Shown in pieces: positions 1 through 64,000 of a DNA stretch of 64,000 bases. Source of the stretch: Lepidodermella squamata. Taxonomy: Eukaryota; Animalia; Gastrotricha. The notes beneath the pieces were generated by a model. That model had not been told where the DNA came from, did no database searches, and was given only the letters and a program-made list of their open reading frames with translations. A program made the translations under genes and the position numbers. Numbering within the stretch: position 1 is the stretch's first letter; every line of letters starts with the position of its first letter. The stretch covers positions 4,588,001 to 4,652,000 of the forward strand of contig JBLDXI010000013.1 in NCBI GenBank assembly GCA_047495785.1, in the 5' to 3' direction.

Positions 1-1086
1 CTTGGAACAATTTAGATGACTCTCTATCGGCATAATCAATGATCAATTTCAAGTATTATTGCTTTCGGTAATAATCATATGAAATAGCATTGCTAACGGT
101 TGAATATCGAACATCTTCTATCAAGCTTGATGTTTGAATTCGAAGCTGTGATGTTACCCGACCGCCGATCAGAGAAGACAGTATAGAAGTTAGATGTTAT
201 GGTTCGATTTGAGATGAGCTTGGTTACGGGTTACGGCTAATCGAATCGAATCCACAAATCAAAAATGCCAGATTATGAAATTAGACTTGTCCATAAAGAA
301 CGCAGAAAATCTGCCTTCTCCTAAAGCTAAAAGCCACAAAGGCTTTCTTTTAAAGAATATCATCCGATACAAAGTGATATTTATAGAATCAATATACGTA
401 CCTTAAAGAATTCCAAATACATTATAGCTAGAAGCTAAATCCTAATTCAAGCCCCAAATAAATTATGTATTTTGTAGCATCAGTAATCAGTACCATCTTC
501 TCTGCAGGCTTTTATGAAGTAGAAAAAACAGAAGCAAAACAAGAAGCCAACAAACAAGTCAACAAACAATACAGGAGACTCGAGCGATATGCGATACCTT
601 CAGAATTCCTCCATAAAATGTGTTTTTCAAAGTTCAAGGAAATAGGAATTATACGCCACATCGGAAACAGCTTTCGTGGGTTAAGTGTCTGCAAAAAAGT
701 TTACCAGCATCCACATAACTGTAACTGATTTCCATGGAAGTAACTCGGATACATACCTACATACAACCCACAACTCTGTTTCCCGTTTCTCAAAACTCCG
801 AAACCCCTCCTCACGAAAACCGAAACCCGAAACCCGAGAGACGAGAACCGCGCGCCGCCGTTTTGAAAAATTCAATTTTCTAAATTTTGTATATCTGTCA
901 ATTATATTAAATGACGGCGCAGAAATTCTCAATACAAAACATGAGTCATAAAAGTCTCATATTTGCCGCGCATTTCGCAAACCTCGCCTCATTTTTCGCG
1001 CATACGGCTTCCTTATGCCGTGAACAAGTTTGGAGCGAATACGAATCATCTGCGACTTTTATTTGTGTCGAAAATCTGATGAAATC

Positions 1087-3004
1087 ATGACTTCATTAAA
1101 AAGGCTGATTGTTTTCACCGCGTTTTTCGTGTCAGCTTTTAGTGACGAGACTGCCACCCCAACCGCTCCCACTGTTGATAAAGGAGTTTACGTTTTGACA
1201 ACAGCGAATTTTGACAGCTTCATCCAAGAACATCCTTTCGCTTTTGTTGATTTTTATGCACCTTGGTCTTGACACTGCAAGGTGTTGGCACCGATATTGG
1301 AGGCTGTGGCAAATCAGATCAAAGATAGAAAGTACGGTGACAAATCTGTTGTCCTCGCCAAGGTTGATGGCACTGTTGAGACTGAGTTGAGCATTCGTTT
1401 CAAGGTGTCAGCATATCCCACTCTCAAGTGGTTCAGCGACGGCCAGGCGAGCAGATACGATGGAAAGCGCGTTGAGACCGACATTATTTCATTCATCGAC
1501 GAGCGCGCAGACCCCAACTGGAGAAAAGTCATCGATCTTACTGGGGCCAACTTCATGGAGTTTGTCGAAAAGCATGAAATTTCTTTGGTTCAATTCTACG
1601 CCCCTTGGTGTGGTCATAGCAAACGTCTGGCACCTGAATACGAGAAGGCTGCCCGTAAACTCAGCGAACGCCCAACTGAAGCTCCCATTCCTCTGGCTAA
1701 GGTCGATGCTACCTCAGCAGAGAGTACTGGTTTTGTGAAGTGTGAAGCAATATGTCGTTACTGTTTACCCGACGCTAAAAATTCTCCGTAAAGGTCGTGT
1801 TTTTGATTTCAAGTTGAAGGGGGCTCCGGATGAACATTCGATCGTCGCATATATGGAAAAACAAGCGCAGCCTGCTAGCTCAGAAATCTTCTACCGGAAC
1901 AACGTTAAGGAATTAGTCGGGCGCTCAGTTGAAGACGTGCTTGTTGTTGGATTTTTCGAATCGGAGACCGATAAATTCTACCAAACATACATCGAAGCTG
2001 CCAATGAAATGCGTGACGAAAAGCTTGAGGATGACAAGTTCCTCCATGTTATTGGCCGTGAAGCATGGAAAGACTACAATGTGACGAAGCCTCTAGTCGC
2101 TATCTACGTACCAACGCGTTTCCAGACCAAGTACGAACCTAAACGACACGAATTTACCACTGCCAATGCCAAGCGATCAGAAATTGTCGCTTTCATTCAA
2201 GCGAACTCTGTTCCCCTCGTTGGCCATTACAACTCGAATACTCATGAGAAGCGGTACAAATCCAGGCGTCCGCTTTGCCTGTTCTTAAGTCGATTTCTCG
2301 CCCAAATATCATGATACCACCCAGATGTGGCGTCGCAAGGTCGCCGATATTGCCAACGACTACCGTGACATTACCTTCGCTATTGCCAATGACGAAGAGT
2401 TCGACAGCGTTATGCGCGAAATGGGTTTCGAATACTCCAGGGAAGAAATCAACATCGCCTGCTACGATTCTAAGAGTGCGAAGTTCCCTCTTGATCCTCC
2501 GACGGAGGAATGGAGTGATGAACACGTCCGAAGCTATCTGAATAAAATGAAAAAGGGCGAACTGGAAGCTTTCTTCAAATCTCAACCCGTCCCGGCGAGG
2601 GCAAGGATAAATATGGCCAGATCACTATTGTTGTGGGTGAAACTTTCAACGACATCGTCATGAACTCTGAAAAAGATGTCTTGGTCTTCATCCACGCACC
2701 TTGGAGTCGCCATTGCAAGAACCTAGCCCTCGAGTACAAGAAGTTAGCCGAGAGGGTCATCCCGAAGGAAGGCAATAATTTGATTATTGCTAAGATCGAC
2801 GGTACAGCCAACGACCTTCACCCCGGCTTCACTGCCACAGACTTCCCGACCATTTACTTCGCGCCAGCTGGTCGCAAAGAGACCCCGCTTGAATACGGAG
2901 GCATTGGTACTGTCGACGACATGATCACCTTCATGAAGCAGCACTCGACTAAGTCGTTCATCGCCGACAAGAAAACCGACGATTCGAAGAAAGAAGAGCT
3001 CTGA
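1087..3004 (+). pseudogene. PDIA4: Intronless PDIA4/ERp72-like protein disulfide isomerase copy with a premature stop and about 3 frameshifts (probable processed pseudogene)
   Basis: Signal peptide MTSLKRLIVFTAFFVSAFS, three thioredoxin a-type domains ([28 protein letters not shown]), b/b' region and C-terminal KEEL. TGA at 1270-1272. Homology shifts frame near 1740, 2290-2310 and 2600. No introns, unlike neighbouring genes. Confidence 0.85.
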
Positions 3005-3677
3005 AACAAGTCACTCAATTATTATTATGACGAGGACACTAATCAGCATGAAAATGTTTGATTCTAGTTTGTGATAAAATGGCTTGCTCATTGTTTAAAT
3101 TAATTTTTATTCACTCATAGTGGAGTTGTTTTCCCGGTGAAATAATTTTGTGTTCTTGTTTTTCTGGGCGTTGTCTTGCCGTTTTACTGCGCTGTGTTTG
3201 TAGCCTTCAAGAGCGCTTAGGTGATCCCCACAAAACGAGCTAAAGATGATTACTGTTGTCTATCTGGGAACTGTTCTCATTACTGATGCAATCCATTGAG
3301 CGTAAATTAAACATCTTACTTCTTTACCGGGAAAAGAAGGTGCGAATACGAACAGAAGGTCAAATTTCAACCTTTCGATCTGCTCCAGGCTTCTTCTATG
3401 TGCAGAGTTTTGTTGACCCTGACATGATTTAATAATTTCGATGCGGTATGAGCGAAACGCCTAGAAATCTGTATAGAGAGTAAAAAGTGGTGGTCTTAAT
3501 TTCAAAACTTGCACTCCTGGAAGAACTATCAAGAGGCTTCCGCAATTGTGTTGATCTTTCACTTGCCACTGCTTGTATAAGAGAGAATTGTTTCATGAGA
3601 AAATAACTAAGTATGCTTCTATATTTTATAGATTATAAATTACGGTCTGGTTGGAAACTTCAGATATTGCGGGGCTT

Positions 3678-6600
3678 ATGGTAACTGCAGATAAATGTTG
3701 CTTTATGACTGCTAACATGCGACTTTTCATAACAGGATCTCAAAGCCTTTTCCAAAGATGATTTCGATTCAAAAACGTGGATCAATGAGTTCTTGAATGG
3801 CTTACCTACCGAGCCAGTCAGTGGAGACAAAGACGCCACACAACTAGTGTCGGCTGCAGTGATGAAACTTCAAGCAACATTCCACGAAACAGACGGCGAA
3901 ATTCAGGCCATTGCTGATGAGTTGCCACTGTTGCTGCCCAGGTAAAATGATCATTTTAATTTATGCTTGCAGCTGTTAAATTATGCATATTAGAACGCTG
4001 CAAGATCTCGAGCTACTATCAAAGGACTTGATTTTATTGAAAGATCAGATGAATACTGTGGGCAACGACGTTCGACATGTAAGTCAGATACTGTATAAGT
4101 ACTTTTCTGCGAGGAATTAATTTCTGTAATGTAAGAAGAATTAGATTCGCGCAAATTTTCGAAAAATCGCTCAAACATAAAATTGAACGAGTGGGTATAT
4201 TTCGAATGGCTGAATTGTGCCAATTTCGGCGACATCAAAGGGCGCTCGATCCAAGGCGAATTAGTTTAGTGTAAAAATAAACTAAAATAGTTGAAGCTTA
4301 TATCTGTTTAAGTTGAGTTTGCATCGTAAATTGATGCTGGCTGTTATATTTATTTGAGTCGTCACCGGTGAGTAAATTAGGAAAATAACAAAAATGCATA
4401 GGAGTAAGGGCGAGTAAAGGAAAATACAATGTATAGGGTAAAAATAGGGTTCGCTTACATCAGCATTTCAATTCGCTCGTCATCGTAAATTACATGATAG
4501 TCTACCCATCTATCAGTGATTAATGAGAATGTCACAGATTTCTCATCTTCGAAGTACGTCTCAATTCTGCGCTCTTGAAGTTCTCTAAAAGCTTTCATGA
4601 GCTATCTCGCACGAATCAGTTTCAATATCGAGAGTCTGAGGTCATCTGTAGCATTTAGCTTTTCCACTGCGAAACTAGCAGCCAATCTCTCGGAGTAATA
4701 TTCTCCGAAAGATGCCCTCATGTTCTATTTGATTAACTCGAAAGTGACCTAACAATTCTGGGGCTGAGTTCGGTTACTACGCCTGAAACTCAGTCTTTGC
4801 TGATCTCATGATCTCATCGATGTCAATCAAAATTTCATCCTCGTCCAAATCGACCGAATTCGAATCCTCAGATTTATCCAAAATATTTGTACATTGATCG
4901 GCTGGCACTGACCCGTGAGACAAGCTGGCACGAAAATCGGCAAAAAATTGTGATCGCCGAGAAGTTTGATGAATGCGTCCTCACGATGGCAGGCGTATAG
5001 GTCCAAAATGACAACACCAGGTTGCTCAGCGGGTGCTTTTCAAAACCGATCACAATAAAGCGAGAGAATATCTTCAACGTATTTCGATAAGGTTTCGGAT
5101 TTGTTCCAGTGAATCGAAGAGTGTGTGACGCTCAGATTGCTAGGATATGGCAGATTGGCATGACAGCGGTCAATGGCACCCTGGTAAATCATTTGAGGGG
5201 GCAGAACGTGGCCCGACTGCGTTGTACCCACCACCACAGTCATTTCTCGTTTGTCGTCGTAGCTGCGATGGGGACCGGCTTTGACCCGGAAAAATTACAA
5301 GTTTTATGAAAATGACCAGAACGAACTCTTGAAGCTTTAGGAAATGCGAAAATAGGAGTCCTGGTCGCTCCCATTCGCGAAAAAATTCCTCGCAGAAATT
5401 AAAACCTGAAAATAAGGCCCCTCGCAATACTTGAGTCCTCGCAGAAAATAGTACAGAATAATGAGATTTATTAAATTTAACTATTTCTGTATATCATAGG
5501 CTGAAAAACAATCGACAGAAGCTATGAAAACCTTGTTCACTCTCGAAACTATGAAACAGCGCATGATGCAAACCGAAAAAGCTCTAAAGGAAACGGACAA
5601 CTGGATCTCTCTAACTTCTGATATCGATGAATTATGCTCGGCTGGAGATTCGGAAAAGGTTGGCCTCATTTTAAACAGAATCAAGAAATCTTTAACTTTT
5701 AATTTTAGCTTTCTGACCGATTGGTTAAGCTTCACAAATGCTTGGCCCTTCTCGCGCCGGGTTTATCTGTCGAAGCCGTCACAGAGCGTCGTAACGTCCT
5801 ATCATCATTAGCCGATAAATACGAGGCAATTGTCAGCCCAGCTTTGGTGAAGGCTTTCAATGATTTAGACCGAGATACTGTCGCTAAATTTGTCGAAGTT
5901 TTCATTCTAATCGGCCGAACCGAACAGCTGCAATCGTATTACTGGCACTCCCGAGTTACAAAATACATGAGCCATTGGGATACGCTGCTGGAGCGCCACA
6001 GCTCAGCGAAATTCTGCTACGCTCTATCGGAGTTCTACGTTGATTTAACTCGAAATTGGCAGCAAGAAGTTCAGTGGTGTAGTTTGCTGTTCGACCAGCC
6101 TGCCCTGCTGTCATGCCGAGTTCTTGTAGAGCTGTCAAAAAAGCTAGAGTCGACTTTCACGTCAACGTTGGCGTCAAAAATCGAGCCAGAATCTGAATCG
6201 GCAATCGCGACTCTTATCGAATTCAAAGACGCTTGCGATAATTTCACAGAATCAGTAACAACATCAGGTTACTTGCCTCACCACTCAGATTTGCCGAAAC
6301 AGCTGTTCAAACTCGTCTACCACCCGCTGACGAGCTCTTTCGACAAATTTCAACCAGCCTTTGAGAAGCAGTTCCGCCGCACCTTGGACGCGATAATTTT
6401 AGACCACGTTGATATTGGCGAGTGTGTTCAGTTGTTAACTCGATCTGAGGAGAAGATTTTCGAGCAAGGAATTTCAGTGAAAGATAATTGCGATCGATTG
6501 CTAGACGGGTTCATCGCCCCAGTTTTCATTCCGGCGTTCGAAACGTTCTTGGTCGAGTATTTCAATGAAATCAAACGCGTGACTAGCAATTTACGTGAGC

Positions 6601-7568
6601 GAGTTTTCACGAAAATCATCACAGGTGAAACGCTATCGCCTGATCATTGGTCTGTCGTTAACAACTCGATTCAAATCGCTGTAATTGCCGGTAGTTGCTC
6701 CTTCGAATTAGCCGCAAAAGCTGGTGAATTATGCTCGGAGATCACCCCTATCCCTGACATCAATCGATCGGGTAGTACCTCGTCGGATCAGGGTGAATTG
6801 ACCCTATTCGTTGAGTGCCTTATGCAGGAATGTCCGAGATTCCGCCAGTTGTACCGAACGTTTGTAACAGCCGCGAATTCTGACGATAAAATCAAGGCAG
6901 TTTTGAATAAGGGTCTAACAGCGATTTCCGCCATGGCTAATACGATAATCACGTTTGTTCTGGATGTTTTGACAAAACCAGCGTTTTCTCAGCTGAAATC
7001 TCTGGTTTCTGGTCAAGACGAACAACAATCGCAAATTCATTCGTCGGTTTCTAGCGATCTGTTGCCCGACTATTCATTCGCTCCGAGGCATCAAATCGCC
7101 GAATTGGGGCAGTATTTATTGACTCTACCGCATCACCTCGACACATTCGGCTCGGGGAATGAGAAAAAACTAGCCGAGGCGCTACGAATTTGTTCGCATG
7201 GTTCGATAACTGTAGAAAAACAGAGAGCGTTATCGATTTCAGACCCTGATTCTTCGTTGCAAACTCAGCAAACCTCCGAGTTACTCCTCGAACCTGTGAG
7301 TCGAATGTTGGCTGACGAATTGATTCAAATTCTTCAGAAAAGCAATTATAAATGTTCGAATGCTGGCGCGGCTAAACAACTAGCGACCGATATTGATTAT
7401 TTGCTGGGCGTTTTCGATGATTTGGGCCAAATGCCGGCTGGTGCCGCGAAATTGAAGCAGCTATCCGGAATGCTACGCAGCGGATCGACTTCGCTGAATG
7501 ATCAAAGTGAACCGGTTTCGGCTGATGTTTTGAAATTGGCTAAACTGCTGTTGCCTCAAAATAACTAA
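3678..7568 (+). CDS. COG7: Conserved oligomeric Golgi complex subunit 7; exons 3678-3680, 3736-3941, 3994-4078, 5500-5658, 5709-7568
   Basis: Spliced N-terminus MDLKAFSKDDFDSKTWINEFL...SAAVMKLQ...LLPRTLQDLE, then ALKETDNW, LPDYSFAP..I..LGQYLLTLPHHLD and KQLATDIDYL..VFDDLG, all COG7 motifs. All junctions are GT-AG and phase-compatible. AATAAA at 7626. Confidence 0.92.
4888..5290 (-). mobile_element. Degenerate pogo/Tigger-type (DDE_1) transposase fragment in COG7 intron 3
   Basis: Frameshifted translation GSKPVPIA.YDDKREMTVVVGTTQSGHVLPPQMIYQG..RCH...VTHSSIHWNKSETL...GVVILDLYACHR...IFVPACLTGQCQPINV fits the pogo DDE_1 pattern. The last catalytic D (QPLDV) reads N. Confidence 0.85.
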
Positions 7569-7774
7569 TTTCTGAATAATTAATTTATCCATAATAATTA
7601 GTCATTCGTTGTGATGGTTGTGGTTAATAAATAACCAAGAATAACAGGTTTGGATTCGAAATTTTTAATTTATTAAATTAGAATTTCGCGAAAATTCCGA
7701 TAATTTTTCTAACTTCTGAGGAATGGCCGATCTTGAAAATTCATTAAAAATTATTTTCTAGGGATTAAATCTAA

Positions 7775-10700
7775 ATGACATCTCAAGAATCGAATTTGGT
7801 GGTGATTTCGCCCAAGGAGGGTCTTTTCTTCAAATCCTTGAACACAGCCGTTCATTTCGAGCTGCGAAAAACCGTCTCCGAGCCAGTTGCGTTCAAAGTC
7901 CTGTCAAAATTCCAGAAAATCTACCGCGTCAATCCGAATGTCGGCGTAATCGAGGGCCCAGTTGACCGAACAAAATCGATTTCAGTCACGTTGAACACTG
8001 ATATTTCATCAATATCCCAGGCTGATATAACTGGCTTGGCGAACGATGTTCTCCTAATCGATATTGTCCGAGTCGATGAAGTGGCTCAGAATGGCAATCC
8101 GCCGGCGAAAAAGGCGCATAAATCCAGCCATTTTGACTGGTCAAAGGTGGAAGATAGATCGAAAGTTCAAACGCTGAAATTGAGGTCGAAATTGGACCCG
8201 TTGTTCAAAATTCAGTTGACAAATCAAATGCTAGAAATTGTCAACGCGAAGCATGCGAAATTAATGGAAGAAGCGAAAAAATCTGAAGAAATTGCGTCAA
8301 CGGAGTGTCAAACTCGGGAAAGCCAGCAAACTTCTGATCAGCATGTTCAAACGCAATCTCAAGTGATGGAAGTTGAACCTAGCCAGGAGAAGCCAGTTGA
8401 AATTTCGATTTCTGAAAATGAGCCACCTGTTGGAAATGCGACTGTTGAAATGACGATGGTTTCCGAGGCGGAGGTGGAAAATTTCCCGGAAAAAATGCCG
8501 ATGCCTGAAATTATGAATTTGCTCAAGGAAATTCGCCAAATCGAGCTCAAAGCTGAAATTGTGAGTTGAATTCATCATTTTTTTTAATTTCAGTTGAAAA
8601 AATCTTCGAAAATTCAAAATTTTAAAGTTTTGCAAAAGAATATTTAAAATGAATACCATATCAAAAAGCGGGCGAAAAGCGTTTGGTGCGAGAGTAATTG
8701 AATAGATCCAGAAGAGTGTGAGAAGAGTCTTGACCGGTACTGACCTATGGTAATCTCGTCTTTATATATGTTTGCTGTTTAGAACAATAGCAAGATGAAA
8801 AAGATGAATTACGACCCGCGTCCTTAATGAGTGGGTCGATCATTGACTCTGTCGCACCTAAGTTCAGAACAGATGAGCTAAAGAAAGATAGGAAATGAGA
8901 TATTCTTACCAAATTTTCCTTTGTAAACCTGAGTGGAATTTCGAAAAATGAAAGCTGAAAACGAGGTAAATATCAAAATCCTACTAGGCTGGGTCGATCT
9001 TCGGCGATTTCCGCAGCTTTCGGAGCGGATCGCGAGGCGGACAGTAGTGATGAGCTGGTCCTTTTGATAACTCTGCTGGTCCTTCCGTTTCATCTCCTGA
9101 TCTTTTTCGTCAAGGCTCCGCTGGAACTGGACGCAGAGTTTTACCAGCTCTTCCTTTCCTAGTTGGTTTAGGGCGCTTTCGGGCAGCAGCAGCTCCAGCA
9201 GCAGTAGCGTCGGCAGACATAAGTCAGAAAAACTTCTACGAGTAAGTGTTCAATCAAAAATGTAGAAAAAATGACCATTAAAATATCAAGTAGCCTTGAA
9301 AGACGGGCTTTCACTCGAGCTTCTCCGTTGAAGCCTGACGCACAGGTCGGCCAGCTCAGCCTTGTCCAGATCAAGCAAGACGGCTTTTGACAGTAACAGC
9401 TTACCTTTATCGGCGGACATGGTGTGCAAGGGTAGATATTATCATAATCGTCAACGATCGAGCCGTCCCCTAACTCAAAAACACAATAAGTATAAATCCC
9501 CGATTTCTGTCATTCCTGGGGGTTGCATTAGCTGTAAGTATCTAGGCATAAGTAGCAACTTTTGCAACGCACTTTATTTTGTTTATATCATTTATTTTAA
9601 GACATCGAGAATATTCGAAATTCAGCACGCTACGTTCTGTTATTTTCTGAAATTTCATTTTGGAGCGGCCAAACGCTTCAACAATTCCACGTCGCATTTG
9701 CCCTCGTCGAGCACCCTTGTAGCGTCTCTTTCGATCTGAAACGATAAAATGTGCAGTAAATAATCTCACAAACAAAAACTGAAACACAAATAAGTATAGA
9801 TCACCCGTTGCTCGAGATGTCACACAGAAATGGAAGCAGAAGTCAGAAGTCATGATTGCCAGCTGATATTGCTAGTACAGTCAATAAATTGATGAAGAAA
9901 TTTAGCACGTGTTCTGTTGTTTTTCAACTGGAACTTGATTTCGTTAGCGTCGAGGCGGCCAACCGCTTTAATAAATTGATCGTCAACGGTCGAGCCGTCC
10001 CTTAACACAAATAGGTATGTATGGATCACCAATTTCTGTCATTCTTGGGGGTTGCATTAGCTGTAAGTATCTAGGCATAAGTAGCAACTTTTGCAACGCA
10101 CTGTACTTTGAAAGACTGGCCAAAATTGCCAGAAACTGAACACACGCTAAATGGACAATTGAGCAGGACTAGCGCCGCTCGCAGTTTTTGAAGAAATCGA
10201 AATTCTGCACGCTGTCTGTTATAACTGCTTTATTTTGAGGTGGCCAGTCGCTTCAGCATCTCGACGTCGCATTTGCCCTCGTCGAGCACCCTTGTAGCGT
10301 CCCTTTCGATCTGACACGATAAAATGTGTGATAATGGCGGAAACATTTAATTGGTGCTGCTTTTTAGCACCAACGATCCACAGAGGTAATTGAGCACATG
10401 CAAGATGTAAAACAATATAGCATGCAAATATGGACGAATTGATATATTAATATGTTATATCTCATATATTTTTGAAGTATTATTAATATGTTAGGCGGAA
10501 TTTAGCTGTGGCGGAAGTTAGGGCTGGCGGGAATCATGGCGGAAATCATAGGACTGGCGCTGACAGCATTATAGCATTTCGGGATATTTTGTTTGGGACG
10601 AGGCGGCCACGATCACAAGCGCACCGCCGTCGATCTTCGTGCGGTCCAAAATCATGGTAGCATCTCGTTCGATCTGAATCGATAAATTGCGTCGGCCATG

Positions 10701-13000
10701 CAAGCACAATGAACTTTAAAAATTACTATTAATCGTAATCGTAGGACTAATGTTGGAAAAGTGTGGACGGATAGTGATGCGACCAGCGTGCCTATCAGCC
10801 GGTCATTCTCCTCTAGATGAGATATTTAGATGCTAGCTCAGACTTGTCCAACTGCAGCACGAATTGCTTATTAAGAGGGATTTTGTTGACTTGGAATATT
10901 TGAACAAATTTCAATTTAAATAAATAACTAAAAACGATGAGTGCATTTTATGCGGTCGAGCCGCCCCTACCTCAGAATTTGAAAATTGCAACAGAAATAA
11001 GTAGAGATCACCCATTTCTGTCATTTTTAGGGGTTGGATTAGCCATAAGCATTCTTTTAGTCACCGCCAAATTTTCGTTTGTAAACCTGAGTGGAAGTTT
11101 GGAAAATGCATCTGTAAAGACATGGCGGCTATGATAAAAAAAAATCAAAATCTCGAGAGTTGGGTCGCTCTTGAGCGGCTTCTGCTGCGTGTGCGGCGGA
11201 ACATTAGGAGGCCAATTAGGGTCTTCTCGTTTTCAAGCAGCATGGTCGGAATATACCTGATGGTCTTTGGCCGCGAGCTGCTTCTCCTTGACCGCGAGCT
11301 GTTGCTGAAGGCTGATACACAAGTCTACCAGCTCAGGCAGGTTTTGCGGCGGACAACAAAGTGACGATTTCCAGCAGCTTCTGAATCTGCGTGTCTTTCG
11401 CTGCGAGCTGCTCGTCTGTAGCCGTGATGCGGCCTACGAAATCCTTTTCTTTCGCTGCTAGCTTCTGCTGGAAGCTGGTGCACAAGTCTGTCAGCTCAGA
11501 CTTAACCAGCTTGAGCAGCACTTCGTTCGACAGAAGAACCTTGTCTTCGTTAGCGGACATCATTGGATCTCAGCACAATAAATTACTATAATCGTACAAT
11601 TAAGGATTAACGTATGATACATTTTCAACTAAATATTGACAATGCTATTTTTGAGGTCCAAAATCAAAACATTTGACGTTTAGCCATATGAAATAAATTC
11701 GCTCAACGATTTCAGTCAGATATTCAGCTGATATTCAGCTGATATTGAGCCATCAGATGACTATCGTGACTTCTGACTGAAATGGCTATGGTGTTTAGCC
11801 GCGAGCTGTTGTTCCTTGGCCGTAAGCTGTTGTTCATTTGCCGCGGGCTGTTGCTCCTTGGCCGCGAGCCGTTGTTCCTTGGCCGTAAGCTGTTGCTCCT
11901 TGGCCGCGGGCTGTTGCTCCTTGGCCGCGAGCCGTTGTTCCTTGGCCGTAAGCTGTTGTTCCGTTGCCGTGAGCTTCCGAATAAAAAAAATAAACATCTT
12001 ACAGGGCTGGGTCGGCTAGCGGTTGTGGCTGCCTGTTGGGGCGGCAATGCTGCGACCAGCGTGGCTATCGGTCTTGTCTTTTTCTTCCAGCTGATGTTGA
12101 AGATTTACGCATAAGTCGACCAACTCGGACTTGCCCAGCTGCTGTAAGGCGATTTTCGGCAGCACCAGCTTATCATCATCGCTGGACATTGTAGTTTGCA
12201 AGAAGCAAATAAAAAATGAAAGAAGCAAATCAAAGGACTGGCGCTGACAGCATTATGGCATTTCGGGATATTTTGTTTGGGACGAGGCGGTCACGATCAC
12301 CAGCGCCCCGCGGTCGACAATCGTGCGCTCCAAAATTTTGGTAGCGTCTCGTTCGATCTGAAACGGCAAATAGCGTCGTAATTTCAAAACATCATTAAAA
12401 AAAAATCACTGTTGAGTCAGCCATTTGCTTCGATTGAGTTCAATCGATTAGCTAAGTTCAATTTGGTCGAGGAAGATTCACGAATTACAATCTCTATTCA
12501 ATGTCGGCAATTGCTTTAAGCAGCTTCTCATCGAACTTTCCATCGATGAGCACCTTCTCGAGCATCTTTCAATCGGAGAAGTGCGCTCAAGTGCAAAATA
12601 ACCCAAAAAAACAATGAAGTTGTGGTAAATTTCAGCCCACGCCTGGAAATATACTAATACGAGATATAGTTATTATGATTTGATTTGACTTGCGTTTAAA
12701 TGAAAATTCAAATTTTTTTATTTATTTCCAAAAAAATCTGATTAAACGCTAGAAAACTTGAAATGATACAAAAAGTTTATTTGCGTAATTTTTGCTAGAC
12801 ATTTTTGTTTCTTTTCATGTCATTAAATTGTTTCATTTATTTATTCTTAGGCCAATCGAGCGATTCGAGTTATGCGATGTGCGACCAGTCGAAACGTGCC
12901 GCCGTTGCTCGGCATCGTGAAGCGCGTCCACGACGCGGCCCAGTATCGCCTCGCCATGCGGACCGGTGACGAGAACATTTTCATGGAATTTGAGCAATAG
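7775..13000 (+). CDS. MSP (major sperm protein/VAP-like) domain protein; exons 7775-8560 and 12851-13000
   Basis: N-terminal VVISPKEGLFF...EPVAFKVLS...YRVNPNVGVIE MSP motif. Phase-0 donor ATT|gtgagt at 8561 and acceptor ttcttag|GCC at 12851 give a 49-codon terminal exon ending TAG, with AATAAA near 13099. The exon pairing is inferred. Confidence 0.7.
8800..12600 (-). pseudogene. Cluster of degenerate exon fragments from one unrecognised small coiled-coil gene family, antisense within the MSP-gene intron
   Basis: Recurrent minus-strand modules: MS.D..KL.L....L.QL.K.ELV.LC..LQ (about 9420, 9220, 10870, 11560, 11335, 12190); PLRFT.ENL (about 8930, 11090); LMQP..MTE.GDLYL (about 9530, 9800, 10060, 11040); cag|IERDAT..LD (about 9735, 10310, 10672, 12357). 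Most carry frameshifts or stops. Confidence 0.7.
11797..11972 (-). repeat. 21-bp tandem repeat (about 8 units) encoding the heptad (A/T)AKEQQL
   Basis: Units such as ttggccgcgagccgttgttcc and ttggccgtaagctgttgctcc. Translation LTATEQQLTAKEQRLAAKEQQPAAKEQQLTAKEQRL... Confidence 0.9.
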
Positions 13001-14055
13001 TTGAACTGATTGCGCGATCTCTGTCTCTACCGATATCTCATTACTTATTCGCTTTTTTTGTATTGTACTTGATTTTTCGCCGGTCGGCTAAACTTCGCAA
13101 TAAACATGCTGCCATACAATTGTCGTGTTGTTTTTATTTTGGAAAAATGGCCGATGACTCATGAAAAATTCAATGAATTTGCTGGGACATTTTTCGAAGC
13201 GGGAAAATCGATTTCCAGGCAGAAATAATCAGTTGGAATTGTGCACTCGAAATTGAGCTTTTTTGCGTCGTGGGAAAACTGAATCCACGCGCAATTTTAG
13301 ACCAATGTTACGCCTCGGAACTAAAGCGTGTCGCATATTTTTTTATAACAATTTATCGACTTTCCCAAACCGTCTTCTACCTGAGTTTTAACCAAAGAAT
13401 TGAAATTTACCGTAGAAAACCCAGAAACAACGCGACGTGGTAATTTTCGGTTTTTCACCCGATGGGCGGATTTTTTATTCCCTTTGACAAGTTTGATACT
13501 TAAAATTATCGTTTACATGACATTTCGAATTTTTTGGCCATGGGGAAAGGGCATCGTTCCTCATTTCTGGCTTGCTTACCCGTTTTCTGTGTATCTCTAA
13601 CGCTTGGGATACAGCGTCAATTTCTGCAAGACGTTTTTTGAAATTTCTCCTAACGTTCTTTGTGCCGAAGTTCGCTTATTCCCCTGACCACTCATACTGA
13701 TGCACGAACCAATTTCCCTCAAAATATTTGGTAACTAAGATAGGTGAATTTTGTAGAGGGGTCGCACGTCGGACAATCCACAAGTTTTCGCAAGCTCTGC
13801 TGTTAATCAGCTATTACTTATTTCCGTACGATTTATCTGCATTTTAAAATCCAGGGATTTTTTATTTATTTATGAATTTTAGACCCTTGTACAATGCTTA
13901 CGTGTTTCGATTGCTCGCGCCAACACGTTATGGCGAACATGGCGAATCGCGAGCCAACAGATCGCGTGCTGTCATCACAACTGTTCGCCCGAGAAATTTT
14001 CCAAAAAATCCCCCAAATTTTTCAAAACAGCTTTATCACTACCAACATACGGAAA

Positions 14056-15703
14056 ATGCTAATACGTTTCATACCTATAAGCGCGGTACTTGTTGCGTTG
14101 GCCGCGTCACAGAGTGACACAAATTCGGCTAGCAAATCGCCGACAATACCCGACTACGTCAACGTGGTCAATGGCGGGCTACCTTCAAGCGCGTCGAAAT
14201 CGAGCGGGAATTTCGGGAATTATGACTCGAACACAGCCTGGATTTTTACCTCAACTCCGAAAATTGAGCCTTCAACAACCATGGCAACCACACCTGCAAC
14301 TACGACCACCTTAATAACTACTGAAACTTCGTCTACAGCTTCGATTTTAACCACAATAGATTCTACTACAACGCCTGTTTTGTTGGTTAATTCAACTGAA
14401 CTAGTTTCGGACAACAACACCTCATCGACAAATGCTACCACAACTACTACTGCCATCGCTATTTCAACAACGACATTGGTCGGTAATGAGACAATTGGTA
14501 ATGATAGAATTATCATGAATGCAGCTGGCGATGTTACTACTGAGAAAATTTACGACGCGACTGCTGACATTTTGCCGACGCTTACGAGCAGCTCGGTCGC
14601 GGTAAAGCTCGGCGTCGTTGAGGAAAGCTCTGGATCAGGCGCGGCTGCTGTTGAGGAGGTGCCGGTGTCTATTGGTGCTGGAGGTGGCCTGCCTGGTATG
14701 CCTGGTCTGCCTGGCATGGGCGGAGGGGCTGATATTCTTGGTAGTTTATTCGGAGGTGGTGGCGGTGGCCTTTTTGGTGGTGGAGCCGCTGGTGGTGACG
14801 AGGAAGGTAAGCTTGCGAGAGACAGCATTTACGTTTTGAATTGATTCAAAATTCAAAATATTTGAAATTTGGTTCCGCTTTGATACCGGTCAAATTCGGT
14901 TCCGCCAACGGTAAATTTGACGATTTATTAGATAGCGATTTCAGTGTGCCCGATAATTCGACTTATATAAGATGCATACGATTGAAACAGCTAACCAAGG
15001 GTCCAAACTTCGGGTAAAACACGTTTTATAATTTTTTTAATCAACCTTTCGTCTGAAAAATCTGGAAAAAATGTGAACCTAGGGGCGACGATTCTGGATC
15101 GACAGGTAAATTTTGAGAAATTTCGGAGTTCACCTTGATATTTAAGAAATAGGCGAAGAAACCGCTAAATTTGGACACATCATTTGCATAAGCTAATTAG
15201 GCCTTATACGCAAGCTGTATTCGACTTTGGTATTCGCAGTCTGTCTTCGAAATTTAAAATTTTAAGGAATTAATTTCTTAATTAATATTCATTTTCATTA
15301 TTTCCAACTGCAATTTATTAGGCAACTTGAAGTGTTTTGCTTGCGAATCGTGCCCTGAAACCACGGATAAAATGCGGAAAGAAACTTGCCTCGATTTTTC
15401 GGCTCTTTGCGTGGTAAGTATGGAAAAATCACTTGAATTTCTCTAATCCTCTCACCGGAACTTTTCCACCTTAAATAGACAAAAATTCACTACACAATGC
15501 GCCGCGGTAAGCTCTACTACGTCCGAAAGAGCCGTTTCTGCGGCCCATCGTCCTGCCCACCCAGCTCATTGATGGCCCGGTTCCAATGCTGTTCGGGAGA
15601 CCTGTGCAACGGCTCGGCATCTCGCCACGACGCGAAACGAGTCGCTGTCGCATTAGTCGCAGCTATCACCGCTCTTCTCGCGATTTTCCGCCAATCACGT
15701 TGA
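14056..15703 (+). CDS. Secreted Ser/Thr-rich (mucin-like) protein with a C-terminal Ly6/uPAR three-finger domain and probable GPI signal; exons 14056-14806, 15322-15413, 15479-15703
   Basis: Signal peptide MLIRFIPISAVLVALAASQS, T/S-rich stalk, Gly-rich linker, then spliced LKCFACESC...ETC..FSALCVTK...RFCGPSSCPP...FQCCSGDLCN and a hydrophobic tail. Confidence 0.85.
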
Positions 15704-15983
15704 TCCAACAAATTTCGGACATTTTAATCTTATACCATCACGTTTCTTTTCCTTTTTTGAAATTTTATCGTGGAAGAACATGTTTTCTACTCACACTTAC
15801 CTCATAATATACTGCTTATAAATTATTCTTAGTTGAAATAATGTGATTTTATCATCCTTGCCTAGAACGGATTGATAAGCTGATTTTAATAAAAAGAAGT
15901 GCGTCTTTAACTAGGTCAAAACTCACCGATATAATTTTTCAATTTTTTTTATTAAAAATTCACAAGATTATAAAACCAATTTG

Positions 15984-18900
15984 CTACCGAAGTCGATTGG
16001 AAAGTTGGTGGAATAGACAGAATTGTAATAAAATACATGTCACAAATCTAGGCGCTAACAAAACACTGCCAGAGTTCTTCCTGCTCCACTGGCCTTTCGG
16101 ACGCGGGGTTGGCTGCAAATCAATAACCCGCTCCTGAAGAGAATTACCGTTATTCGAGCCGAATTTCCCGTCAGCTTTAACATCAGGCGACGGCACCGCT
16201 GTATCCGGCACATCGACGTCTTTGTCAATATTGGCCAGTAAATTGCCTGTTGATGAAGATTCAGTCATGTCATTGCCCTGGTAGTAGTAAAAATTCGAAA
16301 ATTCCTTTTTATTATTGAGACGTCCCATTCGTTGAATGGATGGGCCGAAGCCATGGGTCCCGAATGAGCGCTCTTAGTGTCGCTTGTTGGGGTCTCTTGA
16401 GGACAGCTCGGTAGCGATTAGTGCAGTCTCGCTGACACTCCTAATCTACCACTTTTCACTTTTTGTAGCACGATGGAGTGGTCGGCCACCGTCGGGGTAG
16501 AGCGTCATTGATAAACCACGGTCGACCCGGGTGGGGATCGAACTCGTGCCCATCGATCTTGACGCTCAATACACAGCAGACAGCTATCCACTGAGCTACT
16601 GTGTACTGTGTGGTAGTAGTAGACCTCGGGCGTTTCGATTGGCAGGGTGTTTGCAAGGGAGGGAGGTATCATTGGAAACGGGCTAGAAACAGTTGGCGCA
16701 ACGAGGGGTGGAGGTAAAACAGCGTCATTTTCAGCATCTTCTTGCTGAGCTTCAGATATTATCTCCGGATCTGATAGCACATTAGTTTCTTCGATTGCCG
16801 GCGCTGGTGCAGTTGTAGTCGTCTGTGTAGTTGATGTCGAGGCGGTTGTAGTGGCCATTTTTGCGAAGTTTTCGTCGTACATGAAAATTAGGTCACGGCA
16901 TTTGATGAGAGGTTCCAGGAATGAAGTAGGCCGGATGAGTTCGAAAAGTGACAAGTCGACGCCGATTTTAAGCTCGGCCGATGTCGATTCTCGATAGCCG
17001 TTCCCAGCAATACCGTAGGAATTCGTGGATCTAGAAAATTTGGAAAATTATTTTAGAAAATTAAGATGGAGCAAGGAGATCACTCGAGGAGTGTAGTGTC
17101 TTAATTTTTCGAAATCTTAAATTAAGATAGGTATGGAAACTTGGTACAACTTGGAACTTGGTTCCAAGGTGTGGAAATTACACTTGGAGAAACTACAACT
17201 ATCGATATCGATTTCAAGAATCAGTTTTGAAAATCAGTGATTTTCTTATTGATGTGCGAAGTAGAAGCCCTAAATTAAGGGTTCCAGCTCTAATTCGAGG
17301 CTCCGGAAATTGATTTTTTTTCCAAAAAATGGTCTCTCGAGTTTTCATATTGTTTCCTTATTATTGCCAGGCCTTGCGGAGAGATCTTACTAAGACGGCT
17401 ATTTCCCACTACGAACGGTCAGTATAGGGATTATGCTGCAGAGCCGATATCGATTCCAAGTATCGATTTACTAATCAGTGATTTTTCAGTAATCAAACAT
17501 TTTGGTGGCCAATACATATTACTGAAAATGTTACTGCCGAGCTGATTGAGCCAAGTTGCTTAACTGAACAATTCGTCTAATGGGATCTTCACGGATAAGG
17601 GAGTAAACAATCCTATGGTATTGAGTATCGGTATCGATCAAGAAAATCAAAAGCACAAAATTGGAAAATGTGTTGCTAGGGCCCTTTAATTTAATGCCGG
17701 AACCTGTAAAAACTTCCTAAATTTCTATTTATTGTTTTTGAATTTTTTGAAAGCTCAGTTTACAGTTTAGATAACTGAATTAATTATTATCAAGCTTCAC
17801 ATTTTTTATATTTTTGAATAATTTTTTGGTAGATTTGAGTAAATTAACAAATTTTCTGTACGATCGAAAGATTTCAGACGAATGAATTCAAATTTTGATG
17901 ATTTTTATTCAAAAAAACAGTCACATTTCACTTACATTGCAGACGGTGCCATAAGTGAAGGTGAAAGCGGCCTCTTGCTCTGCGCATCGCCCACGTACAA
18001 AAAAGTCGCTCGATTAATCGCATCAATCGACGTCTCCAGCCTAATAAGCTGCAGCTCCTCAGTCGGCACCCGAATGCCAATCGCCAGACACCCACCAGTC
18101 GGCGACACGTCCTGCCACTCATGCAACCGCCACCGACTCGCCCTGCCACAATTTCCACCATGACTATACTCACTCAGGGTGGTCACAGCCTGGAAATTCC
18201 GAGGCCTAATACGGGCCCAATTCGTGTTGAATAAATAAGCAGCGCCGAACGGGGTCGTTGTATTCCGGCTGTTTCGATAAACCTTCGACTCAGCACTCGG
18301 GAAGGCGTTGTAGATACCCCGAACCAGCCGAAAATCTCCCCCGATTTCAACGTCATAAGTCGGAATACTACACAACGGGTCTTCGTAGTACTGGAACAAA
18401 CCTCGGAACAACGCGGCTGAAACTTCGCTGAAAATGATTTGCCGCATCAAAAACACGCCATAGGGCCGGGTTTCGCATCTTGTAGACACCCAGCGTTCGC
18501 TATTTTTGATTGTTTCATCGTACATTCTAACACTAGGCACGGGCTTGGGTCGTAGATTCGGCATAAGAAAGCTCGCATCAGGCGCCGAAATTCTCAGGTT
18601 ATTCAGCCGAGTTTCCAGTGACATTGCGCTGACGAAAAATTTCGAATAACAATTTTCTTCAATGTCATTCTGGCCCAAGGCGGCGCAGAGTGGGCACAAA
18701 TGGGCGATGAAACTCTGCGATTTGTACTGGATTAGCAGATTAGCGGCGTACATTGACGGTTTGTAGTTGAGTTCGCCGAAAATTCCTCGGAAAATTTGGC
18801 CCGTTTTCAACACGGCAATTTCGCTCCAGTTTCGATCGCCGTTATTTTCGTCAATATTTTCGTGGAAAACGCGCCGTTTGTCGACGCGCAGTAGCAGCAG

Positions 18901-20607
18901 TTCGTCGATGTTGAAGCCGGCTTTTTTCAGGCAATCGAGCCGGTCAATGTTTTTGCTGCGTTCCGCTTCGTCGACGATGCGCTGCACGGGCCGGCTGTTG
19001 ACGGGCTCCGGCGGCCAGCGGAACATGTCCGGCGTCTGGTCGATTTCGTTGTACATTTCGAACACCACCAAATTGCTGTCTGTTATACTAGCGTTTTTCG
19101 CTAGAATTGGTAATTGTTGGGCGAGATGTGGCCACAACCTAGGAAAAGAAATTCGAATTTTAAATCAAAATTATAAAAAAATTGAAAATTAATATTAAAA
19201 TTGTTCTAATTAAAATAAAATTTAATAACAAAAATGGAAATTTTACAGGTGCAAACAGGGTCAAAAGTTGGTCACGCGATCTCGCCCGATGTCACACTTG
19301 AGTGATTTTATATCGAAAACGGCTGGGAAGCCGCTTTCAAAGGAAAAGCTTGTCATCACGGTGAGATCTATTATCCCTCGGTGAACAAAATTCAGAATGA
19401 GTTTCTAAATTGTTGGGAATTTCATAATTAATTAAAAAAAATTAATATAAATAGTCGTAAAATTCCTTTTATATGCCTTTTAGACACCCTGAGGTTGTGG
19501 TCACCCTAAAAATTATTCAACTCAAATATTCAACTGAGAATGAGATGTGGAAGAAAAAATAGAAAGAATAAATAATTTAAAAAATGTTTTTTAGAATTAA
19601 TTTATAAAATTTGGAAAATAATTGTATAGTTATTTTTACCTGCCCATGTTGCATGACGGCCTAAATCTGGCCGCTTTTCGTTCCCGCCGCGTCTCCTCAT
19701 CCTCGCCGGCGTCTTCATCCTCGACCGTCACACCCTGATCATCCCCGCTCGCCATCGTTGTAGTCGGTTGGTCGAACAACACGGCCTGGGTCAGGGTTTC
19801 CTCGCCATCGACCGACGACGGGGTGACATGAAGCGGCTGTTGGATGGAAAAGACGCTGTAGTTACTCGCTAGAAATGCCGACGCGTTGAAAACGGTTATC
19901 GAAACGCGGAAGACGTTTATCTCGGCCTCTTCACCGCCAGGGGTCGACGAGAAAAATTGACGTGAGGGCGATTGGACCACTGTTATCTCACCCTAAAAAT
20001 TCGCAAAAATATCAGAAAAATTCGTGAAAAACACTTCAAATCGTCCAAACTATTTTTTTCTATTTTTTTTAATAATTTAATAAATTATTTTCCGCAGAAT
20101 TACCTCAGCGTTAAATGCGAAAATCGGTATTTTACAACCCGGATCGGCGAATTTGAAGTGTATAGACCGGAAAAACAGCCGCGATGAAATCTGATTCCAC
20201 TCACTGCCATAACTCGGGTTAGGCGGGATCGGATTTTCGTTGTCCTGTGAAGTCGTGTAAAACACATAGCGCCGGTACGTAAACTCCGGCCCAGGCGCTA
20301 TTTCACACCGCATCGACGTCCAAATGCCGTTTAGAGACGCGACGAATTTAGCTGAATCTGTGCCCGAAGCGGGTGAGGGCAGGGAGTTTGAGGCTAGAAG
20401 GGGAGAGTTGATAGCTGTGGCGCATTGCTTAGCGCTCTGGTCGTCTTTATCGGTTATTAGCGGAGCAGTAACCGGGGAGCCGACCGGGGGAACCCCGTCT
20501 CCCGAATCATCTGCGAGTGGGTTAAACTGGTATGTCCTAGTTTTTGCCTCTTCGATTAAGAAATCAGCGATTAATGCCAAAATGAATAAAAATCGTGGCG
20601 ATATCAT
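15984..20607 (-). CDS. APCDD1: APCDD1-like Wnt-inhibitor family protein; exons 20607-20104, 19992-19639, 19138-17936, 17030-15984 (last exon interrupted by a SINE)
   Basis: Signal peptide and two APCDD1 repeats (LNGIWTSMRCEIAPGPEFTYRRYVFY; WVSTRCETRPYGVFLMRQIIF...YYEDPLCSIPTY; WQDVSPTGGCLAIGIRVPTEELQL; RPTSFLEPLIKC). Phase-compatible GT-AG junctions. Confidence 0.88.
16290..16610 (-). mobile_element. tRNA-derived SINE (321 bp) with an 11-bp target-site duplication
   Basis: Minus strand has A-box TAGCTCAGTGG, B-box GAGTTCGATCC, a 3' stem-loop (CATTCG...GGCTTCGGCC...CGAATG) and an A-rich tail. TGGTAGTAGTA flanks it at 16279-16289 and 16611-16621. Confidence 0.88.
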
Positions 20608-22629
20608 AATACTTCCTAAATAATAATAATAAATTAGGTTAATGAGATTTTCTAGGTTAATCTAATAAAGAGAAAAGGATCCTCATTGCAGGAAAATGGG
20701 TCGATAATATTTTCTGTTGACCCAAATCAATAACCAATTTTCCACACCCACTCGTACAAATTGTGAATGAATAATCGATAAAATGAAGGAGTGTCCCGTT
20801 TAAGATACAAGTTGTTGGCTGTGTATAGACTTGTTTTCCCTAACCTAAAGTGCGGTATCAGAATAAGATGGTTTGATGAGTAAAAATATGAAAAAATGTC
20901 CGATTTTTCTGGAACGGGAGTTTGAAATTGCCCGTACGATGGAAGGATGAAAACGGGCTTTAGTTATCTTAAAAATATTAAAAAATCATAAAATAGATAA
21001 ATTTTTATTGAAGCTCATCAGCAGCAAAAATCAACCCAAAAATCCGAAATTTGTACTTGAATATGCGTAGCAATTAGCATTTTCTAATCACTATAATTGC
21101 ATGGGAATCCGTAATGCGAAATTCGAAAATACTGCATATTTTTAGGAACCCGTACATTACAATAATAGTTATTGTTTGTTTATCGTAAAAACAAAAATCT
21201 GATGGTAAAAGCAGAGATATAAAATAAGTGCAGTTAAATTGGCCAAAACAAATATTTATTTTTATATTGAAAAGATATTTCGAAAAAATTTGCAAAATAT
21301 TTAACGATTATCAAGGACAATGGGGGCGCGTTAGCGGCGCGGCGAGTGTTAAAAAAGATTTCGCCGGCTATTTTTATTCGGCCGCGCCTGTTTTGTTTTT
21401 CGATAATATATCAGAGACCAAGGCGACGATGAAGAAACGCCAGTTGATGGCAATAATAACAATAGTACAGTGACGAAGATGATGATGATGATGAGTTGTT
21501 ATTTTTCTACTGTCATTATTTGACCATTACCAAATTTTCAGCGATAAAAAGGCGCGCAATTCGATCTCTCACGAGACGCACAACTTGTTGCGCATGTTAT
21601 ATTGCGGCTATGATTCGCGCACTAAGATTGGGTTATATACGCCTTAGATGACGGCAAAAAAAAGCTGGGAGATTTACGACCCCAACAGTTCGGTCCCAGT
21701 GGCCTGGCTAGAGACAATTATTGCTTATATATTTGAAACATAGAAATAAAAAATCAACAAAGCACGCAATTTTTTGCACCCATATATAAAATTGCGGTCG
21801 TCGAAATTTATGCTAATAGAGGTGCACTGTATAATAAAAATTCGCGCGCGTTAAGACCTCATTATTGCGGATGTTGCGTAACACCCCACGCGCGCGACTT
21901 TTGACAAGGAAATTGCGCAACGGTGAGAAGATAAAAACGCGCTTCTGATTAGCGCGCCTTTCTCTCTGTGAACTGCAGCCGTGTTATTTATTTGTTGTTC
22001 GGTCGACGGCTGAGTGGCAACTCGCGCCGGCTTATCGGGCGCCTACTTTACGCGCGTAAGGTCGTAGGCAGTTCTTGATGGCAGTTCCTCGTTATATTCG
22101 CGCGCTTAAATAAACGATGATGATTGAAGAGCGATAACGATGAACAGCGCGCGTAAATTTGACATTTAGCCGGCGCGATTAACGCAAGCGATGGAACCCA
22201 ATATCCCCCTAGTTGGCCAAAACTAATTGCTCGCAAAAAATACTGAATTCGCTTGGTTGTAAGTTGATCGAAATACGCTGATTGGAAAGGAGAGTTTTGT
22301 CAACATTTGATCGGGAATTGCGTGATTGAACAAAGTATTAGGGATCAATGAACGACCGACAAAAGCTCATGGGACACGCTTCGATGGATGGACGAGGAAA
22401 GCTAAAGAGAGGCACCTGCGAAACCTTCGAAATATTCTTGTGAATTTCCTCAGCGAGAGATGGAAATTCAACCTTTCTATCAAAGCCAATCTACTTCAAT
22501 ATTTCGTTGATTTTCGATACGATATTTGCCGATTGCTTGACGAAGATAACCGAATTGTTTGCGGTTTACCGAGGTGAAATTTACGAAAAATTGAAATTTC
22601 TAATTTCTAACCAGGCTACCATTGGAAAA

Positions 22630-23510
22630 GCTATTTGCAAAATCGATATTAGAAATCGATGCGTGCTATTTGTGGGGCATAGATTGCATTATCTCTAGCA
22701 GAATACGCAAAAAGAGCGAGAGATCTTTAGTTGATCCTCGACAATTGAAAAGTTGAGGACTCAAACGGGCCGGAATATGTATTGTCAAAACCGCATTTCG
22801 AAGAATGGTTTTGATACTGATCAGGAAAGCCATCAGAAATTATTGCCGGAGGAAAAACAAATGATAACTGACAAAAATCAAGCGGTATTTTATTGCCGTA
22901 TTTTTAGCCTCTCATCTCCGAAAGCAAACACTAAGCCGAAATGAGAGCACACCACACATTTATGCGCAAATCAGCTCATAGAGGCACTTTTTCCTGAATT
23001 CATAGTGATTTTTGTTTATGGTTTCTGTTTGATTACGTATTATTGCTGCTGTTGTTAGATCAGAAGAAGTCGACCGGCGTCAGTGGATTCGTCGACTCCT
23101 GGCCGCCGAACATGGCCGAGTCGGCGTAGCTGGGCGAGGCAGCCGGCGGGTCGGCGAAGAGCAAATAGCCGGAGAAGGTCGAGTACTCGCCGGCGATCGA
23201 ACTGCCGCGGTACAGCAAAACGTAGACTTCATCGCCGCGCCGCAACTGCGCAACGTAATTGGCTACCTGTGCGTGTTTTTTATTTACAAAAGAATTAATT
23301 ATAAAATAATCGAAAATCTCGCATCGGTCAATTGATAATGACATTCATTCTGTTGTCTGAAAACAATTTTTTCACCCAAAAATAAACGATAAAAGACGAA
23401 GGATGAAAACGTGGAAACAATAATTGTATAATTATATAATTCAATTTTTTTTAATAATCTACTTATACCGATCCGCCGTCGAGGCGTACTGGGTTACATC
23501 ATGATAGGAT
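22630..23510 (-). pseudogene. Partial duplicate of the 3' part of the C1q gene (terminal exon 23266-23060, last intron, remnant of the previous exon, 3' UTR)
   Basis: Aligns to 31650-32440. The segment 22933-23320 reads identical to 31873-32260 (offset 8940), and the flanks are diverged. Upstream exons are absent. Confidence 0.9.
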
Positions 23511-23753
23511 GGCCTCCACATAACCCGCTATTTTTTTATACCTGTTCAGGCTTCCTTTATACCTCCTTTCATTAGAGTGAATGTAATCTGTTTGATGTTG
23601 GTGAACACCGTTGCAGCATGTGAAATTAAGCGTTTTAGACTTCAATAATTCTCATATCATTTTATTCGAATTCGTTGCGCCTAGTGAAAACACGATTTTT
23701 TATAGTTACAGATTGTTATTAAAAACGGATGAATGGAACGAGACGGTTATAGC

Positions 23754-25218
23754 TCATTTAGTGGCCTCTTCGATCATTCCACGAATTCGACTGCAAATTT
23801 CACGAAGCATGGATTGGTTATGTGACGAGCGTTCTCCAAAGATGTTAAGGAATAGATCGTAAGGTTCTGAAACAAAATAGACACCATCCATACGAAGCTT
23901 CAGGAAATACCAGCGCAGGCAGTCGGTCACAATTCCGAAGGAAAATTTGTTGCCAAACTGAGAGCCTAGATGCTCAACGGTCAATCTTTTCTAAAATAGA
24001 GACTACTGATATGATATGGAATCGTAGGAAAATTGCGCCAGTCATACCTTTGATAGACAATCCATTGCAACTAGGGCTTGAGGTATTCCAGATTCCGGGT
24101 TGTCCTGGCTCGAAGCAATAACTGCTATTTCAACATCCCCGCAGAAGATAACGATGTCTGCATCGCCATTAAGCTTACTGTACTCGTCATTGATGCCCAC
24201 TTCGCGATCCAATACAAATTTAGGATCAAGTCCTTCTATTTTTTAATCAATATTACGAACACTGTTAAAGAGAACGCCAACACTTACGCAACGCAAAGAG
24301 GAAAAACGGCATGCTGAGAAACGACCTTTTGGCTTCACGATCAATAGTGGAAAAAGGCATTCGCTTCGAAAAGAGCTACAATTTAGTAAAAATTACATTA
24401 GCTCTCATTAAAGTACAGTAACGAACATCAAGCATTTTATGAAAATCATCAAAATCGGTATCCGAAATTGGCGATTCAATGGGGCGGAAGGTTTTATATC
24501 TGAGACATAAAAATGAATTTTACAAGCATTTCAAATTCGAAATCACTCACGATTTTATGTAGAACCGATCGAGTAAATTCATCCTGTCACAGAGAGAACG
24601 AAAGCAGGTGTCGATGCCCTTTCTTTCCAGTGCTTCAGCAATAGCCTTCAGTCGTTTGCTGATCGTATCATACTTAGGAATGGCTTCAGGTTTAAGTCGC
24701 GCTAAAATTGATTTGAAAAAGTGATATAGAATTCCTATTCACGCTTTGATTCTTACCTCTGACTTTATCCCCAACTGAAAAATGCAAAGAGATAACGCAA
24801 ATTAATTAAATGACATAGATATGAAACTACCTTGAAGTTCCAATTCGTGAATTCTGGGCTTGTACTCTGCTAGGACTATTTCGATAGAACTTTTAGAAAG
24901 CGCAACAGATTGCTTCAAATTATGCACAAGCCCAACGATGTCATCCAACTGTTCTTGCAAATTGTTTCTGTCATCGCTGTCGGTTGTTGTCTCCAGCTCT
25001 TCACGCAGTGATGCAATTTCTATCCGCCTTTCGGCAAGTTCTTCCCTCAGTTTAGCGCCCTTCGCGAGCAGTGGCTTCAGTTCGGCGTCTAACTGGTCTT
25101 TCAGCGCGTCGATATCTTTTAGACTTGGTGATGGTTTGCTGGGAGGAGATTCATTGCTTGTTCCAGCAGTAGCTGTGCCATCTTCAGCTGATCGCTTCCG
25201 TTTAGAGTTGTTCATCAT
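23754..25218 (-). CDS. 380-aa protein with N-terminal coiled coil and Crinkler/CR-REase-like PD-(D/E)xK domain; exons 25218-24831, 24774-24757, 24701-24551, 24499-24427, 24375-24288, 24235-24048, 23990-23754
   Basis: Seven exons join in frame via GT-AG (1143 nt, no internal stop). Motifs EAKRSFLSMPFF, E.GI...NGDADIVI, IAVIASS, ESGIPQALVAM and FGIVTDCLRWYFLKL follow the recalled CR-REase pattern (G..D..I / EAK / G..Q / GIVT..W.F). Confidence 0.75.
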
Positions 25219-28200
25219 GCGATCAAAGCTAGCTATAACAAGAGCTATATTCAAATTAATGTATCAAGATATAAATATTCAAAAACGATCCGGAATTTGG
25301 TATCCTAAAATTAGAGCATTTGATGCTTCCAATTGTACAATGCAAATCGCATGATTTCTAATGTTGAGATGTTTTTTCATTCAGAACGCGCACGTTTTTC
25401 GCGTATTTTCTCATTCATAAAACAGCAACGCATTTTTACGCACAGCAATAATTTTATTTCTATTGCACACACAAAACGAGTAGGTACAGAAGGCGAGTGA
25501 AGCGAGCCTGGATGAGGTGTTGAAACGAATCGAAGCAAAAGTGGAACGAGTGCGGAGACGAGTTTCAACGTTTCCCACTTTTTAGGCCACTTATCGCAGC
25601 CTATGCTTTTTATTGAACGTAGTATCGCCAAGCAAGTGACTCATTCTTCGTGCGGCGAGTGCCAAGTTATTGCCCTCAATAAAGCACTCACACACACACA
25701 CATAAACACGCACCTTCGGTGTTAGCAATAATGCGAGCGTTGCAAAACTAGCGCGAATTTCAGTAAATTGACTTCGCTCTCTACGGTGGTCATAATTTCG
25801 CTGAGCGGGGCAAGTTCAGCGGGGTACTAGCTGATGCTCACTTTCAGCACAAAATTTGATTCAAATGAGGTGAAAAAACCCGCATAACTTTTCAGAAGTC
25901 CATGAAAATTGGAAGCTGTTAGATCACTCGTTTTGATCCTAATCTCGAAAATCGAAAACGCTCCCTCGAGTAAACGGGGACGAGTGAAAAACGAGCAAGC
26001 GGAACGAGGCGCAGCCGAGTGGAGCGCTAGTTTTTTCACGTGTCGAAGTTTAAGAGCGGATACTTAACGGCGGATTGTTTTCGCATTTTTATTAGATGAA
26101 GAATTGAAACCCTATATGTATTGAAGAGCTTTATAGGTGTCATGGAGAGGAGAAGTACGGCGTTTCGGAAAGTTGTCTAGAGTACCAGAATTTTTTCGTA
26201 CCGGTCTAAAATTTATCGTAGCGATTGCTACCAAGTAAAGTCAATGTAAACGTAATGGAAACACACCTGTTTCACAGAGTTTCATTTCAAATCCATGCAA
26301 ATTTTAAAAATTTTGCACATATTGCGCAAATGCCGCAACAGGTGGGAATGCCTCTTCTTGCACGCAAGTCTTATTCTCATTAACAAGACGACGCTCAAAA
26401 TCAGCCTTGATGATGTGCAGATGACGGACTCGATGAGGGCGCGACTCTGAGAGTTCCGTAGGAACGTAGTTCCTTTACATACGTTTACATATACGCCATA
26501 AATTACTACGAACGAAGTGAGATTTCATCCAAAAGGGGGGGTCCGAGCCCAAGTTGGTTAATAGGGCATACTCCAAAAAATCTGGAAAAATCAGGGCATG
26601 ATCCTGGATCCCTCAGGACCTCCCAACATCTTTTTCAGCTCAAACGGAGCTTCCGTTGATTTTCTAGAAATTAGAACGTTTTTTTCCTATTTTACCGTAT
26701 TTTTTGGTCACGTGACAGGGCAGTAGGAGGATTGCAGGCCGTAGTAGGAGGATATGATAAGGACACCAAAAAACAAACCACGCTGACCAAAGCTTCCCAG
26801 CCAGCTGACAGGCTGGCCCCTCGCCCCTGGGGGAGAGGGGCGCACAACAGACCAACAATGCAAGCCAACGACCAATGAGCAAACGACAAAACGGCAATAT
26901 AAATAAAAGTCAAGGTCGATTGAAAAAACCTGCAGCAAATAATTTGTGCATTTCAACGTCCAAGGTCGAGGGTTTGAACCCAACCCCTCGTTTAGCTGCT
27001 CTGGATTTCTGCCATCCTCATGCTTTGGTTCTCGGCGTTTTCGTAACCTCATGATAATAACTCCAGTTTTTTCGGAATATCGATTCAACTTGTCAATGTT
27101 ATTAAATTGTTCTGAGCCTAACTTTTTGGCAATTTTTTTGAAAATTTACAATTTCAAGTTCCGCTGTCGATGGAGTCTTGCGATACTGTCTAACAATAGG
27201 TTTAACAGTTGTAGACGACCCATACCCTGGTTTAACTGCTTTGCATTGATTTCTTTCATCGTCATGCTCTCGTTCTCGGCGTTATTGTAATCACCGACAT
27301 CGATTAAACTTATCGACAAAAAGGAAACGACAAAAGAGGAAATCTTACTGCCTATGAATTCCAATGTCCAAGTTCCAAGGTCCAATGTCGGGGGTTCGAG
27401 CCCAAGCTATTTAAGCTAAATTCGTAATGACAATTTTTATGAAACTTGAAAATTCTTAGGAAGGTCATGGGTTCGAATGATTTCTATCATCCTCATGCTT
27501 TCATACTCGGCGTTGTCACTTAGGTTTAGTGTTTAATTTAATTAGGTTATTTATGAATATTAAATCAGAATATTAAAACGTTGGTGCTTACCATTGGTTT
27601 ATATTTGGGGAGAGGGGGATCACACATCCCCTCCAATGACCTGGAGGGGATCTGGAGGGGTGGTTTGAATACTCAAGCCGTGCGCAGCACCCAGGAGAGA
27701 AGAGAGAAACAAAGAAAAAAGGCCACGCGCAGCTGGATGAGTCTCCTGGATGAGTGGCGCCGAAAAAAATGAATTTGCCGGAGGCAACAATCAAAAATTC
27801 CAAACCCGCCTTTACCTTTTCGACATAACGTAGTAAAACACCCCCCTTGAACAGCATCTAAGCAACTGTAAGGCCCACGTCCTCGAGCTTGGTGTCATTC
27901 GATAGCCCGTCATTTCAATATGCCAGCAAACCTTTTTCAGCCAGTTCGGGTGATTTTCCTATTTTTGGTGAATTTTTGAATGATTTTGTCGAAGTTGTTG
28001 TTGTTGTCGATCGATTGCAAAAAATCGATAACCGATAACGAAATATAGGAGGATAGAGGTAGGCGCTTAAAAAATGAGGCTTGAGAAAAAAACGTTGCCC
28101 TAACCTTGCCCTCCCCCAGGTGGTGGGGGAGGGCTTCAAAGCTCCAATGCTTTTGATGACGTCAGGATGCGTCGTCGAACTTATTCAGCTACAGCGATCG

Positions 28201-31200
28201 CAGTGTCTTACGACGCGACAGTCTACAACAGGTCATATTATGTCAAGTGCCAAGATTGTTCTTGGGCGTTGATAGCTCTGCACGGCTCAATAAGGTATGC
28301 ATTGTTCATTCAAAAAACTGTCCATGTTCTGAAGTTTTCAATGTACAAAGGAAACTCAATACACGTGTCCCAAGCTGCAGCTTCTCCAATTAAAAAATAC
28401 CCGTGCACCCTCAAAACGACTGCTATTCCACTTCATTCACCATAGCGTAATGTTTTCAGGTCAGCAGGACGTGCGCAGTTTAGGAAAGGCCCCCAACTTT
28501 GTTAATTGAAAAATTGCGGAAATCCAAGCGCGAGGTAGTCACAGCTCTTATTTACCCCTCAAACTGCCTAGAAGTGGGCCGTACTTGTCACTTTCCCGCG
28601 GTACTATGAGAATAGCTTTTCCTGACTTTTCCTCTCATTTGTGTGCCCGCTTGTCAAAAAATCGTCAAGTTCGTTATAAAGCATCTGATGTGACATCATC
28701 GCCTAGAAGCTAAATGGACGACTGACGAATTCGTCAAAACGTGCTTTTTTACTAAATGTGACGTTAAAATAATAATGCAATAAGGCCATCCTTTAGTTAT
28801 GAATAGCAACGCGTTCAGTTTTGAGGTTTGAAATCCGCGGAACGTGCAGAGCTGTCTCATTGTCATGCAAACGCATGCTAAGGGTGAAATGAGGTTTTGC
28901 TTCGCCGCATGCTTCATCAAAAATAAGCTATTAGGGCAAAGCTCTAAATGGCTAAGAACACTATTTCAAGCGATAAGAAACACTACCAGTGGGTTATATC
29001 AGAAGAAATGTCGGAATTAGGGTCAGTTTCAGCGGAAAATTCGACTTCAGAACAGCTCTACGATGATTATGATTTTTTGGCGGCAAGGCGCTTGAGAACA
29101 TTTTCGACTGTGAATGAAACGGAACTACCGTATTTCTCGAATATTTACCTCGAATATTTATGAGTGAATGATTTTTTATTCGGGTTGTATAAATGAGTGG
29201 GATATAGAATACGGATGTACTATTTAATTGCGAATAATCACTAAAAGCCGTGACCAATTCATATCAAGACGACGCGTTTGGATTATTTTATTGGATTATA
29301 TTCATTGAAAAAGTGAAAAAGTTAAGTTTGGCCTACAAACAAAAACAATCATCATTGCAATCATTGCGATAGCGATTGCGATAATCAGTGATTAGGGTCA
29401 TGCGTTATTATTTAGGCATTCAATTTTTTTCAACGCGTGCATCGCTAGAATTAAAGTAGCTGTGTGTCAATTTCGAGGCTAGGGTTAATAATGAACTAAT
29501 GATTTTTTCGTCGGGTTGTCATAGGTAGCATGGATACATCGTTAACAGCGGCCAAAACAACCACAAAGATGACTCATTCAATCGTACTTCTAGCCACATA
29601 GCGTAATGGTGAAGTACGTTAGGCTTTTTGAGCACCGATTTTTTCATCTATCGAACGAACTTTCCTCATAAAATCTGTAAATAGTAAAGTGGTTGTTTTG
29701 GCGCGTCGCAAACGATATACTTTCTAGAAATACGGTATTTACTATTTCGATACCACCAGCTCGGAAACCAGCGGCAACGTTGCTAGCACAAAATTGAGTG
29801 AGGCCACTAAAGAGGTGTTTCAATAAGCTGCTTCAGGAAGACCGGAACATTTTTCAGATCTGTCAAGCCCTTGAATCTATTGCGCCGCATTACCGCTCCC
29901 CAGCCCTCTTTAGATGGAACATGATAGATCAATTAATCCGGTGAAGCTGCGGGGACTCGAAAAAAGTCGACGTTTTCTATGCAGATTTAGGCTGCGATAA
30001 AGGTTAAGATGTGAAACTATCCATCCTCTAATGTTGTCAAAATCTCGCGGTGCAAAGGTCAACATCTGCAAAGTAAACAAAAACGCGTGCCAAAGCATTT
30101 AATAAGGTCATTTTTCTCTCATTTCTACGAAAATTGTCTCGTCCAAAATGAATGAAAATGATACGCCTGTAATTTTTGATGGCTTTCAAATGAATCAAAG
30201 CTCATCGCGCGCCAAAACAGAGAAGACGCGCTATTGCTAGACAAAAGCGGTCGGAAACTTTTGAAATTGAAATTGTTTGACATTTGCCGGGACGGTAAAT
30301 TTCAAAATTAGAAAAATTATAAATAAATTTAGGTGCGCCTAATTCGCCAGCAGAGTTCCAAATGTTCTCACTATCTAACTGGCCTAAGCTCCAATATTTC
30401 TCCTGATTTTTTTCCGTTTTGGCATCATAGGTTTCCCAAAACCGTGTCCATAGGACTCGTGCGAACCTTCAGGTTTCCCACGGGCTTCAAAATGACAAAA
30501 TGACAAAAATAGATCCCCACTAAGAAACGAGGCATTTTTCGACCATTTTCAGACCCAAAATTGAAAGAAAATTGTCAATTTCGCTCGCGAGTAGCCTACT
30601 TACGAAGACGTTTAATGACAGCCTCACTGATTAAGGGACGGTAATGTATACAATTAATTTTTTAAAACTGATCCATGACTTATGTCTCCTGCTATTTATT
30701 CAATCCACCTTTATTTTGGTTTGTGTTTTGTGAATAAAACATTTTTTTTTAATAAAAATTCGACTAAAGACATTCTTAGTCAGTTGATCAAGGTCCACGG
30801 CTTACGATGGTCTCAAAACTAGAGCGGCATTCACAAAATGTATGTGCGTACTGCATTCATACAAAACTCACCCAAATTTGGAAATGGTATAAGGGCAGCA
30901 GTCAACTCGGATTATGAATGCTCCACGGTTAACAAGTGCTATGAAGTACTTTTAGGTCAGGTTATGCCATTGAATACTCGGGTTTAGGCTGTATTCGGTG
31001 GTGAAATTATCCGACCTAAGGAGTGTTGGCTGTAGCTTGCAATGACCTCCTTAACAAGCCTAAGGCCGAGTTGTTCGGCGATGTCAGCGAAATCTATTTG
31101 CTTTAGCGTATTTTGCAATCAACTCGAATAACTCGTATTCGTATAGACGAATCTATTTGTTCGCTGAGGGCACTGAATGGGAGGGGGCCGAAACACCCCT

Positions 31201-31999
31201 CCCTTTGGGAGGGGCTTACGGGGTGGGATGGCATGCTGCGCAGTGGACTCTAACAACTAAACTATAGAACCGAAAAAAGCTGCTCGCTCTTCGGTATGCT
31301 GGATAAAATTACAGCTGTTTTAGAATGCTTGGTTTGTCTAGAGTCTGATGATGGTATGGCTCCAGTAATTTTTATCACAATTTCTCTTGCTGTGGTTGCC
31401 AATAATTTAGCTGTGATTTCACGCAAAAGGTGAAATACAAATTCACGACAAAAATTGCCAAGTGAAGAAAAATATGAATATCGAAAAATGAATTAAGGCC
31501 CGATATTATATTTACGGCGAAAATTCTGCAATTTGTGACCGCAGCTTTATGTGTCAATGTATCTGATTCTCTGGCCAGTTGGCCGGTTACTTCCAAGAAA
31601 GCCTAGTCATTTCGGATAGCGGCTATGATGATTTACCATAGATCATACTTATATTTGCAAAATCGATATTTGAAATCGATGCATGTTTTGTTATATCTGG
31701 GGAGGGAATCTATTGCCCTTTTGAATATATTAACGAAATAATACGAAAGATCTTCCTTTGATCCTCGATAATTGATATACAATTTGAAGAAAACATTATT
31801 GATAGCTGACAAAAATCAAGCGGTATTTTATTGCCGTAATTTTCGCCTCACATCTCTCCGAAAGCAAACACAAAGCCGAAATGAGAGCACACCACACATT
31901 TATGCGCAAATCAGCTCATAGAGGCACTTTTTCCTGAATTCATAGTGATTTTTGTTTATGGTTTCTGTTTGATTACGTATTATTGCTGCTGTTGTTAGA

Positions 32000-33409
32000 T
32001 CAGAAGAAGTCGACCGGCGTCAGTGGATTCGTCGACTCCTGGCCGCCGAACATGGCCGAGTCGGCGTAGCTGGGCGAGGCAGCCGGCGGGTCGGCGAAGA
32101 GCAAATAGCCGGAGAAGGTCGAGTACTCGCCGGCGATCGAACTGCCGCGGTACAGCAAAACGTAGACTTCATCGCCGCGCCGCAACTGCGCAACGTAATT
32201 GGCTACCTGTGCGTGTTTTTTATTTACAAAAGAATTAATTATAAAATAATCGAAAATCTCCCATCGGTCAATTGATTCATTAATTCTGTTGCCTAAAAAC
32301 TACTTTTTCAGCTATGACTGATTTTTTCAGCTGAAAGACGAAGGATCAAAATTTAGTATGATTCTATTTGTTATTGAAAAATATATTTACCGATCCGCCG
32401 TCTTGAGTCGAGGCGTAAAGGGCTACAGCATGATAGGATCCATGCATGATGAAAGCAGTGATTCCAGCGCCGGCCGTTTGCGCGCGCAGGGTGACAAAAA
32501 ATGCGTAGATGCCCCCAATGGGCGCCACAAATTTATACGAGTATTCATTGTATCCTTTGCCAGCATTGAGGCGGACGTCCTTGAAAGCCGTAGCGTTGTG
32601 CTGGGACAAGGGTCCTTGTGGCTCTGGGGCCATGGCGAAGAAGGCGATTCGGTCACGTGATGCGGCGGCAACGGGTGGTCCAAAGCCTTGTGGTGCGGGT
32701 GGCCCCGGCTCACCCTTCTCACCCTTCGTTCCGTCTTCACCTTTCGGACCTCTAAAACGAGAATAAAGTAAAGAGTGAGTTCAAGCAAGATTCGCATGTT
32801 TTAAAATTTTATATCAACTCGCAATCAAGAGGATCTTTGATTAGGTGATTGGGGTGACATGTGAAATGGGTGATGTGGGTGATGTGGGTGTCCCAAAACA
32901 TGACTTGGGACTTCTTTAGTCACACTATCACCCAATAGATGACTAGAGGGATCCCAAATGGGTGATTCTTTGGTGCCTATTTTCATGAAATTTCTGGTTC
33001 TCTGGGACCTTGGATCCCCAGCGCCACCCAGATGCTCCAGGGTGCTGTTGTGAAACCGAAGTTTGGTTATTTTCTCTGTTGAAGAATCACTCATGAAATT
33101 TTATCACTAAAATACTTACCGTCGGCCCGGTCGTCCAATCTCCCCTAGCTCGCCCTTTTCACCCTTCGTACCCATCTGACCAGGTATGCCAGGAATACCC
33201 GCCGTCGCAATGCAACAACACTGGTTGCCGCCATTTTGGCAGCACTCTCGCTTGTCGCCAGTCGCGTAGACGCTACTCTGGCCGCCCGGCCCAACAGGAC
33301 TCAACGGAATGTTGTTATCCTGCGCAAGAAACGACTTGATCTGAAACTCCTCGCCGTAAACTAGCAGAATCGAAGCGGCAAAAACGGTTAATTTAAACGC
33401 CGCTGCCAT
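32000..33409 (-). CDS. Secreted collagen-tail C1q-domain protein (C1q/CTRP-like); exons 33409-33120, 32751-32391, 32206-32000
   Basis: Signal peptide, Cys-rich N-segment, Gly-X-Y repeats (GIPGIPGQMGTKGEKGE...GPKGEDGTKGEKGEPGPP) and gC1q motifs IAFFA, F.DVRLNAG.GYN...KFVAPIGGIYAF, QLRRGDEVYV, STFSGYLLF. Confidence 0.92.
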
Positions 33410-34690
33410 TTCCCGAAAATTTCGAACCGAAAAATGTGTGTATTCTACTGGCGTTGTATTGTTATTAGGTTCGTCAAAACAAGTTGTGATGGCGACAACA
33501 ACGCGCTCTGGAACCAATAAATAACAACAAGTTATCGAATTACGCCGAGACAGTAGAAGTAGTCGTGCTCATCCTCGGGGCGGTTCTTCGCATCAAATTA
33601 CGCGGGTCAGTAAATTTGCGGCAAATCATCTTTCATCCGCGCATTAGTCGTCCGCCTTAATGCATTGCGACATTGGCGTTATCAAGGCGGCGGCACCTTG
33701 GTCGATACATACACTATACCCTCAAATCGAGCGTGAATTTTATGTTTGAAACACCCTGCTTGAGGCGACTTTCTAGCAGCTTCTATGATTTTCCACTTTT
33801 ATTTATACAACTCCCGTTATTCATTCATTCACTCGTCTTCTCTCAATTATTTGATTATCGCGACATACACTGCTGACGATTCTCATGTACACAACGACAG
33901 GTGAGACGATAGGTGTGGTCAGAAATCAATAGCAAAATTTGGTCAGAAGAACAAGAAGAAGAAGAAGACACAATAATCATCAACAACAACAACAATAACA
34001 GTAAAATTTGCGCAAGGAAGCGTCGCTCATCAATCATCCACTCGCCCATCATTACTATATATACGTAAAAATTATTTTCTCACTTTTTTCTGTAGAAAAA
34101 GATGCGCGTGTGAAATAAAGCGATATAGAATATTATTATAATATAATTAAACAATAAAATTTTTACAATTTTTTTCAACATTGATTGTGCCGTAGTAATC
34201 ATTTCCAGCGGTAAAAAAGAGTGGTCCTTAGGTCAGTATTTTTTCCCCGCAATTTTTTTCATGTAATACACATCGAGAAAGCTCATGTTAAATTAGTGTT
34301 TTTGTGTTCAGAAGCGCTGTTTTGGCATGCGGCGGCGAAAAAAATTAGTGAAAAATTAAACCCAGCCATCGACATAGAATTTCCAAGGTCAATTTTTGCA
34401 TGTCAACATAAATTATATTTATAGGCGAAATTGGCGGAAAAAACGTGGCTGCGATCATCAAAATAACGGAGTACGTAAAAAACGCGGAGACGGTGGACAA
34501 AAATTGGCGAAAAAACACTATAGCCATCACAGATAGCGGGATAAAATTAAACGACAACAACTTGAAAAATCGACACTTTTCTATCCTATGCAATGTTGAA
34601 ATTTGTAATTATTCACTCGAAAGAAATTGTTCCATGCCATCTTCCGGGTTCATTTTTCGATTTTTTTACGGGTACTTTTTGATTGATCAA

Positions 34691-37600
34691 CTACGCTGTT
34701 GTCGTAAATTTGCGAAGAGCTTCCTTTTCCTCGTCGGTCAGCTCGCGGTTCAACGTACGTCTCGCCGATTTTCTCTCCCGTAACCGCGTCCTAAATCGGT
34801 CTCGAGACGGTGATTTGTGATTGGCGACTGCCGTGCTGATGCACGCTTCCAGCATCGCATCTTCCATGTTCGTTGTGCTGCTCACGGTTGAAACCGGGCT
34901 CATATCTGAGCCGCCGTTCTGGCCGTAACCGTTACCGTTGATTGAATTTGTCGAATCGCAAACGGACATGTAAGCAGGTGAGAAACCATTGTGCGAAACA
35001 CGACGGCCTCGTTCTAAAATTATTAGAAAATTACAATAAAAATCATAGAAAAACCAATTTCGAATAATTAATAGTGAAAAATTAGGAAGATGTCAGGGGT
35101 ATAGATCAGAGAGTTATTATTGTATCTAGAATAATTGTATGAAAATTTAAATTTATCGCACTTTTCTTTCAGTTTCTTCCTAGATAACCTTTTCAGAACA
35201 TTAAATACCGTAACCAGGAGTAACTTTGCTCAAAACCATTCATTTTGAAGGTGGAAAATCTACAGAATGCGATTCTCGAGTTTCCTGCAAATTTTGGGGA
35301 TTTTTTATCTTTCACTAGTAATTTGCAAACCAAGGAACATTTCTGTCAATTTGGCTTTGTGTGTTTCAAGATTCGCGGTTAAAATTTGGATTGGGTAGAA
35401 TTTGGAATAAATTCAATTCAGGAAAATACGAGAGCATATTCAATCCAAAAACTGATTTTAGCGGGTCCCAAAACGAAATCTGAAGTCACATTACTAAATT
35501 TTTCTGAAAATGTATTTTCGCTCCAATTACCTCGAGTTTCATTTCAATTTATTACTTTCAATCCAATTAGTTCAAGTTCCATCCTCAAAACTCGAGCACT
35601 TGCATAGCCCAAGATGTCACCACGCGTTACAGTAGAAGAAACATTTATTAGAAAGGATATTCTCATGCACATTGTTTCTTAGGTATTCAACTATCCTATA
35701 TTAAGGATTTAATTCTATTCTAACATTTCTGTCTATGAGTATCTACGCATCTCATTTTACCTCGCACAAAATAAAAGTAACACCGCAATGGGTCAATCAA
35801 CGCTATTATTATCCAAGGTAAATAACACAAGTATTTTTTCCTCCGGTCAATATAACAAATATATGTATAATAAAAGCGCAGTCGGAAATTGACCACACAC
35901 CTATATAGCCTATATAGCTTACCGTCTTCGGTGAAACTCGACAGCGACGCCCGGCCGTTGTACTGAGAGCCGTTGCTATTCAAGTGACCGTTGCCATTTT
36001 GCATCGTCGGCTGCACTGAGAATCGCCGACTCGCACTCGGGTGGCGAGATGCGGCGGGGTAGTACAGGCTGTCCATCGACTGGTCTGTCGATAGGCTCGG
36101 ATGCTTCGTAAACCCTGTTGATGTGTTGTGAATGGCCGATGAATCCTCAATTGGACCACCGTTAGGTTGCTGCTCACCATATTGATCAATCTATTCATAA
36201 AAAATTCGAGTTTAATGAAAATTCGACGAAAAATGTTTAAAATTCGATTGGAATATTTCTCAGAATTTATGGAAAAATATATTTGAAAAATTTCTTCAGC
36301 AAACCAAAATTTAACGGTTTCGAAACAAAATCAATCAAACCCGGGCACCGAATTCAAATTATGCAAATTTTGATGAATTTCATGAAAAATTTATAGAAAT
36401 TAAAAATTAATTTATTTCAAGCAGAATTTAATCAACATTCTCTCATTTTCGTTCTTTCCCAAAAATTTAGAAGTCATTCTTTAAATTAACAATTCGAGAT
36501 TCGGTTTTGAATTTCCAAAATTTTCAAAACATGGTCAAATTTGTTCACATTTGAGAAAAAAATTTCAGCACTGTAAAACTTTGTCTTTCATTTTTTCAGC
36601 CATTTTCAGGTCATTTCAGTCCAATATTTATGTTTACCAAACTTACAATCATTTTTCCGCGCGTTTTCCTCCTCTCTCGGTTCCTGTCTTTTTTCTCGCG
36701 TTGTTGTAGCACTTTTTCGCGCGTCGTGCGGTATTCGAGCGCAAACTCGGACACGACCTTGCAAATATTGTTAATTTTCACCTGAGGACACAAAAAAAGC
36801 GCATTTTTAGTTCATCTTTCAATTGCTTCAGATTTTTCTGTATCCATACCGCTCTTGCTGCGGCTGGTGAATAGCCGAAAAATGCCAGCAGCTTGTTGAA
36901 GCGGTTTGTGACTCGATTGTACACAACGTTGAGTATCACAATTCTCTCGTGAGCGTCGTTCAAGAACTCGGACAGCCTGATAACAAACGGCGGCGTGAGA
37001 TGGCAAGATTATTTTTACTTCAAGGTGGATAATAAGTCCACTTACCTTTGTTTCAACTGCGACGCCGCCGGCTCATGCTTTGTGACGAGTTTCAAATTCT
37101 CATCGCTCATTTGACAGTCACGTTCCAAGCTGAAATACATACAAACAATAATAATAATAAAACGGTAATATTCGTTAACGCGAAACGACAATTTAACGAC
37201 ACAATAAAAGTATAATTATAAATACTCGTCATTAAATTAGAAGTATGAGAAAATTGCATGCTCGAGAATACCGAAAAATAAAATTAGATTATACATAATC
37301 AAAATATTTGAAGAGGCCAAAATGGCCGAAATAATGACGACCGTGGAAATTCAAAATACAAAATTTAATAATTTCTTTCAAGACCTCAAATTTTAGCAAA
37401 TTAAAATTAAAAAATTAAAAAAATTTGAAAAAAATTTGAGTTTTTTTATATTTTTTTATTCGATTAAATTTACCGTTCAAGTTTATCAGCCAGTTCTTCC
37501 CACTCGACTTTGGCGCATCTTGTAGTAGCACCAATTTCCGAATACAAATCGGTACTATCCGAAAATTGGTCGATAACAAGGTTCGCAACGTGGTACAGCA

Positions 37601-40600
37601 ACGAGTGTTTATAAACCGTGTCCTTAACCTCAGGCACGCGACTCAAATACTCGATATTGAACCCCTGAGCGTGAACTCCATTCAAACAATTTCCAACCGC
37701 GAGAAGGGTCGACATTATGTATCGAAGTGTCGAGTTATTTTGCAGCTCAACGCAGCATTGCTTTAAATCCATTAGCGGTTCGACGATTTCACGCTCCAGT
37801 GAGTCGAAATCGAGCCGGAACGCCCATAGCTGTAAACGAGCGTTGATTTCCGGTATTTGCGACAGCATATAGAGAAATTGCTCGGCAGTGGCTAGCGGCA
37901 CGCCTGGATTTGCTTGAATCGCGTCCTGAATTTTCACCTTCTCTTCTTCAGTCGGCAGCATTGTTGACATAATTTTCTAAAATATCAGCTTATTTAACAA
38001 AAAATCGATAAATAACTCGAAAAATTCAAACCTCGATTGCCTCGCGATTCATGACAGTCGTGTCCATTTTGAGGACAGCTTGTTTAATCACTCGAGGGGC
38101 GGGTAAGATGGTCATTCCGATATTGACAGCATTTGACCGTTTTGCATCGAGGACACTGATTTCCCTCGGTCGAGCCATATTCGAATCAGCATTGCTTTTC
38201 TGAAATAATTGAAACGAAAATAATAAAATAATGCAAAAATTCAAATTTTCTCAAGAATGCAGGTGAATATTTTTGTCATCAGCAAACAAAGTCAATTTTT
38301 CAAAGATTTTTCACGAAAATCAAAATGAACCCCAAAACGACATCATTTTTCGCGAATTTGATCAATTTTTCACTCGGCCCTGGTTATTAAACATGCGTTC
38401 AAACTGGGTTAATTCAAAATTTTGCATTCAAAACACCCGCATTCTCGAAAATAAAATATTAAAAAATCAACTCACGAAATCCTGTATGAGACAAGCGCGA
38501 TTGAATCATCATCAATGACATCGAAATTGCGACAGTGTCGAGCAGCCATGATTCAAATGATTGAAATGAAACGAAAAAAATGCACAAACAAGACAAGTTA
38601 TTTTATAGCGAAAAACACGGCAAACTGACTAGAAATTATAACTACTCAGAAAATACTAGTCTACTAAAATTGAAGACCATGCTTACAAAGAAATGAAATT
38701 CTCGAATTTTTATACATTTAATTCCATGCGAAAAACTTGAAATTAAAATAACCGACCTTTTGCTTAAGCTCAGTAGCTTTTGTTTCGAATAGATATTCGA
38801 ACTGATCTGCGTTGATTTGAACGTTAGGCAGTCGTTGCCAGAACGATGAGACGCCAACTGGTTGTAGGACCTCATCTTCCGCCCTGACTTCCCGCCAATG
38901 CAATCGGACCGTTTTGCGCTGTTTCTGGGTCGGAACCGGGGGTGGGGGAGGAGGAGGCCCGCCGCCGTTCGACATGCCGTTCGGCAGCGGGGGCGGCGGT
39001 GGGATGTTGCCAGGCATCATCGGAGGCGGTGGCGGTGGAGGCGCCGGCGGGATGCTAGACCCATTCGGTCTCACTTTCATGATGACTGAAAACACATTCA
39101 CGTCATCCTTTTCCGTCAAATCGTCGAAATCGAGGTCTTTCAGCCGCAACGGCCGGCGCAGCGTTTTCGCGAGTTCTGCGAAATTCTTGCGTAGCCGACC
39201 CACCCCGGCGGGTATTTCGAGTTCCGGTGCCTGGGCAGCGGCCTGTTGAGCCGCCATTGCTTGTACAGCCTGTTGGACGGCTAAACTGGCTGCGGATACG
39301 GCGGACTGGCCGTTCGATGGTCGCAACAAGGCCGAGCCTTCGACAATGTCGGAGGGTAGAAAACCGCGTCCGTTTTGATTTGGAGGCTGGTTTGATTGCG
39401 GAGGCATTGGCGGGGGTGGGGGCGGAGGAGGTGGAGGTGGTACAGGTATTGAAATATTGTTCTGAGCTGAAATTACACAGAATCCAATTAAAATTTCCGC
39501 ACAAAAATTAGAGACAAATAAGAAAGAAAATCCTATTTGGTTTCACTTTTGGAGTTTTCTATTTCCATTCAATAAGGCGAAATTGAAAGAATTGAAAAAA
39601 TTGATCATAAAATGAAACGTAAGTGAGCACAATTTTGAATAATTTTAAAGCGACATCTGAGCAAAATTGAATGGATCTCGAGGTTTGACCTCGACAATGT
39701 CCCCATTTAAATTAGAAATATCTGGAAAAAAATGTCCGTTCAAGTTTGCTCAGTTGTCGTTAGATCAAATCTAGGCATACAGATCAATAATTGAATTTTC
39801 TTTTCAGTTTTTTTTAAATTCAATGAAATTTTTACACACCACCGTGCATCATGCTGTTAGAAAATTCCACAACAAACTGCATCCAAAGGTCTTCATCGGT
39901 CTGAATCGACGCCTGCTTGACAATTCTCTCACTCGCCTCGCCGATGCCACTCGAATTAGACGGCGAGCGCGTGTTGTGCTGATCGTCACCCAGCTTCAAA
40001 ATCGGCCCACAAGGCGGTACGGATAGGGTTAGAAAATTTGAATTATCACCCGCGGTTAACACCGCGCAATTAACGTCAACCTCCGAAATCATTTGCAACA
40101 TTTTTAGATCTTCAATAGTCATCGTCTGCTCAGCAATTCCACACTCGACAGCTGCAGCAGTTAATTTTTGATGATTGAGTATATCTTGTTTCGTCACTTC
40201 AGTTGAAGGCGACGCCGAGGCAGGAGATAGCGAATCAGTGGTCAGCGTGGCTGATTTTACGGAAAGATCCGGCTCGATAACACAGGACATTGGAATGTTT
40301 ACGGGCGAGGTTAGGGAATTCGTGCACGAACTACTAATTGCAGTACTAGTAATTGTTGTTGTTGTTGTTATTGCCGCTGGCGAAGTAGAGGAAGTCATCG
40401 ACACCGATCGGCCGACGACGGTGAAAGCTGTAATTTGAAACAAACACACGGCAAAATAGAATCATGCAAGGTTATTGATGCAATGAAAAAATATAAAATG
40501 CAAAAAAACAAGGTTATTTTGATTTTAGATCGAAAGGTAGACGGAATTTTTGGAATATTTTGAGATTAAAAACGTTAATATTTTCTATTCAAAATAAGAT

Positions 40601-43600
40601 GAAAATTCCAGGAATTAAATAATGAGACATATTGTAAAAAAAATTGATAAAAAATCAATTTCTTAACATGAAATCATATTTCATCTAAAAATCCTATAGG
40701 TTAAATGACGGGTCAATATTTTCTCTAATTTCGCGATGCCAAATTCATAGCTCATAAAAGTTTATAGCGGTAATTATTATTGCCCCAATCCCAGATAAAG
40801 TGCTAATTCAAAAATTCAAGATATGAAAGTAACGCCGCAAGTCTTGCTGTTTTTTTACAATTTTGGGAAATTGTATACTGTCGCAAAGGATATTCATGAA
40901 AAATCGGATTTAATTATCTTCAATTTCCCCCAAGGAAAAATTTGTATTCTGCATGCATTTTTCAAGTCATCGATTTTCGAGGTTTATTCAAGGAATATTT
41001 TCATCTTTTAATGCATCTTTTAATTTCAGGCTTAATTTTATGCGAGACTTATTTTCGTTAGTAGTTCCATATCAAAACAGTATCACTCCACGCCATTTCA
41101 ATTATTCACATGCTCATTTTTCCGGGATAAATTTACCTTCAGTTTGAGGTTGGGGCTGCCACTCAGGCACTGTTTGCTGCGGCTTTTGGCTGACATTACT
41201 GCCATACGGACTACTCGGCCGCAGCTGAACAATTTGACGCGATTGGTAAATACTCGGCGCCGATAGCAAATTGTTAGTATTGCCGTTGCTGTTGTCACTG
41301 TAACTCGCGTCGTTTTCGTTACTACCCATCATTTGCTGGGGAGAAGTCGCGCCGTTTACATGCTCACGAATCGACTTCAAACTGCCGCCGCCATTCTGAT
41401 GGCCATTACCCACTTCATGATTATTTCCGTTAATTTTAGTAACACCCAACAACGAATTCGACGATAGAGAGGCGCGGATGCTTTTACGGCCCGGGTCTTC
41501 CGTCGGCTGCCGCTGGTAGTTGCTGTTTTCATTATAATGATGATGGCCGTTGCTCAACTGCGAGCCGTTTTGCTCAGTCGACCCGGTCGATACGTTGTCC
41601 TCCTTCGCCAATTCGCGCTCGTACAACTCTAATTGGCGGCGCAGGTCTGGCTCCGTGTTGGGCCGCGCCAACAGCTTCTTAATTAACGACTCCATGCCCT
41701 GCGTCTCCAGAGCATCGGTCACGTCAAAGAACGAATCCTGATCCGGCAAACTGCATATCACCTGTTTGAGCAAATACAAACCGAGTTTATAAAGAGGGTA
41801 AATAATTTTTCAGGGTGTAATTTATTACGCACCTTGTTTACCAAGGTCATTGAGAGGGTGAGCAACTCTGGATCAGAGTCACGGTCGTCGAGATTTGCCA
41901 TGACGCGAGACCACGCCTGCCGCCCCTCTGACCGCTCCACTGAATTCACGGCCTCGATTAGCAGAGGGCAGTTTTGCTCCGAGTAGTCAACAAACATTAC
42001 CAACAACTTCACCGCAGTTTTAGCCACCAAGCGAAACTAATAACAAATAAAATATATATTAGAAAAATTAATAAATACTCAATTTCATTTCATCAAAAAC
42101 CACTGAAAAATTTAAAATGGTAGATTTATGTAAAATCATCTCTTAGACGAATCAAGTATCTACTGTTGACATTTTTCCAGCAAAAAAATTGAAAATTCAT
42201 AAATTAACCAGAAAATACATAGATTTTTTGAAAAAATTGTAAACTTTTTTCATTTTCATCTTTTTTATGACCGGGTAGACTTTTACGCCGGTGAAACGAG
42301 ATGAATTAAAAATAATCGCGGGTATTTTGAAAACTTCAGTTTCAAGATTTTTTTAATGATTATTTTGCATCTTTTAATTGAGGAAGACGCTCACTTTAGA
42401 TGACAACAACTGGTACAGCCATTGAATAGTCGTCGCATGCCCGGCCACGCCATTCATGCCATCAACGTAGACCATAATTTCGCCGAGAGCTGCGTGGGAA
42501 AAACACAGCGAAAACTGAATAAAAGCGGCTCACATCTTCGCGAGTGCCTACTTACCTTTCAAAATGTAATTCTGCGAGCTTTGGTCCGACTTTTGGCCGA
42601 TTTTCAATAAACAATCAAGCCCGCCACTTGACACAAACTCATGGACGAGGTCTTTGTCGTCTTTGAATATTTGCTTCAGCGAAAACAACGCCCGCCTCAA
42701 CTGCTGCCCTTCGAGAGTTTGAAGCCGCTCTAAAAAATCGAATTTTTCAATTTTTTTTCATCATTCACTCCAATAATCAATCCTGTACCGATGCATGTTT
42801 GAACTCTGATTGAAAGTTGAGTTCGTAGAATAAAAGCTAGGCGTTTAGGATCGCCGAACTGCTCAACATCTTCCCATTGCTCTTGCAAGGACTGCTCGAG
42901 GTCGAGATACACGCCGAATTCGGACGGTTGTTTCTGCGACGGCAGGCGGTAGAGCTGAAGCGCACAGTCCTCGAGCTGAAAACACAACACAAACACGTTT
43001 TTGTCCTGTCTCGTCGCTATGTTAAGAAAGACACGGAACTGGCGCAAACAACGCGGCTTGCCCGCCTACAAAGAAAGGCTTTTCGCGCCACTTAGCCAAC
43101 ACGGTGTTTTCGAATAAAAAAGCAGGTAACGTCAGCTGTTCACCTCGCGCAATAATAACGCTATTTAAGCGGCATCGCGGCTCTGGAGCACGGCGCATTA
43201 TATTCACTTGGTTATGTATCTTAACACAATCACAACATCCTATGCAAATGAACATCCCGGTATACGTGGCCCGATTGTTTACGCCTATATGGAAAGAACA
43301 ATATTATTAGCCAATAGTACGCAGGCGCCAGAGGCGTACATGCCGCAATGCATAAAATAAACAAATTTCGCCCATCAGCATAAATAACAATTGCAGGCGA
43401 GAGAGATGGGCAGAAAAAATTCTCGCGCATTGAACCTAAAACATACAATATTATAAAAACATGCTTTACCTTGTGTGGCGCGGAAAGTCTTTTCGATATT
43501 GCATTCAAGTGAATATTGAGCGGGTCGAATTTAGACAACGAATAAACAACTGGCGCGTGCCCGACTGGACACAAGTCTGTAAACGATGCGAACGGATCGC

Positions 43601-43640
43601 GATCGTCAATATAGTAAATTCGAAACGATATCAGAGCCAT
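34691..43640 (-). CDS. FHOD: FHOD-family formin (GBD/FH3, FH1 poly-Pro, FH2), multi-exon
   Basis: N-terminal YYIDDRDPFA...LSAPHK|LEDCALQ...YLDLEQSL...LRTQLSIRV; LVAKTAVKLL.MFVDY; LPDQDSFFDVTDALETQGME; poly-Pro; KTVRLHWREV; VLDAKRSNAVNIGMTILP; LSRVPEVKDTVYKHSLLYH; FALEYRTTREKV; RERKSARRTL. Confidence 0.93.
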
Positions 43641-46524
43641 CGACCATCATGTGTGTTGTAAAATGTAAACTGTCTCAACTACATCCGGAAAGAGTTTCGC
43701 AGCATTAAAATTGGACTAAAAAAAGAACATCACGTACGATGCCGGCCAGTGCATCACACATTTGCGGTTTATTACTCGCAAAACATACGGCCGGAAGATA
43801 AATGAGCGACAGGTGGCTAGTGGAAAATTACGCGATTCGCAATCCACACTTAGTACCATAAATTTACGTTCTAATAATAAACAAGAGCGTTCGATAAAAA
43901 ATGCGGTGCATTGTTGCAATAATGCATAATAAACCCATCAAAACACATCATCGATGTATACTTGAGTTCGAAAGACGAAAGAAGTAAATAAAAACAACCT
44001 CTTTCTCAGGAAAGACGATAAAATCATTTTATAGCTACTTTTCTACAAATGGAAGTACGCTGTCTTGTTTTCAGCAACAGAGCAAATGCAAACAAGAGAG
44101 CGGATACAAAATAACACCTTGCACTGACCAATCTTTCCAGGAAAAGGAAACAAGGACGAGATCTTTACAAGCCGAGTCATGGATGTTTGATTTTCAGAGT
44201 ACCGTGATACCGTTACTTAAGAGTCGTTATAGTCTACTTTGGCATATATACTGCTGTTAGCACAGGTATAAAGTATGAAGTGTATTTAAAACAGTGAATG
44301 TGAAATTCTCTCAAACTCTACGGCGTCCCAAAGCCTTAGCGAAAAACTAGATATGATAACATTTACTGGAGAATTCAGGTCAACCAATTTGCTAAAGCGT
44401 AATTTATCGCGTGATAATCGAAGCGAGATTTGACGAATCCAAGAGGTGATCTTACATCTTACTTCAAACTATATTCTCAATAGTCCAGCTACGTTTAAAT
44501 AATTGAAACAAGAGATTTCAAATTGATTCATAATTCACCCGAACTTGAGCGAATCCATGAACGTAACACCCACCCCAATATTCTCAACAAATCAGCAGTG
44601 TCGTGAATAATCCTAAGCAGAGTGATCGCAACACCACAGATCGAGTACGGTGGTGAAAACTTCTTCCCAGCAATATCTGAGCAAAGCTCCAACTACGAAC
44701 GAAAATTAGTTGGTCAATGCTACGCCCATTGCCCAGTAAGGGTTAAGGGTCCCGCGTGCTCTCATTACAAATTACGCCAAAGAACATCTTGAGGGCAAAG
44801 ACTAGGGTCGCAGTGCGATTGGTCTCGACCGCATAGTATCTGTGCCACTGCCCACTGCGGATCAGCCTTAAGCAATAATCAGCAAAGAAAAACGTGAATT
44901 AGTAAGTGAAACTAAGTAATATTTGCAATGGCGAAGCAGCCTAAAAGAGGCTGAAGGAATTATTTAGAATGCAACATTGCCATGCAGTTACTTCCGCATT
45001 TGGCAGATTTAACTCAGACTGAAACGAATGAAAGGTTGCATTAAATGTATACCATAAACGAAGAGCAAACATATACGGAAAATTCTAAACCGCAAATATG
45101 CTTACACGAGAAGAAAAAGTAAGAGGGGTCAACCAAGTGTGAAATGGTGGGTGGATGATGACTGAAGCGACCGTAAGTACTAACCACTTGCTAACGACTT
45201 AGTTGCGCGCATTCAGACGGTCTTTTGGCTCAAGCTTCAAAAATTCAAAAGGCCGGTAAAAATGTTATTGAATTATATTTTCTGGGGACAATTTTATTTA
45301 GCTAAAAGTAAATTATACTATATATTAAAATTATAATTAAATTAAAATAAAATTAATTCGGCCGATAGCGACGAAACCTGCGGCGAATGCGTCCTTCGCA
45401 ACAGGCCAAGTTCGCGGGGGGTTCGATTATTTCGCGCAGCCGACTTGTGACGGGTGATATTCATCATTCATTTGGTTGAAATCATTAACAATGAGCAAAT
45501 TTTGAGCAAAACGGGAGCAAAAAATTCAGTTGAACAATGGTTACGACATGATAAGCGATTCGCGTTCAAGTCAATGGGTCAGTTGTCGGTGCAACTTAGA
45601 CAATGGCGATATGGCTTTATATGCAAGCCGCCACATATACTTCAGCAGTTTGAGATACTTATTCTTTGGTCAAACACATCGTAACACGCATTGATACAGC
45701 GCATTATTCTGTCAGCCAAAGACTATCTTACAGAGCGAAGGCGGAGATACAGAAAACTTGGTAAACTTGGTTGAGAAACCGGCCTAGCACCTACACTGTG
45801 TGAAAAAGGTATTTCAACGTACGATGTTCCGAGATTTTTCTAGTACAAATAACTGAAACAATACTATGGAAAAAAATCATCTCGAGATATTTTCTCAATT
45901 AAAGGGCTCCAGATAGTTTCAATGTGGCGCCAGCATATCATAAGCACGAGGGCGAGGTTGAAATATAAGTGTTAACAAATTACAGCCGGCGCCTTAAATA
46001 TGCAATAAAGACGCAAATGGGAGGTGGGAAAGTTATAAGAAGGTTGCCGAATAAAAATGCATGCCGGGCGCTGAAAAAATAGATGCCATAAACCATAACA
46101 AATAATGAATATCAAAGTGCTATAAAATATGCATACGCGGCCGAGCATTGCAGAAGTCGTCTTGCAAATGAAAACACGTTATTTTTAGCGCACAGAATTT
46201 ACGCGCGCTTATTGGCGAATATATTCTGGCGACTCGCCATTCTCGCTCATCGCGCTGTCTGGTCTGTTTATAAATGTGGGAGTTTACGCATTTAGCGTGA
46301 GGTGTTCATTAGATGCGGAATAATAAAACCAGCGGCAAAGTTATATTATTATAACAAACTGGACTAATAGCTTCAGCTGGCAGGTGAGATATGAAATATT
46401 ATTACAATAACAGAGTTAACGCGACTTGTAAAGCGTAAAAGCCGGGCCAGTTCCGTGTGGTTGGTGTGTAAATTTAATACGCGCGGCTTCGGAGTTGAAA
46501 TGTTATGTAAATGTATAATTTTAC

Positions 46525-49500
46525 CTTCTGTACATCGATGCACAGCACTTTGATGAGCAGGTCATCGAGTGTACCAATGAAATCGCTCGAGTTAGGCGAC
46601 AACTCAAGGTTGAAACCGCTCAGCCACAGCTCGCCAGAGTGTAGCAGCACGCGAACAAGCTCACGCATCGTGTAAGCCGGCACAACGCTGCGCAGGCACG
46701 CCTTCATCAGTGATGCCGGGATGACGCCAAAGTAATTCTTCGAAATGCGCCGCCGGCCGGACGCACGCAATGTTCGAATTGTCGACTGAACACGGCCGCA
46801 GAACCGCTTAACTGACTCGAAATCGTCTGGGTTACGGAGATTACGCGGGTCATCCAGCAAATTAGCAACAGCGACAAATTCTGAAAAATCACTCTTTTTC
46901 AGCTGAAAGCTGATTTATGAACAATCTCTTACCTGACGGGAAAATTTGCTCGCATTTGCCCGGGTGGTTAGGGGCACAAGACAACATTTTGATGAACGCG
47001 CTAAACGCTCTGTCTATAGGCCGCTTGACGTAACCGTCCTCTGAATTCGCAGACGGCATCTCCACATTAACATAAGGCGAATGTTGCGGGGTCACCCTGG
47101 TCGGAGGAGTGATCGAAACAGCTAAAGGCTTAACTTCAAGTTTTGCAGTTGCAGCGCGTTGTTGTGGAAGGTCATCAGTCTGGCAGTAAGAATCGACTCG
47201 AACCCAGCCTTGCCTAACCGGTCGTTTTACAACTCCGCGAGTTCTGGAAATCGACTTCTTACTGTAGACACGATCTCGCCACGGTTGAATCTGACTGGAT
47301 TCGTAAGGCGAAGTTGCTCGACTAACAAAGTTAGCAAAATCAGCATCGCGGCAAGGCGACGATCTTGTCGAAGATTTAGCGGTTTCATAAGAGTCGCAAT
47401 CACTCAGCCTGTCGTTACTCATTCGCAAATTAACAGCGCTTTGAACAAGTAAACTGTTGGTAGACTTGTTACCAACTGGCTGTTGGATCATTAACAGTCC
47501 GACGTTTTGATTACTGGCGCTCAGGCTAGGTTGCGGTGACGGCGCGCTACTTCCATTGCCGCTGAAGAGAGTCTTATGCGGAGTAAGATAGCGGCGCGTC
47601 AATTTTGGCGAAGCGTTATTATTTGCGCTCAAATCTACGGTTGAAGTTGTTGTAGCTGTTGCGCAATCCCTGTTGTTCGGCGACGCGTGTTGGTGATAAG
47701 ACTTGCTGGCAGTAGAAGGCTGATAGTAAGAAGTCGTTAGCGAAAGACTTGCCGCCGAAGTGTTTGACGGAGACCAGTAAGCTGAGTGGCCGGAACTGTT
47801 AGCCGAGCCGTTGTTACCCACTGATCTGCCAGATCCATTCAACAAAGTTGTGCTGTGGAAGGAGGAAGACATGCTGGGTTTCGAACTAGTCGATTGTGAA
47901 TTCATTCGAGAAGACGAGTATAATGGAGATGATTCCTTCTTATAACTTGATGAAGTCGTGGAAATCATGCCCCGACTCGGGCTGCTTGAGTTACCGCTAC
48001 CACCCAATCCTAACGAATAAGTCGAGGAGCGGGCTGTTGATTTCGGCCGTGTAGAGAATGAAGGCTGGTAACTGGCTGTAGATGAGCTTGTAGTCGAGGT
48101 GCGTTGGCTTGTTGTTGACGGGCCGAATGAATAGACTTGGTGGTAGGGAATGTACGACGATTGGTTCATCATTGACGACGATGACTTGCTATCAGTCGCC
48201 ATTGAGGATATTCTTCCAGCCGCTCGTCGATTCAATGTTTCTATAGGTAACAGAAACCGTACAAATTAGCTGATAGATTCATCTGTAATCGAAGCAACAT
48301 CACTCATGGGGACATTTGAACGGTAACTCTTACCGCTTTAAGCCAAAAAGAGGATAAATGCACCCTAGCAACGGCCAATTCTCACTCCGTAACCAAGGAC
48401 GCTCAAGAGGGTAATTTTGTGGGGTGAGATAGAAGCTTCATTATGAGTTGACACTGAAAAGCTGGGAGTAAAAATAAGAGACAAATGACCTTAGCAACCG
48501 CGAAAAATCAGCTGGTTACCAAGGACGCTTTGTGTACATTTCTCATCATTCGCCTTATAGCAAAGCAATCGCGAGTTCGAGAAAAATCGGAAGCCATTAC
48601 CGGTAAATAACAGGGTAATAAGTGGGCGCTTAAGAGCCGCTTGAGAGGCCATAATAAACAAAATAAATAACAACCGCGTTGCGCTCCCGTCTCAGTACTT
48701 GAGCGTTGTTTTTGAAACAACACAAAACAACGTTGAATAGAAATTAGATCACTCAACATATGATTGCGATATTTATCATCCATGTTTTTGGCTTCGAATC
48801 TTGGACTTTGCCGGCTGTTATATGCATACTACGCCCCCGCTGGCAGGTAGATAGAAAATGCGGATAATTGCGGCGATCTAAAAGCAATGTTTCTTGTATA
48901 ATTGAAAGCTGTAAGCAGGGGGTTTAAGAAAAAAGCGAGATAGGTATCGAACATGGCAATCGGTGTAATTGTTATTCTTTCATGCTTACTTTTTGCTTTA
49001 GGGTTAGTAGTGTTGGAAGTGGTAGTAGTGGTATTATTATCAGGTTTTGGCTTTCGCTCTAGAAAATGTATAAAAATAACAGCTTGGTAATAAAATAGGT
49101 CCAGAAATATTTTCAATTATCTCTTCGCTTGCCATAATTTATCATCATTTTCGCCGGTGCACTAGAACGGTTTATTGCTCAAGTTATAATAAATAATATC
49201 TGTCAGTAAAAAACCTGAACGGACCGACGGAAAAAATCGAAAAAAATCGCGCGTTGGAATTAATATGATAAAGAAGAGGAAATAAATTCGACCGGGTGAA
49301 AATAAAAAAAATATTATTTGTTTTTGCGGAAGCGCGAGAAGATAACGTTGGTGGGTTCCAAGTTGGTACTATATACTAGCCGTGGGTTAATGGGCGCTAC
49401 TGTCTGCTCCGATGGTCCGAGCATAACAGCGTTCAGGCATGCGTGGTCTGGCGTAACGTGATTTCGTATCATTATTATAGGTATACAACGTAAATCGGCC

Positions 49501-51739
49501 CTAATAAACGTAACTAGTTACGCAAGTTTTTCACGCGCGTTGAATACTTGATATTATTATACCTAATAATAGCATTATGTAATTATGATGGTAGCAATAA
49601 TATTATTCTGAGGGACCGGGTCAAACAGTGTATAACGAGGCGGCCGGGCTTCAAACGCGAGAAGATTCTCGACCGATTTCCTTATAACCTCGCCTACAAA
49701 TGGTAAGATGTACTCGATCACACTACGTTAATAGGGCTCAATCGTGTTCCGGCTCGGGGAAGCGCGTATCATCAACAAGAAGCTATCATTATCATCGCTT
49801 CGGTATCGTTTTCCATGAATGAGCGAATTAATGTTTTGCGTTGCGCAATCACGCGCGCGATTTAATAATTGGCTCGGTAAACAAAACAGAAGGCGTAACT
49901 TGGTAGCTTATAATATAAAAAATAACAATGGGTTTGCTCGAAGAGCGCTATTTTTCACTTTTCTGCGTGTGTAAATATTTTTGTTTTCGTAACATATATA
50001 AGTGTGCGCATCGTCCAAGTGCGTCACGTTTTGCGTTTTGCGCTCACATTGTAAATCATAAGTTCTTCCTATGTGGCCAAAAAAACCTATTGTCGGATTC
50101 AATTATGAGTTCTGATTTTTCGGGTCGATTATAAGGCTAGCAGAATCTACAGCAGCAATGGCTGAAATTTGTTTTCTAATAAAATGCCACAAAAAACTCC
50201 ACAGATTCGAAATTTTTCGCAATTTTTCGCAATAAGTAGCGTATTTATTTGTTTACAAAGGAGATAATGTACTGAACCTATAATAGATAGAATTTTTCTC
50301 ATATACTCTGCAGAATTTCGGCCTCGAGGTTTTTATAAAGGCTTGTTCTGATGGAAAAATAAATAAAAGTATAGCCATTGGTGTACCTATGTTTGAAGAC
50401 CGAAGATTAAAAAGTACCTATAAATTGGTTAAAATTACTATAATTTTCTGCTACTTTGCCAAAAACTTGCCAAGAAAGCCCGAAATTCCTAATTTATGGT
50501 TTATGGCCTAGGTAACTTCCAGATGGCATGTAATTGCTAATCAGCTTGTTAACGAGGGGAATAAAAATCCCGAAAAATTCTATCTAACCAGGTAAAATAC
50601 CGATAATTTCCAACCCATTTCCGATTGGATCCCTTCGGCTTTTCCTCGCTTAACGTTGGTGTGTTCGGAGAAACCGTGAACAATCACCAAGCAATATGGT
50701 AAGCATTTTGTAGCTTCAATTTTGGAAAATGAATTGATTGTCTGCAAAACTTGAAAAATGGGAGACATGGCGTTGACGAGTTGTTCATATCAGGTTATCC
50801 GGTCTAAAATGTCATGCAAACTGGTTTATTTTATGTCAGATCTGTAAAAAGTAACGTTAACGTACAGGGTTTTCCTTTCGATTTTCCTCGACAGGTTCCC
50901 TAGATCTTACAAAAATTCAGCTGTCCTCATTCAGCTGAAATTAATGCTACATTCCTATGTCACGATTTCGTTCGAAAAAATTGGAAACTAGTTCAAACCT
51001 GACTTTAAAGAAGAAATTACCCCAATAGGTTACCAAAACAGTTTGAAGAAAAATTATCGAATCTGCGGAATAAAACACCCCTCATTTTTTGCTACAACAC
51101 GAGCTCGGAGAACAAAATCGGGTCGCTTTTAATCAAGTCCATTTCATGTGTTTATCGACAGAGATGGGAGGAATATAAGTTAACATTTGACCTTTTTAAT
51201 TTGATAACTTCACGCAAAAATTGAAATAATTTTCCATTTTTTCATTAAATTCTAAATTGAATGGAAAATGATTCCTTTGAAAAATATTTACCGGCTAAAT
51301 TTTGCCGAGAAGCAGAACTGGCTCGCCAGGCCGAAGCCGTGGAAGACGATAGGGTTGACGAGGTGGTCGGCATGCGGCTGCGCTCCGGGGTCGTTCTCGC
51401 CGATCTTGAACTGCTGTTATTATTCGTACTACTACTACTCGCCGAAGTCGTGTATAAATACGACTTTTTCCTCGCAGCTGCTGCCGAAGAAAGTGCGGCT
51501 GACCCGCGAGGCAGCGTCACGTCCAAGCGATCAAAAGTGACGCGATGCCGCTCGCTGGAATACGGCGCCGCCGATGAGCCTGTTGTTGAATAACTCGACG
51601 AATAGCCGCCGGGCGATTTCTGCGGACTCGACGCAATTCGCAGGCCGATGGCCGAACTTGCGCGAATCGACGGCGTTCGACTGGCAACAGCTGACTGTTC
51701 GAACGATCTCAATCGATTGCTTCTCGAATACGTCGACAT
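46525..51739 (-). CDS. Upstream coding exons (51739-51292, 48240-46933, 46880-46525): Ser-rich region plus an unrecognised globular segment; probable alternative N-terminus of the FHOD gene
   Basis: The exons join in frame (phase 1, phase 1). The last ends CAG AAG|gtaaaa in phase 0 with no stop, matching the phase-0 acceptor of FHOD exon 2 (ttttcag|CTC GAG GAC near 42975). Confidence 0.6.
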
Positions 51740-53328
51740 TGTGGAAAAAATAACTTTTCGTGTTTTTTTCTGACAATTATATTTATACGATATGATATTA
51801 TATATCAGAAAACGTAGTAGTGTTGTTGTCCTGATTTGACGTGATGTTGGCAACAAAACAAAGGGCGGTGGTACCACGATGAGCACGGCTACTAATAACA
51901 GCACGTGCTACGCCTCGGCAGTTGTGAGGCATCCCGAAACAAAAGGCCGCTGATGATGATGGCGCGGTGTGCTTTAAGGTGGCGCGGCCTTAATAAGTAA
52001 TAATAAAACCGCTATATCAAAATACTAACGATAGATGCTCGAGTATGGACGGGCGAAAAAGAAACCAAGCGTAACACATGAGTGACTGACAACAACAACC
52101 GTTGTTCAGGTAGCCGGTGGTTAGTTTTTCGCTGCGCCTGTCTATTTACCCGAAAGATCTGATGGGCCATGGTGTATACATGTAGATATAAGTATAACTA
52201 TCAACAGCGCTACTTGCTCACCTATCGCGTTCATGTAAGATCGAACAAGGCCCTATTTAGCTGCCGCTCATCATCCGAGCGAGGCATGCGGAAATAAACA
52301 GCAAATACTTGAACACGCCCGGATGCCTTGATGTCGGCCATGTATGTTATATTATTGCGGTCGGAATATCCCAAAATATAAAGCTATAAATAAAAATACT
52401 CCACACCGCCACCTTATTCGATTTATACTACTCGAAAACGCCTGGCAAGCTGTGTAACGCCTGTTGCATGTAACACACTAAAAACAAGGCCGCGTGGTGT
52501 TGGAGAATTAAAATAAGATAATAATATCTTATATCTCTATCACTTTTGCGCGGCGGACGTTTTGTTTAACGTTATATAGCGCGTTTTATTTGCAACGTTG
52601 TTGAAAACACAGCGGTGTTTTGTTGTTCGATCGGCTCTGAGGCTGCTGGCTTTGTTTTCGCCCTGCTGATTTAATCTTCGATATAAACCTGTGTGAGATG
52701 TTGATTTTAAGGCGGATATCTTTTCGCCGCGCGTGGTTGTATATTATATAAATCGGCTGTTAATGATAAAAATTCAGCCGAGTAACGAATAATATTCCAC
52801 TATTCGATTCCTTTGTTATTACTTCATGCCGCAACGACAGTTGTGCAGTGACATTTCAGCAAGTGCATGTCACATAATCTGCAATTATTGCGCAGAGACA
52901 TTTCAGCTGCGACAAATTATCAGGGTCAATTGAAGGGTGATTTTCTTTAATTTATTTTCTAATTAATTTCAATTTCAGCTGTTTCAGGTCGGGTAAAAAC
53001 TACAACTTTTATGCCAAAAATTGTACAACTAAATTGCTAAATTGTCACTAGCTAATTTGTCGTCGATGGATGGTCTCCGTGTAATTGTCTCTGATTTTTG
53101 TCAGTGGTTTCACTCCTGAAATCGTCTTGGTATCAGAAATTTGCTTATTCAAATTGCTGAAGTGTCACTGCTGGATTGTCAGGCGACAAAAAAGCATTTC
53201 TTCCACTTTGATTTTGATTCAATTTAAAATCATCATCCTAAAATATGTAAATAGGCCTATTTCGAACGTTGTTGCGCACCCTTTTTCAGAGACCTACATT
53301 TTTTATTCTAAATACATATTAATTTAAA

Positions 53329-54981
53329 TCAATCAAGCGATTTTTGTTCAGGAATTTTCGCCAGTAATAAAACAGGTGTTAGGAAAACGGCAACGGCGTA
53401 CGCGCAATTACTAAAATGATTGAAAGCTAATCCAGTCAAGATCCACTTTTTTCTCGCCGAAATGTCTCCCCCTGAAAAATCGCTGCCAACGATTTTGTTG
53501 TAGTAAGGAATGATTAATTTGTCGAACAGCCACGTTGCAGGTGGATCTTTCGTTTTTTCTCGCTTTTTGATTAAATAAACGACTCCGTCGCCAAAAAGGG
53601 CGAAAATTACGATGTAGGTCATCTGTTGTCAATTAAACGAAATATTCATGTGACCAGGAAATCATGGAATTAATCGCATATACCTGAAGACGGATATAGA
53701 CTGAAATGAGAGGGTGACTAGATGACTTGCTTGCCACGGGTAAATCGTCCGTAATTTTCGAATCGAATATCGAAAATGATAACAAACAAATAACAGACAC
53801 GTGAAATTTCAAATTTTTTCCCATCTATCAAATATTCAAAATTAATTTAAATCATTTTTTCCGATTCGCGACCAACCGGCGAAACCACAGCCGCGAGTTC
53901 TGCGATTGTGATGATAAAAGTTGGCAAAATGACGTTCGTTAGACCGTGCATAGGTTTCCGCCTCAGTAGCATTCGGAAATGAATTCGTCGATTAGACTTC
54001 GCATCGTCGATAATTATCAATTTAGAATAATTTCCTTCAATTCGCCAAACTTCGTTCTCGGAAAAATGGTGATCGGGCCGGTAAAATGCGAGATTGCCAG
54101 GCTGGCTAAGGTGAATTATGCTAGTTGAATCAAAGTCACTGCTGCTGATTTCAACGCTACAGATCTGAAATTTCGGGAGATTTTCAAAGAATTTCCGAAA
54201 ATTTTTACTATTTTTTCACCTGAGTATCAAACGGGAAAATAGCCAATTGAGGCTCGCAATAAACGTGAATTTCACCCATTAATTCCTTCGATATCGAACC
54301 ATCGCTACGTATCGAGGCTGATTGCCGCCTTTTGACCGGTTCATTCCAACTGTTTTGCGCGTCGAATTTCAAGTTTTTCCTTATATTAAAACAAAATTTT
54401 ACGAGGTTTAATCGATACTTCTGGAGTTCATACATGAAGAGGAATCCGTTTGTAATATTCATTTCCGGCTGCCAAATTTTAGCCGAGTTGATCGTGAAAA
54501 CATTAGTGCAGTTATACGGCCAAGTTTTATTCCACGTAAACTGATCAAAACGCCATTGCTGAAAGAATTTTTCGAGAGTTTTGAAATTTAATAAACAAAA
54601 TGAAAATACCAGCTTCATTTTCCCGTCTAACATCAAGGTACTGGTTGATTCTTTCTGTTAAAGATAATTTACAAAAAATAAATTTTTCGTGAAATTTCAG
54701 AATTAAGTAATTACGAAATTTTTTATTCCAAGAAGTTGCAGCCCCACGTAGACGTCGATATTTTTCGGTGCTTGACCAAGTTTAGCTCGGTGAAGCAAAT
54801 AGTCGAGGAGCTCGGCTTCTGAATAGGCTGGGTTAAAAGAATTTTTTTCACAAAAAATCGACAACATGTTTTACTACGAATTACAAACTGAGTCGCAGGG
54901 CAAACTTCGTGTTCTTAAGAGTTCAGAAGCCACGTAATATTGTTGAACCATCAAAATTGCCGAAAAAATTAGGCTAACCAT
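53329..54981 (-). CDS. Divergent Cys-loop ligand-gated ion channel subunit (nAChR/5-HT3-like fold, non-alpha), about 9 exons
   Basis: Signal peptide, QWRFDQFTW, KIWQPEM, Cys-loop CEPQLAIFPFDTQIC (C-x13-C), ENEVW, LRRKP, four TM segments with DDLP..S...PLI, and a very short M3-M4 loop. Confidence 0.88.
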
Positions 54982-55425
54982 CCTTTTCCGAAGACAAAAC
55001 GTGGAAAACAATTTTTGTCAAGTGCAATATTTGAGTAGTTTTTCTACTATGCAGCTGAGTAAGTAAATATTACAAATGCATACCTATAGTATCTCTAGAC
55101 TCACCTTTCAGTATACCAGATAAATCGATTTTATCGCGCGGCTTTGTTTTTATGAGAAGTGCGAATACCGTTTTTTCTTCATCAGCACTGACATCAGACG
55201 AGCTTCCAACATTTTTCTTCATTTTCAACCTTTCAACATTTATTTTTATTGCTTGTCCCCTGATTTTCAATAAATCAGCCCATCTCTATTAGTCAGCCAG
55301 TTATTTTTAGCGGAAACCTTGTACACTGTGAGTCATCGATTTCACAAAGTCACAAAACACCGGGGCTTGCAGTGATGAATAATTGAAACCAGATCGAAAG
55401 CGAGAATGCGGGACAGTATTTTCCC

Positions 55426-56021
55426 TATGACGTCATTTGCGCCAACGACATTTGCGCCACGTCATTTGCGCGACGACTTTTGCGCTAACGACAACTGCGC
55501 TAAAAACTGCGCTAAAAATAAAAACGACATTTGCGCCAACGACAACTGGCAAAGGAGGCGGTTGCCTAGGGGCCCGATGAAAATACTGGCACCTCAGATA
55601 AAAGCCTAAGGGGGAGGGGGACCCTTAACATCAAACGGCCGATGGGGGCCGGTCAAAATTTGACGGTGGTCATTATCTGGAGAAATGAACCGGCACTGAC
55701 TACCAAATTACCCGAAATAAACGGTTTTTTGAATTTTCGAAACCGCTGTCTCTTTCATGACTGAATTGCAAACTATTTTTTATGGCAGTAATAAATAAAT
55801 TAATTAATTTTGAAATTAGTATGGAATAAGTAATAAATTTAGCGCAGTTGTCGTTGGCGCAAATGTCGTTTATAAATTTAGCGCAGTTTTTAGCGCAATT
55901 GACGTTAGCGCAAATGTCGGATTTTCATTTGGCGCAGTTTTTAGCGCATTTGTCGTTAGCGCAAAAGTCGTGCGCAAATGTCGTTTAGCGCTGCTCAGTT
56001 GGCGCAAATGTCGGTGAACCG
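55426..56021. mobile_element. Non-autonomous foldback/MITE-like element with arrays of inverted subterminal repeats
   Basis: The left arm has multiple ACGACATTTGCGCC/AACTGCGCTAA motifs and the right arm has their reverse complements. Possible 9-bp TSD TATTTTCCC (55417) / TATTTTCAC (56022). Confidence 0.75.
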
Positions 56022-57139
56022 TATTTTCACAAGTCTGAAACTTCGAATCTATTTTCGGGCAATGGTTCTGAATTTAAGTTTACATACAGAAAATAGGATG
56101 GGTCAGCCAATTTTCGATGTCTAGCGCAGGAATCTGGTTCGCAATAGGCCGGAGGCTGTTGCGAGATCCACCCAGTTAAAATCGACGATCCAATAATGCG
56201 CACATACGACGGCTCGGCGGCTTTTTTCGCCTTCTCGTCGCGATTCGCGTTCAAACCCGGCTAATTTTGATGGCACGGCTCTTGCATGTAACGAAACATC
56301 GGGCGAAGAGACGTAAAACAATGATAAACACCACCACCATACAGGCGAGTTGGAACACAAGCGACTCCCAATAAACGAGTTTGAGGTATCGAATTGGTGA
56401 GAAAAATTACTTTCAACAGGTGAAAGACGGCCTTTGGACAACGAATTCTGTCGAAAATTTAATCGATTTGTAGCATTTTTTATATTATAAGGTGGCTCAC
56501 TGTTAATACTTATCTGCAGTGATTCACATTCCTTTGGTCCGGGAAATAAGGGTACCATTCAGCGTTTCGCCGGTTACTCGAGCGAATTTCGCCCTTGTTA
56601 ACGCGCCCAGCTCGAAGGCTAAAATTTTATCCCATCGTTTTCGTTTTCGCTTCTCATAATTTTGTCAGTAATGGCCTGAAGAAGTAACCGCGCACACATC
56701 TCGCCTCATATACGTACAAAAATTATCGAAAAATTAACAACATAGACAAATAATAAGAGACTGGACACTCACGCTTATTTAATCCTGCCGAAATAAAAAA
56801 TTGCTTATTTTATCCGCATTCTAACTTTGTGTTGTAATTGCGCCTCGAGTTTTCACGATGCAGAGATAAGGTTTCACAATCTAGTGCAACTTTTTATACG
56901 CTCTATTCAATCATGTATATTTTAAAGCGGTATCGTAAAAATTTCCCCAACATTCACAGCTTTAAAAACTTCGAGAGCCTGCCTTGCAATTTGCCCTATC
57001 TCAGATTCCAGAATGGTACCAATGGGATCAATGCAGAATTTTATGAGCTTTCTTCTAAAAATCACTGATTTTATCACTGAGACTCTCGGTAGGTGACCTT
57101 CGCCCATTATATCGAATTTAAGATGGACCGATTTAGCGG

Positions 57140-57656
57140 ATTATTCCTGGAACACAGCCATGTACTAATGAATAGCCGCTGGGCTGAATGAAACATCGAC
57201 GTAGACGCTGCCTTTCGGTGGGATCTGAGCCCGGGCGGGGGAGACGTCGAAAACATCGACGATTTTCGCGGCGGCGGCTGCGGCGGCCTGGCTGTGCTTC
57301 GACGACGTAGTTTGCGTCATTGAGACGGGCCGAACTGCGATGGCGATGTCTGACGGCACTCGGCTGTTGTTTGATAGCTTGAAGCGAGCTGTCGCGCGTT
57401 TCGAGACGAGAACAGGTGGGAATACGAAGCGTTTCTCGCTCTCGCCGAACACGCCGCCGACGAACTCGGCGAGGCCCATGTGTGGCCGCAGTAGGCTCTG
57501 CCAGCCCATGATGCTTTTGATGATGGTGTGCTCTTCGAAGACAATAGGTAGTCGGAATTGTTGATGGTTGGCGCACATCCTTCGGCAACGAGGCGGTACG
57601 GAATACCGCCGGGGTTGTTGCCAGGGTCCGCGATCGGTTATCTCGATCAGCATGGT
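57140..57656 (-). pseudogene. HYDIN: Isolated HYDIN exon fragment with two compensating frameshifts and a nonsense codon
   Basis: IEITDR-DPGNNPGGIPYRLVAEGCAPTINNSD-IVFEEH...GGVFGESEKRFVF..VLV..RATARFKLSN...KIVDVFDVSP....VDVSFSP resembles an internal Hydin ASH-repeat region recalled from vertebrate Hydin. Acceptor ttacttcag| at 57657, TAG at 57167-57165, and no other Hydin exons recognised nearby. Confidence 0.75.
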
Positions 57657-58241
57657 CTGAAGTAAGAACAAAATCAACGTTCAAAGTTTACAATTAAAAT
57701 ATCATTTATTTCAATTTTCAATTATAAATTTTTGCATGTTGGAAACTTGATAGCCATTAGAGTTGATTGTCATATTATTATTCCTGCCCTAGAGATCAGA
57801 TTAATTAATTATTCCTGCAAAAAGAAGAAAATTCTTACGGCGCGGATGTATGTTATTTAACTATTGAGTAAATATTAAAAGGAGCTATGTTAACAGGAGC
57901 GAAATTATCGCCATTCTGAGCTCGAAACACGTGCTTTTATCTAGTTAAGAAGACAATTTTTACAGAAGATCATTATTCATTAATTGAATGTTTAGTAAAT
58001 ATTGAAAGGAGCCGTATGATAGGGGACGAGAAAGCTATCCCAGTTGAAAGTTCGAGAAAGTTTTATAAACATAATATTTTCGTCAGATATTTTACCAAGT
58101 TAGAGCGCTAAAAATGTAAATAGCTAACTGACATTATGCCTTCAATTCGCCGCTTGATGATTTCACACGTGAGCGAAATGTGAATTTCACGTGAAAGATA
58201 AGGAATGTTTATACAGATGCACAAGTTGAATCAATCAGGCT

Positions 58242-58248
58242 TATAAAA
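58242..58248 (+). promoter_or_regulatory. Candidate TATA box of peptide-precursor gene A, inside a promoter block shared with gene B
   Basis: ATACAGATGCA..GTTGA....GCTTATAAAA about 88 nt upstream of the ATG. A homologous ATACAGATGCA..GTTGA....GCTTATATAA precedes gene B (TATA near 62286). Confidence 0.55.
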
Positions 58249-58329
58249 TATAAAATAGGGAGGTATCGAATGCATCTTTCATTATTTCAATTTAGTATTT
58301 CTATTACTCTTAAATCGACTTCTAGCAGA

Positions 58330-58601
58330 ATGAACAAGCATTTGGTTGCAATGCTGTTTGTAGTAAGTTTAATTCGGTGATAGGCTCAAGATCTGATAAA
58401 AGAACTATGTAATTTTCTCAGGCGGCAGTAGCTGTGTGGTCAACGAGTGCTAATCCAACTGGCTCAGCTCGTCTTTCCATCGAGGAACCTTCAGCCCGTT
58501 TCTCCATGGGGGAACCCGCAGCTCGTCTCTCCATCGAGGAACCTTCAGCTCGTCTCTCGATTGAGGAGCCATCTGCCCGTTTCTCGATGGGGGAACCTTG
58601 A
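58330..58601 (+). CDS. Secreted repeat-peptide precursor A, 70 aa (exons 58330-58362, 58422-58601): MNKHLVAMLFVAAVAVWSTSANPTG-SARLSIEEP-SARFSMGEP-AARLSIEEP-SARLSIEEP-SARFSMGEP
   Basis: ATG, 59-nt GT-AG intron, signal peptide, and five 27-bp repeats whose within-type differences are mostly synonymous in this frame. AATAAA at about 58804. Confidence 0.85.
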
Positions 58602-59402
58602 GGACCGCCTGAAGACCGCCAATAGAGGACGAGCTTTAAAAAAGCGTGAGGGCAATGGTTGCGTGAAATAATGAGTCCAACATATATATGTCAATTTTCG
58701 CTTCGAAGAAACCAATGTGGGGTTTTAGCGTCAGCCATTTGCTAAAATCGTGGATTGTATAATGTTTGATGATGTTGGTTCCGATCCGAGTGAATTGTAT
58801 TTTAATAAAGTTTGTGGTGGGTATCTTGCAAAGTGAACTTCAAGTTTCCCTCGTTCAAATTTTCAGCGAAATTGTCAAAGATCGTAGAAAAGTGTGCAAA
58901 TTATTCAATCGACAAATGTCACTCCGAGATATTTTATAGTCTCCGTAGGATGCAGAACAGGAATTGATTGACGTCGTCTATTATTAAGAGATCCGTCGAA
59001 AATTCGCCATTTTCAACAACAATGGCTTTGCGTTTGCGAACATTAACGTCAAGACATATTTCAGAAAACAGATTGATTGCCATTCTGACAAGACTGCACG
59101 AGATTCGCGGCTATTAGCAATCAGAGTAATAAAGTATGCGTAATATTTTTTTGCATCGCATATTTTCAATAACTTCATAAAACCATGAGGAAATTTGTGA
59201 AGCGGTTTTCACCAGTCAATAGATCTAGTCTGCCGTAAACTTTCCTCAAATTTTTGTTAGAATGGGTTGCGAGGGAAAAATTTGATGACGAAAATGCTGT
59301 CCGCGATTTTTATTGCATGACACCGCGATTGAAGCAGATCGATTTGGTCGTGTAGATCATGGTCGTAGTTGTAGTCGTTGTCCGTCTATAGTTGTGGTGG
59401 TA

Positions 59403-61561
59403 CCCAGACGGAAATTCGCGAGACCAAATGGACGTTTTGGCCAGACCCACGGCCAAATTATTTTGACGAAGCATTTTGTCACTGATTAGGTGGAAATTTG
59501 GCGTCATGTTTTGACCAACTCCTTTTGACGAGTTTTGGCCATTGTTTCATCTAATATTTTCGCCTATAATTTATTTTCCACCTGTTGGACCTAAAGTTCT
59601 GCGAAATATTTGACTGAAACCGATATGTGATTTTTAGCCGAGGGATTCTGGCCGAAGTCAGTTTGGTCTAAAATAATTTGTCATTCAATCAACCAAGTTC
59701 CGATCCGCAATAGACTGAAGGTTTTGGCATAAATCGCTTGAATAATCACAACTAAGAATTACGCAGCTTCCTGTCTGATGAAATACAACCTGGCTTGAAT
59801 CAATCAAGGCCATAAGCAAGAGATAATTATCTTCCGTTTTTCAAGTCTTTATTATCCATTTGAAAGCTTCAGAACCTGTCTCTGTGACCTCGCCGGAATT
59901 ATTTGTTATACTCTTTGTTATTTTCTTAATAGGCATCATTCAGGTTTTTTCCGGTTCAGTTTCGGTACAAGATATTTGCGCATTGGACGACACGATAGTG
60001 ATTTTTCGAATGGAGAAATTGCATTTATTTCAGCAAGATTAACGTTGTTTCCGACCTATTTTTAAGCTGAAGAATCGCAAATCCACATTTTACGGTGGAT
60101 CTTTGATAAGGTAACCATTAACCATAAAAAACGACTGGTTGGATCTGGAGTTCTGGCATTCAACAAGCTTCACTCTTACTATTTTTAGCCGTATCAAAAT
60201 TAATTCCCGGGCTTTAATAGTTTGCGGTTTAATAATGCAATTTAACCTAAATGCTGGCTATCCTAAGAAAATCCGGATATTGATTCAAAATGATCGGGAT
60301 ATGAATTCGAAAATTATAATTTATAACCCTGATGAAGGAATCTAAGGAATAGTGATGCGGTATTTCCTAGTTTTACCTAGTAAAAGTGCCCAGAAATCTA
60401 ATCAGCAGAGCGAGGTCAAGTGCAGATCTTAAAAAAACACAGTAAAAATCAAAATAAAATAAATGAGGATGAAAAAATACGTAATGAGACACGCCCTCGT
60501 TCCACACCATTGTTATGCAACTATGAAAGCTGTGTTGCGCCACAGCTAATCTCAGCTTGTTGCATTTTACTGGTTTAGTTTTCATTTGAACTTTTTTCAA
60601 TCTCAAGAGCAAGTTATTATTTCTTTCCCTTAAACTGAAAATGAATTACAACTTGAATCATTTGTACTTTATATGAAGCGACACCGGTGGCCGGCAACCC
60701 GCCGTCAATGCGATATGGCCGGCAACCCGCCGTCAATGCGATATGGCCGGCGCTCCATTTCGACAGCGAAAATGAGGTCTTTTGTAATTTAGATTTTAAC
60801 GCCTATTAAAAGTCTCAAAACGTCAAAATATAATATGTTTTGTTCTAAATGTTTACAGGTCGAATTGACTACACCGTGATAACAGCGAGTTCAACGCCTG
60901 GCTATGGTGGCAAATTTCAAACGCCAATGAAAGGGTATTTAAATTATTAAATTGATTCAATTTAATGATTTATATTTCAATCAGAGTTCTCTAATATTTC
61001 ATATAGATCGATTGCTTGATGATGGCAACGATACTGCTACGAGTCTATTGCTGCCAAAGCGGGCTGGCTCTCTCGGCTTCAACTCGGCTATTCAACTTCT
61101 GATCGGCTCCGGGTCGGCAGCTCGAATAATTTAAAACAGATTTTTCGAGATTTTATATTCGATTTTACACGCATTTTTGTGATCATACCTAACTTGTATA
61201 ACTTGAAAATTGAATAAAACTTGGAAATAATCGTGAGTACTTGATGATTTCTGACTTAAACGACTCATAGTAAAAGGGCGACTTGAGTACAACACAGCAT
61301 TGCAGTCTAACACGGTCGAACACGGTGAGGGACTAATAAACAACATATTTTGGTCAATTTTTAACCCAGGTCGCAGTTTTGCTGAAATTCTCATCAATAT
61401 TTTGTCGAACATTTGGTCATTTCGACGACACGTTTAGCTGAAAAATTTGGCCGAGAGAATTTATGGCCAAAGTTGGGTCGACACGTTTCGTCTATTTGGG
61501 GGTATCAAATAAGATGACCAAATGAAACGGCCGAGATTTTGGTCTTATATTTCCGTCTGGG
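59403..61561. mobile_element. 2159-bp non-autonomous TIR DNA transposon (CCC...GGG termini, TA TSD; CMC/EnSpm-like)
   Basis: Left end TA-CCCAGACGGAAATTCGCGAGACCAAAT and right end TTTTGGTCTTATATTTCCGTCTGGG-TA. Repeated GACCAAAT/TTGGCC subterminal motifs at both ends. No transposase ORF. Confidence 0.75.
60689..60748. repeat. Exact 28-bp tandem duplication GGCCGGCAACCCGCCGTCAATGCGATAT
   Basis: Two adjacent copies plus a partial third. Confidence 0.85.
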
Positions 61562-62361
61562 TAGTAGTCGTGGTAGTAGTTGCCGTAGTAGTCGTCCAAG
61601 CTGAACAGGTTGTACTGATGCTAGTAGCATGAGTGGTTGTACATAGATGATTTCTGTAGTCGAAGTCGCCACCAATGGTCGCGATGTCGTGGTCGTAGTG
61701 GTCGACGTAGTGGTTTCAGCGAGGCGATAAGGAATATCTGGTTTATAATTGAGTTCCATGCTGCATTGGTCGAATTCAATCTAGTTCTATGGGTATTCTA
61801 AGCTAGTCGGAAGGTGATTTGTCTTAAGCTGCCCCCCCCCCTCTCGAGCTCGGACAGCTCCGGCCTAACTTGATTGTTATTTCTGTGTTGCGGAGGTGCC
61901 TGAAAAATTGAACAAAAGCTACCCGTCTGCCATAAAAACGCAACTTAGCGTGATGGCTCCAATTTCGGATGTCCGAAATTAGGCAACCCGCCTTGTCTGA
62001 ATTTGAGCACTGTCCGAAATTAGAGCGGAGAATTTAAGAATTTTGTAGTTTTTGTCAAAACGAAATTTTTTTATTGCAGATGATTAATTACTTGAGTAAA
62101 CATGGAAAGGGGCCGTATGATTAGTAATGTGAGAGCTATCGCGTTTTAAATTTCGAGAAATTTTTTTGCGCATAAAACTCACGTACAACCGTGAACTTCC
62201 CAACTATTTGAGCGATTGCAAAATGTAAATAGCTATAACTTAACTTTCCATGATTATACAGATGCAAATGTTGATCAGCCAAGCTTATATAAGATGGAGA
62301 AACCGAAGAAATTTTCTTTATTTCAAAAGCTTTCCCTATCATCCAATTCATATCAACTAGA

Positions 62362-63716
62362 ATGAACAAGTTTTTGGTTGCAATTCTGCTATTAGTAAGT
62401 TTCGTTAGCTGATAGGATTCAGTTGTAATGCAAAAATGACTTGATCCTCTTAGGCAACCGTATCAGTATGGACCTCGAGCGGCAACCCAACTGAGAGCCA
62501 GGACGAGGCGAGCCGCCATAATGCATTTTACCGTACTAATCCAGGATCCGGTCGTGCTGAGGATGGCCATGGTTCTGGGAGCCCTGACGAGGCGAGCCGC
62601 CATAATGCATTTTACCGTACTAATCCAGGATCCGGTCGTGCTGAGGATGGCCATGGTTCTGGGAGCCCTGACGAGGCGAGCCGCCATAATGCATTTTACC
62701 GTACTAATCCAGGATCCGGTCGTGCTGAGGATGGCCATGGGTCTGGGAGCCCTGACGAGGCGAGCCGCCATAATGCATTTTACCGTACTAATCCAGGATC
62801 CGGTCGTGCTGAGGATGGCCATGGGTCTGGGAGCCCTGACGAGGCGAGCCGCCATAATGCATTTTACCGTACTAATCCAGGATCCGGTCGTGCTGAGGAT
62901 GGCCATGGGTCTGGGAGCCCTGACGAGACGAGCCGCCATAATGCATTTTACCGTACTAATCCAGGATCCGGTCGTGCTGAGGATGGCCATGGGTCTGGGA
63001 GCCCTGACGAGGCGAGCCGCCATAATGCATTTTACCGTACTAATCCAGGATCCGGTCGTGCTGAGGATGGCCATGGGTCTGGGAGCCCTGACGAGGCGAG
63101 CCGCCATAATGCATTTTACCGTACTAATCCAGGATCCGGTCGTGCTGAGGATGGCCATGGGTCTGGGAGCCCTGACGAGACGAGCCGCCATAATGCATTT
63201 TACCGTACTAATCCAGGATCCGGTCGTGCTGAGGATGGCCATGGGTCTGGGAGCCCTGACGAGGCGAGCCGCCATAATGCATTTTACCGTACTAATCCAG
63301 GATCCGGTCGTGCTGAGGATGGCCATGGGTCTGGGAGCCCTGACGAGGCGAGCCGCCATAATGCATTTTACCGTACTAATCCAGGATCCGGTCGTGCTGA
63401 GGATGGCCATGGGTCTGGGAGCCCTGACGAGACGAGCCGCCATAATGCATTTTACCGTACTAATCCAGGATCCGGTCGTGCTGAGGATGGCCATGGGTCT
63501 GGGAGCCCTGACGAGGCGAGCCGCCATAATGCATTTTACCGTACTAATCCAGGATCCGGTCGTGCTGAGGATGGCCATGGGTCTGGGAGCCCTGACGAGG
63601 CGAGCCGCCATAATGCATTTTACCGTACTAATCCAGGATCCGGTCGTGCTGAGGATGGCCATGGGTCTGGGAGCCCTGACGAGGCGAGCCGCCATAATGC
63701 ATTTTACCGTCCTTAA
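62362..63716 (+). CDS. Secreted repeat-peptide precursor B, 431 aa (exons 62362-62394, 62454-63716): MNKFLVAILLLATVSVWTSSGNPTESQ-(DEASRHNAFYRTNPGSGRAEDGHGSGSP)x14-DEASRHNAFYRP
   Basis: Same signal-peptide exon, 59-nt intron and W-[ST]-[ST]-S-[AG]-N-P-T motif as gene A. Exon 2 is open for 420 codons to TAA at 63714-63716. Confidence 0.87.
62502..63710 (+). repeat. 84-bp coding tandem array, 14 full units plus a partial 15th
   Basis: Near-identical units. GGT/GGG synonymous variant in units 1-2, and GCG>ACG (A>T) in units 6, 9 and 12. Confidence 0.97.
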
Positions 63717-64000
63717 ATCGCAATAGGCGAATGACAAGATTGAGGATTTGCGCGATAAATAACCAGGGCCACGATATAATTATGCTACTGAAATTTCGCT
63801 TTAAAAATACCACTGTGGAAGCATGATGTCAGTTCTTGCTTATATTGTAATTTGCTTGCTACATTTATTTTACGTTTGCAGGCGCGGGTAAATTTAAAAT
63901 TTGTCTTCAATTTATAACTATTTAGCGAGTGACTCGAATATAAAATATCAACAAACAATTTGCGGTGAGTAGTGTGCATCTTCAGAAAATATATCTTCAC

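Follow-up and report, generated by a model that had tools for sequence, protein, structure and literature searches.

The window analysed here, a 64,000-nucleotide stretch of the Lepidodermella squamata genome, contains two genes on the forward strand, A (58330-58601) and B (62362-63716), which are built on a common cassette. A preliminary description of this DNA had given both genes a two-exon structure, and this was confirmed, with products of 70 and 431 amino acids respectively. The upstream blocks described as common to A and B were likewise recovered in both: GAAAGG.GCCGTATGAT (A, 58004-58020; B, 62105-62121), AAAATGTAAATAGCTA (58111-58126; 62220-62235), ATACAGATGCA..GTTGA (58211-58229; 62256-62274) and a TATA box (TATAAAA at 58242-58248 in A; TATATAAG at 62285-62292 in B). 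In the nine-copy alignment, the promoter and 5′ region of gene A spans 58004-58329 and includes a palindrome block, TTTCACGTGAAA (58180-58196); that of gene B spans 62105-62361 and lacks the CACGTG palindrome block. The TTCTAG/CAG directly before the gene A ATG is a possible trans-splice acceptor. The remainder of the cassette, an 11-codon first exon followed by a 59-nt GTAAGT..YAG intron, was also found in both genes. Matches to the pattern of exon 1 plus donor site number two in the window (0.00 expected) and nine in the 121-Mb genome, compared with none in a reversed control, and a whole-genome search with the family promoter motifs returned the family loci only, besides one chance match. 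Between paralogues, exon 1 is 84% identical and the intron is 72% identical, compared with 49% for shuffled sequence. The promoter, splice sites and signal peptide are retained in eight of the nine aligned copies.

Exon 1 of gene A (58330-58362) encodes MNKHLVAMLFV, the start of the signal peptide. The phase 0 intron that follows (58363-58421, GTAAGT..CAG) reads GTAAGTTT..TGATAGG..TTTTCTCAG, and its conserved TGATAG introduces stops in two frames when unspliced. Exon 2 (58422-58601) opens with AAVAVWSTSA, the end of the signal peptide, with the cut predicted before NPTGSAR. From position 58473 there are four full nonamers (LSIEEPSAR / FSMGEPAAR) and then FSMGEP and a TGA stop (58599-58601); at the DNA level this array is a 27-nt unit in 5.0 copies with a 77% match. 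The 3′UTR (58602-58809) contains the shared GTGAAATAATGAGT and an AATAAA at 58804-58809, and is 85% conserved relative to gene D. A GC-rich segment with no assigned strand, 0.6-1.3 kb upstream of gene A (57059-57719), was found by searching the genome against itself to have a counterpart in the matching position ahead of C (90% identical) and, in part, ahead of D (78%), and is co-duplicated with the family. A minus-strand ORF within this segment (57165-57677) gave only a weak Ig-like (CFAP65) match.

Gene B has the same layout, with MNKFLVAILLL encoded by exon 1 (62362-62394), an intron at 62395-62453, and an exon 2 (62454-63716) that starts with ATVSVWTSSG, the end of the signal peptide, and NPTESQDEASR. 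The ORF list gives this gene in another frame (62521 to 63726, 67 nt off from 62454), as the preliminary description had pointed out. The array (62491-63710) consists of 14.5 copies of a 28-residue unit, HNAFYR-TNPGSGR-AEDGHGSGSPDE[A/T]SR, encoded by an 84-nt repeat with a 99% match, and is very recently amplified. The protein terminates in HNAFYRP followed by TAA, so that the Pro-stop ending claimed for A and B is present in both; equally, SAR or AAR precedes each core in A, and ASR or TSR precedes HNAFYR in B. B2, the counterpart of gene B on the other haplotype, lacks an array and encodes only 41 amino acids. It matches B in the intron (95% identical) and in the 3′UTR (63717-63900 in B; 81% identical), lacks any promoter block upstream of the TATA box, and contains an RR pair, which no other family member does. 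The claim that the payloads of A and B are unrelated needs correcting in part. The B payload is only 50% identical to those of the other paralogues, the level of shuffled sequence. The nonamer end, E-P-S-A-R, seems to survive in diverged form in the stretch before the B array and in the mature end of B2 (..E-A-S-(A)-R). The small-small-Arg motif is therefore in part inherited, not acquired independently.

With C, D and E, genes A and B form a group of five linked paralogues that spans about 170 kb. The assembly contains nine family copies, since contigs C13 and C74 represent the two haplotypes of this region and overlap at their ends; the genes flanking the family are collinear and 98-99% identical between them, and both haplotype forms were found in one DNA run. 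Every family gene differs in repeat number between the haplotypes. Full nonamers number 4 versus 13 in A, 3 versus 6 in C and 28 versus 45 in D, and B has 14.5 units where B2 has none. The haplotype of the window also has 2.17 kb of repetitive or mobile DNA inserted between A and B (59388-61559, no assigned strand), with copies on contigs C2 and C50. This insertion is absent from contig C74, and a contig from run X1 joins 59387 directly to 61560.

A single nonapeptide unit, [L/F]-x-[I/V/L/M]-x-E-P-[S/T]-A-R, makes up the arrays of genes A, C, D and E. Across 107 units Pro6, Ala8 and Arg9 are invariant while their codons vary (CCT/CCC/CCA, GCC/GCT/GCA and CGT/AGG), hydrophobic residues occupy positions 1 and 3 and polar or small ones positions 2 and 4 throughout, and the E-P-x-A-R turn is constant. 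The 27-nt units fall into 32 distinct sequences, which translate into 13 peptides. Synonymous and non-synonymous codon differences number 1385:1357 in the predicted frame, compared with 223:2529 and 26:2575 in the other two, so that the constraint acts on the protein, and the frames stay open for up to 439 codons. The alternation of hydrophobic and polar residues is strand-like, and two unit types often alternate to give an 18-residue super-repeat, although not strictly, as runs such as hh and ii occur. Searches of protein, metagenome and literature sources returned no relatives, leaving the family confined to this little-sampled invertebrate. The preliminary description was borne out in proposing exchangeable tandem-repeat payloads on a conserved cassette of promoter, signal exon and intron, and in its view of the genes as real-looking members of an undescribed secreted-protein family that matches no described neuropeptide or other family. 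Its comparison with KEP/dikaritin-type precursors was not upheld: the dibasic Kex2 sites that define that architecture are absent, there is no Lys anywhere in A, B, D or E, and a search near the family locus for protease or oxidase genes found none.

We tentatively favour the explanation that A to E form a fast-evolving, five-gene orphan family whose secreted repeat products function extracellularly as intact proteins. In each gene a family-specific promoter of some 350 bp, which contains the fixed blocks and a TATA box, precedes an 11-codon exon encoding the start of the signal peptide. A phase-0 intron of 58-62 nt follows, and the last exon supplies the rest of the signal peptide (..VW-S/T-S-A, with cleavage predicted before N-P) and otherwise encodes tandem repeats alone. 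The nonapeptide would be the ancestral payload, replaced in B by the 28-residue unit, and the arrays would change by unequal recombination or slippage, a turnover so fast that all genes differ between haplotypes, whereas the signal exon and intron show hardly any change. The products, which are acidic and contain neither Cys nor Lys, are probably secreted and would act extracellularly without being chopped into peptides. They could form a coat, extended and possibly O-glycosylated, or a rod resembling a beta-solenoid, polymorphic in length as in mucin-like or surface and effector repeat proteins.

The main rival is the original reading of the genes as possible multi-core peptide precursors, which we regard as unlikely but deserving serious weight. 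Once the signal peptide is removed, a trypsin-like or unusual convertase would cut after each invariant Arg (P-S-A-R then L), with trimming halted at Pro, and dozens of peptides of 6-9 residues with variable middle positions (LSIEEP, LAVGEP, FSMGEP, LELNEP) would be released, together with HNAFY(R) and TNPGS-amide from B, to serve as signals or defence molecules. The invariant E-P-S-A-R followed by L, the SAR at the leader end and the stop after Pro are exactly what cleavage predicts too: the conserved residues coincide with P5 to P1′ of the putative site and the variable ones are those at positions 2-4, the leader NPTGSAR closes with the same site, and A, D and E end directly after the Pro of the last core. 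In addition, x-Ala-Arg is a good trypsin-type site, B has an Arg at P8, an acidic spacer and a Gly-Arg after TNPGS, C ends in ..KGGR, and B2 has its RR pair; the Gly-Arg of B and of the C tail is a possible amidation signal. However, dibasic pairs, R-x-x-R sites and Lys are all missing from the arrays. Monobasic sites usually carry a basic residue at P4, P6 or P8, a spacing that the nonamers do not provide because their Arg residues are nine apart. The products would be short acidic peptides, neither amidated nor cyclised, and cleavage needs no fixed hydrophobic position 3 between polar positions 2 and 4. Nor do described peptides or relatives match, or processing or modifying enzyme genes lie in the neighbourhood, and a B copy number of 0 to 14.5 between haplotypes is unexpected for a conserved signalling peptide.

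Within the intact-protein explanation, one sub-case, which seems doubtful, is a rod folded as a beta-solenoid or beta-roll, uncapped and with 18 residues in each coil. Such a rod could be Ca2+-stabilised or could join end to end to form fibres, and its role could lie in ice binding, in adhesion or as a fibre protein. The AlphaFold2 model of mature D is a confidently predicted beta-solenoid to which each unit contributes one short strand (pLDDT 89.4, pTM 0.85); among solved folds the closest is 3p4g, a Ca2+-dependent beta-helical antifreeze protein (Z 20.4, rmsd 2.9 A over 247 residues). The B array, although its repeats are still more uniform than those of D, reached a pLDDT of only 60. The strand-like pattern with its Pro turn and the frequent 18-residue super-repeat also suit a solenoid fold. 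However, AlphaFold2 is known to predict spurious beta-solenoids with confidence, as it did for 32 of 78 random perfect repeats (PMC11795689). Foldseek gave no match at E <= 0.001. The shape search also returned solenoid-like models of lubricin, trophinin and per-hexamer repeat clusters, and the lubricin repeat region is taken as disordered. In favour of the rod, Pfam DUF6470, a bacterial nonamer-repeat family, scored 39-79 bits on the C2, D and E proteins (cut-off 28.9), but over profile positions 1-65, the repeat part only, and with scores inflated by repetition, as B matches GH30_2 in like manner and an unrelated FERM/4.1 protein reaches 77 bits in a comparison of this type. A DUF6470 control search of 14 genomes matched in Bacillus subtilis only, and a six-frame family scan of this genome found nothing. 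The proteins also lack GGxGxD-type Ca2+ motifs and caps, the unit types do not alternate strictly, and the A and C alleles of 3-5 units are too short for a stable monomeric solenoid. Finally, these might be decaying or neutral genes, minisatellite-bearing relics with freely drifting arrays, B and B2 in particular being non-functional. The reduced B2 fits this, and the 99% identity within the B array provides no test of selection, yet the long open frames, the synonymous excess confined to the predicted frame and the cassette kept in eight of nine copies make decay very improbable.

Among known systems, the Hessian fly SSSGP (small secreted salivary gland protein) families are also clustered paralogues with 'unusual conservation' of the promoter, 5′UTR, signal-peptide region, an intron at or in that region and, partly, the 3′UTR, while the mature region has diversified to the level of random sequence; they are species-specific, without detectable relatives (PMC2955719). 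The A-E family resembles them in its clustering, its conserved promoter, signal and intron, its diversified mature part and its lack of relatives. It shares no sequence similarity with them, and its payload is a pure tandem array that changes by repeat turnover or replacement rather than by point substitution. Fungal KEPs and dikaritin-type RiPP precursors (PMC6339444, PMC7329392) likewise combine a signal peptide with many near-identical short cores bounded by basic residues, whereas A-E are animal genes with an intron, have no KR/RR sites in their arrays and adjoin no DUF3328-type or other tailoring gene.

Animal multi-copy precursors of the FMRFamide, cnidarian RFamide and apidaecin types share the signal peptide and repeated short units and, with B, the Gly-Arg and acidic spacers; unlike them, A-E lack dibasic sites, Gly for amidation in the nonamers, a known orthologue and the EAEP/RR-type spacers of apidaecin, and the copy number in B ranges from 0 to 14.5 between haplotypes. 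Mucin- and lubricin-like VNTR proteins are comparable in their short Pro-, Ser- and Glu-rich repeats, their wide allelic length variation and the modelling of their repeats as solenoids by predictors (a PRG4 cluster is among the shape matches), but Ser and Thr make up only about 12-18% of the mature A-E proteins, which conserve strict positions rather than composition alone and have no flanking globular domains. With RTX nonapeptide beta-rolls and the Marinomonas antifreeze protein the family shares nine-residue periodicity and, in the D model, one short strand per unit, although it lacks the GGxGxDxUx consensus, its genes are eukaryotic and the D fold is a predicted model. The nonamer pattern h-x-h-x-x-P-x-A-x also aligns to bacterial DUF6470, a likeness limited to the repeat part of that profile.

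The genome (121 Mb in 151 contigs) has short introns of the form GTAAGT..YAG, and genes A and B both follow a two-exon plan of this type. In gene A, the ATG at 58330 opens an 11-codon first exon (MNKHLVAMLFV), followed by a 59 nt intron (58363-58421) and a second exon (58422-58601) encoding AAVAVWSTSANPTGSAR and then LSIEEPSAR and FSMGEPAAR units, the last of which reads FSMGEP-stop. In gene B, exon 1 (MNKFLVAILLL, ATG at 62362) and a 59 nt intron (62395-62453) lead to exon 2 (62454-63716), which encodes ATVSVWTSSGNPTESQDEASR and 14.5 copies of HNAFYR-TNPGSGR-AEDGHGSGSPDE[A/T]SR, ending in HNAFYRP-stop. Tandem Repeats Finder gave 5.0 copies of a 27 nt unit at 77% match for A and 14.5 copies of an 84 nt unit at 99% match for B. 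The window contains two occurrences of the pattern of exon 1 plus splice donor, where 0.00 would be expected. The sequence thus agrees with the preliminary description on the two-exon structure, the repeat units and the Pro-stop ends; the two genes do align over the upstream blocks that it considered common to them, and gene B is indeed misread in the ORF listing, where it appears in another frame.

A genome-wide search with the exon-1 pattern gave nine occurrences, compared with none in a reversed control. A and B lie in the window on contig JBLDXI010000013.1 (C13), and genes C (C13:4697092) and D (C13:4706873) lie further along it, both on the minus strand. Contig C74 carries A2, B2 (from C74:77205), C2 and D2, the counterparts of A to D, and a fifth gene, E (C74:242714). 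DNA searches with two different cassettes (the promoter, signal exon and intron common to the family) recovered the same nine loci, and two promoter motifs were restricted to these loci in the whole genome, save for one chance match. A search of C13:4652001-4658000 for further family members returned a co-duplicated upstream fragment alone, with no cassette.

The stretch C13:~4565000-4727703 is collinear with C74:1-~150000, with 98-99% identity in flanking coding DNA and 88-96% in non-coding flanks, and C13 ends about 20 kb beyond D. Both forms of the region were present at similar depth in one DNA-like sequencing run (X1), which contains the 7 nt deletion typical of A2 and the joint that skips a 2.17 kb insertion in the window (59388-61559). 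On the basis of the collinearity, the identity and the presence of both forms in one DNA run, the C13 end and the C74 start look like overlapping haplotypes of one region retained in the assembly. The haploid family would therefore comprise five genes, A to E, over ~170 kb, and the genes of the overlap would be counted twice.

Signal peptides were assigned by the classic n-, h- and c-region rules. All nine copies have an n-region of MNK (or MSK, MNN), a 14-residue h-region with a mean Kyte-Doolittle hydropathy of 2.1-2.9, and a small-x-small c-region (S-T-S-A, S-S-G or W-S-A) followed by N-P, so that an N-terminal signal peptide is predicted for the family proteins. The mature proteins are acidic (pI 4.7-6.4), free of Cys and, except for C and C2, free of Lys. 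After a short leader, the mature parts of A, C, D and E consist only of nonamers of the form [L/F]-x-[I/V/L/M]-x-E-P-[S/T]-A-R. The numbers of full nonamers in the C13 and C74 copies are 4 and 13 for A, 3 and 6 for C, and 28 and 45 for D; E has 8 on C74, its C13 copy not being assembled. The last unit is truncated after Pro in A, D and E, and C has a 22-residue tail ending in GGR.

The nonamer is tightly constrained. P6, A8 and R9 were fixed in 107/107 units, position 3 was I, V, L or M and positions 2 and 4 were polar or small in every unit, position 5 was E in 102, and position 1 was L in 100 and F in the other 7. The codons behind the fixed residues vary (CCT/CCC/CCA, GCC/GCT/GCA and CGT/AGG, respectively), and 32 distinct 27 nt units encode only 13 peptides. 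Synonymous and non-synonymous codon differences stood at 1385:1357 in the predicted frame, compared with 223:2529 and 26:2575 in the other two, indicating that constraint at the protein level acts on the frame into which the signal exon is spliced. The D array has no in-frame ATG, and the conserved TGATAG of the intron places stops in two frames; translation of this array would therefore require exon 1 and the splice, as far as can be judged from the DNA.

Conservation among the five paralogues differed by region. Mean identity was 84% for exon 1, 72% for the intron, 71% for the leader and 63% for the core promoter, falling to 59% for the mature region over all pairs and to 50%, the shuffled level, for the mature region of B versus the others. 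Mean 3'UTR identity was 54%, with conservation confined to subgroups of the family (A versus D, 85%). At its 5' end (~25 nt; GTAAGTTT..TT.G.TGATAGG), the intron is better conserved than most of the promoter in all nine copies of the paralogues; gene conversion is one possible cause, an element with a role in regulation or splicing another.

A striking difference was seen between B and B2, which occupy the same position on the two haplotypes. Their signal exon and intron are 95-100% identical (exon 1, 100%; intron, 95%) and their 3'UTRs 81% identical, whereas the payloads are unrelated (46%, random level) and the promoters are also at random level upstream of the TATA box. B2 has none of the promoter blocks upstream of its TATA box, and its 41-aa product has no array; the 20-residue mature part, EFATEVSEASARRLAASGGW, holds the family's only dibasic (RR) pair. 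B2 is possibly an allele in decay, or else a gene for a small peptide under different regulation. A TE..EAS(A)R stretch preceding the array is common to B and B2, and the end of B2 resembles, at the DNA level, one diverged copy of the RHNAF.. segment. These similarities suggest that the B array is most likely a recent amplification of a single-copy sequence, and that this sequence itself may derive from the end of a nonamer by divergence (E-P-S-A-R to E-A-S-R). If the genes are expressed, the locus would offer a small natural case in which, inside one population, the secretion cassette stays the same and the payload is exchanged.

Several features of the surrounding DNA were also recorded. A perfect palindrome with a CACGTG E-box core, TTTCACGTGAAA, lies ~140 nt upstream of the ATG in A (58180-58196), C, D and E, and is missing in B and B2; a second E-box, CAGATG, falls within the ATACAGATGCA block. 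A GC-rich 660 bp segment upstream of A (57059-57719) recurs with the same spacing before C (90% identity) and, in part, before D (78%), with a weaker copy at C13:4653441-4653970. Its minus-strand ORF at 57165-57677 ends in a weak Ig-like match (fourth domain of CFAP65) and could be a piece of a captured exon that was duplicated together with the family. A partner gene in this co-duplicated segment was considered and rejected, as the minus-strand ORFs look like either this weak Ig-like fragment or an Arg-rich non-protein frame. Between A and B, the 2.17 kb block at 59388-61559 is missing from the C74 haplotype and from one run-X1 contig; parts of it have 83-100% identical copies on the contigs labelled C2 and C50, and it is probably a nested mobile-element insertion. 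It contains a perfect 28 nt tandem repeat of 2.3 copies (60688-60751; TGGCCGGCAACCCGCCGTCAATGCGATA).

Neighbouring genes were identified by Pfam scans of ORFs of at least 110 aa at 44-62 kb and at least 200 aa over the whole window. These gave COG7 (5721-7568, one 615-aa exon), an MSP-domain, VAP-like protein (7775-8569), an APCDD1-like gene (17932-19137), an FHOD fragment and a minus-strand exon of a Cys-loop ligand-gated channel (54208-54636). No protease, oxidase or tailoring gene (DUF3328 oxidase, methyltransferase) was found among the window's ORFs in these scans, which spliced genes may escape. A search of sequencing runs with a 5.8 kb query (5,841 letters) matched the DNA-like run X1 alone; a query of this kind may mask small transcripts, and the outcome gives a slight hint, of little weight, of stage-, sex- or condition-specific expression.

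A word-indexed search of 5.8 billion proteins with exon 2 of A2 and of B found no relatives; B had zero matches, and the one match in these searches was low-complexity and not real. An exhaustive phmmer search with C2 returned 164 matches. These formed a heterogeneous set of repeat proteins, with unrelated nonamers or low-complexity sequence, drawn from unrelated organisms and contexts (for instance an RNF213-like protein of amphioxus, a FERM/4.1 protein, a CBS-domain protein and an ORF from a Lacrimia transcript); in no case did the match cover the leader or tail. Two metagenome loci were chance matches, on 51% GC contigs and not in an open frame, and an ESM Atlas feature search gave scores of at most 0.85, with low recognition. 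A literature search for HNAFYR, SIEEPSAR, LAVGEPSAR and TNPGSGR found no paper in the collection covered. With no real relative of A2, B or C2 in the protein, metagenome or literature searches, the earlier suggestion of an undescribed family holds. Orthologues with conserved peptide cores were likewise absent from the protein and metagenome searches, although the neighbouring COG7 ORF also had no match at E <= 1e-20; a COG7 exon without a close relative indicates a poorly sampled lineage, so missing orthologues are weak evidence.

Two apparent Pfam assignments were rejected. C2, D and E scored 39-79 bits against DUF6470, yet the match was confined to profile positions 1-65 of 178, via the repeats; a six-frame family scan of the genome found no DUF6470 member, and the unrelated FERM/4.1 protein scored 77 bits. 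The match of B to Glyco_hydr_30_2 (GH30_2; E 3.8e-21) was made up of 13 stacked weak stretches and is similarly repeat-inflated. Perfect repeats thus strongly inflate Pfam full-sequence scores, which calls for caution in automated annotation of this genome.

How might these proteins work? We lean, tentatively, towards products that would act extracellularly as intact repeat proteins, in either of two physical states. The strict hydrophobic-polar-hydrophobic-polar start of the nonamer and its fixed Pro-containing turn form a strand-and-turn signature, a pattern that cleavage into peptides does not need. AlphaFold2 modelled mature D with a pLDDT of 89.4, a pTM of 0.85 and one 3-4-residue strand per unit, and the closest solved match to this model was a Ca2+-dependent beta-helical antifreeze protein (3p4g; Z 20.4, rmsd 2.9 A, 247 residues). 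The B array, which is more perfect than that of D, reached a pLDDT of only 60, so high confidence is not automatic for repeats here. Nevertheless, a true solenoid, as modelled, seems quite unlikely. The tendency of AlphaFold2 to hallucinate solenoids on repeats is a serious caveat, confident but unrealistic solenoids having been obtained for 32 of 78 random perfect repeats (PMC11795689). The D model had no significant Foldseek match. An ESM Atlas shape search also yielded solenoid-like models for the trophinin, per-hexamer and lubricin repeat clusters; the repeat region of lubricin is taken to be disordered. Furthermore, some alleles have 3-5 units, too few for a stable rod; the arrays lack caps; and the unit types often alternate, though not strictly. 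Given the AlphaFold2 bias, the lack of a Foldseek match, the short alleles and the missing caps, an extended, possibly O-glycosylated, mucin-like state is as likely as a solenoid. That the genes are instead neutral or decaying, as B2 may be, we regard as highly improbable.

The preliminary description took A and B for precursors of many short peptides, a polyprotein cut after Arg, which we consider possible but rather unlikely. Read as a cleavage site, the conserved E-P-S-A-R followed by L would occupy precisely the positions P5 to P1'; the leader terminates in the same SAR as the nonamers, three genes stop directly after the Pro of the last core, TNPGS-G-R in B has Arg at P8, and C ends in GGR. 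However, prohormone convertases cut at dibasic sites, or at single basic residues accompanied by another at P4, P6 or P8. Dibasic sites, R-x-x-R sites and Lys are missing from the arrays; the nine-residue spacing puts the nonamer Arg at P1 and P10 only, failing the monobasic rule, and in B only TNPGSGR has Arg at P8. A Gly that could act as amide donor stands before a basic site in the TNPGS-G-R of B and in the ..KG-G-R that closes C; it occurs in 0/107 nonamers. The predicted products are short, acidic and unmodified, the ORF Pfam scans found no processing or tailoring gene near the family, and the whole B array is missing from the other haplotype. The ending at Pro6 is itself plausible by chance, since the next codon, TCA, is among just three unit codons one step from a stop. 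Of the claimed repeated cores with basic processing sites, then, the single Arg ending every unit was borne out but no dibasic site was found in the arrays, and the family resembles a prohormone only in part. A more elaborate proposal, which we hold to be unlikely, is a peptide system built on a fixed promoter, signal and intron module, in which a dedicated non-dibasic protease would cut the invariant P-S-A-R/L junctions. Dozens of hypervariable peptides of six to nine residues would be released, along with HNAFY(R) and TNPGS-amide from B, and whole payloads would be swapped or amplified between haplotypes. If true, the animal would possess a rapidly evolving set of secreted peptides, for signalling or defence, with no counterpart among the animal prohormones described. 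The invariant E-P-S-A-R/L junction marks either a beta-turn or a processing site of a new, non-dibasic type. The family is a concrete test case for peptide polyprotein versus structural repeat protein, and it cautions against trusting structure predictions and Pfam scores where repeats are perfect. It has no bearing on any long-standing open question.

Among known systems, fungal KEP and dikaritin precursors are defined by dibasic Kex2 sites (KR, RR, LxKR), which the arrays of A to E lack; A, B, D and E contain no Lys, and no array contains RR. The GGxGxDxUx motif of RTX beta-rolls, with its Ca2+-binding Asp and Gly, is absent from the nonamer. The closest gene-level pattern, by analogy and not homology, is that of the Hessian fly SSSGP genes. 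In these clustered paralogues, the mature region has diverged to random level but promoter, UTRs, intron and signal-peptide region have been kept, and the families have no relatives outside the species (PMC2955719). A to E share this 'unusual conservation', being clustered paralogues in which the signal-peptide region and non-coding parts outdo the mature region. They differ from SSSGP in having no sequence similarity to it and in a payload that is a tandem array changing by repeat turnover. The genes belong to a general kind already known, that of rapidly evolving families of secreted repeat or effector-like proteins whose secretion cassette is conserved; within this kind they form an orphan family with a new repeat unit and a striking replacement of a payload at the level of haplotypes.
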